Below, one piece after another: positions 1 through 64,000 of a stretch of 64,000 nucleotides of DNA. The first letter of the stretch is position 1. Each line of letters starts with the position of its first letter. Under the pieces are notes generated by a model. It was given only the letters and a program-made list of their open reading frames with translations, searched no databases and was not told the DNA's origin. The translations under genes were made by a program, and so were the position numbers. The DNA is from Methylibium sp. NZG. Lineage in GTDB: Bacteria; Pseudomonadota; Gammaproteobacteria; Burkholderiales; Burkholderiaceae_C. The stretch is taken from assembly GCA_001263235.1 (NCBI GenBank), contig LGRD01000018.1, forward strand, positions 210,917 to 274,916, given 5' to 3'.

Positions 1-1178
1 ACGACGATGCCGCCGATCAACACACCCAAGACAACGATGATGAACGGCTCCATCAGCGTGGACAGGCCCTTGACGGCTTCATCGACCTCGTCTTCATAAA
101 ACTCTGCGGCCTTGCCCAGCATTTGGTCGAGCGAGCCCGACTCTTCGCCGATGGCGCACATCTGCACCACCATCACCGGGAAGACGCCGGTGGTCTGCAT
201 CGAGGTGGTCAGCGCCGAGCCAGTGGACACGTCCTTCTGGATCTGCTCGGTCGCTTCCTGGTAAACGGCGTTGCCCGACGCACCGCCGACCGAGTCGAGC
301 GCCTCGACCAGCGGGACGCCGGCAGCGAACATGGTGGACAGGGTGCGAGTCCAGCGAGCGATCGACGACTTGCGGACCAACTCGCCGAAAACCGGCACGC
401 GCAGCAGCAGCCGGTCCATCGTCTTTTGCATCTTCACCGATCGCTTCCACGACTCGAAGAAGACATAGGCGCCGCCGAAGATCACCAGGAAGATGAGGTA
501 CCAGTAGGTGACGAAGAATTCCGACATCGCGATCACGATGAGCGTGGGCGCAGGAAGGTCGGCACCGAAGGACGAGAACACTTCCTTGAAGGCCGGGATC
601 ACGAAGATCATGATCACCGCCAGCACCACAAACGCGACGACCAGCACCGCCACCGGGTAGATCATGGCGGAACGGATCTTGTTCTTGATCGCCATCGTCT
701 TTTCCTGGTAGACCGCCAGGCGGTCGAGCAGGGCTTCAAGAATGCCGCCTGCCTCGCCGGCCTCGACCAGGTTGCAATAGAGCGCGTCGAAGTACAGAGG
801 ATGCTTGCGGAACGCCGACGAGAGGCTGGTACCCGTCTCGACGTCTGAGCGGATGTCGTTGAGCATGCGCGTCATGCGCGGGTTGGAGCTGCCGCGGGCG
901 ACGATATCGAACGACTGGATCAACGGCACGCCGGCACGCATCATCGTGGCCAGCTGGCGCGTGAAGACGGCGATGTCCTTCTGCTTGATCGCCTTGCCAC
1001 CGCTCAGGCGGCGCTTTTTGACCTTGGTAACGAGGATGCCCTGGCGGCGCAGGCTGGCATTGAGCATGGCTTCGCCACCGGCGCGCATCTCACCGCGAAC
1101 GAGCTTGCCGTTCTTGTCTTTGCCCTCCCAATCGAAGAGCATGTCCCTGGGGGTCTTCGCGGCTGCTGCAGTCGCCAT
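1..1178 (-). CDS. pilC: Type IV pilus platform protein PilC (GspF family), C-terminal end cut by window edge
   Basis: Absent from the ORF track because it runs off base 1. My reverse-complement translation from ATG 1178..1176 reads MATAAAAKTPRDMLFDWEGKDKNGKLVRGEM...VFTRQLATMMRAGVPLIQSFDIV...MCAIGEESGSLDQMLGKAAEFYEDEVDEAVKGLSTLMEPFIIVVLGVLIGGIV, with no stop. It lies directly downstream of pilB on the same strand. Confidence 0.9.
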   Translation of the reverse strand, partial: MATAAAAKTPRDMLFDWEGKDKNGKLVRGEMRAGGEAMLNASLRRQGILVTKVKKRRLSGGKAIKQKDIAVFTRQLATMMRAGVPLIQSFDIVARGSSNPRMTRMLNDIRSDVETGTSLSSAFRKHPLYFDALYCNLVEAGEAGGILEALLDRLAVYQEKTMAIKNKIRSAMIYPVAVLVVAFVVLAVIMIFVIPAFKEVFSSFGADLPAPTLIVIAMSEFFVTYWYLIFLVIFGGAYVFFESWKRSVKMQKTMDRLLLRVPVFGELVRKSSIARWTRTLSTMFAAGVPLVEALDSVGGASGNAVYQEATEQIQKDVSTGSALTTSMQTTGVFPVMVVQMCAIGEESGSLDQMLGKAAEFYEDEVDEAVKGLSTLMEPFIIVVLGVLIGGIV

Positions 1179-1224
1179 AGTGCCTTTCGAGGACGCTGAT
1201 CCTCGTCCCTGTGATTGTTACGGG

Positions 1225-2943
1225 CTATTCGTTGGTCACCGAGATCACTTCTTCGAGTGTGGTGACGCCGGCCCGGACCTTGACCAGACCGGACTGGCGA
1301 AGGTCGCGAACGCCCTCTCGCTGTGCCTGCTCGGCGATGTCGATCACGCTGCCTTCGGCGAGGATGATGCGCTGCGTCTCTTCGGTGATCGGCATGACCT
1401 GGTAGATGCCGACGCGGCCTTTGTAGCCGTTGCTGCACGACGAGCAGCCGACCGAGCGGTACGGCTTCCAGCTTCCGTCGAGGTCGTCGTCCTTGAAGCC
1501 TGCCTTGAGCATCGCTTCACGGGGATAGTCGGCCGGCGTCTTGCAGTTTTCGCACAGCTTTCGGGCCAGACGCTGCGCCGTGATCAGCAACACGCTGGAG
1601 GCGATATTGAACGGCGCCACGCCCATGTTCAGCAAGCGGGTCAGCGTCGACGGCGCATCGTTGGTGTGCAGCGTGGACATGACCATGTGGCCGGTCTGGG
1701 CCGCCTTGATGGCGATGTCGGCGGTCTCCAGGTCGCGGATCTCGCCGACCATGATGATGTCCGGATCCTGGCGCAGGAAGGACTTCAACGCGACCGCGAA
1801 CGTCATGCCCGCTTTCTCGTTCACGTTGACCTGGTTGATGCCGGGCAGGTTGATTTCAGCCGGGTCTTCGACCGTGGCGATGTTCACCCCGGGCTGGTTC
1901 AGGATGTTCAAACAGGTGTAGAGCGAGACGGTCTTGCCGCTGCCGGTCGGGCCGGTCACCAGCACCATGCCGTAGGGCCGGTAGATGACCTTGAGCAGGC
2001 GATCCTTCTCGATCTTTTCGTAGCCCAGCGCCTCGATGCCGAGCTTGGCGCTCGATGGGTCCAGGATGCGCACAACGATCTTCTCGCCGAACAGCGTGGG
2101 CAGGGTGCTGACGCGAAAGTCGATCGCCTTGGCGCCAAATTTGAGCTTCATGCGGCCGTCTTGCGGCACGCGCTTCTCGGCGATGTCCAGCCTCGAGATT
2201 ACCTTGATGCGCGACGACAGCTTGTCCTTGATGGCGATCGGCGGTTGCGTGATTTCGCGCAACTCGCCGTCGATCCGGAAGCGAACGCGGTAGTGGTACT
2301 CGTAGGGTTCGAAGTGCAGGTCAGACGCGCGCGCGTTGATGGCGTCGATCAGCATCTTCTGCAGGAAACGCACCACCGGTGCGTCTTCGACGTCCTGCCC
2401 AGAGTCGGGCGTTTCCTGCGGCGACGTGACGTCGTCCGTGACGTCGAACTCGAAGTCGCCGGAGGCCATCGACTCGATCGCCTCGGCAGCGCTTGCCCCG
2501 GTGTTCTCAAGGATGCGCGCGAGCTTTTCGTGCTCGACGATCACCCATTCGGGCGCCAATTGCGTCGCAAATTTGATGCGCTCGACGGCTTCTTGGTCGG
2601 TCGGATCGGCTCCGCCGATGAAGACTCGGTTGCCGCGCTTGCCGAGCACCAGCACCTGATACTGAGCCGACAACTTCGCGTCGATGATGTTGCGCGGCAG
2701 CCGTTGAACGTCCACCGCGTTCAAATCGAGCACGGGCAGCGCCAAGGCGTTCGACAGCGTGTGGGCCAGGTCAGAAGGCGACACGGCACCGGCCGTGATC
2801 ACCGCGGAGATAAAGCTGACGCGCCGCTCCTTGGCTCCGCGCACCAGATCTTCCGCAGCCTTGGCCCCCAACTTTCCGGCATGAACCAGAACCCTCGCCA
2901 CGCCGGAGAGGGCCGATTGTGGAGCTTCCGCAAGTGTGTCCAC
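1225..2943 (-). CDS. pilB: Type IV pilus assembly ATPase PilB (GspE family)
   Basis: 572-aa ORF with Walker A GPTGSGKT and a GspE core (VGEIRDLETA, STLHTNDAP). C-terminal Cys cluster CENCK...CSSCSNGYKGR. Confidence 0.95.
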   Translation of the reverse strand: MDTLAEAPQSALSGVARVLVHAGKLGAKAAEDLVRGAKERRVSFISAVITAGAVSPSDLAHTLSNALALPVLDLNAVDVQRLPRNIIDAKLSAQYQVLVLGKRGNRVFIGGADPTDQEAVERIKFATQLAPEWVIVEHEKLARILENTGASAAEAIESMASGDFEFDVTDDVTSPQETPDSGQDVEDAPVVRFLQKMLIDAINARASDLHFEPYEYHYRVRFRIDGELREITQPPIAIKDKLSSRIKVISRLDIAEKRVPQDGRMKLKFGAKAIDFRVSTLPTLFGEKIVVRILDPSSAKLGIEALGYEKIEKDRLLKVIYRPYGMVLVTGPTGSGKTVSLYTCLNILNQPGVNIATVEDPAEINLPGINQVNVNEKAGMTFAVALKSFLRQDPDIIMVGEIRDLETADIAIKAAQTGHMVMSTLHTNDAPSTLTRLLNMGVAPFNIASSVLLITAQRLARKLCENCKTPADYPREAMLKAGFKDDDLDGSWKPYRSVGCSSCSNGYKGRVGIYQVMPITEETQRIILAEGSVIDIAEQAQREGVRDLRQSGLVKVRAGVTTLEEVISVTNE

Positions 2944-3112
2944 GTTTCGAGGATTCAGTTCAAGTTGAGAAAAACCGGACCATCATCGCCGATTCATTCC
3001 GCGCTGTAAACGATCGCGCCGGACCCGCGCCGCCAACAATTCACGTGCAGCCCGCGGCGCCCGCAACGGGCGTGCCAGCAGCATCTGTCGCGGAAACAAA
3101 CTGAAGCAATTA

Positions 3113-3189
3113 TGGTCGGGGTGAGAGGATTCGAACCTCCGGCCTCTACGTCCCGAACGTAGCGCTCTACCAGGCTAAGCTACACCCCG
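3113..3189 (-). tRNA. tRNA-Pro (anticodon CGG)
   Basis: 77-nt cloverleaf on the minus strand. Acceptor stem CGGGGTG/CACCCCG, anticodon loop TTCGGGA, T-arm GGTTCGAATCC, encoded CCA. Confidence 0.93.
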
Positions 3190-3236
3190 ATGCCGAACCG
3201 GGGCCGAGGGCCTGGTCCTTGATTGGCCCGGCCGAC

Positions 3237-4271
3237 TCACGAAGAACGCTCGACCGACCGGACACACAATTCTAGCAGAGCAACTCTGTGGGCCGATGGT
3301 CGCAACAGGTCCAGGCATCGACTCGCCTTGTCCGCCTCGGCGCGGGCGGCGGCGCGCGTCGCTTCAAGTGCGCCGGTGTCACGCACGATCTGCACGATCT
3401 CCGACAAGCGGGCAACCTCGCCGTGCTGGATCGCATGGCGAATCACGTCGCGCTGCGCTGCTGTCCCGCGCTCCATGGCCAGCAGCAGCGGCAAGGTGGG
3501 CTTGCCTTCTCGAAGATCGTCTCCAACGTTCTTGCCGAGTTGTGCAGTCGCACCTTCGTAGTCGAGCAGATCGTCGACCAATTGAAACGCGGTGCCGAGC
3601 GAACGACCGTATGCGGCGCTGGACTCTTCGAGCTCGGGCGCAGAGTCGGCCAGCACCGCGCCGAGTCGGGCGCTGGCCTCGAACAGCTTGGCAGTCTTGA
3701 AGCGGATCACGCGAAGGTAGTCGTCAACTGGGAGGTCGGGGTCGTGCATGTTCATCAATTGCAGCACCTCGCCCTCGGCGATCACGTTGGTCGCATCGGC
3801 GAGCACCTCGAGCACACGCATGCTGTTCACCGACACCATCATTTGAAAGGCGCGCGAGTAAACGAAGTCGCCAACCAGCACGCTCGCTGCATTGCCGAAA
3901 CGCGCATTCGCAGTCTGTCGCCCGCGGCGGAGGGCAGACTCGTCCACCACGTCGTCGTGCAGCAAGGTGGCGGTGTGGATGAACTCGACGGTGGCGGCCA
4001 ACTCGTAGCGTTCGCGCCCGCTGAATCCCAGCGCGCTCGAGAACAACAGCACCAGCATGGGCCGGATGCGCTTGCCACCCGCGCCGATGATGTAGTGCGC
4101 GATCTGGTTGATCATCGCCACGTCGGAGGTCAACCTGCGCTGAATCACGGCATCCACTTCGCGCATGTCGGGTGCCATCAACTCGACTGCGCTGGAGACG
4201 ACGGCTGCGGATGTCGTGGGTGAAGTGTGCACGCTGGTCTCGGTTGGCTGAGCGGGATTATAGAAACCCAC
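3237..4271 (-). CDS. ispB: Octaprenyl/polyprenyl diphosphate synthase
   Basis: 344-aa ORF with both Asp-rich motifs ([10 protein letters not shown] and [10 protein letters not shown]). The start could be a downstream Met. Confidence 0.9.
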
Positions 4272-4437
4272 TGCTTTGCGAGGCCGGCTGCGCGCCGATC
4301 CACAGCGTCACACATGGCTGCTGATCGCCGCACCACCAACTGCCCCAGGCGTGGTAGACTGCGCGGCTGTGCGAAATCTGGCGAGCGATCCGGCGAAGTT
4401 CTGGAAGACGGCCGGGCGCTTCATCGAAAGGGCTGAT

Positions 4438-4749
4438 ATGTACGCGGTCATAAAAACCGGCGGCAAGCAATACAAAGTTGCTGCGGGCGAAAAGATCAAG
4501 GTAGAACAGATTGCTGCGGACGTGGGCCAGGAGATCACGATTGACCAGGTTCTGGCCATTGGTGCCGGTGCCGAGCTGAAAGTCGGGACTCCGTTGGTCA
4601 GCGGTGCCAGTGTGGTGGCCACGGTGGTGGCGCAAGGCAAGCACGACAAGGTGCGCATCTTCAAAATGCGCAGGCGCAAGCACTACCAGAAGCGGCAAGG
4701 CCACCGTCAGACCTTCACCGAGCTGGAAATCAGCGCCGTCAACGCCTAA
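4438..4749 (+). CDS. rplU: 50S ribosomal protein L21
   Basis: [23 protein letters not shown]... Trimmed from ORF 4276..4749 to the internal ATG at 4438. Followed by rpmA. Confidence 0.95.
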
Positions 4750-4773
4750 GTCCGTTCAAACCAGGAGGCCACC

Positions 4774-5031
4774 ATGGCACAGAAAAAAGGCGGCGGCTCA
4801 ACTCGCAACGGCCGCGATTCGCAACCGAAGATGCTTGGCGTCAAAGCGTTCGGCGGCCAAAGCATTCCTGCAGGCTCGATCATCGTGCGCCAACGCGGCA
4901 CCAAGTTCCACGCTGGCACCAATGTCGGCATCGGACGGGATCACACGCTGTTCGCGCTTGTAGACGGCGAGGTGAGCTTCGCCGTCAAGGGCCCGCGCAA
5001 CCGCCAGACGGTCAGCGTCAAGTCGGCTTGA
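4774..5031 (+). CDS. rpmA: 50S ribosomal protein L27
   Basis: [28 protein letters not shown]..., 85 aa. Confidence 0.96.
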
Positions 5032-7373
<2,342 letters not shown>

Positions 7374-7394
7374 ACCCGCAGAACGGCGGCGCGC

Positions 7395-8051
7395 TCAGTG
7401 GCCCTCAGCGAGCGGGTCGTCTTTGGCAGCGCCGCCGGCACCGCTCAGTTTGTCCTGGCTGCTCTGGTAGCCGTTCCGTTGATCACCGGCTGCGTCACGC
7501 GCGTGGTGGTGCCGCTCGTAGCCATCGTCCTGATGATGCGGCCGCATGCCGGAGCGCAGATAGCGGTTGTAGTGCGTACCGCGGGGCAGAAAGCGCGCCA
7601 GCTCGGTCAGCGCCATTTGGTAGACATCGCGCTTGAACTCGATCACGACGTCGAGCGGGATCCAGTACTCGTTCCAGCGCCAGGCGTCGAACTCGGGGTG
7701 GTCGGTGGCACGCAGGTTCATATCGCTGTCGTGGCCGATCAGTTGCAGCAGGAACCAGATCTGCTTCTGGCCGCGATAGTGGCCGCGCGCGTCGCGACGA
7801 ATGAAGTGATCGGGCACCTCGTAGCGCAGCCAGTCGCGCGTGCGCGCGACGATGCGAACATGTTCGGCCTTGAGTCCCACTTCCTCGTGGAGTTCGCGGA
7901 ACATCGCCTGCTCGGGCGTCTCGCCATACTTGATGCCCCCTTGCGGGAACTGCCAGGAGTGGGTGCGTATCCTTTTGCCCCAGAACACCTGGTTTCGCTG
8001 GTTGAGCAGGACGATGCCGACGTTGGGTCTGAACCCTTCACGGTCGAGCAT
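7395..8051 (-). CDS. rppH: RNA pyrophosphohydrolase (Nudix)
   Basis: Nudix box [23 protein letters not shown]. Trimmed from ORF 7395..8312 to [12 protein letters not shown] at 8051. The C-terminal tail is His/Asp/Gly-rich. Confidence 0.9.
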
Positions 8052-8196
8052 AATCAACCTCAATTCTCTCGTTGAATTCATTATTGCACCGGCGTGACAG
8101 GAAGCAACCCCCTTGCTTTGACCCGGTCGCCAGCCCGGTTGCAAACCGCGCCGGATTCGCCTTACTCGCCCGAGCCCCAGCCCGAACCGCGCCCCC

Positions 8197-9942
8197 ATGA
8201 AAGCCACCCAGTTCTTCATCTCCACCCAAAAGGAAGCGCCCGCAGACGCCGAGGTCACCAGCCACAAGCTCATGATGCGCGCCGGCTTCATCAAGCGGCT
8301 CGGCGCTGGCATCTACAGCTACATGCCGATGGGCCTGCGCGTGATCCGCAAGGTCGAGGGCATCATTCGTGACGAGATGAACCGCGCCGGCGCCGTCGAA
8401 CTGCTGATGCCGGTCGTGCAGCCGGCCGAGCTGTGGCAGGAGTCGGGGCGCTTTCAGAAGTACGGCCCCGAGCTGCTGCGCGTGAAGGACCGGCATGAGC
8501 GCGACTTCGTCATCCAGCCCACGAGCGAAGAGGTGATCACCGACATCGCACGCCAGGAGTTGCGCAGTTACCGCGCGCTGCCGAAGAATTTTTACCACAT
8601 ACAAACCAAGTTCCGTGACGAGCGCCGGCCCCGCTTCGGCGTGATGCGCGGGCGCGAGTTCACGATGAAGGACGCGTACTCCTTCGACCGAGACGTGGCC
8701 TCGGCCGGCAAAAGCTACGAGACGATGTTCGCGGCCTACGTGCGCATTTTCGAGCGCATGGGATTGACCTTCCGCGCGGTGGCGGCTGACACGGGCGCGA
8801 TCGGTGGCGACCGGTCTCACGAGTTCCAGGTCATCGCCGACACCGGCGAAGACGCGATCGTCTATTGCCCCGACTCCGACTTCGCGGCCAACATCGAACT
8901 GGCCGAAGCGCTGCCACTGCTGAAGTCGCGCGCCGATCCGGCGAAGGCGATGGCCAAGACCGCCACGCCGGCCAAGAGCACCTGCGAAGCCGTGGCCGAC
9001 CTGCTCGGCGTGCCCTTGCAGCGCACCGTCAAGTCGCTCGTGCTGGCGACCGACGAACTCGAGGCCGATGGCCGCATCAAGAAGTCGACCGTATGGCTGC
9101 TGCTGGTGCGCGGCGACCATTCGCTCAACGAGATCAAGGCTGGCAAGCTGCCCGGGTTGAAAGACGGCTTTCGCTTCGCGACGGCCGCCGAGATCGACTC
9201 ACACTTCGGCTGCAAGCCCGGCTACCTTGGGCCGATCGGCACGCGCCAGCCTGTCAAGATCGTTGCCGACCGAACGGTCGCGCTGATGAGCGACTTCATC
9301 TGCGGCGCCAACGAGGCCGACTTCCACTTCACCGGCGTCAACTGGGGCCGCGACCTGCCCGAGCCCGATCTTGTGGCCGACATCCGCAACGTTGTCGAGG
9401 GCGATCCCTCGCCCGACGGCAAAGGAGCGCTGGCGATCCAGCGTGGCATCGAGGTCGGCCATGTGTTCTACCTTGGCACCAAGTACAGCGAGGCGATGAA
9501 CGCCACCTTCCTGAACGAGAACGGCAAGCCGACGCTGCTCGAGATGGGCTGCTACGGCATCGGCGTCACGCGGCTGCTGGGCGCGGCCATCGAGCAGTGC
9601 CATGACGAGCGCGGCATCGTCTGGCCGCAAGCGCTGGCGCCGTTCGCGGTGGTGCTTTGCCCGATCGGCTACGACCGCTCGGCCGATGTGCAGGCGGCGG
9701 CCGACAAGTTGCACGACGAATTGGTCGCGCAGGGCGTCGACGTGATGCTCGACAACCGCGGCGAACGCCCCGGTGCGATGTTTGCCGACTGGGAGCTGAT
9801 CGGCGTGCCGCACCGCGTGGTGTTGTCGGATCGTGGCCTTAAGGAAGGCAAGGTCGAGTACCAAGGCCGCCGCGACGCCGAAGCGACGACGGTGCCGCTG
9901 GCCGAGGTGCTGCCCTTCCTGCAGGCTCGGCTGAACCCATGA
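8197..9942 (+). CDS. proS: Prolyl-tRNA synthetase (bacterial type with insertion domain)
   Basis: 581 aa, [44 protein letters not shown]. Class II motifs are present. Confidence 0.96.
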
Positions 9943-10628
9943 GTGAGGTGCTCTCCCACTCTGGGGGAGTGAAGCGTCGCCTGTGCCTGTCGGCACTGCT
10001 CGGGCAGACGGTGCTCGGTCCTGCCATGCTGGGTCCGGCGGTGATCGGCCCGGCACTGCTGGGTGTGCCGCGCGTTGCCAGCGCCGGCGCGCAGGTCGAA
10101 GAGCCACTGGCCGACTCGGTGCGCACTGTGCTGTCGTCGGCCATCGCCAACAGCGCGCCGCCGAAGCCTGTGTTCGAAACGACCGAGCAGCGCCTGCTCT
10201 ACCTTCGCTGGCTCGGCGAAATGAGCACGCGCCTGAAGAAGCGCAAGGCCGAGAACCTGACGCGGGTCGAGTTTCTGGAGACCGTCTGGTACGAAAGCAA
10301 GCGCGCCGGCCTGGAGCCCTCGCTGGTGCTGGGCTTGATCCAGGTGGAAAGCGGCTTTCGCAAGTACGCCATCAGCAGCGTGGGCGCGCGCGGCTACATG
10401 CAGGTCATGCCGTTCTGGGCCCGGCTGATCGGCGATGGCGACGTGAGCCGGCTGTTCCACATGCAGACCAACCTGCGTTTCGGCTGTGTGATCCTGCGCC
10501 ACTACCTGAGCATGGAAAAGGGCGACCTGTTCTTGGGCCTGGGCCGCTACAACGGCAGCCGGGGCCGCGCCGAGTATCCGAACGCGGTGTTCGCCTCGCG
10601 GCGGCAGTGGGAGTTCAAGCCGGCCTGA
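9939..10628 (+). CDS. Lytic transglycosylase (SLT domain) with N-terminal signal/anchor
   Basis: Catalytic motif GLIQVESGF...GYMQVMP. The ATG overlaps the proS stop. Confidence 0.85.
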
Positions 10629-10664
10629 AAGCGCAGCCGCGCCAGCGCTTGGCTCGGTACCCGC

Positions 10665-11237
10665 TCAGAGACCGGCCCACGACTTGGGCGCCGCCTGCGC
10701 CACATCCAGCAGTGCCAACACGCGCTCCACCGTGTCGTCGACGAGCTCGTCAATCGACTGCGGCCGGTGGTAGAACGCCGGCAAGGGCGGGTAGATCACG
10801 CCGCCCATTTCGGTCACCGATGTCATGTTGCGCAGGTGGGCCAGATTGAACGGCGTCTCGCGCACCATCAGCACCAGGCGGCGGCGCTCCTTCAGGGTCA
10901 CGTCGGCGGCACGGCTGATGAGGTTGTCCGACAGGCCCAGCGCCACCGACGCGAGTGTCTTCATCGAACACGGTGCGATCACCATCGCCTCGGTGGCAAA
11001 GGAGCCGCTGGCGATGCTGGCGCCCACGTCGGCCGGGCTGTGGGCCACGTCGGCCAGCGCTTCGAAGGCCTTGCGGTCCAACCCCAGCTCATGGTGCACG
11101 TTCAGCACACCGGCGGGGCTCACGACCACGTGCGTCTCGCGCCCCGCCGCTCGCAGCCGATCGAGCAGGCGCACGGCATACACCGCGCCGGTGGCGCCGG
11201 TCACGCCGACCACCACTCGGGCGGGCGCAGCGCCCAA
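10665..11237 (-). CDS. ubiX: Flavin prenyltransferase UbiX
   Basis: VVVGVTGATGAVYAVRLL...APCSMKTLASVA...RETP. The upstream half of ORF 10665..11648 is just another frame of grxD. I therefore set the start at the in-frame TTG 11237; GTG 11216 is also possible. Confidence 0.85.
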   Translation of the reverse strand: MGAAPARVVVGVTGATGAVYAVRLLDRLRAAGRETHVVVSPAGVLNVHHELGLDRKAFEALADVAHSPADVGASIASGSFATEAMVIAPCSMKTLASVALGLSDNLISRAADVTLKERRRLVLMVRETPFNLAHLRNMTSVTEMGGVIYPPLPAFYHRPQSIDELVDDTVERVLALLDVAQAAPKSWAGL

Positions 11238-11242
11238 GCCGC

Positions 11243-11560
11243 TCAGACCTTGGCGCCGAGCGCCTGCTGCAGTTCGCCAGCCTCGTACATCTCGGTCATG
11301 ATGTCCGAGCCGCCGACGAACTCGCCGTTGACGTAGAGCTGCGGGATCGTCGGCCAGTTGGCGTATTCCTTGATGCCCTGGCGGATGTCGTCGTCCTCCA
11401 GCACATTGAAGGTCTTCAGATCGCCCACGCCGCAGGCCTTGAGGATCTGCACCGCGCGGCCGGAAAAGCCGCACTGCGGGAACTGCGCGGTGCCCTTCAT
11501 GAACAGGACCACACGGTGGTTCTTGACGAGGTCGTCGATGCGTTGCTGAGCGTTGTTCAT
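11243..11560 (-). CDS. grxD: Monothiol glutaredoxin (Grx4 family)
   Basis: 105 aa with the CGFS active site (FPQCGFSGR). Confidence 0.93.
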   Translation of the reverse strand: MNNAQQRIDDLVKNHRVVLFMKGTAQFPQCGFSGRAVQILKACGVGDLKTFNVLEDDDIRQGIKEYANWPTIPQLYVNGEFVGGSDIMTEMYEAGELQQALGAKV

Positions 11561-11676
11561 GGTGTTTTGCCGGTCGATGTGAAGCAGCCGTGGTTATACG
11601 GCAAAGCCACGCCGGCATAAAAGTGACGGTCGAAAAATCCCTCGGCAAGCAGGCCCTGTCTGGAGCCTCGCGCGTG

Positions 11677-12306
11677 TCAGAACGAGTACGACACGCCGAG
11701 CTGCAGGATGGGCGCCAGGCGCATGTCGCGCAGCAGGTCGTCGAGCGACTGGGCGCCGCCGACCACCTTGCCGAGCTTGACGCTGTGCCCCGGGCTCAGC
11801 GCCATCATGCCGAGGTCGGCGTTGAAGCTCCAGCGCCCCTTGAGCGACAGGCCCGAGTAGCCGACGCCGAGGTAGGGCAGCGTGGCAGAGTCGGCGTCGA
11901 GGGCCGACGCTTCGGTGCCGCTGGCCGGTTGGCGGTCGACCGCCCCGCCACCAATCAGCAACCGTCCGGCGTTGAGCGGCGTCAACTGTGCCCGAGGCGC
12001 ATGGAACAGACCGCCGGTGGTCCGGAAGCCGCCGCTGCTGCCGTGTCCGACCAGGGCGCGGCTGAAGTAGTAGTCGCCAATGAGCCCGAGGCGGTCCACT
12101 TTGAGCCCCGCCGCTTCCGCGCGGCCCAGGGCGGCCTGCCAGGGCAGCACCGTGTTGCCCAGCAAAACGCGCCCCTGCCAGCGCGACCAGGTCTGCCCGT
12201 CCGGGCTGGGGGTCAGCCCGTCGCCCTCCACACCCCACGCCGCGGCTGCGCCCAGCGCGCTCACCAAGCCGACGATTCCAGCGAGAAGTCGATTTGCCTG
12301 GCGCAT
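11677..12306 (-). CDS. Hypothetical outer-membrane beta-barrel protein
   Basis: Signal peptide MRQANRLLAGIVGLVSALGAAAAWG, alternating Gly/aromatic strands, and the C-terminal LGVSYSF signature. I recognised no specific family. Confidence 0.6.
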   Translation of the reverse strand: MRQANRLLAGIVGLVSALGAAAAWGVEGDGLTPSPDGQTWSRWQGRVLLGNTVLPWQAALGRAEAAGLKVDRLGLIGDYYFSRALVGHGSSGGFRTTGGLFHAPRAQLTPLNAGRLLIGGGAVDRQPASGTEASALDADSATLPYLGVGYSGLSLKGRWSFNADLGMMALSPGHSVKLGKVVGGAQSLDDLLRDMRLAPILQLGVSYSF

Positions 12307-12547
12307 GGCACGCTCCTTGGAAGGGGTGGATGACCGCAGTGTGCCGGCTCGTCCCTGCCGACGAGACGGGGCGACACGTCGAACTCATCGTACGCCGCGC
12401 GCAGGCGGCTGTGTGGAATGCACAGCGGCCACCCATCCCCTGGTTGGGGGAGGGTGCGCTGTTTGCCACGAAGCGCGGCGGTCCGGCCCCGACGGTGACG
12501 CATCTGCGCCACAGCCATGGCGGCGCCGACAAAGTGGAGTCACTGCA

Positions 12548-13387
12548 TCAACGGCGCGCACCAGTGCAGCGCGGCAGGCCGGCGAGGTCGACGCGCGTCT
12601 GCGCATCGCGCAAGCCATGCCGGCGCAGCAGCGCGTGAACGTCCTCGGCCTGGTCGTGGCCGTGCTCCAGCAGCAGCCAGCCGCCGCCCTCGAGGTGCCC
12701 CGCCGCCCCAGCGACGATCGCTTGCAATGCGGCCAGGCCGCCCGAACCGGCGGTCAAGGCCAACTGTGGCTCGTGCTGCAGCGCGGCCAGGTGAGGGTCG
12801 CCCGGCCGGATGTACGGTGGGTTGCTCAGCAACAGGTGAAAGTGCCGGCGGGCGACGGCCTCCCACCAGTGGCTGTGGTGAAACTCGACATGCAACCCCA
12901 GCCGCCCGGCGTTCGCCGCAGCAACGGCCAGCGCCTCGGCGCTCGCGTCCAACGCCGCGACCTGCGCTGACGGGTGCGCGTGCTTGACCGCCAGTGCGAT
13001 CGCGCCGCTGCCGGTGCCCAGGTCCAGCACGCGGGCGGGCGCTGCGTGGGCGAGTTCGCCGTTCAGCAGCTCCAGCGCCCAGTCCACCAGTCCTTCGGTT
13101 TCGGGGCGCGGCACCAGGACGTGGGCATTCACGGTCAGCGTCAAGCCGTGAAACTCTTTCTCGCCGACGAGGTAAGCCAGCGGCTCGCCTGCGGCCCGCC
13201 GGCCCGCGTGGGCGGTGAAGGCTGCCGCCGCCGACGGCGACAGCAGCGCGTCGTCATGGGCGAGCACCCAGGTGCGATCGCACCGAAGCGCGTGGGCGAG
13301 CAACAACTGCGCGTCGAGCCGCGCCACCCCCATCGCCTTGGCGTTTGCCAGTGCGGCAGCGACCGTCAAGCCACCCGGCCCAGTCAC
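12548..13387 (-). CDS. prmC: Release-factor glutamine N5-methyltransferase
   Basis: SAM motif [12 protein letters not shown] and NPPY (LLLSNPPYI). Overlaps the prfA stop by 4 nt. Confidence 0.92.
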
Positions 13388-14469
13388 GCCATGCCGCTTT
13401 CCAGCGCCGCCAATTGTTCGGCCGATTGGGCGGCCTGCAGTGCGGCGGTCACTTCGTCGAGGTCGCCGTCGAGCACGGCCTGCAGCTTGTAAAGCGTCAG
13501 GTTGATGCGGTGGTCGGTCAGCCGGCCCTGCGGAAAGTTGTAGGTGCGTATGCGGTCACTGCGGTCGCCGCTGCCGATCAGCCCCTTGCGTGCCGCCGCC
13601 TCCTTGGCGGCACGCTCCGAGCGGTCCTTCTCGCGCAGGCGCGCCGCCAGCACGGCCATCGCCTTGGCCTTGTTGCGGTGCTGCGAGCGGTCGTCCTGGC
13701 ACTCGGCAACGATGCCGGTGGGCAGGTGCGTGATGCGGATCGCGCTGTCCGTCTTGTTCACGTGCTGGCCGCCGGCGCCGCTGGCGCGGAAGGTGTCGAT
13801 GCGCAGCTCGGCCGGGTTGAGCTGGACCTCGTCGGCCTCGTCCGCCTCGGGCAGCACGGCCACCGTGCAGGCGCTCGTGTGGATGCGGCCCTGCGTCTCG
13901 GTCGTGGGCACGCGCTGCACGCGGTGCCCGCCAGACTCGAACTTCAGCTGTGCGTAGACCGCGTCGCCCTCGATGCGGAACACCACCTCCTTGTAGCCGC
14001 CCAGGTCGGAGACGCTCTCCGACATCAGCTCGCTGCGCCAGCCGCGCCGCTCGCAGTGGCGCAGGTACATGCGCGCCAGGTCGGCAGCGAACAGCGCCGA
14101 CTCGTCGCCGCCGGTGCCAGCGCGGATTTCGAGGAAGGCATTGCGCGCGTCGTCGGGGTCGCGCGGCAGCAGCGCGGTTTGCAACTCAAAGTGCAGGCGT
14201 TCGGTGTCGGCCAGCGCCGCGTTGATCTCGTCCTGTGCGAGTTCGGCCATCTCGGGGTCGGCGAGCATGCCGCGCGCAGCGGCAAGATCACGCTCGCGCT
14301 GCTCGAAGCGCTGAAAGCGTTCGACGAGACTCGCCACTTCGGCATGCTCGCGCGTCAGCTCGCGAAAGCGCTTCATGTCGGACGCCATCGTTGGGTCGGA
14401 CAAGGTCGCGTCGAGCTCGCTCAGGCGCAGCGCGAGGCGCTCGAATTGCTGGCGGAGGGAGGCTTTCAT
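13384..14469 (-). CDS. prfA: Peptide chain release factor 1
   Basis: GGQ motif ([11 protein letters not shown]) and [17 protein letters not shown]. Trimmed to [12 protein letters not shown] at 14469. Confidence 0.95.
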
Positions 14470-14556
14470 GCTTCGGTGGTGCTCGGTAGGGAGCAGGAAC
14501 ACCGCGCGCCGGTTCGGCGCGACACGGCCCTGCCCTCGAAAGGGGCGGGGTGGCCG

Positions 14557-15840
14557 CTAATGCTTGTCGCTGTTGTGGCTGCGAATGCCTTGGCGCAGGA
14601 ACAGGCGCGACACCACCGCCGCCAGTTGCGCGCGCTGCTCGCCATCGGCCGCGTGCAACTCGGCCAGCGTGCCATGCAGCAACTTTTGCGTGAGCCCGCG
14701 CGACAGCGCTTCGAGCACGGTGTCCACGTCTTCGCCTTTGGCCAGCAGCTTGCGCGCGCGGGCGATCTCGGCGGCGCGCCAGTCGTCGGCCTGGGTGTGC
14801 AGCGCCTGGATCAGCGGCACCGAGACGCGCTGGTCGAGCCAATGCACGAAGCCCTGCACGCCGGTCTCGATGATCGCCTCGGCCTGCTCGACGGCGGCTT
14901 GGCGCTTCTCGCCGGCGCTCTGAACCAGCGTCGACAAATCGTCGACGGTGTAGAGGTAGATGTCGGACAGCCGCGAGACCTCGGGTTCGATGTCGCGCGG
15001 CACGGCCAGGTCGACCATGAACATCGGGCGGTGCTTGCGCGACTTGAGCGCACGCTCCACCGCGCCCAGGCCGATGATCGGCAGCGAACTGGCGGTGCAC
15101 GAGATCACCACGTCGAACTCGCCCAAGCGAGCGGGCAGGTCGGCCAGCCGCAGCGCCTCGGCGCCGAAGCGCGCCGCCAACCGCTCGCCGCGCTCGGCCG
15201 TGCGGTTGGCCACCGCCATCGCCTTCGGGGTGCGTGCGGCAAAGTGCGTGGCGACCAGCTCGATCATCTCGCCGGCGCCGACGAACAGCACTGTCGTGTC
15301 GCTCAGGTCTTCGAACAGTTGCGACGCCAGACGCACCGCCGCGGCGGCCATGCTGATGGAATGCGCGCCGATCTCGGTGGAGGTGCGCACTTCCTTGGCG
15401 ACAGCAAAGGAGCGCTGGAACATCTGGTGCAGCGTGGTGCCCAGCGTACCGGCGGATTCGGCCTCGCGCACGGCTTGCTTCAACTGGCCCAGGATCTGCG
15501 GCTCGCCCAGCACCATCGAATCGAGCCCGCTGGCGACGCGGAAGGCGTGGCGCGCTGCCGAGCCGCCTTCGAGCACGTACGAGTGCTCGCGCAGTGTGTG
15601 GCTCGGCACGCGGCCGATGCCGGCGAGCCAGTCGAGCGCAGGCGGCACCTGCGTCGGGTCGTCGCCCACGTACACCTCGGTGCGGTTGCAGGTGGACACG
15701 ATCGCCACCTCGCTCGGGCGCTGCAAGCGGCCACGAAACGCCTGCAAGGTGGGCGCCAACTGGTCGGGCGTGAACGCAAACCGCCCACGCAGGTCGAGCG
15801 GCGCGGTGGTGTGGTTCAGGCCCAGGGCGAAAACGCTCAT
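14557..15840 (-). CDS. hemA: Glutamyl-tRNA reductase
   Basis: [32 protein letters not shown] and VGAGEMIE. Trimmed from ORF 14557..15987 to the ATG at 15840. Confidence 0.94.
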
Positions 15841-15960
15841 GCCCGGATTATAAAATTGCCGAATACCCAGTGCTCGGGGGAGTTTCCCCGTGGACGCGGC
15901 AACACGTGACAGGCGGTAGCCCCGCGCACCGATCTCTTCCCCCGCAAAAAGGCGCGCCGC

Positions 15961-16239
15961 TTGGGCCCCCTGGACACACTTTGGCACCTGCTCAACTTCT
16001 TCGCGCCGGCCCTGGGCGTCGGGCTGCTCGCGCCTGCCATGGCCAAACTGCTGTGGCGCCGCCGCCTGAAGCCGGTGGCGTGGTTGTCGCTCAGTCTGTG
16101 GACGACGGCGGCTGCGGCGGCGGCCCTGCTGGGCGGGCTGGTGGCCTTCGGCCGCGACGGCCGCATGGAAACTTACGCGCTGCTCGTGCTGGGCAGCGGC
16201 GCAGCGTTGTGGTGGGCCGGCTTCGGCCGGGCACGCTGA
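15961..16239 (+). CDS. Hypothetical small membrane protein
   Basis: 92-aa ORF with a TTG start (an in-frame ATG lies at 16039). It has 2-3 hydrophobic helices and fills the hemA-miaB gap. No family recognised. Confidence 0.4.
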
Positions 16240-16332
16240 AGGGCAGATGCTCGGCGTCTCGCCTGTGTTCCCAGAGGCCGCTGCACCGGATCAACGCGGC
16301 AGAAAGCCGCGCCGGTCTCTCGCGCACCCGCG

Positions 16333-17679
16333 TTACAGAACAGCGGACTCTTCGTGCGTCAGCCGAACCTCACCGCGCAGCGTGTGCGCCACGGCTTCGG
16401 TGATGGTCACGTCCACCATCTGCCCGACCAGCCGCGGCTGGCCTGGGAAGTTGACCGACCGGTTGCAGGCGGTCTTGCCCGTCAACTCGTTCGTGTCCTT
16501 GCGCGACGGCCCCTCGACCAGCACACGCTGCACCGTGCCGACGAGCGAGCGGCTGATGCGCATCGCGCTGGCGTCGATCGCCGCTTGGAGCCGATGCAGG
16601 CGCGCCAGCTTGGCAGCTGCCGGTGTTGCGTCGGTCAGCGCGGCGGCCGGTGTGCCGGGGCGTGGGCTGTAGACGAAGCTGAAGCTGGCGTCGAAACCGA
16701 CCTCGTCGATCAGCTTCATCAGCTTGTCGAAGTCGTCCTCCGTCTCGCCGGGAAAGCCGACGATGAAGTCGCTCGACAGGCTGAGGTCGGGCCGCACCGC
16801 GCGCAGCTTGCGCACGGTGCTCTTGTATTCCATCGCGGTGTAGCCGCGCTTCATCGCCATCAGGATGCGGTCGCTGCCGTGCTGCACCGGCAGGTGCAGG
16901 TGGCTCACGAGCTGAGGCACCTTGGCATAGACGTCGATCAGGCGCTGCGTGAACTCGTTCGGGTGGCTGGTGGTGTAACGCAGCCGCTCGATGCCGGGAA
17001 TGCGCGCGACCTCCTCGATCAGCAGCGCGAAGTCGGCCATATCGTCAGAGTTTCCCAGGGCACCGCGGTAGGCGTTCACGTTCTGCCCCAGCAGCGTCAC
17101 CTCCTTCACGCCCTGCGCCGCCAGGCCGGCGACTTCGGCAAGCACGTCGTCGAACGGGCGCGACACTTCTTCACCGCGGGTGTAGGGCACCACGCAGTAG
17201 CTGCAGTACTTCGAGCAGCCTTCCATGATCGACACGAAAGCCGTGGCGCCCTGCACGCGGGCCGGCGGCAGGTGGTCGAACTTCTCGATCTCGGGGAAGC
17301 TGATGTCGACCTGCGGCAACTGCTGCGCGCGGCGCCGCGCCAGCAGCTCGGGCAGACGGTGCAGCGTCTGCGGGCCGAACACCACGTCGACATACGGCGC
17401 GCGCTTGACGATCGCCGCGCCCTCCTGGCTGGCCACGCAGCCGCCCACGCCGATCAGCACACCCTTGGCCTTCAGGTGCTTCACGCGGCCGAGGTCGCTG
17501 AAGACCTTTTCTTGCGCCTTCTCGCGCACCGAACATGTGTTGAACAGGATCAGGTCGGCCTGTTCCACGTCGGTCGTGGGCTCGTAGCCCTCGGCGGCGC
17601 GCAGCACGTCGGCCATCTTGTCCGAGTCGTACTCGTTCATCTGGCAGCCGAAGGTCTTGATGAACACCTTGCGGCTCAT
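16333..17679 (-). CDS. miaB: tRNA-i6A37 methylthiotransferase
   Basis: FGCQMNEYD, radical-SAM motif [18 protein letters not shown], and a TRAM-like C-terminus. Trimmed to [11 protein letters not shown] at 17679. Confidence 0.94.
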
Positions 17680-17692
17680 CGTGGGCTCCTGT

Positions 17693-18082
17693 TCAGGGCC
17701 GGGTCCAGGCCTGCGCTGCGGGGTCGAACTGCCAGGCCTCCGCTTGCGCCCGGTTCGCCGGCCAGGGCTTCTTGGCGAGTTCATCAGGGCGCAGGATCCA
17801 CACGTCCATCACCGAGCCCTGCGTGTCCACTGTGTAATGCACCCACAGCTTCTGGCCGGCGAGCGCACCGGACATCTCGATCATGTTGTTCTGCCCACGG
17901 ATGCGCGAGCCGGGGGCCAACACCACGGCATTGCCGTTGAGTTTGACCTCGGGTGGATTGACAAATGCGATCTCGCCTCGCAGTGCGCTCTGCGGAAACT
18001 GGCGGGCGACTTGCGCGAAGGCCGGCACAGAAAGCAACGCGGTGGTCAGGATGGCGATCAAACAGCGAAGCATGGTGTTCAT
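17693..18082 (-). CDS. Hypothetical exported protein
   Basis: [23 protein letters not shown]|QV is a signal peptide. The protein is about 129 aa and ends 14 nt upstream of the miaB start. Confidence 0.55.
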
Positions 18083-18164
18083 CCAGTGGCTGTCGAGAGG
18101 TTCGCTGACCCTGGCAGGCCGCAAAAGCCACGGCGGTGCGGCATGCGAGCCGAGGGAGAGTGGT

Positions 18165-18241
<77 letters not shown>

Positions 18242-18337
18242 TTCAGCCTCGGATTATATCGTCGGCACCGGCCCCCTCTCGCCGGTGGCGTTGCAGCCAA
18301 ACCCTTGCCCACACGCGCCACCCGAGACCGTCTCCGC

Positions 18338-19399
18338 ATGTTCAGCTTCTTCAAGAAAAGGCCTCCGGCGGAGTCAACGTCAACGCCGCCCGCGGCCGCG
18401 CCAGCCGCCTCGTCTTCGACCGCGGCGTCGGGTGTCGCCCGTTCAGCCGCGCCTGGCCCTGCGCCCGAGGTTTCTGAGCCGGCCGAGCGGCTCGGTTGGT
18501 TGAGCCGCCTGCGCAGTGGGCTGAGCCGCACCGGCAGCAGCATCGCGCAGGTGTTCACGGGTGCGAAGATCGACGAGGCGCTCTACGAAGAACTGGAGTC
18601 GGCCCTGCTGATGGCCGATGCCGGCGTGAAGGCCACCGAGTTCCTCTTGGCCGACTTGAAAAGGCGCGTGAAAGCCGCCGGCGCCACCGATCCCGCAGCG
18701 GTCAAGGCGCTGCTCGCCGACGCACTGGCCGACCTGCTCGCGCCGCTGCAGCAGCCGCTGCGCGTGGGCGAGCACGCGCCGACGGTGGTGATGGTGGTGG
18801 GCGTCAACGGCGCCGGCAAGACCACCAGCATCGGCAAGCTCACCCGCCATTTGGCCGATGCGAACAAGAAGGTGCTGCTGGCCGCGGCCGACACGTTTCG
18901 CGCCGCCGCGCGCGAGCAGCTTGCGGTGTGGGCGGGGCGGAATCAGGTCGAGATCGTGAGCCAGGAAGGCGGCGACCCGGCGGCGGTGACCTTCGACGCG
19001 GTGACGGCCGGCAAGGCGCGCGGCTGCGACGTGGTGATCGCCGACACCGCCGGCCGCCTGACCACGCAACTGCACTTGATGGAAGAGCTGAAGAAGATCC
19101 GCCGCGTCATCGGCAAGGCGATGGACGGCGCGCCGCACGAGGTGCTGCTGGTGGTGGACGGCAACACGGGCCAGAACGCGCTGAGCCAGGTGCAGGTGTT
19201 CGACGAGGCGTTGCAGCTCACCGGCCTCATCATCACCAAGCTCGACGGCACCGCCAAGGGCGGCGTGCTGGCCGCGGTGGCGTTGTGGTCGCGCTCGCGA
19301 GCGCGGCCGGTGCCGGTCTACTTCATCGGTGTGGGCGAGAAGCTCGAAGACCTGCAGACCTTCGATGCGCGCGAGTTCGCGCTGGCGTTGTTGAACTGA
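18338..19399 (+). CDS. ftsY: Signal recognition particle receptor FtsY
   Basis: NG-domain motifs GVNGAGKTTSIGKL, DTAGR and TKLD. Trimmed to MFSFFKKR at 18338. Confidence 0.94.
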   Translation: MFSFFKKRPPAESTSTPPAAAPAASSSTAASGVARSAAPGPAPEVSEPAERLGWLSRLRSGLSRTGSSIAQVFTGAKIDEALYEELESALLMADAGVKATEFLLADLKRRVKAAGATDPAAVKALLADALADLLAPLQQPLRVGEHAPTVVMVVGVNGAGKTTSIGKLTRHLADANKKVLLAAADTFRAAAREQLAVWAGRNQVEIVSQEGGDPAAVTFDAVTAGKARGCDVVIADTAGRLTTQLHLMEELKKIRRVIGKAMDGAPHEVLLVVDGNTGQNALSQVQVFDEALQLTGLIITKLDGTAKGGVLAAVALWSRSRARPVPVYFIGVGEKLEDLQTFDAREFALALLN

Positions 19400-19406
19400 C
19401 TGGCGT

Positions 19407-20171
19407 TCAGCGCCGGCCGGGCTGCAGAGGCCGCGACGCCGGCTGCGGTCGAGCCGGCTGTGGAGCCGGCTGGAGGGGCGTCGGCCCGGAGTTGATGTCG
19501 TCGTACCACGTCGGCGGGGGCTCGCCTTCGTCGAGCGGGCCGCCGTGGCTCGAATCGCGTTCGGTGTCGTCGAACGCGCCGGGCGCGGCCAGCGGCGGCA
19601 CCACGATGGCCGGGGCCGCGGCCGGCCCGGCGCCGGGGGCAGGTGGCGGCTCGATGCGAAGTTCGAGCACCGAGGCGCGCGCGATCTCGACCGACGGGAA
19701 GGCGTTCTCGATCCACACGAAGCAGCGCACGTTGGCAGCCTTCAGCACGCGCAGCATGCGGTCGTGGCGCATGCGTGCACGCTCGGAGGGCAAGCCGCCG
19801 GGAGGCTCGACGATGATCACCGCGAGCGGCTGGGTCGCGGTGTCGCACACCACCAGGTCGGCGCACAGTTGCCCGACGCGGCGCAGCCACTCGGCATGCG
19901 AATAGCGCGTGGGCACGCGCAAAAAGCGCGACAGCGGCACCTGGGCCAGGACCAGGTGGTCGGGGAAGGCGCGCAGCAGCGTGTTGTGCGCCAGCCGCTC
20001 TTGCGAGGTGAGAACGCGGGTGACTTGGGGCGGCCAGGCAGCCAGGGTGTCCAACCGGTCGCCTGCGTCGGCGGCCGAGCCGTCGTTGCGCCGCTGGCGC
20101 AGCCACCAGCCCACCAGCGCCAGCAGGAGCACCACCAACACGGCCACGAGCATCGATGAATTCGTCGTCAT
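19407..20171 (-). CDS. Membrane-anchored DUF2726-like (endonuclease-fold) protein with Pro-rich tail
   Basis: N-terminal TM helix LVAVLVVLLLALVGWWL. The core (TSQERLAHNTLLRAFPDHLVLAQVPL...CADLVVCD...AVIIVE) matches my recollection of DUF2726. The C-terminal 90 aa are Pro/Ala-rich. Confidence 0.6.
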   Translation of the reverse strand: MTTNSSMLVAVLVVLLLALVGWWLRQRRNDGSAADAGDRLDTLAAWPPQVTRVLTSQERLAHNTLLRAFPDHLVLAQVPLSRFLRVPTRYSHAEWLRRVGQLCADLVVCDTATQPLAVIIVEPPGGLPSERARMRHDRMLRVLKAANVRCFVWIENAFPSVEIARASVLELRIEPPPAPGAGPAAAPAIVVPPLAAPGAFDDTERDSSHGGPLDEGEPPPTWYDDINSGPTPLQPAPQPARPQPASRPLQPGRR

Positions 20172-20184
20172 TGCGTCTCCTGGC

Positions 20185-21555
20185 TCAGCGCGGGCCGCCC
20201 AGGCCCTTCATGGCGCCCATGCGCTTCATCATCTTCATCATGCCGCCGCCTTTCATCTTCTTCATCATGTCGCGCATTTGCTCGAACTGCTTGAGCATGC
20301 GGTTCACGTCCTGCACCTGAACGCCCGAGCCCATCGCGATGCGGCGCTTGCGGGTGGCCTTGATGAGGTCCGGCTTGCGCCGCTCCAGCGGCGTCATCGA
20401 GCAGATGATGCCCTCCATGCGGCGCACATCGCGCTCGGCGCGGTCCATGTCGGCCTGCCCGGGCGGGGCGGCGTTGCCCATCATCTGCGTTGGCAGCTTG
20501 TCCATCAGGCTGGACAGGCCTCCCATCTTCTTCATCTGCGAAATCTGCGCCAGAAAGTCGTCCAGGTCAAACGCGTCGCCCGACTTGACCTTGTCGGCGA
20601 GTTTCTGCGCCGCGGCCACATCGACGCCCTTTTGCACCTCTTCGACCAGCGCGACGATGTCGCCCATGCCGAGCACGCGGCCGGCGTGGCGTTGCGCATC
20701 GAACACTTCCAGCCCGTCGAGCTTCTCAGACGTGCCGGCAAACTTGATCGGCGCGCCCGTGATCTGGCGCACCGACAGCGCCGCGCCGCCGCGCGAGTCG
20801 CCGTCCATCTTGGTCAGCACGATGCCGGTGAGCGGCAGCGCTTCCTTGAAGGCCTTGGCGGTGTTGACCGCGTCCTGGCCTTGCATCGCATCGACGACGA
20901 ACAGAGTCTCCACCGGCTTCAGGGCGGCGTGCAATTCGCCGATCTCGGCCATCAGCGCAGCGTCGATGGCCAGGCGGCCGGCGGTGTCCACCAGCAGCAC
21001 GTCGAAATAGTGCTTGCGCGCGTGGTCGAGCGCGGCCAGCGCGATCGCCAGCGGTTTGTCGCTCGCCTGCGACGGGAACCACTCGGCGCCTGCCTGCTTG
21101 GTGACCAGCTTCAACTGCTCGATGGCCGCCGGACGGTACACGTCGGCCGAGACGGTGAGCACCTTCTTCTTGCGTTTGTCGATCAGGTGCTTGGCGAGCT
21201 TGGCGGTGGTCGTGGTCTTGCCGGCACCCTGCAGGCCGGCCATCAGTATGACGGCGGGCGGTTGCGTTGCCAGGTCGATGTCGACAACGCCCTCGCCCAT
21301 CGTCGCCGCGAGTTCGCGGTTGACGATGCTCACCAGCATCTGCCCCGGCGAGAGCGACGCCGCCACCTCGGCGCCGAGCGCGCGCTCCTTCACGCGGGCG
21401 ATGAAGTCGCGCACCACCGGCAGCGCCACATCGGCTTCAAGCAGTGCCATGCGCACCTCGCGCAGCATGTCCTGCACGTTGCTCTCGGTGATGCGCGCCT
21501 GGCCGCGCATCGTCTTGACAAGTCGGCTCAGCCGGTCGGTGAGGGTGGAGGCCAT
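20185..21555 (-). CDS. ffh: Signal recognition particle protein Ffh
   Basis: MASTLTDRLSRLVKTMRG, GLQGAGKTTTTAKL, DTAGR and TKMDGD, with a Met-rich M-domain tail. Only the 3' 457 codons of ORF 20185..23490 are real. Confidence 0.95.
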   Translation of the reverse strand: MASTLTDRLSRLVKTMRGQARITESNVQDMLREVRMALLEADVALPVVRDFIARVKERALGAEVAASLSPGQMLVSIVNRELAATMGEGVVDIDLATQPPAVILMAGLQGAGKTTTTAKLAKHLIDKRKKKVLTVSADVYRPAAIEQLKLVTKQAGAEWFPSQASDKPLAIALAALDHARKHYFDVLLVDTAGRLAIDAALMAEIGELHAALKPVETLFVVDAMQGQDAVNTAKAFKEALPLTGIVLTKMDGDSRGGAALSVRQITGAPIKFAGTSEKLDGLEVFDAQRHAGRVLGMGDIVALVEEVQKGVDVAAAQKLADKVKSGDAFDLDDFLAQISQMKKMGGLSSLMDKLPTQMMGNAAPPGQADMDRAERDVRRMEGIICSMTPLERRKPDLIKATRKRRIAMGSGVQVQDVNRMLKQFEQMRDMMKKMKGGGMMKMMKRMGAMKGLGGPR

Positions 21556-21753
21556 GGGGGAGTGGGCGGTGGCTGTCGGTGTCGAGCGGTGTCGGTCGGT
21601 TTCGGTTGAGGCCTGCCAGGCAAGCCCGCAGAAGCAGACGCTGCAAGAGCGGTCGGGCAGAAGCTGCGAAGCCGGGAACGAGGGCGACCAGCCCACAACA
21701 GTGGGCGACCTCGAAAGTACACTGTGCGATTCGATTCTATCGTTCGATCCCCG

Positions 21754-22566
21754 ATGAACAGTGCGATCACCACCTCTTATGCGCTGGGCCTGCCCGGCCT
21801 GCTGGCCATCGCCGGCTATGGGGTCGCCGCGCTGCCCGCTGAACTGGACGGCCGCTGGCGCGTCGCGTTGCTCGTGGGCTGGCTGCTGCATGCGGTGGCG
21901 ATCGCGGTCGACATCAGCGGCTTCGGGACCGGAACCGCAGGCGCGCGATTCGGCTTTGCGCCGGCGTTGTCGGTCACCATGTGGTTGGTGATTGCGGTGT
22001 ACGGCGTCGAGAGCCGCTTTGTGCCGTTGCCGAACGCGCGGCGGGTGCTCGCCTGCCTCGGGGCGCTCGCGGTGGCGCTGGCGTTGGCGTATCCGGGCGA
22101 TCTGATGCCGCAAGCGTCTTCGCGCTGGGCGCCGTTGCACTGGATGCTCGGGATCGCGTCGTACGCGTTGTTCGGCGCGGCGGTGCTGCACGGCGTCTTG
22201 CTCAACCGCGCCGAGCGCCTGATGCGTGCCGGCCGCGCGGCGGCGGCGGGCCCCGGGCCCGGTTTGCCGCTGCTTCGGCTGGAGCGGCTGACCTTCTGGT
22301 TCGTCGGCGCCGGGTTCGTCGTGCTGTCGGCGGCGATTGTGTTGGGCGCCTTGTTCGCCAGCCCCTGGCGGTGGGACCACAAAACGGTGTTGTCGGTGCT
22401 CGGGTGGGCGGTGTTTGCCAGCCTGCTCGCAGGGCGCCAGCTGTTCGGCTGGCGCGGCCACCGGGCCACGCGCTGGCTCTATGCCGGAGCGGCGCTGCTG
22501 CTGCTGGCTTACGCGGGTTCGCGCTTCGTGTTCGAGGTGCTGCTGCAACGGGCGCCCGGTGCCTGA
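21754..22566 (+). CDS. Cytochrome c assembly family (CcsA/YpjD-like) inner-membrane protein
   Basis: About 270 aa and polytopic, divergent from ffh, which is a common proteobacterial arrangement. The start is either ATG 21754 or GTG 21724. Confidence 0.75.
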   Translation: MNSAITTSYALGLPGLLAIAGYGVAALPAELDGRWRVALLVGWLLHAVAIAVDISGFGTGTAGARFGFAPALSVTMWLVIAVYGVESRFVPLPNARRVLACLGALAVALALAYPGDLMPQASSRWAPLHWMLGIASYALFGAAVLHGVLLNRAERLMRAGRAAAAGPGPGLPLLRLERLTFWFVGAGFVVLSAAIVLGALFASPWRWDHKTVLSVLGWAVFASLLAGRQLFGWRGHRATRWLYAGAALLLLAYAGSRFVFEVLLQRAPGA

Positions 22567-22614
22567 AGCGACGCCTGAACTGATGCCTGTCAACGCGCTT
22601 GCCGGAATAACCTG

Positions 22615-22866
22615 ATGAGACTTGCTCTGTTCATCCTCGCCGTCGTGGTGCTGCTGTGGCTGGTGCGCGGTGCCGTGCGCCGGCGTGCCGCTGCGCCGCG
22701 CTCGAAGCCGGCCGATACCAGCACCGCCGCAGCGCCTCAGCCGATGCTGACGTGCGCGCATTGCGGCCTGCACTTGCCCCGCGACGAGGCGCTGCCCGGT
22801 CGCGGCGGCGTGTTCTGCGGCGACGCACACCGCAAGGCCTTCGAGCAGACCGACGACGTCCGCTGA
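22615..22866 (+). CDS. Small membrane-anchored zinc-ribbon protein (PP0621-like)
   Basis: 83 aa with a TM helix and TCAHCGLHLPRDEAL...GVFCGDAHRKAF. It lies immediately upstream of the kinase/regulator pair. Confidence 0.65.
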   Translation: MRLALFILAVVVLLWLVRGAVRRRAAAPRSKPADTSTAAAPQPMLTCAHCGLHLPRDEALPGRGGVFCGDAHRKAFEQTDDVR

Positions 22867-22887
22867 TCCGCGAGGCGGCGCCTGAAC

Positions 22888-24879
22888 GTGAACCCTCACG
22901 GCCATCGCAACGAAAGTTCCGACGCGCGTGATGCGGCGCCGTCCGCGGCCCCGATGGCGCCCACGCCCTCGGCGCCCGCCGTGCCACGCCCGACCGAACG
23001 CCGCGTCGGCGACCGGCGGGGCGCGCGCCGGGCGGTGTCGGCCGACGAGTCGTGGTTCAAGGCGTTCGGGCCGGTCGAGGACCCGACTTCGCCGCGCGCC
23101 GAGGAAGCCGACGAACCGCCCTCCACCGAGGATGCCGACCTGGGCGATGCGGAAACCGCAGGCGACGAGCCGACGCCCGCAGCGCACGGGCGCACGGCGG
23201 TCGAGGGGCCGGGGCAGACCACCTTCGCCCGCCTGTTCCGCACCTTCATCGGCGCCCGCGCGGTGCTGGGCATGGCGCTGGTGGCCACGCTGGGCGTGGT
23301 CACGATGTTCGGCGTGCGGCCGAGCGTGCCGGTCGCAACCGTCAGCATCATCTACGCCGCATTGGCCCTGAGCATGTGGCTGATGCCGCGGCTGTGGGGT
23401 GCGGCCGGGCCGCAGTCGCTCGCGCGCCTGGGCAGCCCGCAGTGGCTGGGCACGATCGGCGCCGACCTGGTGTGCTTCATGCTGTTGCACCTGCTGGCGC
23501 CCGGGTCGAGCTTGAACTACGTGCCGCTGCTGGTGATGCCCGTGCTCATGGCCGGCGTGCTGACGCCGCGCACCATGGCGCTGGCCACCGTCGCCGGCGT
23601 AACACTGACGCTGCTCGGCGCGGCCTGGCTGGCGGCGCTGTCGGGTGGCGACATCACCGTGCTGATGACGCAGGCCGGCCTGGCCGGCAGCGGCTTCTTC
23701 ATCCTGACCGTGCTGGTGGGCGAACTGGCCGGCCGGCTGGCCCGCGAGGAGATCACCTCACGCGGCAGTTTGAAGCTCGCGCGGCTGCAAGCGCAGTTGA
23801 ACCGGCTGGTGATTGAGGAGATGCAGGACGGCGTGCTGGTGGTCGACCGCAGTGGCCGCGTGCGCGCCGCCAACCCGGCGGCGCGGCGGCTGCTGTGGGC
23901 CAACGGCATGTGCAGGCCGGCGCCGTTCCAGATGCGCGGCGTGGCCGCCTGGGAGGCGCTGGTGCGCACGGCCGAGCGCGCCTTCGTCGACGCCGCCTGG
24001 CCCGAGGCCGGCCGCGACGTGACGCTCGACTTCGCGCCTGGCTCCAGCCGCACGCTGCGCGTTCGCATCCGCTTCACGCGCAAGGCCGAGCCGCAGGGCG
24101 GCGAGGAGTTCTGCGTGATGTTCCTGGAGGACGTGCGCATCCTGCAGGCCCGCAGCCGGCAGGAGAAGCTCGCCGCGATGGGCCGCGTGTCGGCCGGCGT
24201 GGCGCACGAAATCCGCAACCCGCTGGCCGCCATCTCGCAGGCCAACGCGTTGCTGGCCGAAGACGCACGCGACCCCGACCAGCAACGTTTGCTGCAAATG
24301 GTGACCGAGAACGTGCAGCGCCTGAAGCGCATCGTCGACGATGTGATGACGGTGGCTCCCGGCCAAACGCACGACGTACACGCGATCGACGCCACCGCGC
24401 AGGTCGCCGCGGTGTGCCGCGAGTGGGCGGCGGCGGCCGGCATCGCGGTGGGCGAACAGGGCCTCTTGCAATTGCACCTGCCCGATGAATCGCTGGGCGC
24501 GCTGTTCGACCCCGAGCACCTGCGCCGCGTGCTCGTCAACCTGCTCGACAACGCGCGTCGCCACGCCAGCCAGAACGCTGGCGCGATCGAGGTGCGGCTG
24601 GACTCGCGCGACGAGACGCGCGTGTTTTTGAGCGTGTCGAGCGATGGCGCATCGATCCCGGTCGACGTGGAGCGTTACCTTTTCGAACCTTTCTTTTCAA
24701 CGCGCAGCCGCGGCACCGGACTGGGCTTGTACATTTGCCGCGAGCTGTGCGAACGTTATGGCGCGAGCATCGATTACCGGCTGCGACATGCCGTCGGGGT
24801 CGACCGGAACGAGTTCTTCGTTGCGATGCGCCGCAGCGTGCTCGGCACCCCGGAAACCAAGGTTCACGCCGACTCATGA
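22888..24879 (+). CDS. pilS: Sensor histidine kinase, PilS-like (NtrB family)
   Basis: Polytopic N-terminal half, H-box AHEIRNPLAAI, LLDNARRH and GTGLGLYICRELCERYG. GTG start; ATG 22954 is an alternative. Confidence 0.8.
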   Translation: MNPHGHRNESSDARDAAPSAAPMAPTPSAPAVPRPTERRVGDRRGARRAVSADESWFKAFGPVEDPTSPRAEEADEPPSTEDADLGDAETAGDEPTPAAHGRTAVEGPGQTTFARLFRTFIGARAVLGMALVATLGVVTMFGVRPSVPVATVSIIYAALALSMWLMPRLWGAAGPQSLARLGSPQWLGTIGADLVCFMLLHLLAPGSSLNYVPLLVMPVLMAGVLTPRTMALATVAGVTLTLLGAAWLAALSGGDITVLMTQAGLAGSGFFILTVLVGELAGRLAREEITSRGSLKLARLQAQLNRLVIEEMQDGVLVVDRSGRVRAANPAARRLLWANGMCRPAPFQMRGVAAWEALVRTAERAFVDAAWPEAGRDVTLDFAPGSSRTLRVRIRFTRKAEPQGGEEFCVMFLEDVRILQARSRQEKLAAMGRVSAGVAHEIRNPLAAISQANALLAEDARDPDQQRLLQMVTENVQRLKRIVDDVMTVAPGQTHDVHAIDATAQVAAVCREWAAAAGIAVGEQGLLQLHLPDESLGALFDPEHLRRVLVNLLDNARRHASQNAGAIEVRLDSRDETRVFLSVSSDGASIPVDVERYLFEPFFSTRSRGTGLGLYICRELCERYGASIDYRLRHAVGVDRNEFFVAMRRSVLGTPETKVHADS

Positions 24880-24946
24880 GACCGATACGCAAACGACCGC
24901 AGCGGGCTGAGCGCCGGGCTGCTCCGAAGCCGGCCCGGGGGCTCCG

Positions 24947-26500
<1,554 letters not shown>

Positions 26501-26559
26501 CGTGGCGCGTGCAAGCACCCGCACCGCCCCCTTCAACCGCTCGTGACGCGTCCCCTGCG

Positions 26560-27144
26560 ATGAACGACGCCACCTGGGCCGACGGTTGGTTGCAGCGCGC
26601 GCAGCGCATCGACTCACCGCACTTCGGCGTGCGCCCCGAAGGCACAGCGATCAGCCTGGCGGTGATCCACTCCATCAGCCTGCCACCCGGCGAGTACGGC
26701 AGCGACGCGATCGAACGCCTTTTCACGGGCCAGCTCGACTGGGATGCGCACCCGTACTTCGAGCGCATCCGCGGGTTGGAGGTTTCGTCGCATTTCGTCG
26801 TGCGCCGCGGCGGTGAGCTGCAGCAGTTCGTGTCGTGCGACTTGCGCGCCTGGCACGCCGGCTTGTCGTCGTGGCGCGGGCGCGCCGATTGCAACGACTA
26901 CTCGGTCGGCATCGAGCTCGAAGGGCTGGAGGGCGAGGCTTTCGAGCCCGCGCAATACGACGAACTCGCGCGCTTGCTCACCGAGCTGCGGTGCCGCTAT
27001 CCGCTCTTCGGTGTGGCCGGGCATGAGCACGTGGCGCCCGGCCGCAAGTGCGATCCAGGCCTGGGTTTCGACTGGCCGCGCCTGATCGAGATGCTGGGTT
27101 GGCCGCGGCATTTTTTCCCCACGGAAGTCGCACCCCCGTGCTGA
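26560..27144 (+). CDS. ampD: 1,6-anhydro-N-acetylmuramyl-L-alanine amidase AmpD
   Basis: SPHFGVRP, SHFVVRRGGELQQFV, RAWHAG, VGIELEG and HEHVAPGRKCDPG. TTG 26497, overlapping the pilR stop, is an alternative start. Confidence 0.88.
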   Translation: MNDATWADGWLQRAQRIDSPHFGVRPEGTAISLAVIHSISLPPGEYGSDAIERLFTGQLDWDAHPYFERIRGLEVSSHFVVRRGGELQQFVSCDLRAWHAGLSSWRGRADCNDYSVGIELEGLEGEAFEPAQYDELARLLTELRCRYPLFGVAGHEHVAPGRKCDPGLGFDWPRLIEMLGWPRHFFPTEVAPPC

Positions 27145-27172
27145 TGGCGAGTGCCGGCCCAACCACGCCGAC

Positions 27173-27221
27173 ACACTACATCTAGTGCTTGATTGATCGC
27201 CAGACCACAGATATAGTGTGT
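27173..27221. promoter_or_regulatory. Tandem NrdR boxes upstream of nrdA
   Basis: Box 1, ACACTACATCTAGTGC (27173..27188), matches 13/16 of my recollection of the consensus acaCwAtATaTwGtgt. A more degenerate box lies at about 27204..27221 (ACCACAGATATAGTGTGT). The centres are about 31-32 bp apart. Confidence 0.65.
27189..27217 (+). promoter_or_regulatory. Candidate sigma-70 promoter of nrdAB
   Basis: TTGATT, a 17-nt spacer, then TATAGT. The elements are interleaved with the NrdR boxes. This implies a leader of about 395 nt before the ATG at 27619. Confidence 0.5.
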
Positions 27222-27618
27222 GTTCTCGCCGAGCATCTCGGAGCCAACGCACCGAACCCGCCGCTCGACCGCATGGTCGCAGCCCGCGGGCCCGGGCCGA
27301 GTGGTCGGGTCGAGTAAGGTGCTTTCGCCCACCCTGGCAGTTGTCAAAAGCAAGGGGTGCGCAAGACCGATCAAAGTGTGGTGCCGAGCCGCACAAGAGG
27401 GGAAAATGCCTTGCTGTCAACATGCCATTTCGCAGCGCGTGGTCCTCAGAGGCCGGAGTCGTTGCAGCTTCTCGGTTTGACGGCGCGCACGGCGCGTTGA
27501 CGGCCCCGGGCGGGGCTGCCCGTGCGGCGCGTAAAGCGCGGCACCGGCCCCGACCTCTTTGCCGAGCAGCACCTGACACCCACAGCCGACAGTCACATCA
27601 AGATCGAAGGGGGAATTC

Positions 27619-30516
27619 ATGCAAACCGTCACCGTTCCAACCGCCGGCAACGTCACTGCCATGCGCCCGATGGCGCCCGCTGCCGCGCCGACATCCGCTT
27701 ACCAGGGCTACCAGACGCTGCGCCGCAATGGCGCGGTCGTCGCGTTCGAGCCGAACAAGATCGCCGTGGCGCTGATGAAGGCTTTTCTGGCCGTGCATGG
27801 CACGCAGGGCGCGGCGTCGGCGAGCGTTCGCGAAACGGTCGATGGACTGACCGAGACCGTCGTGCGCGCGCTGCTGCGTTCGCGCCCGGGCGGCGGCACC
27901 TTCCACATCGAAGACGTGCAGGACCAGGTCGAACTCGGCCTGATGCGCGGCGGCCACCACGAAGTGGCGCGCGCCTACGTGCTGTACCGCGAGCGCCGCA
28001 CGCAGGAGCGCGCTCGCCAGGGCCGCCCCGCCGAGCCCGCCGAGCCCACGCTGATGGTGACCGACAGGGGCCAGCGTGTGCCGCTGGACTTGGCGCGCCT
28101 GCAAACCATGTTCGAGTCCGCCTGCGCAGGCCTCGGCGCCGACGTGCAGCCCGGCCCCATCATGGCAGAGACCAAGCGCAACCTCTACGACGGCGTGCCG
28201 ATCGACGAGGTGCACAAGGCCGCCATCCTGGCTGCCCGCACGCTGATCGAGAAGGACCCGGGCTACTCGCGCGCCACCGCGCGGTTGCTGCTGCACACCA
28301 TCCGCCGCGAGATCCTCGGTGAAGACGTGCTGCAGGCCGACATGCAGGCGCGTTATGCCGACTACTTCCCCGGCTTCATCAAGAAGGGCGTGCAGGCCGA
28401 ACTGCTCGACGACAAGCTGCTGCAGTTCGATCTCGTTCGCCTGGGCGCGGCCATGAAGGCCGAGCGCGACCTGCAGTTCGACTACCTCGGCCTGCAGACG
28501 CTGTACGACCGCTACTTCCTGCACATCGACGAGCAGCGCATCGAGCTCCCGCAGGCCTTCTACATGCGCGTGGCGATGGGCCTGGCGCTGGGCGAGATCG
28601 ACCGCGAGGCGCGCGCGATCGAGTTCTACGAAGTGCTGTCCACTTTCGACTTCATGAGCAGCACGCCCACGCTGTTCAATGCTGGCACGCAGCGTTCGCA
28701 ATTGTCGAGCTGCTACCTGACCACGGTGGCCGACGATCTCGACGGCATTTATGAGGCGCTGAAAGAGAACGCGCTGCTGTCCAAGTTTGCCGGCGGCCTG
28801 GGCAACGACTGGACGAATGTGCGCGCGCTCGGCAGCCACATCAAAGGCACCAACGGCAAGAGCCAGGGCGTGGTGCCGTTCCTGAAGGTCGTCAACGACA
28901 CCGCGGTGGCCGTCAACCAGGGCGGCAAGCGCAAGGGCGCGGTCTGCGCCTATCTTGAGAGCTGGCACCTCGACCTCGAAGAGTTCCTTGAGCTGCGCAA
29001 GAACACCGGCGACGACCGGCGCCGCACGCACGACATGAACACCGCGAACTGGATCCCCGACCTGTTCATGAAGCGCGTGATGGAAGGCGGCGACTGGACG
29101 CTGTTCTCCCCCAGCACCTGCCCCGACCTGCACGACAAGTTCGGCAAGGCCTTCGAAACGGCGTACACCGCGTACGAAGACAAGGCTGCACGCGGCGAGA
29201 TCAAGTTGTTCAAGACGACGCCGGCGCGCGACCTGTGGCGAAAGATGCTCTCGATGCTGTTCGAGACGGGCCACCCCTGGATCACCTTCAAGGACGCCTG
29301 CAACGTGCGCTCGCCGCAGCAGCACGTCGGCGTGGTTCATTCGAGCAACCTGTGCACCGAGATCACGCTGAACACCAGCGAAACCGAAATCGCGGTGTGC
29401 AACCTCGGCTCGGTGAACCTGGTGCACCACCTGAAGGCCGTCGACGGCAAGATGGAAATCGACCACGCCAAGCTCAAGCGCACCATCTCGACCGCGATGC
29501 GCATGCTCGACAACGTGATCGACATCAACTACTACGCCGTCAAGAAGGCGCGCGACTCGAACCTGAAGCACCGGCCGGTGGGCCTGGGCATCATGGGCTT
29601 CCAGGACGCGCTGTACGAACTCGGCGTGCCCTATGCGTCCGACGCGGCGGTCGAGTTTGCCGACCGGTCGATGGAAGCCGTGTGCTACCACGCCTACTGG
29701 GCCTCGACCGACCTGGCCGCTGAGCGTGGCCGCTACTCCAGCTACCGCGGCTCGCTGTGGGACCGCGGCATCCTGCCGATCGACTCGCTCGACCTGCTGG
29801 CCGAAGCGCGCGGTGGCTATGTGGACGTCGACCGCAGCACCACGCTCGACTGGAGCGCGCTGCGTCAGCGCATCGCCCAGCACGGCATGCGCAACTCCAA
29901 CTGCGTCGCCATCGCGCCCACGGCCACCATCTCCAACATCATCGGCGTCAGCGCGTCGATCGAACCGTCGTTCGGCAACCTGTCGGTCAAGTCCAACCTG
30001 TCGGGCGAGTTCACCATCGTCAATGAGTACCTGGTGCGCGACCTGAAGAAGCTCGGCCTGTGGGACGACGTGATGGTGATGGACCTGAAGCACTTCGACG
30101 GCTCGCTGCGTCGCATCGACCGTGTGCCCGAAGAGCTGAAGGCGCTGTACGCCACCGCGTTCGAGATCGAGACGCAGTGGCTGGTGGAGGCCGCGGCGCG
30201 GCGCCAGAAGTGGATCGACCAGGCGCAGTCGCTCAACATCTACATGGCCGGCGCATCGGGCAAGAAGCTCGACGAGACCTACAAGCTCGCGTGGCTGCGC
30301 GGCTTGAAGACCACCTACTACTTGCGCACCGTGGGCGCCACGCACGCAGAGAAGTCGACCGTGAAGGCGGGCCACATGAATGCTGTGTCCAACAGCGGCG
30401 CAGTCAAGAGCAGCGCGCCGGCCTTGTCGCCCGTGATGGCTGCGAGCGAGGGCGATGCGGGATCCGACATCAAGTTCTGCGCCATCGACGACCCCACGTG
30501 CGAAGCGTGCCAGTGA
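27619..30516 (+). CDS. nrdA: Ribonucleoside-diphosphate reductase alpha subunit (class Ia)
   Basis: 965 aa with an ATP-cone N-terminus, catalytic core (SNLCTEI, GLGIMGFQD) and a C-terminal Cys pair (DDPTCEACQ). Confidence 0.96.
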   Translation: MQTVTVPTAGNVTAMRPMAPAAAPTSAYQGYQTLRRNGAVVAFEPNKIAVALMKAFLAVHGTQGAASASVRETVDGLTETVVRALLRSRPGGGTFHIEDVQDQVELGLMRGGHHEVARAYVLYRERRTQERARQGRPAEPAEPTLMVTDRGQRVPLDLARLQTMFESACAGLGADVQPGPIMAETKRNLYDGVPIDEVHKAAILAARTLIEKDPGYSRATARLLLHTIRREILGEDVLQADMQARYADYFPGFIKKGVQAELLDDKLLQFDLVRLGAAMKAERDLQFDYLGLQTLYDRYFLHIDEQRIELPQAFYMRVAMGLALGEIDREARAIEFYEVLSTFDFMSSTPTLFNAGTQRSQLSSCYLTTVADDLDGIYEALKENALLSKFAGGLGNDWTNVRALGSHIKGTNGKSQGVVPFLKVVNDTAVAVNQGGKRKGAVCAYLESWHLDLEEFLELRKNTGDDRRRTHDMNTANWIPDLFMKRVMEGGDWTLFSPSTCPDLHDKFGKAFETAYTAYEDKAARGEIKLFKTTPARDLWRKMLSMLFETGHPWITFKDACNVRSPQQHVGVVHSSNLCTEITLNTSETEIAVCNLGSVNLVHHLKAVDGKMEIDHAKLKRTISTAMRMLDNVIDINYYAVKKARDSNLKHRPVGLGIMGFQDALYELGVPYASDAAVEFADRSMEAVCYHAYWASTDLAAERGRYSSYRGSLWDRGILPIDSLDLLAEARGGYVDVDRSTTLDWSALRQRIAQHGMRNSNCVAIAPTATISNIIGVSASIEPSFGNLSVKSNLSGEFTIVNEYLVRDLKKLGLWDDVMVMDLKHFDGSLRRIDRVPEELKALYATAFEIETQWLVEAAARRQKWIDQAQSLNIYMAGASGKKLDETYKLAWLRGLKTTYYLRTVGATHAEKSTVKAGHMNAVSNSGAVKSSAPALSPVMAASEGDAGSDIKFCAIDDPTCEACQ

Positions 30517-30711
30517 TCACCAGCGTGCTGGCGAGCGCTGCATCTGCGGCGATTCGCATTGCATCGATCGGCAGCTCGAGAACAACGCGCAAGCGTGCGT
30601 TGTCTCGCGCTCAGTCGATGCAATATGGCAACAGGAAACGCGGTCGAAAGTCAATAAACGCTTGGTGTTCTATCGCAACACTTAGATAATCCACACGCAC
30701 AGGAAATCGCC

Positions 30712-31905
30712 ATGCTGGTTTGGGAAGAAGAAGTCAAGTCCTCGACAACTCACAAAGCGGGTCTCGCGCTCGGTCAACCGTCTGCGGGGCGCATGGAAGT
30801 TCTTTCTTCGGCTCCATCCGCGCCCGTCGCAACACCCGCCACGATCGCCAAGCCCACAGTCGTTGCGTCTGTTGCTCCGCCGATCGCGAAGCGAGTCAAC
30901 GCCGCCGACAAGCGCATCATCAACGGCCAGACCGACGTCAACCAGTTGGTGCCGTTCAAGTACAAGTGGGCCTGGGAAAAGTACCTCGCCAGCTGCGCCA
31001 ACCACTGGATGCCGCAAGAGGTCAACATGTCGCGCGACATCGCCACATGGAAAGACCCGAACGGCCTGACCGAAGACGAGCGCCGCATCATCAAGCGCAA
31101 CCTCGGCTTCTTCGTCACGGCCGATTCGCTCGCTGCGAACAACATCGTGCTCGGCAGCTACCGCCACATCACCGCGCCCGAGTGCCGCCAGTTCCTTCTT
31201 CGCCAGGCCTTCGAAGAAGCGATCCACACGCACGCCTACCAGTACATCGTCGAGTCGCTCGGGTTGGACGAAAGCGAAATCTTCAACGCCTACAACGAAG
31301 TCAAGTCGATCCGCGACAAGGACGAGTTCCTGCTGCCCTTCATCGCGCAGATCATGGACCCGAACTTCCACACCGGCACGCCCGAGAACGACCAGAAGCT
31401 GCTCAAGTCGCTGATCGTCTTCGCCTGCCTGATGGAGGGCCTGTTCTTCTACGTCGGCTTCACGCAGATCCTGGCGTTGGGCCGTCAGAACAAGATGACC
31501 GGCGCTGCAGAGCAGTACCAGTACATCCTGCGCGACGAGTCGATGCACTGCAATTTCGGCATCGACCTCATCAACCAGATCAAGCTTGAAAACCCGCAAC
31601 TCTGGACGCCCGAGTTCAAGGCCGAGATCAAGGCCCTGTTCAACAAGGCCGTCGAGCTGGAGTACCGCTACGCCGAAGACACCATGCCACGTGGCGTGCT
31701 GGGCATGAACTCGTCAATGTTCAAGGGCTATCTGCGCTACATCGCCAACCGGCGTGCAACGCAGATCGGCCTGGAAGAGCTCTTCCCGAACGAGGAAAAT
31801 CCTTTCCCGTGGATGAGCGAAATGATCGACCTGAAGAAGGAGCGCAATTTCTTCGAAACGCGCGTCATCGAATATCAATCCGGTGGCGCGCTTTCGTGGG
31901 ACTGA
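30712..31905 (+). CDS. nrdB: Ribonucleoside-diphosphate reductase beta subunit
   Basis: 397 aa with di-iron ligands ([27 protein letters not shown]). Confidence 0.95.
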
Positions 31906-32121
31906 TGCTCGCATTTGCGACACAGCAACAGGTCATGTGTGAGAGATCAAGATTCGTGAATCGAAGCGCGACGACGCAGAAGCGTCGCACTCGGTTCACA
32001 CCCCGATTCATCGTACGGGGGCGCCCCTCCTGGGCAGACCTCTGGCGGTGAATAGCTGTCGGGTACCGGCATGGCGCCGGTGCAAGGCGGTTTCTTTTCA
32101 ACTTGATCAAGGAGAAATGTA

Positions 32122-32406
32122 ATGGCAACTGCAAAGAAAGCTCCGGCGAAGAAGGCCGCAGCGAAGAAGCCGGCGGCCAAGAAGGCAGCGGCGAAGAAGG
32201 CTCCGGCGAAGAAGGCCGCAGCCAAGAAGGCCCCGGCGAAGAAGGCCGCGGCGAAGAAGGCTCCGGAGAAGCCGGCTGCGAAGAAAGCCGCGAAGAAGCC
32301 GGCTGCGAAGGCGCCGGCTGCTGCGCCGGCTGCTGCTGCCCTGCCAACGAAGACCGCCCTGAGTCCTCAAGCTGCGTGGCCTTTCCCCACAGGCACGAAG
32401 CCCTGA
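32122..32406 (+). CDS. Histone H1-like Lys/Ala-repeat nucleoid protein
   Basis: MATAKKAPAKKAAAKKPAAKKAAAKKAPAKKAAAKK...QAAWPFPTGTKP. A GGAG lies upstream and a strong terminator downstream. Confidence 0.75.
   Translation: MATAKKAPAKKAAAKKPAAKKAAAKKAPAKKAAAKKAPAKKAAAKKAPEKPAAKKAAKKPAAKAPAAAPAAAALPTKTALSPQAAWPFPTGTKP
32131..32310 (+). repeat. 15-nt periodic coding repeat (AKKAP/AKKAA pentapeptides)
   Basis: About 12 iterations of GCN-AAG-AAG-GCN-SCG read directly in the sequence. Confidence 0.8.
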
Positions 32407-32430
32407 CGCTTAGGTCTTGAAGCCTTGAAG

Positions 32431-32453
32431 ACCCGGCTACGGCCGGGTTTTTT
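32431..32453 (+). terminator. Rho-independent terminator after the histone-like gene
   Basis: Stem ACCCGGC/GCCGGGT with loop TACG, followed by TTTTT. Confidence 0.8.
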
Positions 32454-32589
32454 CATATGTCTGCAAATACGACGCCTGATTCATCCTGCACTTCGCGCTG
32501 CCGAAGGCGGTCATCAATACAATACAGGTTCTCTCGGCCTGCCCCGACTTGTGCCGTCTCACGCCACCAAATGACTCCCTCAGCAGCGA

Positions 32590-33489
32590 ATGACTTCCGC
32601 GCCCATCTATGAAACGACGCTGACCTCATTGCCTCTGGTTGCGAGAGGAAAGGTGCGCGATAACTATGGCGTTGACAGCGACAGGCTGTTAATGATTGCG
32701 ACGGACAGACTAAGTGCGTTCGACGTAGTCATGAGCGAACCCATTCCCGGTAAGGGTCAACTACTAACCCAGATGTCTTTGTACTGGTTCGACCGGCTCA
32801 AATACATCATTCCCAATCACTTGACGGGGGACGATCCCGAGTCAGTGGTAACGGAGGCAGAACGAAATCAGGTACATGGTCGGTCGATGCTGGTCAAACG
32901 ACTCAGCCCATTGCCAGTGGAAGCTGTGGTGCGTGGCTACTTGGCGGGAAGCGGTTGGAAGGAGTACCAACGGTCCCGCATGATCTGTGGACTGGAGTTG
33001 CCAATGGGCCTAAAAAACTCATCAAAGTTGCCGCAGCCAGCCTTCACTCCGGCTTCAAAGGCCGAAGCCGGTAGACACGACGAGAACATAACATTCGCCC
33101 GCATGATTGAACTCGTTGGCGCCCCGTTGGCCATTCAAATTCGAGATGTATCTTTGCGTCTTTACTCTGAAGCGGCAGCGATCGCTCACGAGAAAGGGAT
33201 AATTATTGCAGATACTAAGTTTGAGTTTGGCCTGGATGCCTCCGGGGGACTCACCCTGATGGACGAAATTCTCACACCCGATTCCTCACGATTCTGGTTG
33301 TCGGAAAAGTACGTGGAGGGGGCGACTCAATTGGGGTTTGACAAACAGTATGTTAGAGATTGGCTAGATCAGGCGAGGTTGGATGGGAAAATATGGAATA
33401 AGCGGGCACCCCCACCGGCTCTTCCAGAGGAAGTAATAAGGCGTACTGCGGAAAACTACCAGACGGCGATGGACCTTTTACTAACATGA
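32590..33489 (+). CDS. purC: SAICAR synthetase (long form)
   Basis: GKVRDNY, DRLSAFD, ADTKFEFG and TPDSSRFW. The codon usage is visibly atypical for this window (TTA, AGA, CTA, GTA, CAA). Confidence 0.93.
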   Translation: MTSAPIYETTLTSLPLVARGKVRDNYGVDSDRLLMIATDRLSAFDVVMSEPIPGKGQLLTQMSLYWFDRLKYIIPNHLTGDDPESVVTEAERNQVHGRSMLVKRLSPLPVEAVVRGYLAGSGWKEYQRSRMICGLELPMGLKNSSKLPQPAFTPASKAEAGRHDENITFARMIELVGAPLAIQIRDVSLRLYSEAAAIAHEKGIIIADTKFEFGLDASGGLTLMDEILTPDSSRFWLSEKYVEGATQLGFDKQYVRDWLDQARLDGKIWNKRAPPPALPEEVIRRTAENYQTAMDLLLT

Positions 33490-34604
33490 AGCAGGCCAGG
33501 TTGCTGAATAGACTGGACGCGGCGATTGCCAACTCAAGTGAGTCGATTTCGCTTCACTGTCTGCAAATTGAGCGTGCCTGCTACTTGGCACGGCGAGGAC
33601 AAGCCGATGATGCGAGGGCAACTATAGCCGAAATGCGCAGTAGGTATGACCGAGATCCGCACGCAATGATCACTGCTTGGCTTTGTTTGGCCGAGGGTCT
33701 ACTCATCCATTTCAGCAATATGGGTCAGCAGGCACGTGATAAGGTTCGCCGCGCACATGCCCTCAGTGCTGCAGCCGGGATCATACAATTGCGGGCAACT
33801 AGTGCAGCCTGGCTCGCCCACATGGACTATGTGGCCGGGAACATAGTGGATATGGGCAAGTATGTTCGAGAGGCCATCGAACTTGCCGAGAAGGGGAATC
33901 ACTCAGCCCTGTCACGCGCAAGTCTCGTAGCGGCCGATGCCTTCCATCTCGCCGGGCGTCTAGATCTTGCGAAGCCTTGGTACGCCAAGGCTCACGAACA
34001 TGCAGTTGCCGACGGGGACGATGCCACGATCAGCGCCTTGATGCACAACATGGCATGGCTGCGGTTTGCCAACATGCGGCAATCAACATTCAACGGGGGC
34101 GAGATCAGCCCGAGCGGCCAACTCGCACTGTTGAGCGTTGATTCAACTCTGCAGTTCGAGAGCATTGTTGGCGCCGACGGTCTTCACGCGCTGTCTCCAA
34201 TCTTGCGAGCACAAATCCTCGCGGACAAGGGCGAGTTCTTTGCTGCACTAACTCTATGCGACAAGCATCTCGAATCGGCGGTTAGGCAAGGAATTGACCG
34301 TTTGCATGCGAGCGTACTTGCAGATCAAGCCTGGTGCCGCCTAAACCTCGGTGACGTCAAGGCCGCTGAGGTGGACGCAAGAGCAGCTGAAGCGCTCATC
34401 GACCCAGCTGGCCAGGTCGGTGATCGTGCCCCGGCACACAGTCGACTATCTCAAGTATTCGCTGCGCTTGGCGACATCTCCACCTCCCGAGGGCACCATG
34501 AGTTGGCCATAGCTGCTTGGGAGTTACACAGCAGCACCCAACAGCACATCATCGACGTTCTCCAGGCCCCTCAAAACAACGCCATACTCAATTTCCTCCG
34601 ATAG
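33486..34604 (+). CDS. Hypothetical all-alpha helical-repeat (TPR-like) protein
   Basis: 372-aa ORF whose ATG overlaps the purC stop (ATGA). The sequence is Ala/Leu-rich with helix-pair periodicity. No signal peptide, and no catalytic or DNA-binding motif recognised. GC is lower than the flanks. Confidence 0.6.
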   Translation: MKQARLLNRLDAAIANSSESISLHCLQIERACYLARRGQADDARATIAEMRSRYDRDPHAMITAWLCLAEGLLIHFSNMGQQARDKVRRAHALSAAAGIIQLRATSAAWLAHMDYVAGNIVDMGKYVREAIELAEKGNHSALSRASLVAADAFHLAGRLDLAKPWYAKAHEHAVADGDDATISALMHNMAWLRFANMRQSTFNGGEISPSGQLALLSVDSTLQFESIVGADGLHALSPILRAQILADKGEFFAALTLCDKHLESAVRQGIDRLHASVLADQAWCRLNLGDVKAAEVDARAAEALIDPAGQVGDRAPAHSRLSQVFAALGDISTSRGHHELAIAAWELHSSTQQHIIDVLQAPQNNAILNFLR

Positions 34605-35521
34605 GCATCCACGACAGGATCAGACGGGGTTGCGTTCACCTTCCCGGCGATCTCTAGGGTGCCTTTCGGTGTGGCTGCCTCAGCTTTGGGCGGGGCGGGT
34701 TTGCTCATCACGTCGAGTATCGCGACGTAGGTCTTGCGGGCGAGTTCGTTGTTCCAGGCTTTGTCGCGCATCACGATCTCCAGCAACTCGTCCATCGCTT
34801 CGGTGAACCGCGCCGCCGCGAAGTGGGCCTGGGCCAATTCGAAGCGGGCGTCGAAATCTCTTTTGTTCGTTGCCAGTGCAGCGGCCAGGGCTTCGCGGGT
34901 GCGGGCGGTGGGGGCGCGTTCGCAAGCGGCGAGCCAGTGGCCGCAGGCGGTCAGGCGGGGGTCGAGCATCACTTTTGACGCGACGGGCTCGAACGCGCGG
35001 CGCGCCTCGGCGACCCGCCCTGCACGCAGCAGCGCGCGCAGATAGTCGCTGCGCGCGGCGTCGTTGCTGGGGTTGATTGCAACCGCTTCCTGCAGCTTCT
35101 CGAGCGCCGAATCCACGTCGCCCACCGCAAGCAGTTCTTCGGCCTCCTGCACGTCTTCGCCGGCAGCCACTTCTTCGGCGCTGGGCACGTGCTTGTCGAC
35201 GAACTTGCGGATCTCGGCCTCGGGCAACGCGCCCACAAAGCCATCGACCGGCTGGCCGCCCTTGAACATCACGCAGAACGGAATGCTGCGCACGCCGAAC
35301 ATCTGCGAGAGCTGGCCGGCGATGTCGGGCTGGTCGTCGGAGTTGAGCTTGGCCAGCTTGAAGCGGCCGGCGTAGGCCACTTCGAGCTTCTCAAGCACCG
35401 GCCCGAGCGACTTGCACGGGCCGCACCAAGGCGCCCAGATGTCGAGCAGCACCGGCTGTTCAACCGAGGCGTTGATGAGCTCGGCTTCGAAGTTCTGAAT
35501 CGAGATGTCCAGCATGTTCAC
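34571..35521 (-). CDS. Thioredoxin-domain plus TPR co-chaperone (YbbN/CnoX architecture)
   Basis: WCGPC active site in the N-terminal thioredoxin fold, with a TPR-like C-terminal half. Confidence 0.85.
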
Positions 35522-35607
35522 GGGTCCGCGGTGGGGGTTGGCTGCAAAGGATGATGGCGTCGCGCGGCCTACAATTCAAGGCTGATCCGACCCTTGGAGC
35601 CGTTCGA

Positions 35608-36105
35608 ATGAACCACGCGCCTGTGGTGGTCGGCGTGGTGATGGGTTCCAGCAGCGACTGGGACACCCTGCGCGCTGCCACCGAGATTCTCGCCGAGTTC
35701 GGCGTGCCGCACGAAGCCCGCGTCGTCTCGGCCCACCGCATGCCCGACGACATGTTTGCGTATGCGCAAGGCGCTGCGGCGCGTGGGCTCAAGGCGATCA
35801 TTGCCGGCGCTGGCGGCGCAGCACACTTGCCGGGCATGTTGGCGGCCAAGACCACGGTGCCGGTGCTGGGCGTGCCGGTGGCCAGCCGTCATCTGCAAGG
35901 CGTCGACTCGTTGCACTCGATCGTGCAGATGCCCAAGGGCATTCCTGTGGCGACCTTCGCCATCGGCCTGGCCGGGGCGGCCAACGCGGCCTTGTTTGCG
36001 GTGGCGATGCTGGCCAACGAAGACGCCGCGCTGCGTGCCCAACTCGACGCCTACCGCGCACGCCAGACCGAGGCCGCTCGATTGATGAGCGCGGAGCTGA
36101 AGTGA
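35608..36105 (+). CDS. purE: N5-carboxyaminoimidazole ribonucleotide mutase
   Basis: [21 protein letters not shown] and [10 protein letters not shown]. Trimmed to the ATG at 35608. Confidence 0.94.
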
Positions 36106-37262
36106 GCGGCTTCATTGCGCCGGGCGCCACGCTGGGCGTGATGGGCGGCGGCCAGCTCGGCCGCATGTTCGTGCACGCCGCGCAGCAGATGGGCTACACG
36201 GCGGCCGTGCTCGACGCCGACGCCGGCAGCCCGGCCGGCGGTGTGGCGCAGCACCACATCCAGGCCGCTTATCTCGACGATCAAGGCCTCGCGCAACTGG
36301 CGCAACACTCGGCCGCCATCACCACCGAATTCGAGAACGTGCCGGCCCCAGCGCTGCGCACCTTGGCCGCGCATCGCAGGGTCGCGCCCGGCGCCGATCC
36401 GGTGGCCATCTGCCAGGACCGCGCTGCAGAGAAGGCCTGCTTCGCGCGCAGCGGCGTGCCATGTGCACCGCACGTGCTGATCGACTCTGCCGATGGGCTG
36501 GCCACAGTCGATGCAGCGCTCTTGCCCGGCATCCTGAAGACGGCGCGCATGGGCTACGACGGCAAAGGCCAGGCGCGCGTCAGCACGCGCGATGAATTGC
36601 GCACAGCGTGGCAAGCGCTCGGCGGCGTGACTTGCGTGCTCGAGCAGCGGCTGCCGCTGGCGCGTGAGATCAGCGTCGTGGTCGCGCGCGGTGCCGACGG
36701 GCAGGCCGTGCACCTGCCGGTGCAGCAGAACCTGCACCGCGAAGGCATCCTGGCCGTCACGCGGGTGCCGGCGCCGGATGTTGCGGCCGAGTTGCAGCAC
36801 GCTGCCGTGCAGGCCGCGCTGCGGCTGGCCGAAGCGCTGGACTACGTCGGCGTGTTGTGCGTCGAGTTCTTCGTGCTTCAAGACGGCTCGCTGGTTGCCA
36901 ACGAGATGGCGCCGCGCCCACACAACTCCGGCCACCACAGCATCGACTCTTGCGATGTGTCGCAGTTTGATCTGCAGGTGCGCACGCTCACCGGTGCGCC
37001 GCTCGTGGCGCCGCGGCAGCATTCGCCCTGCGTGATGTTGAACCTGCTCGGCGACCTGTGGTTTCGCCACGGCAAGCAACCGGTCGAACCCGACTGGGCC
37101 GCGGTGCTTGCGCTGCCTGGCGCACACCTGCATTTGTACGGCAAGGCCGAGGCCCGGCCAGGCCGCAAGATGGGCCACCTGACGGTCACCGCCCCCAGCG
37201 CCGACGCGGCGCGCATCATCGCGCTGCAGGCAGCGCAGGTGCTGGGGATCGAGGCGTTCTGA
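36102..37262 (+). CDS. purK: N5-carboxyaminoimidazole ribonucleotide synthase
   Basis: ATP-grasp fold, [12 protein letters not shown]. The GTG start overlaps the purE stop. Confidence 0.93.
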
Positions 37263-37292
37263 GAGCGCCACCAATCAGGGTGACTGAGCGCC

Positions 37293-38273
37293 ATGCTGCT
37301 TGACGGACTCGACGCCGCCGCGGTCGCTCGCGCCGCTGCTGCGCTGGCGGCGGGCGAGCTGGTGGCCTTTCCCACCGAGACGGTGTACGGCCTGGGCGCG
37401 CGCGCCGACGACGACGCGGCGGTGGCCAAGGTCTTCGCCGCCAAGGGGCGGCCCGCCGACCATCCGCTCATCGTGCACGTCGCCGACGCCGTTGACGCTT
37501 CGGCATTTGCCGCGCGCGTGCCGGCCGTGGCCCAGCGCCTGATCGATCAGTTCTGGCCCGGGCCGCTCACCGTCATCGTCGAACGTGCCGCCGGCACGGC
37601 CAGCGCGGCGGCGGGCGGGCAGGGCAGCATCGGCCTGCGCTGCCCGGCGCATCCGGTGGCGAAGGCCTTGCTGACGGCGGCGCGCGGGCTCGGGGTGGCC
37701 GGTGTGGCGGCGCCGAGCGCCAACCGCTTCGGCCGCATCAGCCCGACGCGCGCGGCGCACGTCGCCCAAGCCTTCGGCGACGATTTGCTCGTGCTCGACG
37801 GCGGTGCGTGCCGCGTCGGCATCGAGTCGGCCATCGTCGATTGCTCGCGCGGGCGGCCAGTGCTGCTGCGCCCAGGCCTGCTCACGCGGGCGCAGATCGA
37901 AGCGGCTGCGGGCGAGCCGCTCCACGAGCCCGATGCCGATGCGCCGCGCGCCTCGGGCACACTCGCGGCGCACTACGCGCCGCAGGCCCGGCTGCGGCTG
38001 ATGCCGGCGGCGATGCTCGACACAGCGCTGCGGGTGCTCGGCGAGCGACCGCCGAGGCTGGCGGTATATTCGCGCAGCCTGCCGGCCCCCGCTGGCCACG
38101 GCGTGCTGCACCGGCGCATGCCGGCGCGGCCCGAGGCGGCGGCGCATGAGTTGTTCCAGGTGCTGCGCGAGCTCGACGCCGAAGGCGTGCCGCTCATCTG
38201 GGTCGAAGAGCCGCCCCCCGACGCCGAATGGGACGGCGTGCGCGACCGCTTGCAACGCGCTGCGGCGTCTTGA
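37293..38273 (+). CDS. tsaC: L-threonylcarbamoyladenylate synthase (Sua5/YrdC type)
   Basis: AFPTETVYGLGA and KGRPADHPLIVH, plus a C-terminal Sua5 domain. 326 aa. Confidence 0.9.
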   Translation: MLLDGLDAAAVARAAAALAAGELVAFPTETVYGLGARADDDAAVAKVFAAKGRPADHPLIVHVADAVDASAFAARVPAVAQRLIDQFWPGPLTVIVERAAGTASAAAGGQGSIGLRCPAHPVAKALLTAARGLGVAGVAAPSANRFGRISPTRAAHVAQAFGDDLLVLDGGACRVGIESAIVDCSRGRPVLLRPGLLTRAQIEAAAGEPLHEPDADAPRASGTLAAHYAPQARLRLMPAAMLDTALRVLGERPPRLAVYSRSLPAPAGHGVLHRRMPARPEAAAHELFQVLRELDAEGVPLIWVEEPPPDAEWDGVRDRLQRAAAS

Positions 38274-38301
38274 ATCACCGAATGAAATTTTGGAGTTCTG
38301 A

Positions 38302-39273
38302 ATGGGATTGATGAACAAGGGCAAGGCCCGCGCATTGCAAGCGGCTGCCGTGGTGGGAGCGGTCGTCGGCCTGGCCGCGCTGACGGCGTGCGGCGGCGGC
38401 ACCGATGTCGACCAGTTCGTTCCGACGGCTGTCATCTCCCTGGGCGACGAGACCAGCGTCATCAACGCCGACGGCACCAAGTACAGCATCAACGGCCCCA
38501 CGTCGAGCACCGACCCCACGCTCGACTGCCGCACCAACCCGATCTGGGTGCAGGCGCTGGCCAGTGCGTACGGCATGGTCTTCACGCAGTGCAACCCCGG
38601 CGGGCTGGAGGTGCGGGCACGCGGCCTGGCGGCCCCCGGAGCCCGCGTGGCCGACATCGCCGCGCAGGCCGCGCAGGTCGGCGCGCTGACGGGCTCGCAG
38701 TTGGTGACGGTGCTGGCGGGCGCGAACGACGTGCTCGCGCAGTACGCGCGCTACCCCGCCGTCAGCGAGGCCCAGTTGAGCGCCGAGCTCGAAGCCACCG
38801 GCTCCGCGCTGGCTGAGCAGGTCAATGCGCTGGCCAACGCCGGCGGCAAGGTGCTGATCGCGACCGTGCCCGACCTCGGCCTGTCGCCCTTTGCCTTTGC
38901 CGAGCGCGCCGCCAACACCGACACCGACCGCGCTGCCTTGCTGTCGCGCCTGACCGCGCGATTCAACGCCAAGCTGCGCGCCAACATCATCAACGACGGG
39001 CGCCGCATCGGCCTGCTGTTGGCCGACGAGCTGGTGCAGACGGCGTCCAAGTTTCCATCGAGCTATGGTTACTTGAACGTCGTCGGCGCGGCCTGCCTGA
39101 GCACCGCGGTGCTGCCGGCGTGCAACACCACGACGCTGCAACCCGTCAACGGCGCCGTGCCCGCGGCGGGCTCGTTCTCGTGGTTGTGGGCCGACCCGAC
39201 GCGGTTGAGCCCGGGCGGCCACAGCCAGCTCGGCGCGCTGGCGGCGTCGCGCGCGAACGGCAATCCGTTCTGA
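38302..39273 (+). CDS. SGNH/GDSL-family hydrolase lipoprotein
   Basis: Lipobox LTAC. SGNH blocks SLGDETS, AGANDV and a C-terminal D..LSPGGH. Confidence 0.75.
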   Translation: MGLMNKGKARALQAAAVVGAVVGLAALTACGGGTDVDQFVPTAVISLGDETSVINADGTKYSINGPTSSTDPTLDCRTNPIWVQALASAYGMVFTQCNPGGLEVRARGLAAPGARVADIAAQAAQVGALTGSQLVTVLAGANDVLAQYARYPAVSEAQLSAELEATGSALAEQVNALANAGGKVLIATVPDLGLSPFAFAERAANTDTDRAALLSRLTARFNAKLRANIINDGRRIGLLLADELVQTASKFPSSYGYLNVVGAACLSTAVLPACNTTTLQPVNGAVPAAGSFSWLWADPTRLSPGGHSQLGALAASRANGNPF

Positions 39274-39295
39274 TGCCTGGCCTGGGGGCGCCGCT

Positions 39296-40804
39296 TCAGT
39301 TCAAATAGTCTGGCGCCGGCTGCGTGTCGTTGAAGGTCCATTGCACCAGCGCGTCCAGCGCCGGGCGCGCGGCGTTGGCGTTAGGGTGGTTGATGATCGC
39401 AACGATCACCTGCCGGCGCCCTGAGTTGGCAAGCACGTAGCCGGCCACGGCCGCCACATCGCGCAGCGAACCCGTCTTCAGGTGCGCCCGGCCGACAGCG
39501 GTGCGCGAGCGGCGCATCGTGCCGTCGACGCCGTTGAGCGGCAACGAGCTGAGCAGCTCGGGCATCACCGGGCTCGCCCAGGCCACTTGCAGCAGCCGCG
39601 CCATCGCCTGCGCGCTGGAACGTGCGTCGCGCGACAAGCCTGAGCCGTTGTCTATGAGGGTGCCGGCGGCGGCAGGCCCCAGCCGCTGCGCCGTCCACTG
39701 CTTCAGCACCTCGCGCGCAGCGGCGGGCGTGCCGGCGCCGCGTTGCGTGAGGCCCAGCGTCAGAAACAACTGCTGCGCCATCACGTTGTTGCTGAACTTG
39801 TTGATGTCGCGCACCACCTCGGCCAGCGCGGGCGAGTCGATCACGAAGCTCGGCGCGGTTGCGGGCGCTGCGCCGTCGCGCACCGAGCCGGTGAGCTGGC
39901 CGCCCATCTCGCGCCACAAGCCCACCAGCGCACGTTCGTTGTAGGCGCGTGCGTCGGCATGGGCGAGCGTCCATTGCTTCTCGCCGCACGACGCCGGAAA
40001 CGCGCCGTTGAACTGGATGCGCAGCGGGTCGGCCACGTCGGCCTTCAGCCCACCGCGCCAGTCGTGGCAGCCGCCTTCGACGAGCGGGATGCTGGGCGGC
40101 TCGACGCGCACGCCCGCGAGCGTCGGGTCGGCGCCCACCCAGGCGACGCCGCGGGCCGGGTCGGGCGTGAAGCTGAACACCACCGACTTGTGGCTCAGCA
40201 GCAGCGCGTCGGCGCCGACGTTGTACGGTCGCAGCGGCTCACCGTCGAAGTCGCCCGGGTGCTGGTCGGGCGCGGCGAAGGCGCTGCGGTCGAGCACGAT
40301 GTCGCCACGGATCTGCGTCACGCCCAGCTGCTGCACACGGCGCATCAGCAGCCACAGGCGTTCGAGCACGAGCTTGGGGTCGCCGTTGCCCTTGATGACG
40401 AGGTTGCCGTCGAGCACGCCGTCCTTCACGCTGCCTTGCAGCCACACCGGCGTGGTCCACGCCCAGGCCGGGCCAAGCAGCTCCAGCGCGGCAAAGGTGG
40501 TGAACAGCTTCATCACTGAAGCCGGGTTCACGGGCAGCTCGGGCTGCCAAGCCAGGCGGGGCCGGCGCGAGCCCACTTCCTGCACCATCACCACCAGCGC
40601 TTCGGGCGGCACCTTGGCGCGTTCGAGTGCGGCTTCCACTTCGATCGGCAACACGCGCGGGGCGGCCAGAAGCAGGGAATGCAGGCCGGCGAAAAGTATC
40701 GCGGCGACGAGTGTGAAGGCCCTGTTGAACACGCGTCTGTGATGCACGCGTCGATGATCGCACGCCGCTAAACTCGCCCGCTGCCGCTCAAGCGGCCAAC
40801 CCAC
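39296..40804 (-). CDS. dacB: D-alanyl-D-alanine carboxypeptidase/endopeptidase (PBP4)
   Basis: SxxK (ASVMKLFT), SxN (FSNNVMA) and KTG (LKTGSL). The start is uncertain: 40804 leaves only 5 bp before tsaB, and in-frame GTGs at 40747 and 40732 are plausible. Confidence 0.88.
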   Translation of the reverse strand: MGWPLERQRASLAACDHRRVHHRRVFNRAFTLVAAILFAGLHSLLLAAPRVLPIEVEAALERAKVPPEALVVMVQEVGSRRPRLAWQPELPVNPASVMKLFTTFAALELLGPAWAWTTPVWLQGSVKDGVLDGNLVIKGNGDPKLVLERLWLLMRRVQQLGVTQIRGDIVLDRSAFAAPDQHPGDFDGEPLRPYNVGADALLLSHKSVVFSFTPDPARGVAWVGADPTLAGVRVEPPSIPLVEGGCHDWRGGLKADVADPLRIQFNGAFPASCGEKQWTLAHADARAYNERALVGLWREMGGQLTGSVRDGAAPATAPSFVIDSPALAEVVRDINKFSNNVMAQQLFLTLGLTQRGAGTPAAAREVLKQWTAQRLGPAAAGTLIDNGSGLSRDARSSAQAMARLLQVAWASPVMPELLSSLPLNGVDGTMRRSRTAVGRAHLKTGSLRDVAAVAGYVLANSGRRQVIVAIINHPNANAARPALDALVQWTFNDTQPAPDYLN

Positions 40805-40809
40805 GCAAT

Positions 40810-41526
40810 ATGAACGCCCTGCTGGCCTTTGACACCGCCACCGAACAGATGAGCATCGCGCTGGCGGTTGCCGACCGCGTGTGGACGCACGAGGCCGCGG
40901 GTGGCGCGCTGGCCTCGGCGGCGCTGGTGCCCGCCATCCTGGCGCTGCTGGGCCAGGCCGGCGTGGGCTTGCGCGACCTCGACGCCATCGCGTTCGGCCG
41001 CGGCCCGGGCGCCTTCACGGGGCTGCGCACCGCGTGCTCGGTGGCGCAGGGGCTGGCCTTCGGCGCGCACAAGCCGGTGCTGCCGATCGACACGTTGATG
41101 GCGGTGGCCGAAGACGCACGCGCCGGCCAGCCGATGTGGCAGGGCTGGGTCACGATGGATGCGCGCATGGACGAGATCTATGCCGGCCACTACCGCTTCG
41201 ACGCTGGCGGCTGGCAGGTGCTCGGCGCGCCCCGCCTCACCACCCCGCAGGCCTTGAACGACGCATGGCAGGCGGCGCCGACCGCGGTGGTGGCCGGCAA
41301 TGCGCTCACCGCTTTCGGCGACCGGCTGCAGACGGGTTCGGCGCTGCGCATCGCCACCGCCCTGCCACGAGCTGCGGCGATGCTGCCCCTGGCGCGCCAG
41401 CTCTGGGCGCAAGGCTGCGGCGTGGCGGCCGAATTCGCGCTGCCCACGTACTTGCGTGACAAGGTCGCGCAGACCACCGCCGAGCGCGAGGCGGCGCGCC
41501 GGGCAACGGCTGCGGGCGCGGTGTGA
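40810..41526 (+). CDS. tsaB: tRNA t6A biosynthesis protein TsaB
   Basis: LAFDTATEQMSIAL and FGRGPGAFTGLR. Confidence 0.9.
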   Translation: MNALLAFDTATEQMSIALAVADRVWTHEAAGGALASAALVPAILALLGQAGVGLRDLDAIAFGRGPGAFTGLRTACSVAQGLAFGAHKPVLPIDTLMAVAEDARAGQPMWQGWVTMDARMDEIYAGHYRFDAGGWQVLGAPRLTTPQALNDAWQAAPTAVVAGNALTAFGDRLQTGSALRIATALPRAAAMLPLARQLWAQGCGVAAEFALPTYLRDKVAQTTAEREAARRATAAGAV

Positions 41527-42080
41527 TGGGCGCGGTGCCCAGCCCGGTTGCAAGCGCCACTTCAAGCGCTGGTTCGAGCGGTGCGGTGCGGCTGGCGCCG
41601 ATGACCGCACAGCATCTCGGTTTGGTGCTCGGCATTGAGAACGCAGCTTACGAGTTCCCTTGGAGCCACGGCAACTTCATCGACTCGCTCGCGGCAGGCC
41701 ACATTGCGCAGGTGCTGTGCGACCCACGCGGCGAGCTGCTCGGCTACCTCGTGGCGTTGCCGGGATATCAGGAAATGCATCTGCTGAACCTGACGGTGGC
41801 GCCCGCGGCGCAGGGCCTCGGCCACGCCCGCGGCATGTTGGCGTGGCTGGTCGCGCGCTGCGCTGAGCAGGGGGCGCAGCAGTTGTGGCTCGAAGTGCGC
41901 GAGAGCAACGCGCGCGCGCTGCGCGTCTACCGGCACTTCGGTTTTGCCAGCATCGGCACGCGCAAGGGCTACTACCCCGCGCCGCTGGGCCGCCGTGAAG
42001 ACGCGGTGGTGATGGGCCTGCCGATCGGCGCCGAGGCCGCCGCATCAACTGCCCCGGAGCGACCCGATGCGCTGGACTGA
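41523..42080 (+). CDS. rimI: Ribosomal-protein-alanine N-acetyltransferase (GNAT)
   Basis: GNAT fold (HLLNLTVAPAAQGLGHARGML, LEVRESNARALRVYRHFGF). Belongs to the conserved tsaB-rimI pair. Confidence 0.85.
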   Translation: MMGAVPSPVASATSSAGSSGAVRLAPMTAQHLGLVLGIENAAYEFPWSHGNFIDSLAAGHIAQVLCDPRGELLGYLVALPGYQEMHLLNLTVAPAAQGLGHARGMLAWLVARCAEQGAQQLWLEVRESNARALRVYRHFGFASIGTRKGYYPAPLGRREDAVVMGLPIGAEAAASTAPERPDALD

Positions 42081-42879
42081 CCGCCAGCGCGCGATGCTGC
42101 TGGAGATGGGCATCCGGCTGGGGCCGGAGCCGCCCGGTGCAGAGCCAGTCGCCGTGGTGGCGCCGCCCGCGGCAGAGCCGGTGGCGGTGCCGGCAGCCGT
42201 GCGGGACGGCGCGGCGCCCGCCGCCCAACCGCCAGCCGCCGTGGCGGCCCCACCGCCGGCCACGGCAGCGCCCGTTGCCTTCGTTTCGACGACCCGCGTG
42301 GCGCACATGGACTGGCCCGAGCTGCGCGCCACCGTGGCCGGCTGCACCGCCTGCCGCCTGTGCCAGGGCCGCACGCAAACGGTTTTCGGCGTCGGCCACC
42401 TGCAGGCCGATTGGATGATCGTCGGCGAAGCGCCGGGCGAGCAGGAAGACCGCCAGGGCGAGCCCTTCGTCGGCAAGTCGGGCCAGTTGCTGGGCAACAT
42501 GCTGCGCGCCATCGGCCTCACGCGCGAGGATGCGCCGGCCACGCAGCAGGTCTACATCGCCAACACGCTCAAGTGCCGCCCGCCCGGCAACCGCAACCCG
42601 CAACCCGACGAGCTGGCGCAGTGCGAGCCGTACCTGATCCGCCAGGTGGCGCTCGTGCAGCCCAAGATCATCCTCGCGATGGGCAGCTTTGCGGTGCAGA
42701 GCCTGCTGCGCAACACCGAGCCGATCGGCCGCCTGCGCGGCCGCGTGCACGACTACCACGGCGTGCCGCTGATCGTGACCTACCACCCCGCCTACCTGCT
42801 GCGCCGGCCCGAAGAAAAAGCGCGCGCCTGGGACGACCTGTGCCTCGCCGTGGAGACAGCGAGACAGGCTGCAAAGTGA
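42067..42879 (+). CDS. Uracil-DNA glycosylase, family 4
   Basis: GEAPGEQEDRQGEPFVG, CTACRLC and NTLKCRPPGNRNP. It has an Ala/Pro-rich N-terminal extension of about 85 aa and overlaps rimI by 14 nt. Confidence 0.88.
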   Translation: MRWTDRQRAMLLEMGIRLGPEPPGAEPVAVVAPPAAEPVAVPAAVRDGAAPAAQPPAAVAAPPPATAAPVAFVSTTRVAHMDWPELRATVAGCTACRLCQGRTQTVFGVGHLQADWMIVGEAPGEQEDRQGEPFVGKSGQLLGNMLRAIGLTREDAPATQQVYIANTLKCRPPGNRNPQPDELAQCEPYLIRQVALVQPKIILAMGSFAVQSLLRNTEPIGRLRGRVHDYHGVPLIVTYHPAYLLRRPEEKARAWDDLCLAVETARQAAK

Positions 42880-43010
42880 CGCTGTGACGAGACCGTGAAG
42901 GCTTGCACGCGCCGTTGAAACGCCCGCGCCCGGCGCGCCTTGTGGTGCGCGGACCGGCGACTATCATCGATGCAAACAGCGCGTCAACGAGCCTTTCGCG
43001 CAAGCCTTCG

Positions 43011-45461
43011 ATGACCACTGCTCCCCCGTCGCGCCTCCACCCCGCGTCCCCCTGGGACGAACTGCCCGGCATGGTGCAGTTGCTGGAGCCCGATGGCGCA
43101 GCGCGCTACGTGAACGCCGCCCTCGCGGCCTTCCTGGGGTTGAGCGCAGACCAAGCCCTGGCCCACGGCTGGCATGCGTCGCTGAGCGCCGAGTCGCGCC
43201 AGGCCTTGTTCGCTGTGCTTGCCAACCAGCGCGACTTCGAGATGCCGCTGCAGTGGCGCCACGCCGACGGCCAGACGCGCTGGCTCGACTGCCTGGCGCG
43301 CTGGTCGGCCGAGCGTGGCGACTTCTTGTGCTTGCTGCGCGACGAGACGCTCGGCCGGCGCGTGCTGGGCCAGGCGCAAGGCCAGGCCGACCTGTTCCGC
43401 CTGATGACGGACAACGTGCCGCTGATGATCGCGTATTACCGCGCCGCCGACTTCCAGTGCCAGTTCGCCAACCTCGGTTACGCACGCGCCTTCGGGCACG
43501 ACGAGAAGTCCATCCTCGGCCTCACCTTCAGGCAGGTGATCGGTGAAGACGCGGCGCGCCAGGTCGAGCCTGAAGTCCAGGCTGTGCTGCAACGGCGCCA
43601 GCCGGTGTCTTACGAGCGCACGCTGGCCGCCGCCGATGGCACGACGCGCTGGATCGAGGTCAACCTGCTGCCGCACATCAGCCCGGCGGCTGAGGTGATC
43701 GGCGTGTTCGTGCTCGTCTCCGACATCACCAAGCACCGCCTGGCCGAGCAGGCCGTGCGCGACTCCGAAGGGCGGCTCGCGCAGTTCATGCAGGCCAGCA
43801 CCGAGGGCATCGTGTTCCACAAGGACGGCGTCGTCGTCGACGCCAACCCGCCGATGTGCGAGCTGATCGGCCACACGCTCGACGAAATGCGCGGCCGCCC
43901 GACGATGGACTTCATCGCGCCCGAGCATGTGGCCCGTGTCAGCGCGGTGATGGCCTCGGGCCAGGAGACCGCCTACGAAAGCGTGATGATCGACAAGGCC
44001 GGCCGGCAGATCCCGGTGGAGTTCGTCGTGCGCACCATGCTGCGCCACGGCGAGCGGCTGCGCATGACGATCGTGCGCGACCTGCGAGACCGGCATGCCG
44101 CGCAGGCGCGCATCCACCACCTGGCGCACCACGACACGTTGACCGGCCTGCCCAACCGCATGTCCTTCATGGAGCAGCTCGACCACCGGCTGCTGGGCGC
44201 GCGCAAGAGCGGCTCGCGGCTGGCGCTGCTGTTCATCGACCTGGACCACTTCAAGCGCGTCAACGACTCGCTCGGCCACCTGGTGGGCGACACGCTGCTG
44301 CGCACCGTGGCGGCGCGCATCACGTCGAGCCTGCGCGCCACCGACATCGTGGCGCGCTTCGGCGGCGACGAGTTCATGGTGCTGCTGCCAGGGCTGCCGG
44401 GTATTCAAGGCGCACCCGGCGAGCGCGGCACCGACGTGGAGGAGGTGGCGCAGAAGCTGCTGGCCGCGATCGAGGTGCCGCTGATTGCCGAGGGGCGGCC
44501 GATCTCGGTGACGCCGTCGGTGGGCATCGCGATGTTCCCTGACGACGGAGACTCGCCGCACGAACTCGTCAAACATGCCGACACCGCGATGTACCTGGCC
44601 AAGTCGCGCGGGCGCGCCAACTACCAGTTCTTCGACCGCGGCATGGCCAGCGCCGCCTATGCCGCGCTGGTGATGGAAGGGCAGCTCGCGCAGGCGCTGG
44701 AGCGCGGTGAGTTCGAGCTGTACTTTCAGCCGCAGGTCACCGCGCAGATGGGCATGGGCTTTGGCGCCCTGGTGGGCGCCGAAGCGCTGATCCGCTGGAA
44801 CCACCCTGAGCGCGGCCTGCTGCTGCCCAACGAGTTCATCCACCTCGCCGAGCGCCAGCGGCTGATGCTGCGCATCGGCCAGTGGGTGCTGCAGGAGGCG
44901 GCGCGCTGCATCAAGCGCTGGCACGCCATCGAGCTGGGCGTGCCGACCGTGGCGGTGAACCTGTCGACGCTGCAGTTCTTGTCGCCCGGCTTCATCGACG
45001 CCGTGGCGCAGGTGCTGCCGGCCGACGGGCTGGACAGCGGCATGCTGGAGCTGGAGCTGACCGAACGCATGCTGATGGACGACATGACCGAGGTGAAGCA
45101 GCGCCTGATGCGCCTGCGCGCGATGGGCCTGAGCATCTCGGTCGACGACTTCGGCACCGGCTACTCGTCGCTCGGCCACTTGAAGAACCTGCCGATCGAC
45201 AAGCTCAAGATCGACCGCTCGTTCATCCGCGACCTGCCCGACGCGCGCAACTCGGTTGCCATCGCCTCCGCCATCATCCAGATGGGCCGCAGCCTGGGCA
45301 TGACGGTGATCGCCGAGGGCGTGGAGACGGCGGCCCAAGGCGAGTTCCTGGCGGCGCAGGGCTGCGACGAGATCCAGGGCTACCTCGTCAGCCCGCCGCT
45401 GCCGCTGGTGCAGTTCGAGGCGTGGGTGAGGGAGCGCAGGGCGGGGCGTGAGGCGGGGTGA
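43011..45461 (+). CDS. PAS/PAC-GGDEF-EAL c-di-GMP signalling protein
   Basis: Several PAS-like segments, then RFGGDEFMVLL and EALIRW...DDFGTGYSSL...EIQGY. ATG 43011 preferred over 42903. Confidence 0.9.
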   Translation: MTTAPPSRLHPASPWDELPGMVQLLEPDGAARYVNAALAAFLGLSADQALAHGWHASLSAESRQALFAVLANQRDFEMPLQWRHADGQTRWLDCLARWSAERGDFLCLLRDETLGRRVLGQAQGQADLFRLMTDNVPLMIAYYRAADFQCQFANLGYARAFGHDEKSILGLTFRQVIGEDAARQVEPEVQAVLQRRQPVSYERTLAAADGTTRWIEVNLLPHISPAAEVIGVFVLVSDITKHRLAEQAVRDSEGRLAQFMQASTEGIVFHKDGVVVDANPPMCELIGHTLDEMRGRPTMDFIAPEHVARVSAVMASGQETAYESVMIDKAGRQIPVEFVVRTMLRHGERLRMTIVRDLRDRHAAQARIHHLAHHDTLTGLPNRMSFMEQLDHRLLGARKSGSRLALLFIDLDHFKRVNDSLGHLVGDTLLRTVAARITSSLRATDIVARFGGDEFMVLLPGLPGIQGAPGERGTDVEEVAQKLLAAIEVPLIAEGRPISVTPSVGIAMFPDDGDSPHELVKHADTAMYLAKSRGRANYQFFDRGMASAAYAALVMEGQLAQALERGEFELYFQPQVTAQMGMGFGALVGAEALIRWNHPERGLLLPNEFIHLAERQRLMLRIGQWVLQEAARCIKRWHAIELGVPTVAVNLSTLQFLSPGFIDAVAQVLPADGLDSGMLELELTERMLMDDMTEVKQRLMRLRAMGLSISVDDFGTGYSSLGHLKNLPIDKLKIDRSFIRDLPDARNSVAIASAIIQMGRSLGMTVIAEGVETAAQGEFLAAQGCDEIQGYLVSPPLPLVQFEAWVRERRAGREAG

Positions 45462-45473
45462 CGCCCGTTCGAG

Positions 45474-45788
45474 TTAGGCCGACGCGTCACGAAACGCGCG
45501 AAGCACTGCGTTGATTCTGGTCTGGTAGCCAGAGCCTTGCGACTTGAACCACTCAAGAACGTCTTGATCCACTCGCAGCGAAACAAGCGACTTGGACGGC
45601 GCAGGCTGCAAACCCTTGCGGACAATGCCGCGCACGATGTGCTTGACATCCGCCTCGGGATGCTCGGCGCTCGGACTGCCAGAGCGCGTGGGATCGGCGA
45701 GGCGGGCCCAGTCAGTCTTGGACTTGATGGAAGTAGATGGCTGCTTCACGCTTCGTTGCCTTGCGGAAGGAGATGACGCGGATTTCAT
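45474..45788 (-). CDS. brnA: BrnA-family antitoxin (RHH)
   Basis: KTDWARLADP...SLRVDQDVLEWFKSQGSGYQTRINAVLRAF. The start is uncertain: ATG 45788 or GTG 45749, and both overlap brnT. Confidence 0.8.
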   Translation of the reverse strand: MKSASSPSARQRSVKQPSTSIKSKTDWARLADPTRSGSPSAEHPEADVKHIVRGIVRKGLQPAPSKSLVSLRVDQDVLEWFKSQGSGYQTRINAVLRAFRDASA

Positions 45789-45987
45789 CTTCGGACTCCG
45801 TGTGAACTATTGAAACCGGGACACCCGCCAACAAGCCAAGTGTCTCGAACCGTTGTTCCCCATAGTCAAAGCGTGCATCTTCAAAGGTGTAGGTTGCACT
45901 TTCAAAGACGCGAGGCGCATCGACGAAATCGAGGCCATGATCCTTAAGGTTGATCGCGCGCTTGCGCTCTGACCATGTGAAACGCAT
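45712..45987 (-). CDS. brnT: BrnT-family toxin (DUF497 ribonuclease)
   Basis: MRFTWSERKRAINLKDHGLDFVDAPRVFE...RVISFRKATKRE, 91 aa. Confidence 0.82.
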   Translation of the reverse strand: MRFTWSERKRAINLKDHGLDFVDAPRVFESATYTFEDARFDYGEQRFETLGLLAGVPVSIVHTESEDEIRVISFRKATKREAAIYFHQVQD

Positions 45988-46077
45988 GCCAGAGTGTAGC
46001 TACATTCGGCAGCTACGGTAGGCGAATGTCTCCCCGGTGGCCTAGCTAGCTTCGCCTGAGCAACCCCAACTCCAACT

Positions 46078-46839
46078 TCAGGGCGAGAGCATGCTACGCA
46101 CTTCTGCGATGGAGTACTCCGGCTCCCGCGAGTGGATGACTGCATGGCAGTTTGGACAAACGGGCAGGAGATCGACAACCGGGTTGACTTGCCGCCTCCC
46201 TGGTCGTGACGCCAACGGCGCAAGGTGATGAACATGCACCACGTCAATTGGTAGCCCGCTGTAGCGATCGCGAAGCCGAATACTGCAAGCGGCGCATGCA
46301 TAGCCGTGGTGCTCCAAGCACTTGCGTCGCGCCGCCGACGAGCGCTCAAGTTGCTTGAGCGTGACGTCTCGAACAAGGCCTTCTACGAACGTCTCCTCTA
46401 CTCTTGTGACCTCAAGACCTGGAGTCACCGGCAGTTGGGCATCCTGGAGGAGGACACGGAGAGCTATCGTTGGATTCGCGATGATGAGAAATCCGCGACC
46501 TGCACTCGAGCCTCCGCCTGCTTGAAGACTGAGGTCGTCAAGTTCGCAGTCGTACTTTGCACAGAACCTATCGGCGAAGTCCTGAAGCTCGTCTACAGGA
46601 ACGCCGTTAAAGGGATGATTCATGCCGACAAAGCGATAGCCCACGGTACCGCGCCTTGAGAGGACGCTTCCGTTGATGGAGCCATACCGAATGCCGCCGT
46701 GCTCAAGGTTGATCGTCTTGCCGGCATGCTCGGTCGTGACCGCGTGCTGGAAACCATGCCGCCTCAATACAGTAAGAAATGCGAGTACCTGCCCCGAGAG
46801 GCTTGGGCCGGTGTATCCAGTGGGCAACGACGCGGACAT
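46078..46839 (-). CDS. HNH endonuclease, McrA-like C-terminus with uncharacterised N-terminal domain
   Basis: C-terminal RRKCLEHHGYACAACS...VHVHHLAPL...LLPVCPNCHAVIH (a Cys4 plus HNH arrangement). I recognised no family for the N-terminal ~165 aa. GC is lower than the flanks. Confidence 0.75.
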   Translation of the reverse strand: MSASLPTGYTGPSLSGQVLAFLTVLRRHGFQHAVTTEHAGKTINLEHGGIRYGSINGSVLSRRGTVGYRFVGMNHPFNGVPVDELQDFADRFCAKYDCELDDLSLQAGGGSSAGRGFLIIANPTIALRVLLQDAQLPVTPGLEVTRVEETFVEGLVRDVTLKQLERSSAARRKCLEHHGYACAACSIRLRDRYSGLPIDVVHVHHLAPLASRPGRRQVNPVVDLLPVCPNCHAVIHSREPEYSIAEVRSMLSP

Positions 46840-46896
46840 GTTCTCTGAAACCTGAACGTGTTTTGGACGTGCATCCGATCAAGCGGACAGCCCCAG

Positions 46897-48288
46897 CTAG
46901 CCCCTCTTCTTGACCGGCCGGCTCCAGGCTTCGATCGACACCTGCTTGGCACGCACCACCGTGAGCTGCCCCGCCGGCGCATCCTTCGTCACCGTCGAGC
47001 CGCCGCCGATCGTCGCGCCCGCGCCGAGGCGCACTGGCGCCACCAGCACGCAGTTGCTCCCCACATGCACATCCGCCTCGATGATCGTGCGGTGCTTGTT
47101 CGCGCCATCGTAGTTGGCAGTGATGCTGCCGGCGCCGTAGTTCACGCGTTCGCCGACCGTCGCATCGCCGAGGTAGGCGAGGTGGTTGGCCTTGGAACCG
47201 CGCGCCATCGTCGAGTTTTTCACCTCGACGAAGTTGCCGATGTGAACGTCTTCGGCCAGGTCAGCGCCGGGGCGCAGGCGCGCAAACGGGCCGACCAGTG
47301 AGCCGGCGCCGACCTTCACGCCGAGCGCCTCGCCGTCGATGTGCGTGAAGGGGTGGATCACCGCGCCGGCGGCGATCGTCGCGTTGCGGATGCAGCAGTT
47401 GGAACCGATGCGCACGCCGTCGCCGAGTGTCACGCAGCCTTCGAAGACGCAGTTGACGTCGATCTCCACGTCGGCCCCGGTGAGCAACTCGCCGCGCACG
47501 TCGAAGCGCGCCGGGTCGGCCAGGCGCACGCCGGCTTCCATGAACTCTTCAGCCAACCGCTTCTGGAAGCGACGCTCCAGTTCGGCCAGTTGCAGCGGGC
47601 TGTTGACGCCGAGCGCCTCGGTCTCGTCGGCGGCCAGCGCGGCGGTCACCGGCACGCCGTCGGCCACGGCGGCGGCGACGATGTCGGTCAGGTAGTACTC
47701 GCCCTGGGCGTTGTCGTTCTTGAGCGCAGCCAGCCAGCGCTTGAGGTGCGCGGTGGGCACGGCCATCATGCCGGTGTAGCCCTCGCGGATCGTGCGTTGC
47801 TGCGGCGTCGCGTCCTTGTGTTCGACGATCGCGCGCACGGCGTCGCCCGCATGGCCATGCCCTTCACGCACGATGCGGCCGTAGCCGCTCGGGTCGTCGA
47901 GCATCACCGTGAGCAGCGCCAGGCGCGTGCCGCCGCAGGCCTGCACGAGCGCGCGCATGGTGTCGGCGCGGATCAGCGGCACGTCGCCGTTGAGGATCAG
48001 CGTGGTGCCCGCGTCGTGCAGCGCAGGCACCGCTTGCTGCACCGCGTGGCCGGTGCCGAGCTGCGGCATCTGGCGGACGAACTGCAGGTTCGGCGCGGTC
48101 ACCGCGGCTTCAACCCTGTCGGCGCCATGGCCGGTGATCGTCACGATGCGCGCGGCCCCCAGCCCGGTGGCGGTGCCCAGCACGTGCTGCAGCAGGCTCT
48201 GGCCGGCGAGCTTGTGCAACACTTTGGGCAAGGCCGACTTCATGCGGGTGCCTTTGCCTGCGGCCATGATCACGATGTCCAACATCAT
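46897..48288 (-). CDS. glmU: Bifunctional GlcNAc-1-P uridyltransferase / GlcN-1-P acetyltransferase
   Basis: [16 protein letters not shown], with hexapeptide-repeat LbH in the C-terminal half. The ATG at 48288 is preceded by GGAGA; the track start at 48312 is a TTG. Confidence 0.94.
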
Positions 48289-49213
48289 CTCGGGTGTCTC
48301 CAGATTTGCCAACGATCGCCCCGCTCGCGGGCCGGTTGGGCCGGCTTTTAGATGGCCGATTATTGCGGCGCTGTGCGTGGTGCTGGCCCTGTCGGCCGGG
48401 TGCAGTGCGTTACGATTTGGCTATAACCAGGCGCCCGATCTGGGCTACTGGTGGCTCGACAGCTACATCGATTTCGACGACGCGCAAACGCTGAAGGTGC
48501 GCAACGGCTTGACCGGCTGGTTCGCCTGGCACCGCAGCACCCAGTTGCCCGACTACGCCCAGCTGCTCGTGCGCGCGCAGGCCGAGGCGCTGGCCGACAC
48601 GACGCCCGCGCGCGTGTGCGAATGGTGGGCCACGCTGAGCGTGCGGCTGGACAGCGCGTTCGAGCGCGCGGTGCCAGTGGGCGCCGACCTGATGCTGAGC
48701 ATCGGCCCGAAGCAAGTCCAGCACATGGAGCGGCGCTACGCCAAAGCGAACGGCGAGTTCCGCAGCGAGTTCTTGCAGGGCGACCCGGCCAAGCGGCGCA
48801 AGGCGTCTGTCGACCGTGCGATCGAGCGAGCGGAGCTGTTGTACGGCACGCTGACGGATGGCCAGCGCGAACAGGTGGCGCGGATGGTGGGCGGCTCGCC
48901 GTTCGACGCCGACCTGTGGTTCAGCGAGCGCAAGCGGCGCCAGCAGGACGCGCTGCAGATGCTGCTTCGCCTGAACGCCGAAGGGGCAGGGCGCGACAAG
49001 GCCGAGGCGGCGCTGCGGGCCTACATCGAACGCTGGCGCCGTTCACCGCGAGACGAGTACCGGCGCTACGCCGAGGGCCTGGCCGACTTCAACTGCAGCT
49101 TTGCGGCCAGCCTGCACAACAGCACTACGGCGGCGCAGCGGCAGACGGCGGTGCAAAAGCTGAAGGGCTGGGAGGGCGACGCGCGCGCGCTGGCCGCCGA
49201 GGGCGGCCGCTGA
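48275..49213 (+). CDS. Conserved hypothetical lipoprotein
   Basis: Lipobox LSAGC|S, followed by [24 protein letters not shown]. The only convincing in-frame start is ATG 48275, which overlaps the glmU 5' end. The upstream part of ORF 47909..49213 is antisense to glmU. Confidence 0.6.
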
Positions 49214-49320
49214 AAGGTGAGCGTCGCGCGCCGGGTCGCGCGTGAAGCCGTGGGCCTAGGCGCCGGGTCGATCGCGGGCTGAAGCGCAGGATCAAGCGCG
49301 GGATCAAGCGTCCCGCGAGG

Positions 49321-49917
49321 TCACCGCTTGATCTCGACGCTGACGTTGCGCGGGTTGATGCCGCCGGTCGGAAAGTCCTTCATCGCGGCCTCGAACATCG
49401 CCGGCAGCAGCGAGTTGATCGCCGACGACGCGCCGTCGTTGCTGGCACGCGCTTCGTACAAGGCCTGGCCGGTCTTGCGGTCGCGGATCAGCAACGCGAC
49501 CTCGCGTTCGTAGGTGGGCGTGGCGAACTGCACACCCAGCCCCGGCCCCCAGTAGCCGCGCCCGAAGCGGCCGTAGTGCGAGTAGAACGCGCCACCGCGC
49601 CACCACAGCGGGTCGTCGTAGGGCGAGCGCTCGGCGGCGTTGACGCGCACGCCGAGCTGAATGCTGACGTCGGCCGCTTTCTCGTCCGCGGCCAGCGTAA
49701 AGCCGGCGGATTCGACGGCGCGGCGGGCGGCGTCCTCAAGCTGCTGCTGCCGCTCCGGCCGCGCCTGCTGTGAGGGCAGGCGCTCGAAGACGTAACTGCT
49801 CGGCTTGCGCTCGGCCGGCCACTGGCCGTAGCTCGACACCTCGCTGTTGAGCTGGTTGAACGCCGCACAGCCGCTCAAGGCCAGTGCTGCGGCAACAACG
49901 CTGATCGACTTCATCAT
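49321..49917 (-). CDS. Lipoprotein (DUF4136-like)
   Basis: MMKSISVVAAALALSGC lipobox. Length is about 198 aa. The family assignment is from memory only. Confidence 0.6.
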   Translation of the reverse strand: MMKSISVVAAALALSGCAAFNQLNSEVSSYGQWPAERKPSSYVFERLPSQQARPERQQQLEDAARRAVESAGFTLAADEKAADVSIQLGVRVNAAERSPYDDPLWWRGGAFYSHYGRFGRGYWGPGLGVQFATPTYEREVALLIRDRKTGQALYEARASNDGASSAINSLLPAMFEAAMKDFPTGGINPRNVSVEIKR

Positions 49918-49944
49918 GGCGAGCCTCCTTCCCTGGGGTGGTAT

Positions 49945-50937
49945 TCAGTCTTCGGGGTGCCGCCGGATCGTCACGTGGGACGTGTTGGCCGGCGTGCTGC
50001 AGGGATCGTCGTCGTCGAAGGCCTTGTCGCCCAGCGGCTCCGCCACACCGGTCGCTTGGAGGCCCTGGAACGGGTAGAGGTTCCTGTCCATCAAGTGTGA
50101 CGGCACCACATTGCCCATGGCGCTGAACAGGTTGTGCATGCGCCCAGGGTGCTGGCGCTCCCAGTCGCGCAGCATCTGGCGCGTCTGCACGCGTTGCAGG
50201 TTCTCCTGGTTGCCGCACAGGGTGCACGGGATGATCGGGAACTGCCGGTGGCGCGCCCAGCGCTCCAGGTCGGCCTCGGCCACGTAGGCCAGCGGCCGGA
50301 TCACGATGTGCCGGCCGTCGTCGCTGACGAGCTTGGGCGGCATGCCCTTCATGCGGCCGCCGAAGAACATGTTCATGAACAGCGTCTGCAGCATGTCGTC
50401 GCGGTGGTGGCCGAGTGCGATCTTGGTGGCGCCCAGCTCGCTGGCCACGCGGTACAGAATGCCGCGGCGCAGGCGCGAGCACAGGCTGCACATCGTCTTG
50501 CCCTCGGGGATGAGGCGCTTGACGATCGAGTAGGTGTCTTGCGCGGCGATGTGGAACGGCACGCCGCGGCCTTGCAGGTATTCGGGCAGCACGTGCTCGG
50601 GGAAGCCGGGCTGCTTCTGGTCGAGGTTGACGGCGACGATGTCGAACTGAACAGGCGCGCGCTGGCGCATGTCGATCAGGATGTCGAGCAGGCCGTAACT
50701 GTCCTTGCCGCCCGACACACAGACCATCACCTTGTCGCCCGGCTCGATCATGTTGAAGTCGCCAATCGCCTGGCCGACTTGACGGTGCAGCCGCTTGGAC
50801 AGCTTGGCCAGGCTGACTGGCAGGTCGGCGGGCGGGGCCGAGGCAGAGCTGGGATTTGCGGCGGCAGCGGCAGCGGCAGCGGCAGCAGCGGCAGCAGCGT
50901 TGGCGGCGGTAGCGTCGAGGTCGAGCATCGGTCTCAC
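49945..50937 (-). CDS. ttcA: tRNA 2-thiocytidine(32) synthetase
   Basis: PP-loop motif [34 protein letters not shown], and Cys motifs [10 protein letters not shown] and CTLCG. The start is GTG 50937 or ATG 50928. Confidence 0.92.
50857..50898 (-). repeat. In-frame (GCN)14 poly-alanine microsatellite in the ttcA 5' region
   Basis: Plus strand reads TGCGGCGGCAGCGGCAGCGGCAGCGGCAGCAGCGGCAGCAGC, encoding A14 between ...DATAAN and NPSSAS. Confidence 0.85.
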
Positions 50938-50962
50938 ATCCCAGGGCAGGTGCCGGCCAGCG

Positions 50963-51721
50963 TCACAGGTACGGAAAGTCCCGCGCCATCGGCTGCAGGT
51001 GGTAGCCGGCGTCGATCATCAAGGTGCTGCCGGTCAACGCCGCGTTGCCGAGCGCAAACGCCACGGCATCGGCCACGTCGGTCGGTTGCACCGTGCGGCC
51101 GGTGAGCGACAGCGCGGCCATGCGCTGCAGCCGGGCATCGTCGATCAGCGCGCTGTCCAGCGCGAGCCCCGGCGCCACGCCGACCACCCGCACCTGCGGC
51201 GCGAGCGCCTTGGCGAGCGTGCGCGTGAGCAGCTCCAGGCCGCCTTTGGACAGCGCGTACGACAGGTAGTCGGGGTTCGGGTTCCACAGCCGCTGGTCGA
51301 GCATCAGCACAAGCGCGCTGCGCACGTCGCGAGCGCCCGCGTGCGCGAGCAGCGCGCGCGCCAGCAGCACGGCGGAGCCGGTGTTGACGCAAGCGTGCTT
51401 GCTGAGCGACGCATAGCTGAACGTGCCCACATCGTCGTGTTCGAACAGGCTCGCGTTGTGCACCACGCCGTCGAGGCGGCCGAAGCGCTCGATCACTGCC
51501 GGCACGAGCGCTGTTGTGGCGGCCTCGTCGGCCAGGTCGGCCCGAAACGATTCGGCGCTGGCACCGTGGTCGCGCAACTGAGCCACCGTCGCGGCCGCAG
51601 CGTCGGCCGAATGGTGGAAGTGCAGTGCGATGTCGTGCCCGCGCTGCGCCAGTTCCAGCGCGATGACGCGGCCCAGGCGCTGTGCGGCGCCGGTGACGAG
51701 GACGACGGGGCGGGAGGGCAT
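50963..51721 (-). CDS. Short-chain dehydrogenase/reductase, pteridine/dihydromonapterin reductase-like
   Basis: [22 protein letters not shown] and the YxxxK motif (YALSKGGL). Trimmed to MPSRPVV at 51721. Confidence 0.8.
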
Positions 51722-51738
51722 GCTTCCTACAATGGGCG

Positions 51739-52929
51739 ATGCACGAACATCAAAGCGCCAGTGTATCGGCGGCACTGTTGCGCTTGGTCCGCGAGGCGAT
51801 TGCCCGCAACGGTGGCTGGTTGCCCTTCGACCGCTTCATGGCGATGGTGTTGTATGCGCCGGGCCTGGGCTACTACGCCAACACCGGCCGCAAGTTCGGG
51901 CACCTGCCGGCCTCGGGCAGCGACTTCGTCACCGCACCGGAGTTGTCGCCGCTGTTCGGCCAGGCGCTGGCGCACCAGGTGGCGCAGGCGCTGCAGGCCA
52001 CCGGCACCGACGAGGTCTGGGAGTTCGGCGCCGGCTCGGGCGCGTTGGCGGCGCAGTTGCTGGGCTCGCTCGGCGCGAGCGTGCGGCGCTACACGATCGT
52101 CGATCTGTCGGCCAGCCTGCGCGAGCGCCAGCAAGAGGCGCTGCGGCGCTGGGCAGGGCAGGTCGCCTGGGCCGATGCGCTGCCCGCGCAGATGCAGGGC
52201 GTCGTCGTCGGCAACGAGGTGCTCGACGCGATGCCGGTGCAACTGCTGCACTTCGGCGCCGAGGGCTGGCAGGAGCGCGGTGTGGTCGTTGACAACGTTG
52301 CCTCGGCAGGCGACCCGGACAGACGCCTGGGCGATCACCCAGCGAGCATCGCGAATCACCGCTCGGCCAGCGATGCGGCTGGCGACGGCGCTGCATTCAC
52401 GTGGGCAGACCGAGCCACCACGCTGTCTGCGCCGTTCGAGTCGCCGCCGCCGATCGGCACCGTCACCGAGGTCCACGCCCAGGCCGAAGCCTTCATCGCC
52501 ACGCTGGCCGAGCGCTTGACGCGCGGCGCGGCGTTCTTCATCGACTACGGGTTTCCGCAAGCCGAGTACTACCACCCGCAGCGCACCGGCGGCACGCTGA
52601 TGTGCCACCGCGCGCACTGCGTGGACGCCGATCCGCTGGCCGACCTGGGGTTGAAGGACATCACCGCGCACGTCAACTTCACCGGCATTGCGCTGGCAGG
52701 GCAGGACGCCGGGCTCGACGTGCTGGGCTACACCAGCCAGGCGCGCTTCCTGCTGAACTGCGGGCTGGGCGAGTTGCTGCAAGGCGCCGATGTGCGAGCG
52801 GCTGTGCCCGCACAGAAGCTGCTGATGGAGCACGAGATGGGAGAGCTCTTCAAGGTGATCGGCTTTGCCAAGGGCGGTGAGTTCGATGCGCTGGGCTTTT
52901 CCAGCGGCGACCGGTCGCACACGCTGTGA
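51739..52929 (+). CDS. SAM-dependent methyltransferase, MidA/NDUFAF7 (DUF185) family
   Basis: FDRFMAMVLYAPGLGYY, DFVTAPELSPLFG and EFGAGSGALA. Confidence 0.8.
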   Translation: MHEHQSASVSAALLRLVREAIARNGGWLPFDRFMAMVLYAPGLGYYANTGRKFGHLPASGSDFVTAPELSPLFGQALAHQVAQALQATGTDEVWEFGAGSGALAAQLLGSLGASVRRYTIVDLSASLRERQQEALRRWAGQVAWADALPAQMQGVVVGNEVLDAMPVQLLHFGAEGWQERGVVVDNVASAGDPDRRLGDHPASIANHRSASDAAGDGAAFTWADRATTLSAPFESPPPIGTVTEVHAQAEAFIATLAERLTRGAAFFIDYGFPQAEYYHPQRTGGTLMCHRAHCVDADPLADLGLKDITAHVNFTGIALAGQDAGLDVLGYTSQARFLLNCGLGELLQGADVRAAVPAQKLLMEHEMGELFKVIGFAKGGEFDALGFSSGDRSHTL

Positions 52930-53034
52930 TGCGCTGGTTTCATCCATCGGGATCGCCAGCGTGATGCGCTGGTATCTCGGGAGCGCCGGCGTGATCCGCT
53001 GGGTTCGATCAGGAGCGCCAACGTGATCCGCTGG
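52926..53034 (+). repeat. Tandem 30-35-nt repeat (3 full copies plus the 5' end of a fourth) duplicating the start region of the DUF2905 gene
   Basis: The units begin at 52926, 52961, 52991 and 53023. Each starts GTGAT(G/C)CGCTGG, and units 1-3 end with GGGA/GGGAG/AGGAG plus 7-8 nt. Confidence 0.85.
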
Positions 53035-53217
53035 CTCATCGTCGTCTTCCTCGCGCTGCTGATCTTCAGCGGCCTGCACCGATGGCTGGAGAAGATCGGC
53101 CTGGGCAAGTTTCCCGGCGACTTTCGTTTCCGGCTGTTCGGGCGTGAGTTCTTCGTGCCACTCACGAGCAGCGTCCTGTTGAGCTTCATCGCTCTGTTGA
53201 TCTCGCAGGCGTTCTAG
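53023..53217 (+). CDS. DUF2905-family small membrane protein
   Basis: 64 aa, MIRWLIVVFLALLIFSGLHRWLEKIGLGKFPGDFRFRLFGREFFVPL... GTG start 7 nt after AGGAG. Confidence 0.8.
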   Translation: MIRWLIVVFLALLIFSGLHRWLEKIGLGKFPGDFRFRLFGREFFVPLTSSVLLSFIALLISQAF

Positions 53218-53247
53218 TAAGGACCGCATTTTTCCCAGGAGCCCGCC

Positions 53248-55260
53248 ATGCTGTCAGCACCGACCCCTGAAGCCGAAGCGTCGCGGCTTGCCGCACTGCT
53301 GTCTCTGGACGTGCTCGACAGCGGCGCGGAACGCGAGTTCGACGCGCTGGTCGGTGCGGCGTCGCGGTTGTGCGGCGTGCCGATCGCGTTGATCAGCCTG
53401 GTCGACGCTCAACGCCAGTGGTTCAAGGCCAACCACGGCCTGCCCGGCATGACCGAGGCGCCTCGGGAGCACGCCTTTTGCGCACACACGGTGCTGGGCG
53501 ACGAGTTGCTCGAAGTGCCCGACACCCGCCAGGACCTACGCTTCGCTGACAACCCGATGGTCGTCGGCGCGCCCCATTTGCGCTTCTACGCCGGTGCGCC
53601 GCTGCAGCTTCGCGACGGTTCGCGCGTCGGCACACTGTGCGTGGCCGACCGGCACCCGCGGCGCTTGAGTGCGGACCAGGCCAAGGCGTTGCAGTGCCTC
53701 GCCACCGTCGCATCGAGCGCACTGGAGCGTCGCCGCGACGGCGTCGAGCTGCGTCGTGCGGTGCGCGCACTGCACGCCAGCGAGGCGCGCTTTCGCACGT
53801 TGAGCGAAGCCGCGCCGCTGGGCGTCTACGCGGCCGACGAGCACGGCTCCTGCACCTACACCAACCCTCGCTGGCAGCAGATTTTCGGGCTGACGGCGCA
53901 GCAAGCGTTCGGCGCCGGCTGGACCCACTCGCTCCACCCTGTGGACCGCGCAGCCGTCTTCGCCGCCTGGAGCAGGGCGACGGCGGCAAGGCAGGAGTTC
54001 GATCTGGAGTTCCGCATCCAGCGGCCGGATGGATCGGTGCGCGAAGTGCGCTCGCGCGCGCGCACCATGGCGGGCGACCGGGGCCAGGCGCTCGGCTTCG
54101 TCGGCTCGGTGGAAGACGTGACGGAGCGCAAGAAGCTGGAGGCCTTCCTCGACCGGACCGGCCGGCTGGCCGGCGTGGGCGGCTGGGAGATGGACCTGCG
54201 AACCGGCGCGATCAGCTGGTCGGCCCAGACCAGCCGCATCCACGAAGTGGAACTCGGCTTCGTGCCCACCCTCGAGCAGGGCGTTGCCTTCTACGCCGAA
54301 GAGGCGCGCCCGGTGATCGAGGCGGCCGTGCACGCCGGCATGCAGCACGGCACGCCCTGGGACCTGGAGCTGCCGCTGGTCACCGCGCAGGGGCGCCACA
54401 TCTGGGTGCGGGCGTTGGGGGAGGTCGAGTTCGAGGCGGGGCGTCCGGTCCGGCTGATCGGGGCGCTGCAGGACGTGACCCAGCAGCGCCTGCGCCGGCT
54501 CGAGCTGCAGCAGGAGCAGACGTTGCGGATACAGCTCGAAGAGCAGGTCCGTGAGACCGAAGGCCTGCTGCGCGAACGCAGTGAAATGCTCGACGTGATG
54601 GCGCACGAAGTCCGCCAGCCGCTCAACAACGCCTCGGCGGCGCTGCAAAGCGCAGGCCATGCCCTGGCCGGCGTCAGCGACAAACGATCCGTCGCGTCGC
54701 GCCTGCAGCGCGCCCAGACCGTGTTGGGCCAGGTGCTGGGCAGCATCGACAACACGCTGGCGGTGGCGTCGCTGCTGGCGCAGCCGGAGCCGATCGACCG
54801 CGGCGAATACACCGACATCGACGCGCTGATCAGCGTCGTCGTCGCCGACGTGCCGGCCCCCGAGCGGGGGCGCATTCGGGTGGAGCGACCGAGCAGAACA
54901 CGCACTGCCTCGATGGACATGAGCCTGATGCGCCTGGCGCTGCGCAACGTGCTGTCCAACGCACTGAAGTACAGCCCGCCGGCGTCTGTGGTGACCTTGG
55001 CGGTGTGCGACTCCGACGAGCCGCTGGCGGTGGTCTTCGACGTTGCCAACGAAGGCGCGGGGCTGACTGCCGACACCGTCGAGCGGCTGTTCCTGCGCGG
55101 AGCCAAGCACGGCGGCGTGCGGCAGGGCCACGGGCTGGGCCTGGGCCTGTACATCGTGCGGCGCGTGATGGACCTGCACGGCGGCAGCGTGACCCTGTCG
55201 CAAAACGGGCCCGAACAGGTGGTCATGCGCCTCGTCGTCAACCAGCCCCTGGGCGACTGA
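53248..55260 (+). CDS. Cytoplasmic GAF-PAS-PAS sensor histidine kinase
   Basis: N-terminal GAF domain (ALISLVDAQRQWFKANHG...FCAHTV...FYAGAPL), two PAS/PAC segments, H-box MAHEVRQPLNN and G2 box GHGLGLGLYIVRRVMDLHGG. No TM segment. Confidence 0.88.
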   Translation: MLSAPTPEAEASRLAALLSLDVLDSGAEREFDALVGAASRLCGVPIALISLVDAQRQWFKANHGLPGMTEAPREHAFCAHTVLGDELLEVPDTRQDLRFADNPMVVGAPHLRFYAGAPLQLRDGSRVGTLCVADRHPRRLSADQAKALQCLATVASSALERRRDGVELRRAVRALHASEARFRTLSEAAPLGVYAADEHGSCTYTNPRWQQIFGLTAQQAFGAGWTHSLHPVDRAAVFAAWSRATAARQEFDLEFRIQRPDGSVREVRSRARTMAGDRGQALGFVGSVEDVTERKKLEAFLDRTGRLAGVGGWEMDLRTGAISWSAQTSRIHEVELGFVPTLEQGVAFYAEEARPVIEAAVHAGMQHGTPWDLELPLVTAQGRHIWVRALGEVEFEAGRPVRLIGALQDVTQQRLRRLELQQEQTLRIQLEEQVRETEGLLRERSEMLDVMAHEVRQPLNNASAALQSAGHALAGVSDKRSVASRLQRAQTVLGQVLGSIDNTLAVASLLAQPEPIDRGEYTDIDALISVVVADVPAPERGRIRVERPSRTRTASMDMSLMRLALRNVLSNALKYSPPASVVTLAVCDSDEPLAVVFDVANEGAGLTADTVERLFLRGAKHGGVRQGHGLGLGLYIVRRVMDLHGGSVTLSQNGPEQVVMRLVVNQPLGD

Positions 55261-55278
55261 GGCCCAAGGCGCGGCCAC

Positions 55279-55965
55279 TCAGACCGACGTCAGCTTGTCC
55301 TTGAAAAGGTAGCCGACGCGGGGTTTGGAGTGCAGCGGGACGGCCAGTGGCGTGGCCCGCTCGATGCGGCGTCGCAGCCGGTACACCACCGCGTTGAGCC
55401 CGTCGGGGGCGTCGCTGTCGGCCCGTCGCCCCAGGCGCTGGCAAAGCGCCTCCCGGGTCACCGGCTTGCCGCCGGCTTCGAGCAGGCAGATCAGCACGGT
55501 GAGGTCGATGTCGCTCAGATCGACGCAGGCACCGTCCGGGGCGAACAGCTGCCGGCCGCGCCGGTCCAGCTTCCACGGTTCAGCCGACCGCACCGAGCTC
55601 GCCGCGCGGCGCTGCACCGCCTCGATCGCGGCGATCACCTGCTCGAACTGGACGGGCTTGGCCAGGTACATGTCGGCGCCTGCGCTGACCACCTGCTGGA
55701 ACACATCGGGCGCCAGCCGCCCGGAGACGACGACCACGCCGGCCGAACTGCGCCGGCGCAGCACATCGATCAGCTCCAGCCCGCTGATGCCGGGGAGCAT
55801 CAGGTCGACCAGGTAGAAGTCGAACGCATGCGGGTCGCCGTGGGCGAGCAGCGCGTTGCTGCTCGAAAACGTGGTCACCGCAATGCCCTGGTCGCCCAGG
55901 AACTGGGCCAGAAACTCCCGGTACTCCGGATCGTCGTCGATGAGCGCGAGCGTCTTGGGCAACAT
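55279..55965 (-). CDS. OmpR-family response regulator
   Basis: REC domain (LALIDDDPEY...YLVDLMLPGISG...AKP) plus a winged helix (VYRLRRRIE...PRVGYLF). Trimmed to MLPKTLA at 55965. Confidence 0.88.
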   Translation of the reverse strand: MLPKTLALIDDDPEYREFLAQFLGDQGIAVTTFSSSNALLAHGDPHAFDFYLVDLMLPGISGLELIDVLRRRSSAGVVVVSGRLAPDVFQQVVSAGADMYLAKPVQFEQVIAAIEAVQRRAASSVRSAEPWKLDRRGRQLFAPDGACVDLSDIDLTVLICLLEAGGKPVTREALCQRLGRRADSDAPDGLNAVVYRLRRRIERATPLAVPLHSKPRVGYLFKDKLTSV

Positions 55966-56252
55966 TTTGCTGGCAATGCTACGCCGGCATGGCACGCCGC
56001 AGCGCGCGGCTCGGTCGGGCCACGAGACCGGCAAGTTCCCCGTTCAATCTCGCGATACGCATAACTGTCATTTTTAGCTGATAAATGATCAACATGAAGT
56101 TATTGTTCTCGTGAAGTTTGCCGCTTGGAGTCGCACCGGGTTGAGAACTGGCCGTACTTTGCCGGCTGTTTTTCGGCTCAACTACGGGCTTTACAGCGCA
56201 GACTGGCGGCATGCCCCGGTGGCAATTCCGGGGCGCCGATCGAGGAGAACAA

Positions 56253-59200
56253 ATGAGATCAAACGGCATCATCATGAGCCGCAGCATCACTCGGACGTGG
56301 CGCGCGTGGGTTGTGATGGCAATGCTCGCCTTCGGCGCCCTGCCGGTCTCGGCCGAGATCACGGCGTCCAAGACCTTCCTGCCCGGCTCGTGGTCCGGCG
56401 TCGGCGCGGAGCCTGCTCCCATCAGCGCCCCGGTGCCGCAAGGCGACGTGGTGTGGCTCAACATCTCGGTGCTGAACAGCGCCACCACCGCGGTCACCGC
56501 GCTCACCGGCACCGACCCGCTGCCCACCGGCGCCACGGTCGCCACCGGGCCGTCGCCGTTTGCATCCACAGGTTGCGCCAGCAGCGGGCCCGGCAACTTC
56601 ACCGCCACGCCGGGTGCCGCCAGCTTCAGCTTCAACGGCTTGACCGTGCCGGCTTTCGCCGCCGGCGTGAATGGCTCCTGCGAAATCTACGTGCGGGTGC
56701 GGATCACCGGGCCGACTGGCACCGGCGCCGGCAGCGTGGCAACGCTGCTCAACACGATTCCGATCGGCAATGTGTCCGGCAGCGAGGGCGGCGCGCCAGT
56801 GTCCAACGGCTCGCCGGCATCGCAGTCGATTCAGGTCACCAAGCTGGCGAACCTGTCTGTCGCCAAGAGTTTCTCGCCGGCCACGGTGCCGATGGGGGCG
56901 ACCTCGGTGGCCAGCATCGTGATCACCAACAACGCGGCTGCCACCGTCGGCCTGAGCACGTTGACCGAGAACCTGCCGGCCAGCCTCACGGCGACGACGA
57001 CGCCCACGGTCGCCTGCCCCGGCGGGACACCGGCTTCCGCCACCGCGATGGGGGGCACCTTTCCCAACCTGACGTTTCCGGCCGGCGCCACGCTTGCCGC
57101 CAACGGCACTTGCACGGTGAGCTTCACCGCCCGTGCAGAAACACAAGCCAACAACGGCTACACCGCTGGCAACACCGTGCCCGCCAACGGCGTGGGCAAC
57201 GACCGCAGCCTGAACAACCCGGCGGCCACCGGCAACCTGACGGTGCAGTCGCCACTGCTCACGAACAAGAGCTTCAGCCCCAATCCGTCGCGCGCCAACG
57301 AGTTGGTGACGATGACGCTGTCGTTCCAGAACCGTTCGGCGTTTGCGCTCAGCGCCGGCAGCTTCACCGACAACCTGCCGACGGCCGGCGCGGGCGTGAT
57401 GCTGGTCCGAGCCCCTGGCGGCGCGACCGCCGCGGGGGCCAACCCGGGCGGCTGCGCCAGCGCGGCGGCAATCACCGCGGCGAGTTCATCGGCCACGGTC
57501 TCGGGTGCTGCGCTCACTGTGCCGGCCAACGCAACCTGCACTTACACCGTTCCCGTGAACGTCAGCAACGACGGCAGCTACGCCAACACGATCGCCTCGA
57601 CCAGCTACACCAGCGCCGACACCAACGTCGGCACCACCTCCAACGGGCCGGCGAGCTCGACCCTCACCGCCTACGACCAGATCACCGCCAGCAAAGAGGG
57701 CCTGAACCCGATCAGCGGCGCCTCGGCGGGATCGGTGTCGCCTGGCAACCGCATTCGCTACCGCGTCAACATCTCCAACTACACCTTGTCGGCGATCGGC
57801 GATGCGCAGGTCACCGACCCGCTGCCCACGGCCGGCGGTCAGCAGGTGACGTATGTTTCGTCGATCGCGCCGACCGTGTCGGGCGCCGGGTGCACCGGGC
57901 CGTCGTCGGTCGGCGGCAGCGCGGCCGCACCGGTGTTCAGCGGCATCGGGATACCTGCCGGCAGCGCGGGCAGCCCGGCCACGTGCTCGCTGGAGTTCGT
58001 CGCGCAAGTGCCCGACGCCTGGCCGGCGAACACCTCGGTCGTGAACACCATCCCGCCGGCCAACATCGTCTACGGCGGTGGCGCTTCCTCACTGCAGGGA
58101 CCGGCGGTCGTCGACACGCGACCCTACATCGACCGCCTCACGACCGCCAAGGCGGTCAGCCCGACAACGATCTTCCAGGGCGACACCGCGCTGGTCACGG
58201 TCACGCTGTTCAACAACAGCTACAACACCATGACGGCGGCGCAGTTCAACGACGCGCCGCTGTTCGGTGGGTCGAACTCGGTGCGCAACGCGAGCCCGAC
58301 GAGCCCGGTGACCACCTGCGGCGGCACGCCGGCCTACACCTTCACCGCGGGCGGCGCCAGCTTTGCCGCCAGCGGCCTGAGCGTGCCCGCGCGCGGGAGC
58401 TGCTCGGTGAGCTGGCGCGTCGTCGGCATCAACCCGGGGGGCCCCTACACCAACACCCTGCCGGCGGCCAATGTCTCGGGCACGGTGGACAACGGGCCGG
58501 GCCCGGTGACCTTCAACGCCGCCAACACCGCGACCGCGAACCTGACCGTCAACTCAGTCCTGCTGGTCGGCAAGAGCTTTTCGCCGACGTCGGTCGGCGG
58601 CTCCGGCGGCGTCTCGCGCGTGACGGTGTCGCTGCAGAACGTGGGCAGCTCGGCGCTGACCAACCTGCTGGCCGGCGACAACCTGCCGGCCAACCTGCTG
58701 CCGGCCACACCGCTGAACGGCAGCACCACCTGCGGCGGCGCGCCCGTCATCACCAGCACCACCACGCCAGCGCCGCGGGTGCAGGTGAGCGGCGTCACGC
58801 TGTTTGCCGGCACGACCTGCCTGCTGAGCTTCGACGTCGTCAGCACCAACGCCACGGCGTCGGTCAACACCATTGCCGCTGGCGACGTGACGGCCGACAA
58901 CGGCGTCTTCAACGCCAGCCCGGCGGCGGCGACGCTGAACAAGTTCGCTTCGCCCGGCGTGAACATCTCCAAGTCGTTCTCGCCGTCGACGCTGTCGGCG
59001 GTGGGCGCGGTCTCGAGGCTGCGCGTGAACGTGCAGAACACGTTGCCGGGCAATGTGCCGCTGACCAACCTCGGCTTCGTCGACACCATGCCCGCCGGCA
59101 TGACGCTGAGCCCGACGCCCAACGCCGTCACCGACTGCGTGGGCGGCGTGCTCAATGCGCAGCCGAACGCGTCGAGCTTCTCGCTGACGCTGTCGGCGCT

Positions 59201-62200
59201 GACCGGTGGACAGACCTGCACGGTGGCGCTCGACGCCACGCTGATCGGCTCGGGAACCTACGTCAACACGCTGCCCTCGGGTGTGGTCACCAACGACCAG
59301 GGCGTGACCAACGCCGATCCCTTCAGCAGCTCGCTCGGCACGCTGGCCACGCTGGGCGTGGACAAGAACTTCAGCCCGCCGGCTGCGGCACCCGGCGTGC
59401 CCTCGCGGCTGACGATCCGCATCATCAACACGCTGGCGACGACGTTCACCAACCTGTCGCTGAACGACCCGCTGCCCGCAGGCGTGACACCGGCGTCGCC
59501 GTCGGCGCTGTCCACCACCTGCTCGGGCGCAGCGGTCAGCGCGAGCTCGACCAACGTGCTGATGAGCGGCGGCACCCTGCCGGCCGGCAGCGCGTCGGCG
59601 CCGACCTTCTGCGAGGTCAGCCTGCTGGTGCAGGCGGCCTCGGCCGGCACATTCACCAACACCATCCCCGCCGGTGGAGTGACAGGCGTCAACGGCCTGG
59701 GCATCACCATCGGCAACACCGACCCGGCCACCGCGATCTTCCGCGGCCTGCAGCCGGTGGTGGTGAGCAAGGCGTTCCAGAACGCCAGCCGCACGCTCAA
59801 CCAGCCGAACCGCCTGACGGTGACGCTGACCAACCCGAACGCGGTGGCGATCAACAACGCCGCAATCACCGACACCCTGCCGCCCAACGTGTTCGTGGCC
59901 AACACGCCCAACGCCAGCACCACCTGCACCAACTCCACCGTGCCGGACGCGGCCGGCACGCTCACCGTGCCGGTGGCGGTCACCGCCACGGCCGGTGCGT
60001 CGTCGATGCGCATCAGCGGCGCACGCATCCCGGCGGGCGGCTCGTGCACCTTCCAGGCCGATGTGCTGACCAACCAGATCGGCACCTGGGTCAACACCAT
60101 CCCGGCGGCGGCGCTCACCACCTACGAGGGCGTGAGCAACGCCGCGCCAGCAACGGCGCAGTTCACCACGTTCGATCCGCCGGTGCTGGGCAAACAGTTC
60201 GTGCCGGTGCAAATTGCCACCGGCGGTACCTCGCAATTGCGGATCACGCTGGGCAACCGCAACGCCGTCGCGCTGACGCTGACCTCGACCCTGACCGACA
60301 ACCTGCCCACCGCGCCCGGCGCGCTGGTGCTCGGCAGCCCGGCCATCGACACCGGAGCCACCACCTGCACGGTGGGCAGCGTGGGCGCCACCACGGGCGG
60401 CGGCACGGTGACGTACGCCAACGGCGCGAGCATCCCGGCCGGCGGCTGCGTGATCGTCGTCAACGTCACCGGCAGCGTGGAGGGCAGCTACAACAACGTG
60501 ATTGCTGCGGGCGGCCTGCAGACCAACGGCGGGCCGAGCCCGCAGCCGGCCACGGCCAACCTGTCGATCACCAACACGCTGGCCTCGATCAGCGGCCGGG
60601 TGTTCCGCGACCACGACAACAACGGCCTGTTCGGCCCGGCCGATGTCGCCATCGGCGCCCACACCATCGAGCTGCTCGACAGCGGCGGTGCGGTGGTGGC
60701 GACCACCACCACCGACACGCTCGGCAACTACGTCTTCCTGGGCCTCGCGCCGGGCACCTACAGCGTGCGCGAGCCGGCGCAGCCGGTGGGCACGTTCAAC
60801 GGCATCACCACCGCCGGGGCGGCCACGGCCGGCGGCTCGGCCGGCACGGCCACCGCCGTCGGCACGGCGCCGAGCGCGATCAACACCATCGTCGTCGCGG
60901 GCGGGCAGAGCTCGACCGGCAACAACTTTGCCGAAGTCGTGCCCAGCCGCATCGCCGGCCGGGTGTTCCTCGACGCCAACAACAGCGGCACGCAGCAGCC
61001 GGGTGAAGCGGGCATCGGCGGCGTGGCTGTCACCCTGACCGGCACCGACGACACGGGCGCCGCGGTCAACCTCTCGACCACCACCGCGAGCGACGGGACC
61101 TACAGCTTTGCCAACCTGCGCCCGGGCAACTACACCTTGACCGAGGGCGCTCAGCCCGCGGGCAGCGCCAACGGCATCACCACGGCCGGGCCGGTCTACA
61201 CGCTGAACACCACCACTGCTGCGCCAGGCGGCGTGCCGGGCAGCGCCACCGCGCCGTCGGTCGGCAGCGTGGCCTCACCGTCGGGCACCAGCCGGATCGG
61301 CAACAACGGCGGCGCGACGGTGGCGATCACGCTGCCGCCGAACGCCGAGTCGCCGAACAACAACTTTGCCGAGATCCCGACCAACCGCAGCGTCAGCGGC
61401 CGCATCTTCACCGACGTGAACAACGACGGCCTGTTCAACACCGGCGACACCGCCATCGCCGGCCAGACGGTCACGCTCACCGGCACAGACGCCAGCGGCA
61501 ACGCGGTGAACCTGACCACCACCGCAGGCAGCGACGGCAGTTATGCGTTCACCGGCCTGTCCGAGGCCAACGGCGCGGGCTACACCGTGAGCTACAACCC
61601 GCTCGTCGGCTCACCCGCGCTCAACGTGCTGGGGCAATCGGCGCCGGGCTCGACCGGCGGCACGGGGGCGGCCAGTGGCAGCGTGGCCTCGCGCAGCACG
61701 ATCAGCGGCATCCAGCTCGGCGGCTTGCTGGTCGGCTCGTCGAACAACAACTTCACGCAGCGGCCGCCGGGCAGCATTGCCGGCCGGGTGTTCCTCGACG
61801 CGAACAACAACGGCCTGTACGAGCCACCGGCCGGCGGGCTCGATGCCGCGCTCAGCGGCGTGCAGCTCGTGTTGACCGGCACCGACTACGGCTTCGACGG
61901 CCAGGTGGGCGGCGGCGACGACGTGACCATCGCTTCGGGCACCGTGACCACCACCACGGCGGCCGACGGCACCTACACCTTCGGCAACCTGCGCGCCGGC
62001 AGCTACACCGTGACCGAACCGGCTCAGCCGGCCAACACCGCCAACGGCATCACCACCGCCGGCCCGGTCAACGGCACGCCCGCCGGCACCAGCGGCACCG
62101 CCACCGCAGCCGGCACCGCGCCGAGCGCCGTCGCCACCATCGGCCTCACGCCGGGCGCTGTCAGCCCCGGCAACAACTTCGCCGAGGTGGCGCTGGTGTC

Positions 62201-64000
62201 CATCGCCGGCACGGTGTTCGTCGACGCCAACCGCAACGATGTGCTCGACGCGAGCGACACGCTGCGCATCCCCGGTACCACCGTCACGCTGGTGCGCGGT
62301 GCGAGCTGCGGCGCGGGCACGGTGATCCAGACGGTGCTCACCGATGCCTCGGGCAACTACCTCTTCAGCAACGTGCCCGCCGACGGTGGCTACCGCATCT
62401 GCGAGACGCAGCCCACTGGCTACGCCAACGGCGCGTCGATTGGCATCAACGGCACGACGCCAGCGTCGAACGAGATCGTCATCGCCGCGCTGCCGACCAC
62501 CGGCCTCACGGCGCAAAACTTCGGCGAGCGTGCCGGCTCGCTGGCCGGCTCCGTCTACCAAGACCAGTCGGCCCCGCCCGGCCAGACCAACAACGGCGTG
62601 CGCGATGCCGGTGAACTCGGCATCGCCAACGTGCCCGTCACGCTGACCGGCACCGACGTGCGTGGCAACGCCGTCATTGTGACCGTGCTGACCGACGCCT
62701 CGGGCAACTACCTGTTCGAGAACCTGGTCGAGCCCAACGTCAGCGGCTACACCGTGACCGAAGGCGCCATCCCGCCGGCCAGCGGCGCCTTCAACGACGG
62801 CCTGGACACGCTGGGCAACGCCGCCACCGCAGCCGGCAGCGCCGCCGTCAACGATGTGTTCGGCGGCGTGCGCATCGGCGCTGGCCAGCAATCGACCGGC
62901 TACCTGTTCGGCGAGTTGCCGATCGCGCCGATCACCGGCACCGTCTACATCGACAGCAACCGCAACAACGCGCTCGACGGCACCGACCCGCTGCGCATCC
63001 CCGGCGTCACGCTCACGCTGTACGCCGGCAGTGCGTGCAGCGGCACCGTGCTGCAGACGCAGACGACCGACGCCAGCGGCAACTACAGCTTCTCCGGCAT
63101 CAGCGTGGGCGGCACCTACTCGGTGTGCCAGACGCAGCCGGTCGCCTGGGGCAACGGCAATGCGGGTGGCACGGCGGGCTCGAACCAGATCGTCGTCACC
63201 GGCCTCACTCTGGCCGGCTCGCCGAACAACAACTTCGGCGAGCTGCCGGCCTCGGTGGCGGGCAGCGTCTTCCTCGACGCGGCCAACAACGGCAGCCGCG
63301 ACGGCGCCGACACGCCGATCGCCGGTGTGGTGATGACGCTCACCGGCACTGACGTGCTCGGCAATGCGGTGAACCGCACGGCCACGACCGACGGCGCGGG
63401 CAATTTCTTCTTCAACGATCTGCCGGCGGCCAACGCCAGCGGCTACACCGTGACCGAGCAAGCCGCACAGCCGGTGGTCGGTGCGGCGACCACGTTGAAC
63501 GGCATCACCACGCGCGGCAGCATCGCAGGCGTGCTCACCGGCAGCGCCACCGGCGTCAACACCGCGCCGAGCGCAGTCAGCGCCATCACGCTGGTGGCGG
63601 GCGCCCAGTCGATCAACAACCTGTTTGCCGAGATCGCCCCGGTGGGTATCAGCGGCCGGGTCTTCATCGACGCCAACAACAACGGCGCGATCGACCCGCC
63701 GCTGGACACCGGCATCGCGGGTGTCGTCATCGTCGTGACCGGCACCGACGACACGGGCGCGGCCGTCAGCCGCAGCCTCACCACCGACAGTGCCGGCAAC
63801 TACAGCGTGCTCGACCTGCGCCCCGGCACCTACACCGTCACCGAGCCGGCGCAGCCCCCCGGCACCAGCAACGGCCGCACGACGCCCGGCAGCGCCGGCG
63901 GCACGGCCACGCCGATCACCACCGTGCCGAGCGTCATCGGCGGCGTGGTGCTCAACGTGCCCGGCGTCGTCTCCAGCGCCAACAACTTCGGCGAGATCCC
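56253..64000 (+). CDS. Giant secreted repeat protein (putative adhesin): signal peptide, DUF11-like modules, SdrD-B/Cna-B-like repeats; 3' end beyond window
   Basis: Absent from the ORF track because it is unterminated. GAGGAG-N6-ATG at 56253, signal peptide MRSNGIIMSRSITRTWRAWVVMAMLAFGALPVSA|EI. Every landmark motif I located starts at a coordinate divisible by 3, from 56253 to 63981. The track lists no other plus-strand ORF in that frame here, so the frame is open to base 64000 (at least 2,582 codons). Confidence 0.88.
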   Translation, partial: MRSNGIIMSRSITRTWRAWVVMAMLAFGALPVSAEITASKTFLPGSWSGVGAEPAPISAPVPQGDVVWLNISVLNSATTAVTALTGTDPLPTGATVATGPSPFASTGCASSGPGNFTATPGAASFSFNGLTVPAFAAGVNGSCEIYVRVRITGPTGTGAGSVATLLNTIPIGNVSGSEGGAPVSNGSPASQSIQVTKLANLSVAKSFSPATVPMGATSVASIVITNNAAATVGLSTLTENLPASLTATTTPTVACPGGTPASATAMGGTFPNLTFPAGATLAANGTCTVSFTARAETQANNGYTAGNTVPANGVGNDRSLNNPAATGNLTVQSPLLTNKSFSPNPSRANELVTMTLSFQNRSAFALSAGSFTDNLPTAGAGVMLVRAPGGATAAGANPGGCASAAAITAASSSATVSGAALTVPANATCTYTVPVNVSNDGSYANTIASTSYTSADTNVGTTSNGPASSTLTAYDQITASKEGLNPISGASAGSVSPGNRIRYRVNISNYTLSAIGDAQVTDPLPTAGGQQVTYVSSIAPTVSGAGCTGPSSVGGSAAAPVFSGIGIPAGSAGSPATCSLEFVAQVPDAWPANTSVVNTIPPANIVYGGGASSLQGPAVVDTRPYIDRLTTAKAVSPTTIFQGDTALVTVTLFNNSYNTMTAAQFNDAPLFGGSNSVRNASPTSPVTTCGGTPAYTFTAGGASFAASGLSVPARGSCSVSWRVVGINPGGPYTNTLPAANVSGTVDNGPGPVTFNAANTATANLTVNSVLLVGKSFSPTSVGGSGGVSRVTVSLQNVGSSALTNLLAGDNLPANLLPATPLNGSTTCGGAPVITSTTTPAPRVQVSGVTLFAGTTCLLSFDVVSTNATASVNTIAAGDVTADNGVFNASPAAATLNKFASPGVNISKSFSPSTLSAVGAVSRLRVNVQNTLPGNVPLTNLGFVDTMPAGMTLSPTPNAVTDCVGGVLNAQPNASSFSLTLSALTGGQTCTVALDATLIGSGTYVNTLPSGVVTNDQGVTNADPFSSSLGTLATLGVDKNFSPPAAAPGVPSRLTIRIINTLATTFTNLSLNDPLPAGVTPASPSALSTTCSGAAVSASSTNVLMSGGTLPAGSASAPTFCEVSLLVQAASAGTFTNTIPAGGVTGVNGLGITIGNTDPATAIFRGLQPVVVSKAFQNASRTLNQPNRLTVTLTNPNAVAINNAAITDTLPPNVFVANTPNASTTCTNSTVPDAAGTLTVPVAVTATAGASSMRISGARIPAGGSCTFQADVLTNQIGTWVNTIPAAALTTYEGVSNAAPATAQFTTFDPPVLGKQFVPVQIATGGTSQLRITLGNRNAVALTLTSTLTDNLPTAPGALVLGSPAIDTGATTCTVGSVGATTGGGTVTYANGASIPAGGCVIVVNVTGSVEGSYNNVIAAGGLQTNGGPSPQPATANLSITNTLASISGRVFRDHDNNGLFGPADVAIGAHTIELLDSGGAVVATTTTDTLGNYVFLGLAPGTYSVREPAQPVGTFNGITTAGAATAGGSAGTATAVGTAPSAINTIVVAGGQSSTGNNFAEVVPSRIAGRVFLDANNSGTQQPGEAGIGGVAVTLTGTDDTGAAVNLSTTTASDGTYSFANLRPGNYTLTEGAQPAGSANGITTAGPVYTLNTTTAAPGGVPGSATAPSVGSVASPSGTSRIGNNGGATVAITLPPNAESPNNNFAEIPTNRSVSGRIFTDVNNDGLFNTGDTAIAGQTVTLTGTDASGNAVNLTTTAGSDGSYAFTGLSEANGAGYTVSYNPLVGSPALNVLGQSAPGSTGGTGAASGSVASRSTISGIQLGGLLVGSSNNNFTQRPPGSIAGRVFLDANNNGLYEPPAGGLDAALSGVQLVLTGTDYGFDGQVGGGDDVTIASGTVTTTTAADGTYTFGNLRAGSYTVTEPAQPANTANGITTAGPVNGTPAGTSGTATAAGTAPSAVATIGLTPGAVSPGNNFAEVALVSIAGTVFVDANRNDVLDASDTLRIPGTTVTLVRGASCGAGTVIQTVLTDASGNYLFSNVPADGGYRICETQPTGYANGASIGINGTTPASNEIVIAALPTTGLTAQNFGERAGSLAGSVYQDQSAPPGQTNNGVRDAGELGIANVPVTLTGTDVRGNAVIVTVLTDASGNYLFENLVEPNVSGYTVTEGAIPPASGAFNDGLDTLGNAATAAGSAAVNDVFGGVRIGAGQQSTGYLFGELPIAPITGTVYIDSNRNNALDGTDPLRIPGVTLTLYAGSACSGTVLQTQTTDASGNYSFSGISVGGTYSVCQTQPVAWGNGNAGGTAGSNQIVVTGLTLAGSPNNNFGELPASVAGSVFLDAANNGSRDGADTPIAGVVMTLTGTDVLGNAVNRTATTDGAGNFFFNDLPAANASGYTVTEQAAQPVVGAATTLNGITTRGSIAGVLTGSATGVNTAPSAVSAITLVAGAQSINNLFAEIAPVGISGRVFIDANNNGAIDPPLDTGIAGVVIVVTGTDDTGAAVSRSLTTDSAGNYSVLDLRPGTYTVTEPAQPPGTSNGRTTPGSAGGTATPITTVPSVIGGVVLNVPGVVSSANNFGEI
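56370..60587 (+). repeat. Ten tandem DUF11-like modules (about 130-165 aa each)
   Basis: The opening Lys of each K-x-F-x-P-type motif lies at 56370, 56865, 57267, 57693, 58149, 58572, 58971, 59364, 59769 and 60192. Each module has a D/N-x-LP segment and two Cys. Confidence 0.75.
60588..64000 (+). repeat. At least nine SdrD-B/Cna-B-like repeats (108-147 aa each)
   Basis: The repeats open with (I/V)(S/A/T)G(R/T/S)V(F/Y)xDxNxNG at 60588, 60951, 61392, 61776, 62202, 62541, 62931, 63255 and 63648. Each closes with NNF(A/G)E. Confidence 0.8.

Follow-up and report, generated by a model that had tools for sequence, protein, structure and literature searches.

The closest known systems to the repeat described here are the mycobacterial MIRUs and the synthetic bicistronic designs. 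MIRUs are units of 40–100 bp found at about 40–50 dispersed loci, and they look inserted or mobile (Supply et al. 1997, via PMC12548453 section 11 and PMC3184786). Ribosomes can be 'delivered' by short ORFs, the manner in which MIRUs are believed to act, keeping the downstream gene translated by coupling (PMC12548453 section 11). [quoted passage not shown] NTGA and TGATG overlaps are the motifs of coupled co-directional ORFs (Huber et al. 2019, PMC6728339; Huber et al. 2023, PMC10666635), and such termination-reinitiation coupling collapses at an intergenic distance of ~20 nt (PMC10666635). Mycobacterium tuberculosis has NUGA overlaps both between uORFs and between uORFs and genes, where tight coupling was proposed to shield from Rho termination (bioRxiv 10.1101/2022.06.01.494293).

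The repeat investigated here is found in the window, the whole 64,000-nt stretch of Methylibium sp. NZG DNA that was analysed, between a MidA-type methyltransferase gene and a gene for a small DUF2905 membrane protein. The locus comprises the following features:

51739..52929, + strand, MidA-type (Methyltransf_28) methyltransferase gene (ORF list; PF02636, E 3.1e-54)
52926..52960, + strand, unit 1, 35 nt (head GTGATGCGCTGG, middle TTTCATCCATC, tail GGGATCGCCAGC)
52926..52964, + strand, mini-ORF 1, 12 codons, MMRWFHPSGSPA (translation V/M-MRWFHPSGSPA*)
52961..52990, + strand, unit 2, 30 nt (head GTGATGCGCTGG, tail GGGAGCGCCGGC)
52961..53026, + strand, mini-ORF 2, 21 codons, MMRWYLGSAGVIRWVRSGAPT (translation V/M-MRWYLGSAGVIRWVRSGAPT*)
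52991..53022, + strand, unit 3, 32 nt, the canonical length (head GTGATCCGCTGG, tail CAGGAGCGCCAAC)
53023..53217, + strand, DUF2905 small membrane-protein gene, 64 aa, GTG start (PF11146, E 2.6e-18)

The three extra units (35 + 30 + 32 nt) occupy 52926-53022, an array of 97 nt in all, and each opens with GTGATSCGCTGG, as does the DUF2905 gene at 53023; the head of unit 3, GTGATCCGCTGG, is identical to the real gene start. Tandem Repeats Finder placed the repeat at 52945-53041 (period 30, 3.2 copies, 78% matches, score 115). All coordinates and sequences that the earlier note had given for the units and mini-ORFs agreed with the sequence and its translations. Position 53023 is taken as the true DUF2905 start because the PF11146 profile match begins there, residues 3-63 aligning with profile positions 2-63 of 64 (a full-length match). 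The N-terminal MIRW was kept in all relatives compared. Nothing was on record in a look-up of the exact DUF2905 protein. On the + strand, a search of 51400-53500 found no promoter-like or terminator-like site between the two genes.

The stop of the MidA-type gene, TGA at 52927-52929, lies within the GTGATG (52926) of unit 1, where both GTG 52926 and ATG 52929 overlap it, as GTGA and TGATG, respectively. Mini-ORF 1 stops at TGA 52962-52964, within the GTGATG of unit 2. Since unit 2 is 30 nt long, GTG 52991 is in frame with GTG 52961 and is found inside mini-ORF 2, the TGA of which (53024-53026) overlaps the DUF2905 GTG at 53023. Overlaps with the same motifs as in NTGA/TGATG coupling are thus present at every step (GTGA/TGATG at 52926-52931 and 52961-52966, GTGA at 53023-53026), and the first restart lacks an SD, as in many natural overlapping pairs (PMC6728339, PMC10666635). 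Unlike simple NTGA/TGATG coupling, two to four overlaps stand in series, connected by non-conserved mini-ORFs over up to 128 nt; unbridged reinitiation failed at distances such as that of the array (PMC6728339; PMC10666635). The M. tuberculosis uORFs likewise form small-ORF chains tied by 4-nt or 1-nt overlaps to annotated genes, but those are 5' leader ORFs without tandem repeat, copy-number variation or gene-start duplication.

The tail of unit 3, which also occurs in a relative (L191), holds an SD-like AGGAG at 53011-53015, inside mini-ORF 2 and 7 nt ahead of GTG 53023. The DUF2905 gene is therefore preceded by a short ORF that contains the downstream SD and ends on the downstream start codon, and unit 3 has the exact BCD layout (AGGAG, 7 nt, GTGA). 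In contrast to BCD, the array is natural and tandem, and it is fed by the upstream gene through a further overlap and not by a strong SD of its own. As in MIRUs, short tandem units are located inside a putative operon between co-directional genes, their copy number differs between close relatives, and the small ORF of each unit overlaps the neighbouring stop and start with the -4 spacing (seen in the 28 arrays described below). Unlike MIRUs, the unit measures 30–35 nt as opposed to 40–100 bp, it occurs at one genomic locus, its head copies the downstream gene's own first four codons, and its host belongs to the Burkholderiales.

The earlier note had described SD quality as improving along the chain, which holds: anti-SD duplex energies were -2.9 kcal/mol at 52926, -3.8 at 52961, -6.3 at 52991 and -6.3 at 53023, against a background of -3.0. 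Across junctions, the first mini-ORF start at the MidA stop was without SD (mean -0.9), while DUF2905 starts behind a bridging ORF had a mean of -4.8 kcal/mol (41% at or below -6) and those in direct overlap a mean of -2.9 (none at or below -6). This pattern is as expected for SD-independent reinitiation followed by an SD-assisted hand-over, should the mini-ORFs be translated.

With the geometry, copy-number variation, frame preservation and SD gradient as observed at this locus and its relatives, we consider it reasonably probable that the array is a slippage-born repeat which persists because each unit relays ribosomes by termination-reinitiation. A ribosome ending the MidA-type gene at TGA 52927 would reinitiate without SD at GTG 52926 or ATG 52929, read mini-ORF 1 and terminate at TGA 52962, then reinitiate at GTG 52961 or ATG 52964 and translate mini-ORF 2, the frame of which could also be joined at GTG 52991 by ribosomes recruited by the GGGAG element. 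Termination at TGA 53024 would be followed by reinitiation at GTG 53023, aided by AGGAG. We infer that the mini-ORFs are translated and that DUF2905 is fed by reinitiation and not by independent SD-driven initiation. The repeat resembles mycobacterial MIRUs but probably arose locally, and through it ribosomes can probably pass from gene to gene. Two considerations temper this reading: the good SD of the last unit (AGGAG, -6.3 kcal/mol) means that DUF2905 could be translated without the relay, and since ribosomes are probably lost at each reinitiation, a relay of two to four steps may pass few.

The junction was compared in close relatives, including congeners and near relatives from metagenomes (28 arrays, 49 units), as the earlier note had proposed, and unit number varied from 0 to 4 with the stop-start overlaps preserved. 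In 28 of 28 arrays the stop-start chain was unbroken, beginning at the MidA stop and reaching the start of DUF2905. Among congeners, the array has no unit in G005/L004, one in L003, L005, L011 and L191, and two in L002. The near relatives from metagenomes carry one to four units (4x32 nt in L197; 3x32 in L192, L200, L201 and L207; 14+32+32 in L193; 35+32 in L198), copy numbers which may err as they come from short-read assemblies, one scaffold (L204) having an N gap within the repeat. A 35-nt first unit, as in the window, is also present in L198/L199. An identical DUF2905 protein (P0036) was found with one, two or three units. Given a congener with zero units and arrays of 1–4 units in backgrounds that are nearly identical, copy number is evidently not critical. 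Judged from these sequences, the segment is a locus-specific variable-number tandem repeat with a canonical unit of 32 nt.

In the canonical unit, 12 nt that repeat the DUF2905 start (GTG ATC CGC TGG) are followed by a free 8-nt middle and a 12-nt tail, in which a GGAG-type SD element is followed by CCRRC, pairing with the CGYTGG of the next head. Because the heads contain GTGA and 32 = 2 mod 3, each unit forms an 11-codon mini-ORF reaching from the previous stop to the next start. Unit length was 32 nt in 44 of 49 cases and 35, 35, 35, 14 and 30 nt in the remainder, so that the 30-nt unit 2 of the window is the one exception to a rule of 32 nt plus or minus a multiple of 3, and this exception is rescued by the in-frame fusion in mini-ORF 2. 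Units would be gained and lost through slippage or unequal exchange between the 12-nt heads, and arrays would persist only in chain-keeping forms because a long untranslated gap would break an ancestral coupling by GTGA overlap.

That an assembler created the repeat number in this genome is scarcely credible. Assemblers do struggle at this locus, as the N gap in the L204 scaffold indicates, but the three units differ from each other in length (35, 30, 32 nt) and sequence (78% matches), the 97-nt array is shorter than one ordinary read, and homologous arrays of one to four units are present in many independent assemblies.

The same data bear on whether the units are role-less slippage copies, a neutral minisatellite, with DUF2905 using its own AGGAG (-6.3 kcal/mol) and the chain simply inherited through GTGA and 32 = 2 mod 3. 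Copy number is free (0-4, even under an identical DUF2905 protein), some units are identical copies (L197), and one congener lacks the array. The constant length of recently duplicated units is inherited and is thus no evidence of selection. This account leaves unexplained, however, why strongly diverged units keep to 32 nt (44 of 49) or deviate from this length by 3 nt or a multiple of it, why in other lineages stop and start are bridged by spacers (11-44 nt) of unrelated sequence, and why length change preserves frame only where both overlaps are present (see below); we regard it as possible but rather unlikely. The earlier note had weighed a recent slippage product that happens to preserve the overlaps against a relay. 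Of the former, the slippage stands, as copy number ranges from 0 to 4 and varies under an identical DUF2905 protein, whereas the overlaps appear to be more than a copying accident. The relay gains from the chain in 28 of 28 arrays, the unrelated bridging spacers and the frame-preserving changes, but the congener without an extra unit (G005) means that it is dispensable.

In all, 142 distinct MidA-DUF2905 junctions were compared. One bridging mini-ORF was present in 38 and a two-step chain in six, and the one-step spacers (11, 14, 17, 20, 26, 29, 32, 38, 41, 44 and 173 nt) were in many cases without sequence kinship; such unrelated bridging spacers occur at this junction in other Burkholderiales. 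A direct GTGA overlap was present in ten distinct junctions, spread over several deep tree branches, and the plain direct overlap is predicted to be the ancestral state. Frame preservation was assessed by parsimony counts on a quick tree and is hence approximate (p ~0.01 by randomisation). Junctions with both overlaps, or ports, had undergone 26 length changes, eight of which changed the length class mod 3, compared to 14.0 ± 2.1 expected for random classes; a value this low was reached in 14 of 1000 randomisations (binomial 2e-4). Control junctions lacking a port had undergone 35 length changes with 20 mod-3 changes, compared to 18.8 expected, and showed no bias. The comparison shows that length change appears to keep the frame only where both overlaps exist. 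Five junctions have both ports and are unbridged (L059, L115, L089, L112 and L174), and an independent-pairs sign test of ports against length class gave a median p of 0.5, being under-powered with seven pairs on supported branches. Counting independent events by clustering spacers at 60% identity was dropped in favour of the tree parsimony counts, as it over-merged short GC-rich spacers. The frame-preserving evolution of unrelated spacers would constitute comparative evidence for selection on the coupling itself, and frame preservation in relatives indirectly supports a dependence of DUF2905 translation on upstream translation.

In the mini-ORF peptides, only M-I/M-R-W and a C-terminal A-P-T/A recur across the arrays, both because the nucleotide head and tail dictate them, and no further leader-peptide conservation was found. 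The middles of the mini-ORFs are free, and bridging ORFs elsewhere comprise 3–57 codons with unrelated sequences. A regulatory leader peptide (an attenuation or stalling uORF) was rejected, as neither a conserved peptide nor conserved codons were present.

The length rule could alternatively mirror the reading frame of DUF2905, if the spacer coded for an N-terminally extended DUF2905 starting at an ATG inside MidA, or for a MidA-DUF2905 fusion made by frameshifting or TGA readthrough. With one 32-nt unit the DUF2905 frame is indeed open into MidA, gene callers produce models of 72–88 aa starting MRW..., and in the window the MidA TGA is in frame with DUF2905 over 96 nt without a further stop. 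On the other hand, an in-frame upstream start is missing in eight single-bridge junctions and varies in position elsewhere, the two-step chains have stops in the DUF2905 frame, and the extension peptides are not conserved. GC content by phase peaks at codon position 3 of the mini-ORFs (0.64, 0.69, 0.78) and not in the DUF2905 frame, and the match to the Pfam profile opens at the annotated start. MidA and DUF2905 stand in different frame relations in arrays of 0, 1, 2 and 3 units, and thus no single recoding event can be conserved. The extended protein, the frameshift fusion and the readthrough fusion were rejected on these stops, missing starts, unconserved extensions and GC periodicity, and a coding spacer is accordingly very improbable.

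The boundaries between units, including that with the DUF2905 gene, can fold into a short stem:

52956..52972, + strand, probable 6-bp hairpin at the unit 1/2 boundary, CCAGCG / CGCTGG with the loop holding stop and start, UGAUG (-9.8 kcal/mol)
52986-53002, + strand, equivalent stem (-9.3 kcal/mol)
53018-53034, + strand, equivalent stem with an A.C mismatch (-6.3 kcal/mol)

Over 52 distinct boundaries, 88.5% of the stem cells were paired, compared to 23–47% with slid partners, and the array region folded better than shuffles (z = -2.26). The G-U pairs in the stem point to + strand RNA and not to a DNA palindrome. One stem pair covaries (A-U 21, G-C 13, U-A 2, with a mismatch in 15 of 52 boundaries); its covariation score of 0.149 was reached by 0 of 500 shuffles (0.104 ± 0.011), although among related sequences a score above all shuffles can arise in the absence of structure. 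These observations would suit an array of RNA structures or binding sites in which CCRRCG-N5-CGYTGG stems ~32 nt apart are the functional element, serving mRNA stability, protein binding or a block of independent initiation, and the mini-ORFs are incidental. The evidence for covariation is nevertheless confined to that single, often mismatched pair, the mod-3 length rule does not follow from a structure, the stem is absent from bridging spacers outside the 32-nt family, and the array region had no Rfam match. The stem, moreover, fits the relay, as the RNA-unfolding form of coupling, and is not an alternative to it, which makes the purely structural explanation improbable.

The unit appears to have originated at the locus itself. 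Counted over both strands of the 4.78-Mb genome, its head motif RTGATSCGCTGG occurs only 21 times, with four of the occurrences at this locus, and a whole-genome blastn-short search hit units at this locus only; matches to the unit pattern elsewhere fall in ordinary coding sequence. A genome-wide Tandem Repeats Finder run revealed no other array with RTGA in every unit and a period not divisible by 3. A mobile or dispersed element was therefore rejected for this genome. The MidA coding sequence contains a further match to the unit head:

52885..52894, + strand, GATGCGCTGG inside the MidA coding sequence (codons F-D-A-L-G), the same 10-mer recurring at 52928, 43 nt downstream

This copy of GATGCGCTGG at 52885 is a possible source or partner of the head variant in units 1 and 2. 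Outside its head, unit 1 can be aligned with the final 31 nt of MidA (p = 0.004, uncorrected), and unit 1 of L061 is the only other unit to resemble the same 31 nt (p = 0.05). A plain duplication of the junction between MidA tail and DUF2905 head was not borne out: the match to the DUF2905 start is confined to the 12-nt head, and neither tails nor middles are significantly similar to the MidA tail or to DUF2905 from codon 5 onward.

A bolder version of the relay, which we regard as speculative and doubtful, is that the array is a self-expanding coupling cassette of local origin which acts as a translational rheostat. The 32-nt module would combine the stop/start overlap, the SD and a hairpin masking the start until opened by an upstream ribosome, and slippage would alter the number of relay steps and thereby the DUF2905:MidA output ratio within populations. 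If so, the locus would be of the contingency type, tuning expression instead of switching it on and off, the start region of a gene could give rise de novo to MIRU-like relay repeats with no mobile element involved, and bridging mini-ORFs would be a general route to widen -4 overlaps while coupling is kept.

The frame-preserving evolution of the spacers also hints at a need for the MidA-type methyltransferase and DUF2905 to be present in a fixed ratio, perhaps since they act together. Coupling failed at a gap of ~20 nt in experiments in E. coli and Haloferax, and the locus may represent an evolutionary way round this limit through tiny ORFs running from stop to start. The natural series of zero to four steps in near-identical backgrounds could serve to gauge the efficiency of each reinitiation step, and a MIRU-like architecture is seen to exist outside actinobacteria and can be locus-specific without being mobile. 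In practical terms, the repeat misleads gene callers, which give DUF2905 models of 72–88 aa, and also scaffolders.

The window carries three repeat units of 35, 30 and 32 nt (starting at 52926, 52961 and 52991) between the MidA-type gene and the DUF2905 gene. Each unit opens with GTGATSCGCTGG, i.e. DUF2905 codons 1–4, and Tandem Repeats Finder describes the array with a period of 30, 3.2 copies, 78% matches and a score of 115. The MidA stop is TGA 52927–52929, located within GTGATG, and two mini-ORFs, each with a start overlapping the preceding stop and a stop overlapping the next start, lead from there to DUF2905.

Array and flanking genes in the window
51739..52929, + strand, MidA-type/Methyltransf_28 gene (PF02636, E 3.1e-54)
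52926-52964, + strand, mini-ORF 1, peptide MMRWFHPSGSPA followed by a stop within the next GTGATG
52961-53026, + strand, mini-ORF 2, peptide MMRWYLGSAGVIRWVRSGAPT followed by a stop that overlaps the real DUF2905 start
53023..53217, + strand, full-length DUF2905 gene (PF11146, E 2.6e-18)

Positions 2–63 of the 64 in the PF11146 profile align with DUF2905 residues 3–63, which makes GTG 53023 the genuine start. The 30-nt length of unit 2 lets mini-ORF 2 continue across unit 3. The sequences and coordinates of the earlier note all proved exact when checked against the window sequence and the ORF list, and the improvement of the SD along the chain that it described was recovered as anti-SD duplex energies of -2.9, -3.8, -6.3 and -6.3 kcal/mol at successive starts (background -3.0). 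An assembly artefact is unlikely, since the units differ from each other, the array is just 97 nt long and homologous arrays are found in independent assemblies of relatives. The frame of mini-ORF 2 is also open 5' to TTG 52865 inside MidA, giving a 53-aa ORF (window 52865-53026, + strand) that probably reflects no more than the open off-frames common in G+C-rich genes.

Every unit begins with a 12-nt head that is conserved and consists of the start codon and I/M-R-W. Some 8 nt of free sequence follow, and then comes a semi-conserved 12-nt tail (consensus GGAGCGCCRRC), which provides an SD-like GGAG 7–8 nt 5' of the next start. CCRRC of the tail and the G of GTG are able to pair with CGYTGG of the next head, leaving a 5-nt loop that holds the stop and start. 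Across 52 distinct boundaries, 88.5% of cells are paired, compared to 23–47% with slid partners, and a single stem position covaries (A-U 21, G-C 13, U-A 2, G-U 1, unpaired 15). The covariation score was 0.149 against 0.104 ± 0.011 in shuffles (0/500 reaching 0.149), but as related sequences can yield such a score without any structure, the stem is considered probable, not proven. The stem energies in the window are -9.8, -9.3 and -6.3 kcal/mol, the weakest being at the real DUF2905 start, and the array had no Rfam match.

The array is a variable-number repeat restricted to one locus: a blastn-short search with the units against the whole 4.78-Mb genome matched this locus only, other matches to the tail-plus-head patterns sit within ordinary coding sequence, and a genome-wide Tandem Repeats Finder run returned no comparable array. 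Within the genus, extra units number zero in one congener (genome G005, locus L004), where the MidA stop directly overlaps the DUF2905 start (CTGTGATCC), one of 32 nt in four congeners (L003, L005, L011 and L191) and two in another (L002). Near relatives were located by a DUF2905 protein search and then retrieved via the exact protein.

Arrays at loci of near relatives (unit lengths in nt)
4 x 32: L197
3 x 32: L192, L200, L201, L207
14+32+32: L193
2 x 32: L195, L202, L205
35+32: L198/L199, first unit similar to window unit 1
1 x 32: L194, L196, L203, L206, L208, L209

An identical DUF2905 protein (P0036) is encoded on contigs with 1, 2 or 3 units, and another (P0011) on contigs with 1 or 2, which points to unit number varying among very closely related genomes within the same samples. 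The earlier note had proposed comparing related genomes; across these, the unit number ranges from 0 to 4 and the overlap chain extends to the DUF2905 start in every tallied array. The unit length is exactly 32 nt in 44 of the 49 units tallied, the others being 35 nt (three), 14 nt (one) and 30 nt (window unit 2). One scaffold (L204) has an N run within the repeat and carries the 5' end of DUF2905 twice. The repeat is evidently mishandled in assembly and scaffolding, which calls for caution with copy numbers taken from metagenome assemblies.

A broader sample, drawn from Burkholderiales genomes and metagenomes, comprised 153 loci at which DUF2905 follows MidA and gave 142 distinct junctions. 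Direct GTGA overlaps were found in 10, one mini-ORF from the MidA stop to the DUF2905 start in 38, a two-step chain in 6 and no chain in 88, the last mostly with TAA/TAG stops or a stop without a preceding start codon. The one-step spacers (11, 14, 17, 20, 26, 29, 32, 38, 41, 44 and 173 nt) are all 2 mod 3, the class that allows bridging, and many are mutually unrelated in sequence. A tree built from flanking coding sequence implied 29 changes among chain, direct and none states, with sister pairs exactly one unit apart (L055 and L056; L114 and L168). Frame was assessed by counting changes by parsimony in junctions of 60 nt or less having stop/start overlaps (ports) at both spacer ends (n = 42): 26 spacer-length changes included only 8 mod-3 changes, compared to 14.0 ± 2.1 when randomised (14/1000 reaching 8; binomial 2e-4). 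Where a port was missing (n = 70), there were 35 length changes and 20 mod-3 changes, with 18.8 expected (753/1000). In raw counts that ignore phylogeny, the bridging class comprised 32/42 both-ports junctions vs 18/70 port-lacking ones (Fisher 2e-7). As mod-3 conservation is confined to the both-ports set, these sequence comparisons indicate that frame-preserving evolution is specific to junctions that would permit a relay.

At the MidA stop, where the first restart would take place, no SD is present (mean -0.9 kcal/mol). When a bridging ORF precedes it, the DUF2905 start averages -4.8 kcal/mol (41% at or below -6), compared to -2.9 for direct overlaps (none at or below -6) and -3.05 for unbridged spacers (11%); these energies are consistent with SD-independent reinitiation and then SD-assisted hand-over. 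Beyond the directly observed geometry, copy-number variation, frame preservation and SD gradient, we infer that ribosomes finishing MidA would restart at GTG 52926 or ATG 52929, be passed along by mini-ORF 1 and then mini-ORF 2, and reinitiate at GTG 53023, while the GGGAG and AGGAG elements would recruit further ribosomes into the flow. This draws on termination-reinitiation being efficient at -4/-1 overlaps (PMC6728339) and almost lost once some 20 nt of untranslated spacer intervene (PMC10666635), and on ribosome "delivery" by short ORFs being possible according to section 11 of PMC12548453. Such a functional relay appears moderately probable. If kept translated, the spacer may in addition be protected against Rho, an effect suggested for overlapping M. 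tuberculosis ORFs (bioRxiv 10.1101/2022.06.01.494293), but shielding alone would not demand ORFs ending exactly on the next start.

Several points count against the importance of a relay: the array is missing from a congener, unit number varies freely, the final unit brings a good SD of its own, and multi-step reinitiation should be lossy. The earlier note had offered a relay or a slippage product; copy-number variation fits slippage and frame preservation at relay-capable junctions fits a relay. A neutral minisatellite with independently initiated DUF2905 seems rather unlikely, the other rivals jointly even more so.

An N-terminally extended DUF2905 or a frameshift fusion could in principle lie behind the mod-3 rule. 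In arrays of a single 32-nt unit, the frame of DUF2905 remains open upstream into MidA, and gene callers therefore give 72–88 aa models starting MRW. This reading was rejected: eight single-bridge junctions have no upstream in-frame start and its position is variable elsewhere, two-step chains contain stops in the DUF2905 frame, the MidA-to-DUF2905 frame relation varies with 0, 1, 2 or 3 units, the extension peptides are without conservation, and the Pfam profile starts at the annotated start. Nor does GC by phase favour the frame of DUF2905: it is highest at mini-ORF codon position 3 (0.64, 0.69 and 0.78 by position), where the 32-nt family reaches 0.84. Public 72–88 aa "DUF2905" calls in one-unit genomes (proteins P0015, P0016, P0018, P0027, P0031 and others) are probably a recurrent annotation artefact; the overlong calls take as their start an ATG that lies within MidA in a different frame (MRWALPAATGRTRCD...). 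In the window (52927-53025), the MidA TGA and the DUF2905 start share a frame, with 96 nt free of further stops, and readthrough would yield a MidA-DUF2905 fusion at this copy number only, the frame not being kept in relatives.

Derivation from DUF2905 is demonstrable for the unit head only. Outside its head, unit 1 is similar to the final 31 nt of MidA (uncorrected p = 0.004). In addition, GATGCGCTGG is present within MidA, 43 nt upstream of its copy at 52928, a hint that the two 10-mers may have mispaired; most units are without such similarity to MidA.

The closest natural precedent is the MIRU family of mycobacteria, described in section 11 of PMC12548453 and in PMC3184786 as tandem, variable-number intra-operon units with ORFs overlapping the adjacent stop and start. 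Variable number and overlap geometry are common to both, whereas two defining MIRU features, interspersion and a 40–100 bp unit, are missed by the non-interspersed array with its 30–35 nt units, whose head is the downstream gene's own start. Unit 3 matches the layout of the synthetic bicistronic design, with the SD within a leader ORF ending on the start.

The same-strand order MidA then DUF2905, present at 153/190 loci, is conserved across many Burkholderiales genera, often with a 4-nt overlap. As complex subunits are reportedly over-represented among overlapping genes (PMC10666635), MidA and DUF2905 may function jointly. In other genera (L020, L131, L139/L140, L092/L095), the junction carries 120–220 nt insertions with long G+C-rich inverted repeats resembling REP or MITE elements, at L020 also an 18-nt tandem repeat, and it seems to be an insertion hotspot. 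Other tandem arrays of period 32–33 nt, not multiples of 3 throughout, lie elsewhere in the genome at C7:97444-97592 and C39:70032-70156; their units, bearing no sequence relation to the MidA-DUF2905 array, contain G+C-rich hairpins with A-rich runs after them and resemble terminators.

What the first reader, a model, noticed from the sequence alone, without database searches (positions are those of the whole stretch)
56253..64000. Giant surface-protein gene invisible to the ORF track
A single plus-strand frame opens at GAGGAG-N6-ATG (56253). It encodes a Sec-type signal peptide (cleavage predicted at VSA|EI) and has no stop before the window ends, giving at least 2,582 codons. Because it is unterminated, the track omits it. 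The track instead shows a 1,631-aa Arg/His/Gly-rich ORF in the neighbouring frame (56111..61006) and 616- and 702-aa antisense ORFs. The real product is Thr/Ala/Gly/Asn/Pro-rich with almost no charged runs and is built entirely of Ig-like repeats, which is typical of an adhesin or biofilm matrix protein. It occupies the last 12% of the window and its C-terminus lies off-window. That C-terminus would reveal the anchoring or secretion route (PEP-CTERM or IPTL-CTERM-type sorting signal, T1SS signal, or a beta-barrel).
Basis: partly seen in the sequence, partly recalled or inferred. Interest (0 to 1): 0.75.

Follow-up and report, generated by a model that had tools for sequence, protein, structure and literature searches.

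The report
Giant surface-fibre gene with separate barrel anchor
The open frame is a real gene for a 3,634-residue, cross-link-stabilised surface fibre of a Methylibium bacterium, and its relatives are always followed by an uncharacterised giant outer-membrane barrel gene and a cell-wall-binding lipoprotein gene that probably export and anchor it.

Summary
From ATG 56253 the + frame runs 2,582 codons to the window end without a stop. Third-position GC is 0.93 there, against 0.58 and 0.60 in the other frames, so the long overlapping ORFs are shadows. The product is 100% identical to GenBank KNZ32501.1, a 3,634-aa "hypothetical protein" of Methylibium sp. NZG, so 1,052 residues lie off-window.

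Architecture: Sec signal peptide, 10 DUF7933 domains, 11 SdrD_B domains, then a conserved CLIPPER/SdrD_B base and a charged Pro-rich tail. Nine of the ten DUF7933 repeats carry the family's Lys/Asp-Glu/Asn isopeptide triad and all ten carry a Cys pair. Nine of the 12 lysines in the window part are triad lysines.

No PEP-CTERM, IPTL-CTERM, LPXTG, RTX or in-chain barrel is present. Instead, in 81 related loci the giant gene is followed by a ~1,100-aa protein with no Pfam or NCBIfam family, predicted to be an outer-membrane barrel of at least 32 strands, and then by an OmpA-type lipoprotein. Natural fusions (giant–barrel, OmpA–barrel) and many single-chain passenger-plus-barrel relatives point to a split, autotransporter-like export and anchoring system. 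I found no published description of it. The export mechanism is inferred, and the partner genes could not be read in this genome.

The parts
55966..56252 (+). Intergenic region and 5' leader of the giant gene. It holds an AT-rich stretch (56066-56095, 27% GC), a terminator-like hairpin with a T-run (56148-56178) and the RBS GAGGAG (56242-56247).
   Evidence: Sequence. No sigma-70 consensus match; 2 terminator-like hits against 0.5 expected. No Rfam match at E<=1. Not conserved in any related locus.
56253..64000 (+). Giant surface-protein gene, first 2,582 of 3,634 codons (Methylibium sp. NZG AD742_12255, KNZ32501.1). It continues about 3.16 kb beyond the window.
   Evidence: No stop, GC3 0.93. 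100% identity to P0001 over the whole window part.
56253..56354 (+). Sec-type signal peptide, residues 1-34, predicted cleavage VSA|EI.
   Evidence: n/h/c-region pattern. The mature N-terminus is conserved in orthologues behind divergent signal peptides. Heuristic only; no SignalP run.
56358..60551 (+). Array of 10 DUF7933 (CnaA-like, E-set) domains, residues 36-1433. Units in nt: 56358-56810, 56838-57224, 57240-57653, 57684-58106, 58128-58508, 58545-58925, 58944-59324, 59340-59717, 59742-60152, 60165-60551. Nine carry the Lys / Asp-Glu / Asn triad (Lys 40, 205, 339, 633, 774, 907, 1038, 1173, 1314); unit 4 lacks the Lys. All ten carry one conserved Cys pair.
   Evidence: Pfam PF25564 E 7e-110, 9 stretches. 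Self-built HMM finds 10 units plus 2 CLIPPER-type units off-window. Alignment with Lys and Cys positions. Triad spacing matches the published reference. Columns conserved in 207 domains of 18 homologues. Repeat model pLDDT 70.6, with 9IFR the only target above TM 0.5 in both directions.
60582..63947 (+). First 9 of 11 consecutive SdrD_B (CnaB/transthyretin-like) domains, residues 1444-2565, each with a D-x-N-x-N-G-x-x-D-type loop and closing with NNFAE[I/V]. There is no lysine anywhere in this array.
   Evidence: Pfam PF17210 E 2.5e-88, 9 stretches. Unit map and alignment. No Lys between residues 1315 and 2831.
63948..64000 (+). Closing strand and linker of SdrD_B unit 9 (…VLNVPGVVSSANNFGEI). 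The window ends here, inside the gene.
56111..61006 (+). Shadow ORF (1,631 aa, Arg/Gly/His-rich) in the +1 offset frame; not a gene.
   Evidence: In this frame the GC-rich position is codon position 2 (0.93) and GC3 is 0.58. Composition R 21.7%, H 11.2%.
58554..60662 (-). Antisense shadow ORF (702 aa); not a gene.
   Evidence: Lies wholly inside the GC3-rich coding frame.
61611..63461 (-). Antisense shadow ORF (616 aa); not a gene.
   Evidence: Lies wholly inside the GC3-rich coding frame.

Best explanation
The frame encodes the passenger, or fibre, subunit of a three-component cell-surface system. SHOWN: it is a real coding gene for a 3,634-aa protein with this order of parts: Sec signal peptide; 10 DUF7933 domains; 11 SdrD_B domains; a conserved base (CLIPPER, SdrD_B, a transthyretin-like region, CLIPPER, SdrD_B-like module); and a charged, Pro-rich tail. 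Nine of the ten DUF7933 units keep the family's Lys/Asp-Glu/Asn triad and all ten keep a Cys pair. In relatives the gene is followed by a ~1,100-aa predicted giant outer-membrane beta-barrel, whose start overlaps the giant's stop (11 nt in the two annotated loci), and then by an OmpA-type lipoprotein. INFERRED: after Sec export, the DUF7933 domains form intramolecular isopeptide bonds and disulfides, and the lysine-free SdrD_B domains are stiffened by Ca2+. Together they would make a protease- and force-resistant stalk roughly 100 nm long (about 26 Ig-like domains at about 4 nm each). The variable N-terminal end points outward. The conserved C-terminal module sits in or passes through the partner barrel, leaving the Pro-rich tail in the periplasm. 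The OmpA lipoprotein ties the complex to peptidoglycan. Functionally this is a split autotransporter: passenger and translocator/anchor are separate polypeptides, and the barrel is far larger than the 12-16 strands of type V systems. A pore that wide could pass domains that were already folded and disulfide-bonded in the periplasm. The most likely role is adhesion or matrix and cell-cell attachment.
For: Coding status: 0 stops in 2,582 codons and GC3 0.93; full-length orthologues at 46-73% identity covering 97-100% of the query. Domains: Pfam hits; map. Isopeptide triad: 9 of the 12 lysines in the window part sit at the aligned beta-1 position. Spacing K1314/D1349/N1415 (+35/+101) compares with the published DUF7933 reference Lys973/Asp1008/Asn1068 (+35/+95) (PMC12617251). 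Across 207 domains the Lys column holds only Lys (153 aligned, 54 unaligned), the acid column is D/E in 200, and the Asn column is N in 188. No alternative sorting signal was found. Cassette: 70 of 71 testable loci have a giant ORF bearing the C-terminal module that ends at the partner's start, and the one exception is an in-frame fusion; 72 of 72 have the OmpA-like gene next. Partner: signal peptide, no Pfam hit above cut-off, no NCBIfam or PDB sequence match. Its AlphaFold model shows an N-terminal beta-sandwich followed by at least 32 long antiparallel strands, with pLDDT 75-90 over residues ~440-1080. All top Foldseek hits are large outer-membrane barrels: MtrB, SprA, LptD, TonB-dependent receptors, SlpA. 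Gene 3 has a lipobox and an OmpA domain, closest to OmpA C-terminus, TpgA and PA1041-type anchors. Fusions: in Lysobacter L066 giant and barrel form one 4,235-codon frame and the barrel's signal peptide is lost. In L086 an N-terminal OmpA domain is fused to the barrel (partner profile 251-1099, E 1e-39) and the protein ends in a canonical ...LATY beta-signal. Of 156 family representatives, 97 have the barrel at the C-terminus of a longer protein, and 70 of those have the giant's C-terminal module just upstream; their passengers use the same domain types. Conservation rises from 31-47% at the N-terminus to 65-78% at residues 3401-3600.
Against: The downstream genes of this particular genome could not be read, and no Methylibium NZG protein appeared among the top 120 partner homologues. 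Their presence here is inferred from the conserved C-terminal module and from the ...SHAR* ending, which resembles the overlap site in the 73%-identical orthologue. The partner model is only moderate (mean pLDDT 62, pTM 0.45) and its Foldseek TM-scores are 0.1-0.25, so the strand count and a closed single barrel are not established. No interaction between the module and the barrel was computed. Isopeptide bonds, disulfides and Ca2+ binding are predicted from conserved residues, not measured; the repeat model is of modest confidence and its match to 9IFR is weak (E 0.017). No adhesive tip domain was found, so adhesion is an architectural inference. Whether the fibre stays anchored or is released cannot be told.
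Confidence: 0.62

Rival explanations
1. It is a secreted, released matrix protein. The partner barrel acts only as a dedicated secretion pore, as TpsB does in two-partner secretion, and the giant protein is shed into the biofilm matrix or a sheath rather than staying anchored.
For: The same cassette evidence applies. There is no covalent link between giant and barrel in the split form. Carriers include sheath and biofilm formers of the Sphaerotilaceae and Leptothrix. No tip adhesin domain was found.
Against: The most conserved part of the giant protein is its C-terminal base (65-78% identity). In most family representatives that base is covalently joined to the barrel (97 of 156; L066), which fixes the passenger to the outer membrane. 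A peptidoglycan-binding lipoprotein, fused to the barrel in L086, fits a load-bearing anchor better than a mere pore.
Confidence: 0.2
2. It is a structural envelope or S-layer-like component. The barrel would be an abundant outer-membrane scaffold tethered to the wall, as SlpA is in Deinococcus, and the giant protein a surface lattice or sheath element rather than an adhesin.
For: Deinococcus SlpA structures are among the Foldseek hits with the highest TM-scores (0.24-0.28). The literature notes DUF11 domains in archaeal S-layer-associated porins (PMC12617251). An OmpA-type peptidoglycan tether is present.
Against: There is one giant gene per cassette, with a linear tandem-domain stalk typical of fibrillar adhesins. 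Its distal end is variable and its repeat number varies between species (1-12 and 3-13 units), unlike lattice-forming proteins. No SLH or coiled-coil region was found.
Confidence: 0.08
3. It uses a known route whose components lie elsewhere in the genome: T1SS/RTX, classical type V, PEP-CTERM/exosortase, IPTL-CTERM, T9SS or sortase-like. The downstream barrel would then be unrelated.
For: SdrD-type B repeats are best known from LPXTG-anchored proteins.
Against: There is a Sec signal peptide and no GGxGxD repeats. The only LPxTG-like string is internal, at residue 2080. There is no PEP or IPTL motif, no hydrophobic C-terminal helix, and no sorting-domain, autotransporter, TPS or T9SS HMM hit at E<=0.1 in the last 1,052 residues. 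MSCRAMM models score 122 bits against a cut-off of 2,500. Linkage with the barrel gene is complete wherever it can be tested.
Confidence: 0.05
4. It is a pseudogene or an assembly artefact of a repetitive region in a metagenome-assembled genome.
For: The source is a MAG, and the gene is long and repetitive at the protein level.
Against: There is no stop in 3,634 codons and GC3 is uniform at 0.89-0.95. There are no long DNA tandem repeats; the protein repeats are only 27% and 38% identical on average, so collapse or mis-joining is unlikely. Independent assemblies give colinear orthologues covering 97-100%, and functional residues are conserved.
Confidence: 0.02

Closest known systems
CLIPPER/DUF11-type fibrillar adhesins of Gram-negative bacteria, e.g. 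Acinetobacter silvestris B9T28_05395 (PDB 9IFR; PMC12617251)
   Same: A giant Sec-exported protein whose stalk is a tandem array of CnaA-like E-set domains carrying a Lys-Asp-Asn isopeptide triad, often with disulfides. DUF7933 is one of the ten Pfam families created in that survey. An OmpA-type peptidoglycan-binding element is associated with the C-terminal end.
   Different: Here the stalk is DUF7933 plus SdrD_B, with only two CLIPPER domains near the base. No N-terminal adhesive domain of the CshA type is present. The OmpA domain is on a separate lipoprotein, and a dedicated giant barrel gene lies between the two. The published example describes no barrel partner.
Classical (type Va) autotransporters and other type V systems (two-partner Vb, inverse Ve)
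   Same: Sec-dependent export; a large beta-rich passenger N-terminal to, or partnered with, an outer-membrane barrel; in the cis-fused relatives the order is signal peptide, passenger, C-terminal barrel; a peptidoglycan-binding periplasmic element as in intimin (LysM) or TpgA with trimeric autotransporters.
   Different: The barrel region is about 900 residues with at least 32 predicted strands, against 12-16. There are no Autotransporter, TPS, POTRA/ShlB or inverse-autotransporter HMM hits. The passenger has Ig-like domains with conserved Cys pairs instead of a beta-helix. In this genome's type, passenger and barrel are separate genes, and the conserved recognition element is C-terminal, not an N-terminal TPS domain.
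MtrCAB porin-cytochrome complex and the T9SS SprA translocon
   Same: These are the best structural matches to the partner (6r2q_B E 1e-8; 8gl8_A E 3e-7). Both are very large barrels (26 and 36 strands) that enclose or pass a folded partner protein, which is the working principle proposed here.
   Different: There is no sequence relationship, and TM-scores are only 0.14-0.25. There are no haem motifs and no T9SS C-terminal domain or other T9SS components. Taxonomy differs (Beta- and Gammaproteobacteria, not Bacteroidota).
Staphylococcal MSCRAMM SdrD (B-repeat region)
   Same: Tandem SdrD_B domains (PF17210) with D-x-N-x-N-G-type loops. In SdrD these bind Ca2+ and make a rigid spacer (established knowledge of SdrD; not tested here).
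   Different: There is no A-domain, no SD repeats and no LPXTG anchor. NCBIfam MSCRAMM_SdrD scores 122 bits against a cut-off of 2,500. The host is a diderm.
T1SS giant RTX adhesins (LapA, SiiE, MpIBP)
   Same: Similar size, a tandem Ig-like stalk, Ca2+-type motifs, and retention at the outer membrane through a terminal module lodged in an outer-membrane channel.
   Different: Those lack a Sec signal peptide, carry C-terminal RTX repeats and a T1SS signal, are retained by an N-terminal plug in TolC-like LapE, and are encoded next to ABC and MFP genes. None of this is seen here.

Membership tests
DUF7933 (PF25564) intramolecular-isopeptide domain family | Significant match to the Pfam model | tested here: met
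   E 7.2e-110, 362 bits against a cut-off of 26.5, 9 stretches; 10 units with a self-built HMM.
DUF7933 (PF25564) intramolecular-isopeptide domain family | Lys (beta-1), catalytic Asp/Glu and Asn triad at the family's positions | tested here: met
   9 of 10 units have the Lys and all have the acid and the Asn. Spacing is +35/+101 against the reference +35/+95. The columns are conserved in 207 domains.
DUF7933 (PF25564) intramolecular-isopeptide domain family | The isopeptide bond actually forms (side chains in contact, or mass-spectrometric evidence) | not testable with these tools
   The model tool returns no coordinates. The repeat model has pLDDT 70.6, and 9IFR matches at TM 0.51/0.53, E 0.017.
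SdrD_B (PF17210) domain | Significant match to the Pfam model, in tandem | tested here: met
   E 2.5e-88 with 9 stretches in the window; E 3e-42 with 4 more off-window; 13 units in all.
Fibrillar adhesin (stalk of tandem repeats + adhesive domain + anchor) | Long stalk of tandem Ig-like domains in an exported protein | tested here: met
   About 26 Ig-like domains behind a signal peptide.
Fibrillar adhesin (stalk of tandem repeats + adhesive domain + anchor) | Recognisable adhesive (ligand-binding) domain at the distal end | tested here: not met
   The first unit (residues 36-186) is a DUF7933 variant with a 14-residue insertion. No lectin, vWA, TED or CshA-type hit was found.
Fibrillar adhesin (stalk of tandem repeats + adhesive domain + anchor) | Known cell-surface anchor | tested here: not met
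   No LPXTG, PEP-CTERM, IPTL-CTERM, in-chain OmpA or in-chain barrel. A candidate anchor is encoded in trans in relatives.
MSCRAMM SdrC/SdrD (NCBIfam NF012181, NF000535) | Whole-protein score above the curated cut-off; LPXTG anchor | tested here: not met
   122 bits against 2,500 and 81 bits against 1,700. There is no C-terminal LPXTG.
Classical autotransporter (type Va) | C-terminal 12-strand Autotransporter barrel domain in the same chain | tested here: not met
   No such Pfam or NCBIfam hit in the last 1,052 residues at E<=0.1. The tail is hydrophilic.
Two-partner secretion (type Vb) | N-terminal TPS domain in the cargo; Omp85-type TpsB with POTRA domains | tested here: not met
   No TPS hit in the giant protein. 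No POTRA, ShlB or Omp85 hit in the partner at E<=1, and no NCBIfam hit.
Inverse autotransporter (type Ve, intimin/invasin) | N-terminal 12-strand barrel followed by Big_1 passenger domains in one chain | tested here: not met
   The partner has only a sub-threshold Big_1/Invasin_D3 match (21 bits against 34.9), and it lies N-terminal to the barrel, not after it.
T1SS RTX adhesin | No Sec signal; C-terminal RTX nonapeptides and secretion signal; adjacent ABC/MFP genes | tested here: not met
   A signal peptide is present. There are zero GGxGxD motifs. No ABC or MFP genes lie next to orthologues.
PEP-CTERM / IPTL-CTERM sorting | C-terminal motif followed by a transmembrane helix and a basic cluster | tested here: not met
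   No hydrophobic window in the last 300 residues (maximum Kyte-Doolittle 1.1). No motif and no NCBIfam hit.
Giant-barrel partner family (uncurated; alignment A1) | The window's own genome encodes the barrel and OmpA genes directly downstream | not testable with these tools
   The contig is not retrievable and no NZG member was found. The inference rests on the C-terminal module and on linkage in 70 of 71 and 72 of 72 relatives.
Giant-barrel partner family (uncurated; alignment A1) | The partner is an outer-membrane beta-barrel | tested here: inconclusive
   Signal peptide; at least 32 predicted antiparallel strands; all top Foldseek hits are outer-membrane barrels, but with TM 0.1-0.25; canonical terminal beta-signal in the L086 homologue. 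Mean pLDDT is only 62.

The most novel reading that the evidence does not exclude
The barrel partner defines an undescribed outer-membrane export and anchoring family for giant Ig-like adhesins. It would be an autotransporter-like system that exists both fused and split. Its single-chain barrel of 32 or more strands would be wide enough to pass passenger domains already folded and disulfide-bonded in the periplasm. The passenger would be retained through a conserved C-terminal module and tied to peptidoglycan by an OmpA lipoprotein. In effect this would be a new branch of, or alternative to, type V secretion, present in thousands of protein clusters from Burkholderiales, Rhodocyclales and Lysobacterales.
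Probability: 0.35. Interest if true: 0.8.

Novelty: new variant of a known kind. Interest (0 to 1): 0.55.

Why it matters
How Gram-negative bacteria move very large, isopeptide- and disulfide-stabilised Ig-like adhesins across the outer membrane and hold them there is unknown for the CLIPPER, DUF7933 and SdrD_B class; the 2025 survey describes the domains but not the export route. The strict linkage found here makes the question directly testable in cultured strains such as Rhodoferax ferrireducens, Rhizobacter sp. Root1221, Lysobacter sp. Root76 and Ampullimonas aquatilis. The link is between a conserved C-terminal module, an uncurated giant barrel family (3,688 clusters at 50% identity) and an OmpA lipoprotein, and it is backed by natural fusions. 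If the barrel is the translocon, it would be among the largest single-chain outer-membrane barrels and a new solution for exporting folded passengers. There are also practical uses. These genes are routinely left as "hypothetical" or mis-split by ORF callers in GC-rich genomes. The lysine-poor, cross-linked stalk domains are of interest for protein engineering.

Tried and rejected
1. Retrieving the DNA beyond base 64000. The exact-product lookup found no contig. A 60-nt exact search of the metagenome collection found nothing. Cluster lookups of the closest partner homologues showed no NZG member.

2. Known sorting and secretion signals in the C-terminus (PEP-CTERM, IPTL-CTERM, LPXTG, RTX, autotransporter barrel, T9SS CTD): none found.

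3. A riboswitch or leader RNA upstream. There is a terminator-like hairpin, but no Rfam match and no conservation in relatives. Rejected as unsupported.

4. The neighbouring response regulator and GAF-PAS kinase as part of the system. They are not conserved next to orthologues, whose upstream genes are an integrase in L001 and an epimerase and Tn3 transposase in L004. Left as a local, unproven regulator.

5. Recent DNA-level repeat expansion or assembly collapse: no long tandem repeats.

6. Sequence-profile searches of the PDB. The partner profile gave no meaningful hit. The DUF7933 profile gave only non-significant hits, with 9IFR at E 3.3.

7. Literature searches for the cassette: SdrD B-like + OmpA + adhesin; DUF11 + OmpA + operon; Leptothrix LthB; fibrillar adhesin + barrel + OmpA-like; DUF11 + barrel + secretion. 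None returned a description of it. The library is incomplete, so this is absence of evidence only.

8. My first automatic cassette tallies (end, and the downstream count) used thresholds too tight for stop-to-stop ORFs. The upstream count and the downstream count are the ones to use.


Full report
**1. The observation**

From ATG 56253 the + strand frame is open to base 64000: 2,582 codons with no stop. From base composition about 45 stops would be expected, giving P(no stop) of about 2e-20. Codon-position GC is 0.58/0.60/0.93 in this frame, and GC3 stays at 0.89-0.95 in every 600-nt block. The other two frames have GC3 of 0.58 and 0.60.

The 1,631-aa ORF 56111..61006 and the 702- and 616-aa antisense ORFs exist. 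They are shadow frames: in the +1 frame the GC-rich position is codon position 2, and the product is 22% Arg and 11% His.

GAGGAG lies at 56242-56247, five bases (not six) before the ATG. The N-terminus has the n/h/c pattern of a Sec signal peptide ending in VSA|EI. Orthologues with quite different signal peptides share the mature start [E/A/D]IT[A/P]SKTFLPGSW. No SignalP-type tool was available.

**2. Identity**

The translation is 100% identical, over its whole length, to P0001. This is a 3,634-aa protein deposited as "MAG: hypothetical protein AD742_12255 [Methylibium sp. NZG]", GenBank KNZ32501.1, on a 293,515-bp contig. The organism belongs to the Burkholderiales, family Sphaerotilaceae.

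The gene is therefore already annotated publicly. It is missing only from an ORF list that drops unterminated frames, and 1,052 residues lie beyond the window. Orthologues of 3,000-3,600 aa at 46-73% identity cover 97-100% of the query in independent assemblies.

There are no long DNA tandem repeats, and the protein repeats are only 27% (DUF7933) and 38% (SdrD_B) identical on average. An assembly artefact or a pseudogene is therefore excluded.

**3. Anatomy**

Pfam gives DUF7933 (E 7e-110, 9 stretches) and SdrD_B (E 2.5e-88, 9 stretches) in the window part. DUF11 is only a sub-threshold trace there. The off-window part adds SdrD_B (E 3e-42) and two DUF11/CLIPPER domains (E 7e-18).

HMMs built from the protein itself give the full map:
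- signal peptide, residues 1-34
- ten DUF7933 units, 36-1433
- eleven consecutive SdrD_B units, 1444-2805
- CLIPPER, 2835-2949
- SdrD_B, 2989-3094
- an unassigned, transthyretin-like-looking region, 3095-3280
- CLIPPER, 3282-3390
- an SdrD_B-like unit, 3425-3509
- a hydrophilic, charged, Pro-rich tail to 3634

The window ends just after SdrD_B unit 9.

**4. Cross-link signature**

The protein has only 24 lysines. Of the 12 lysines in the window part, nine (40, 205, 339, 633, 774, 907, 1038, 1173, 1314) sit in one alignment column at the first strand of the DUF7933 units. Only unit 4 lacks this Lys. Each unit also has an Asp/Glu in a T[DE]xLP motif, an Asn in an xNT[IL]P motif, and one Cys pair.

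The 2025 survey of intramolecular isopeptide bonds created DUF7933 as a CnaA-like, E-set family. It gives the reference triad as Lys973/Asp1008/Asn1068 and notes that disulfides are prevalent in this family (PMC12617251). In unit 10 the triad is K1314/D1349/N1415, a spacing of +35/+101 against +35/+95.

In 207 DUF7933-type domains from 18 homologues:
- the Lys column contains only Lys (153 aligned, 54 unaligned)
- the acid column is D/E in 200
- the Asn column is N in 188
- the two Cys columns are Cys in 137 and 176

An AlphaFold model of unit 10 is a beta-sandwich of modest confidence (pLDDT 70.6). The CLIPPER crystal structure 9IFR is the only PDB target with TM above 0.5 in both directions, but its E-value is weak at 0.017.

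Bond formation is thus strongly suggested by conserved residues but was not demonstrated.

The SdrD_B units contain no lysine at all; there is none between residues 1315 and 2831. They therefore cannot form Lys-based isopeptides. They do carry D-x-N-x-N-G-x-x-D-type loops. In staphylococcal SdrD such loops bind Ca2+; this is established knowledge of SdrD and was not tested here.

**5. The C-terminus: none of the expected routes**

- The last 300 residues have no hydrophobic segment (maximum Kyte-Doolittle 1.1).
- No sorting-domain, autotransporter, TPS or T9SS model matches at E<=0.1.
- There are no GGxGxD repeats, no PEP or IPTL motif, and only an internal LPTTG at residue 2080.

What is conserved is a C-terminal module: GKVFVDCNGN…LKVDxxTLPRGSRLTTSSNRNxGDAxSLFxDLKxGELHRADFxEGSC…EQVKARRxQGEV…ALKFESKP…PQQGTDxAxQP. 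Residues 3401-3600 are the best-conserved part of the protein, at 65-78% identity to orthologues whose N-terminal 200 residues are 31-63% identical.

**6. A conserved cassette in relatives**

In the contigs of the 73% and 58% orthologues the giant gene is followed by two genes. The first overlaps it by 11 nt and encodes a ~1,100-aa protein with no Pfam annotation. The second starts 14-22 nt further on and encodes a ~365-aa protein.

The first protein has a signal peptide, a sub-threshold Big_1/Invasin_D3 Ig match near residues 70-125, and a long region ending …GVYLRLRFKF. It matches no NCBIfam model and no PDB sequence. The second is a lipoprotein (…LLGAC) with a poly-Pro linker and an OmpA peptidoglycan-binding domain. 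Its closest matches are OmpA's C-terminal domain, TpgA (the peptidoglycan-binding partner of a trimeric autotransporter adhesin) and PA1041-type anchor lipoproteins.

The ~1,100-aa family is large and well conserved, with more than 1,362 hits and about 60% identity across genera. A profile scan of 185,579 species genomes found it in 171. Carriers include:
- Burkholderiales: Rhodoferax, Rubrivivax, Piscinibacter, Ideonella, Leptothrix, Rhizobacter, Aquabacterium, Ramlibacter
- Lysobacterales: Lysobacter, Pseudoxanthomonas, Silanimonas
- several cultured strains

Across 81 non-redundant loci, 70 of 71 with enough upstream sequence have a giant ORF bearing the C-terminal module that ends at the partner's start. 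All 72 with enough downstream sequence have the OmpA-like gene next.

The passenger varies widely: 1-12 DUF7933/CLIPPER-type units, 3-13 SdrD_B units, and mostly 1,750-3,700 aa in the 47 loci where the ORF start lies inside the locus. The base and the partners stay constant.

**7. What the partner is**

An AlphaFold model built from 42 homologues has mean pLDDT 62 and pTM 0.45. Confidence is 75-90 over residues ~440-1080. It shows an N-terminal beta-sandwich (68-179) followed by at least 32 long antiparallel strands.

All leading Foldseek matches are large outer-membrane barrels: MtrB (E 1e-8), the T9SS translocon SprA, TonB-dependent receptors, LptD and Deinococcus SlpA. TM-scores are only 0.1-0.25. 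This supports the fold class (a very large outer-membrane barrel) but no specific family.

**8. Natural fusions**

(a) In Lysobacter sp. CGMCC 1.16608 (L066), giant and partner are one 4,235-codon frame. The C-terminal module (E 2e-113) runs through a Pro/Thr-rich linker into partner profile positions 42-1115, and the partner's signal peptide is absent.

(b) A sister type of giant gene (P0060) is followed by a 1,379-aa protein with an N-terminal OmpA domain. Its residues 513-1373 match the partner profile (E 1e-39), and it ends in a canonical …LATY beta-signal.

(c) An exhaustive profile search of 1.84 billion cluster representatives finds 3,688 family members (1,609 at E<=1e-30). Of 156 sequences examined, 59 are stand-alone barrels. 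The other 97 carry the barrel as the C-terminal ~1,000 residues of a 1,300-4,600-aa protein, and 70 of those 97 have the giant's C-terminal module just upstream of the barrel.

The N-terminal parts of these longer proteins use the same passenger domains: DUF11/CLIPPER, DUF7933, DUF7507 and SdrD_B. Where named at all, they are called "SdrD B-like domain-containing protein" or "uncharacterized repeat protein".

The C-terminal module and the barrel are thus one evolutionary unit that occurs fused or split. An OmpA domain fused at the barrel protein's N-terminus places that end in the periplasm. The giant's tail is joined to that same end in the fusions.

**9. Most likely mechanism (inferred)**

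1. Sec export to the periplasm.
2. Disulfide formation, and probably isopeptide formation, in the DUF7933 domains.
3. Passage of the passenger through the partner's wide barrel.
4. Retention of the conserved C-terminal module in or through the barrel, with the Pro-rich tail in the periplasm.
5. Tethering to peptidoglycan by the OmpA lipoprotein.

The result would be a stalk of roughly 100 nm, resistant to proteases and force, with a variable distal end. This works like an autotransporter whose passenger and translocator have been split, but it fails every membership test for type Va, Vb and Ve.

The conserved Cys pair in each unit, together with the barrel's size, suggests export of pre-folded domains, as in T9SS. 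That step is speculation.

I put 0.62 on this compound explanation. The rivals are a released matrix protein with the barrel acting as a pore only (0.20), an S-layer-like structural role (0.08), a known route encoded elsewhere (0.05), and an artefact or pseudogene (0.02).

**10. Limits**

- The downstream genes of this very genome could not be read.
- No NZG partner was seen among the top 120 homologues.
- The link rests on the conserved module and on the ending …SHAR*, which resembles …RHAR* in the closest orthologue. There the codons for H and A contain the partner's ATG, and the partner begins MHAD….
- No interaction was modelled.
- No function was measured.
- No adhesive tip domain was found.
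- Literature searches found no description of the cassette, but the library is incomplete.

**11. Verdict**

Novelty: new variant of a known kind. Interest: 0.55.

Noticed in passing
window 55279-55965 (-) and 53248-55260 (+): An OmpR-type response regulator is transcribed divergently from the giant gene, 286 bp from its ATG. Converging on it is a GAF-PAS histidine kinase with weak similarity to EPS regulators (EpsF-like E 7e-30; EpsW-like E 1e-11). The pair is not found next to orthologous cassettes, so any regulatory link is local and unproven.
   Followed up: partly
window 42903-45461 (+): A PAS-PAS-GGDEF-EAL protein (c-di-GMP turnover) lies 11 kb upstream. c-di-GMP commonly controls large adhesins, but no link was tested.
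   Followed up: no
window 56148-56178 (+): A terminator-like hairpin with a T-run sits in the 5' leader, between an AT-rich stretch (56066-56095, 27% GC) and the RBS. There is no Rfam match, and the leader is not conserved in related loci.
   Followed up: yes
window 60198-64000 (+) and beyond (protein residues 1315-2831): A run of 1,517 residues contains no lysine at all, covering the whole SdrD_B array. Homologues are also about 0.6-1.6% Lys, with Lys concentrated at the isopeptide position. This may reflect resistance to trypsin-like proteases or GC-driven codon bias.
   Followed up: partly
L066 527-13231 (Lysobacter sp. CGMCC 1.16608, NZ_JBHRZC010000002.1): A natural in-frame fusion of the giant passenger gene and the barrel gene: 4,235 codons in a cultured isolate, with the barrel's signal peptide lost. 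Sequencing error was not excluded.
   Followed up: partly
L086 15701-19840: In a sister cassette the partner is a 1,379-aa protein with an N-terminal OmpA domain fused to the barrel. The matching giant proteins (P0025, P0033, P0060) have a different C-terminal end (…HRVVRVE… followed by an alpha/beta-looking ~90-residue domain) in place of the Pro-rich tail.
   Followed up: partly
L088 1068-12401 (Candidatus Dactylopiibacterium MAG): A more distant single-chain passenger-plus-barrel protein (P0341, 1,969 aa) is flanked by two further CLIPPER-domain genes: 867 aa, and 926 aa with DUF8293. This could be a multi-subunit variant of the system.
   Followed up: no
L001 8631-9533; L004 1-2572 and 19767-20651; L005 17106-17951: Tyrosine-recombinase (phage-integrase family) and Tn3-type transposase genes flank the cassette in two orthologous contexts, and the upstream neighbours differ between genomes. 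This hints that the cassette moves as an island.
   Followed up: no
window 50795-53229: Two long overlapping ORFs, 50795-52519 (+, 574 aa) and 51727-53229 (-, 500 aa, ATG start), have no Pfam hits. It was not resolved which one, if either, is the gene.
   Followed up: no
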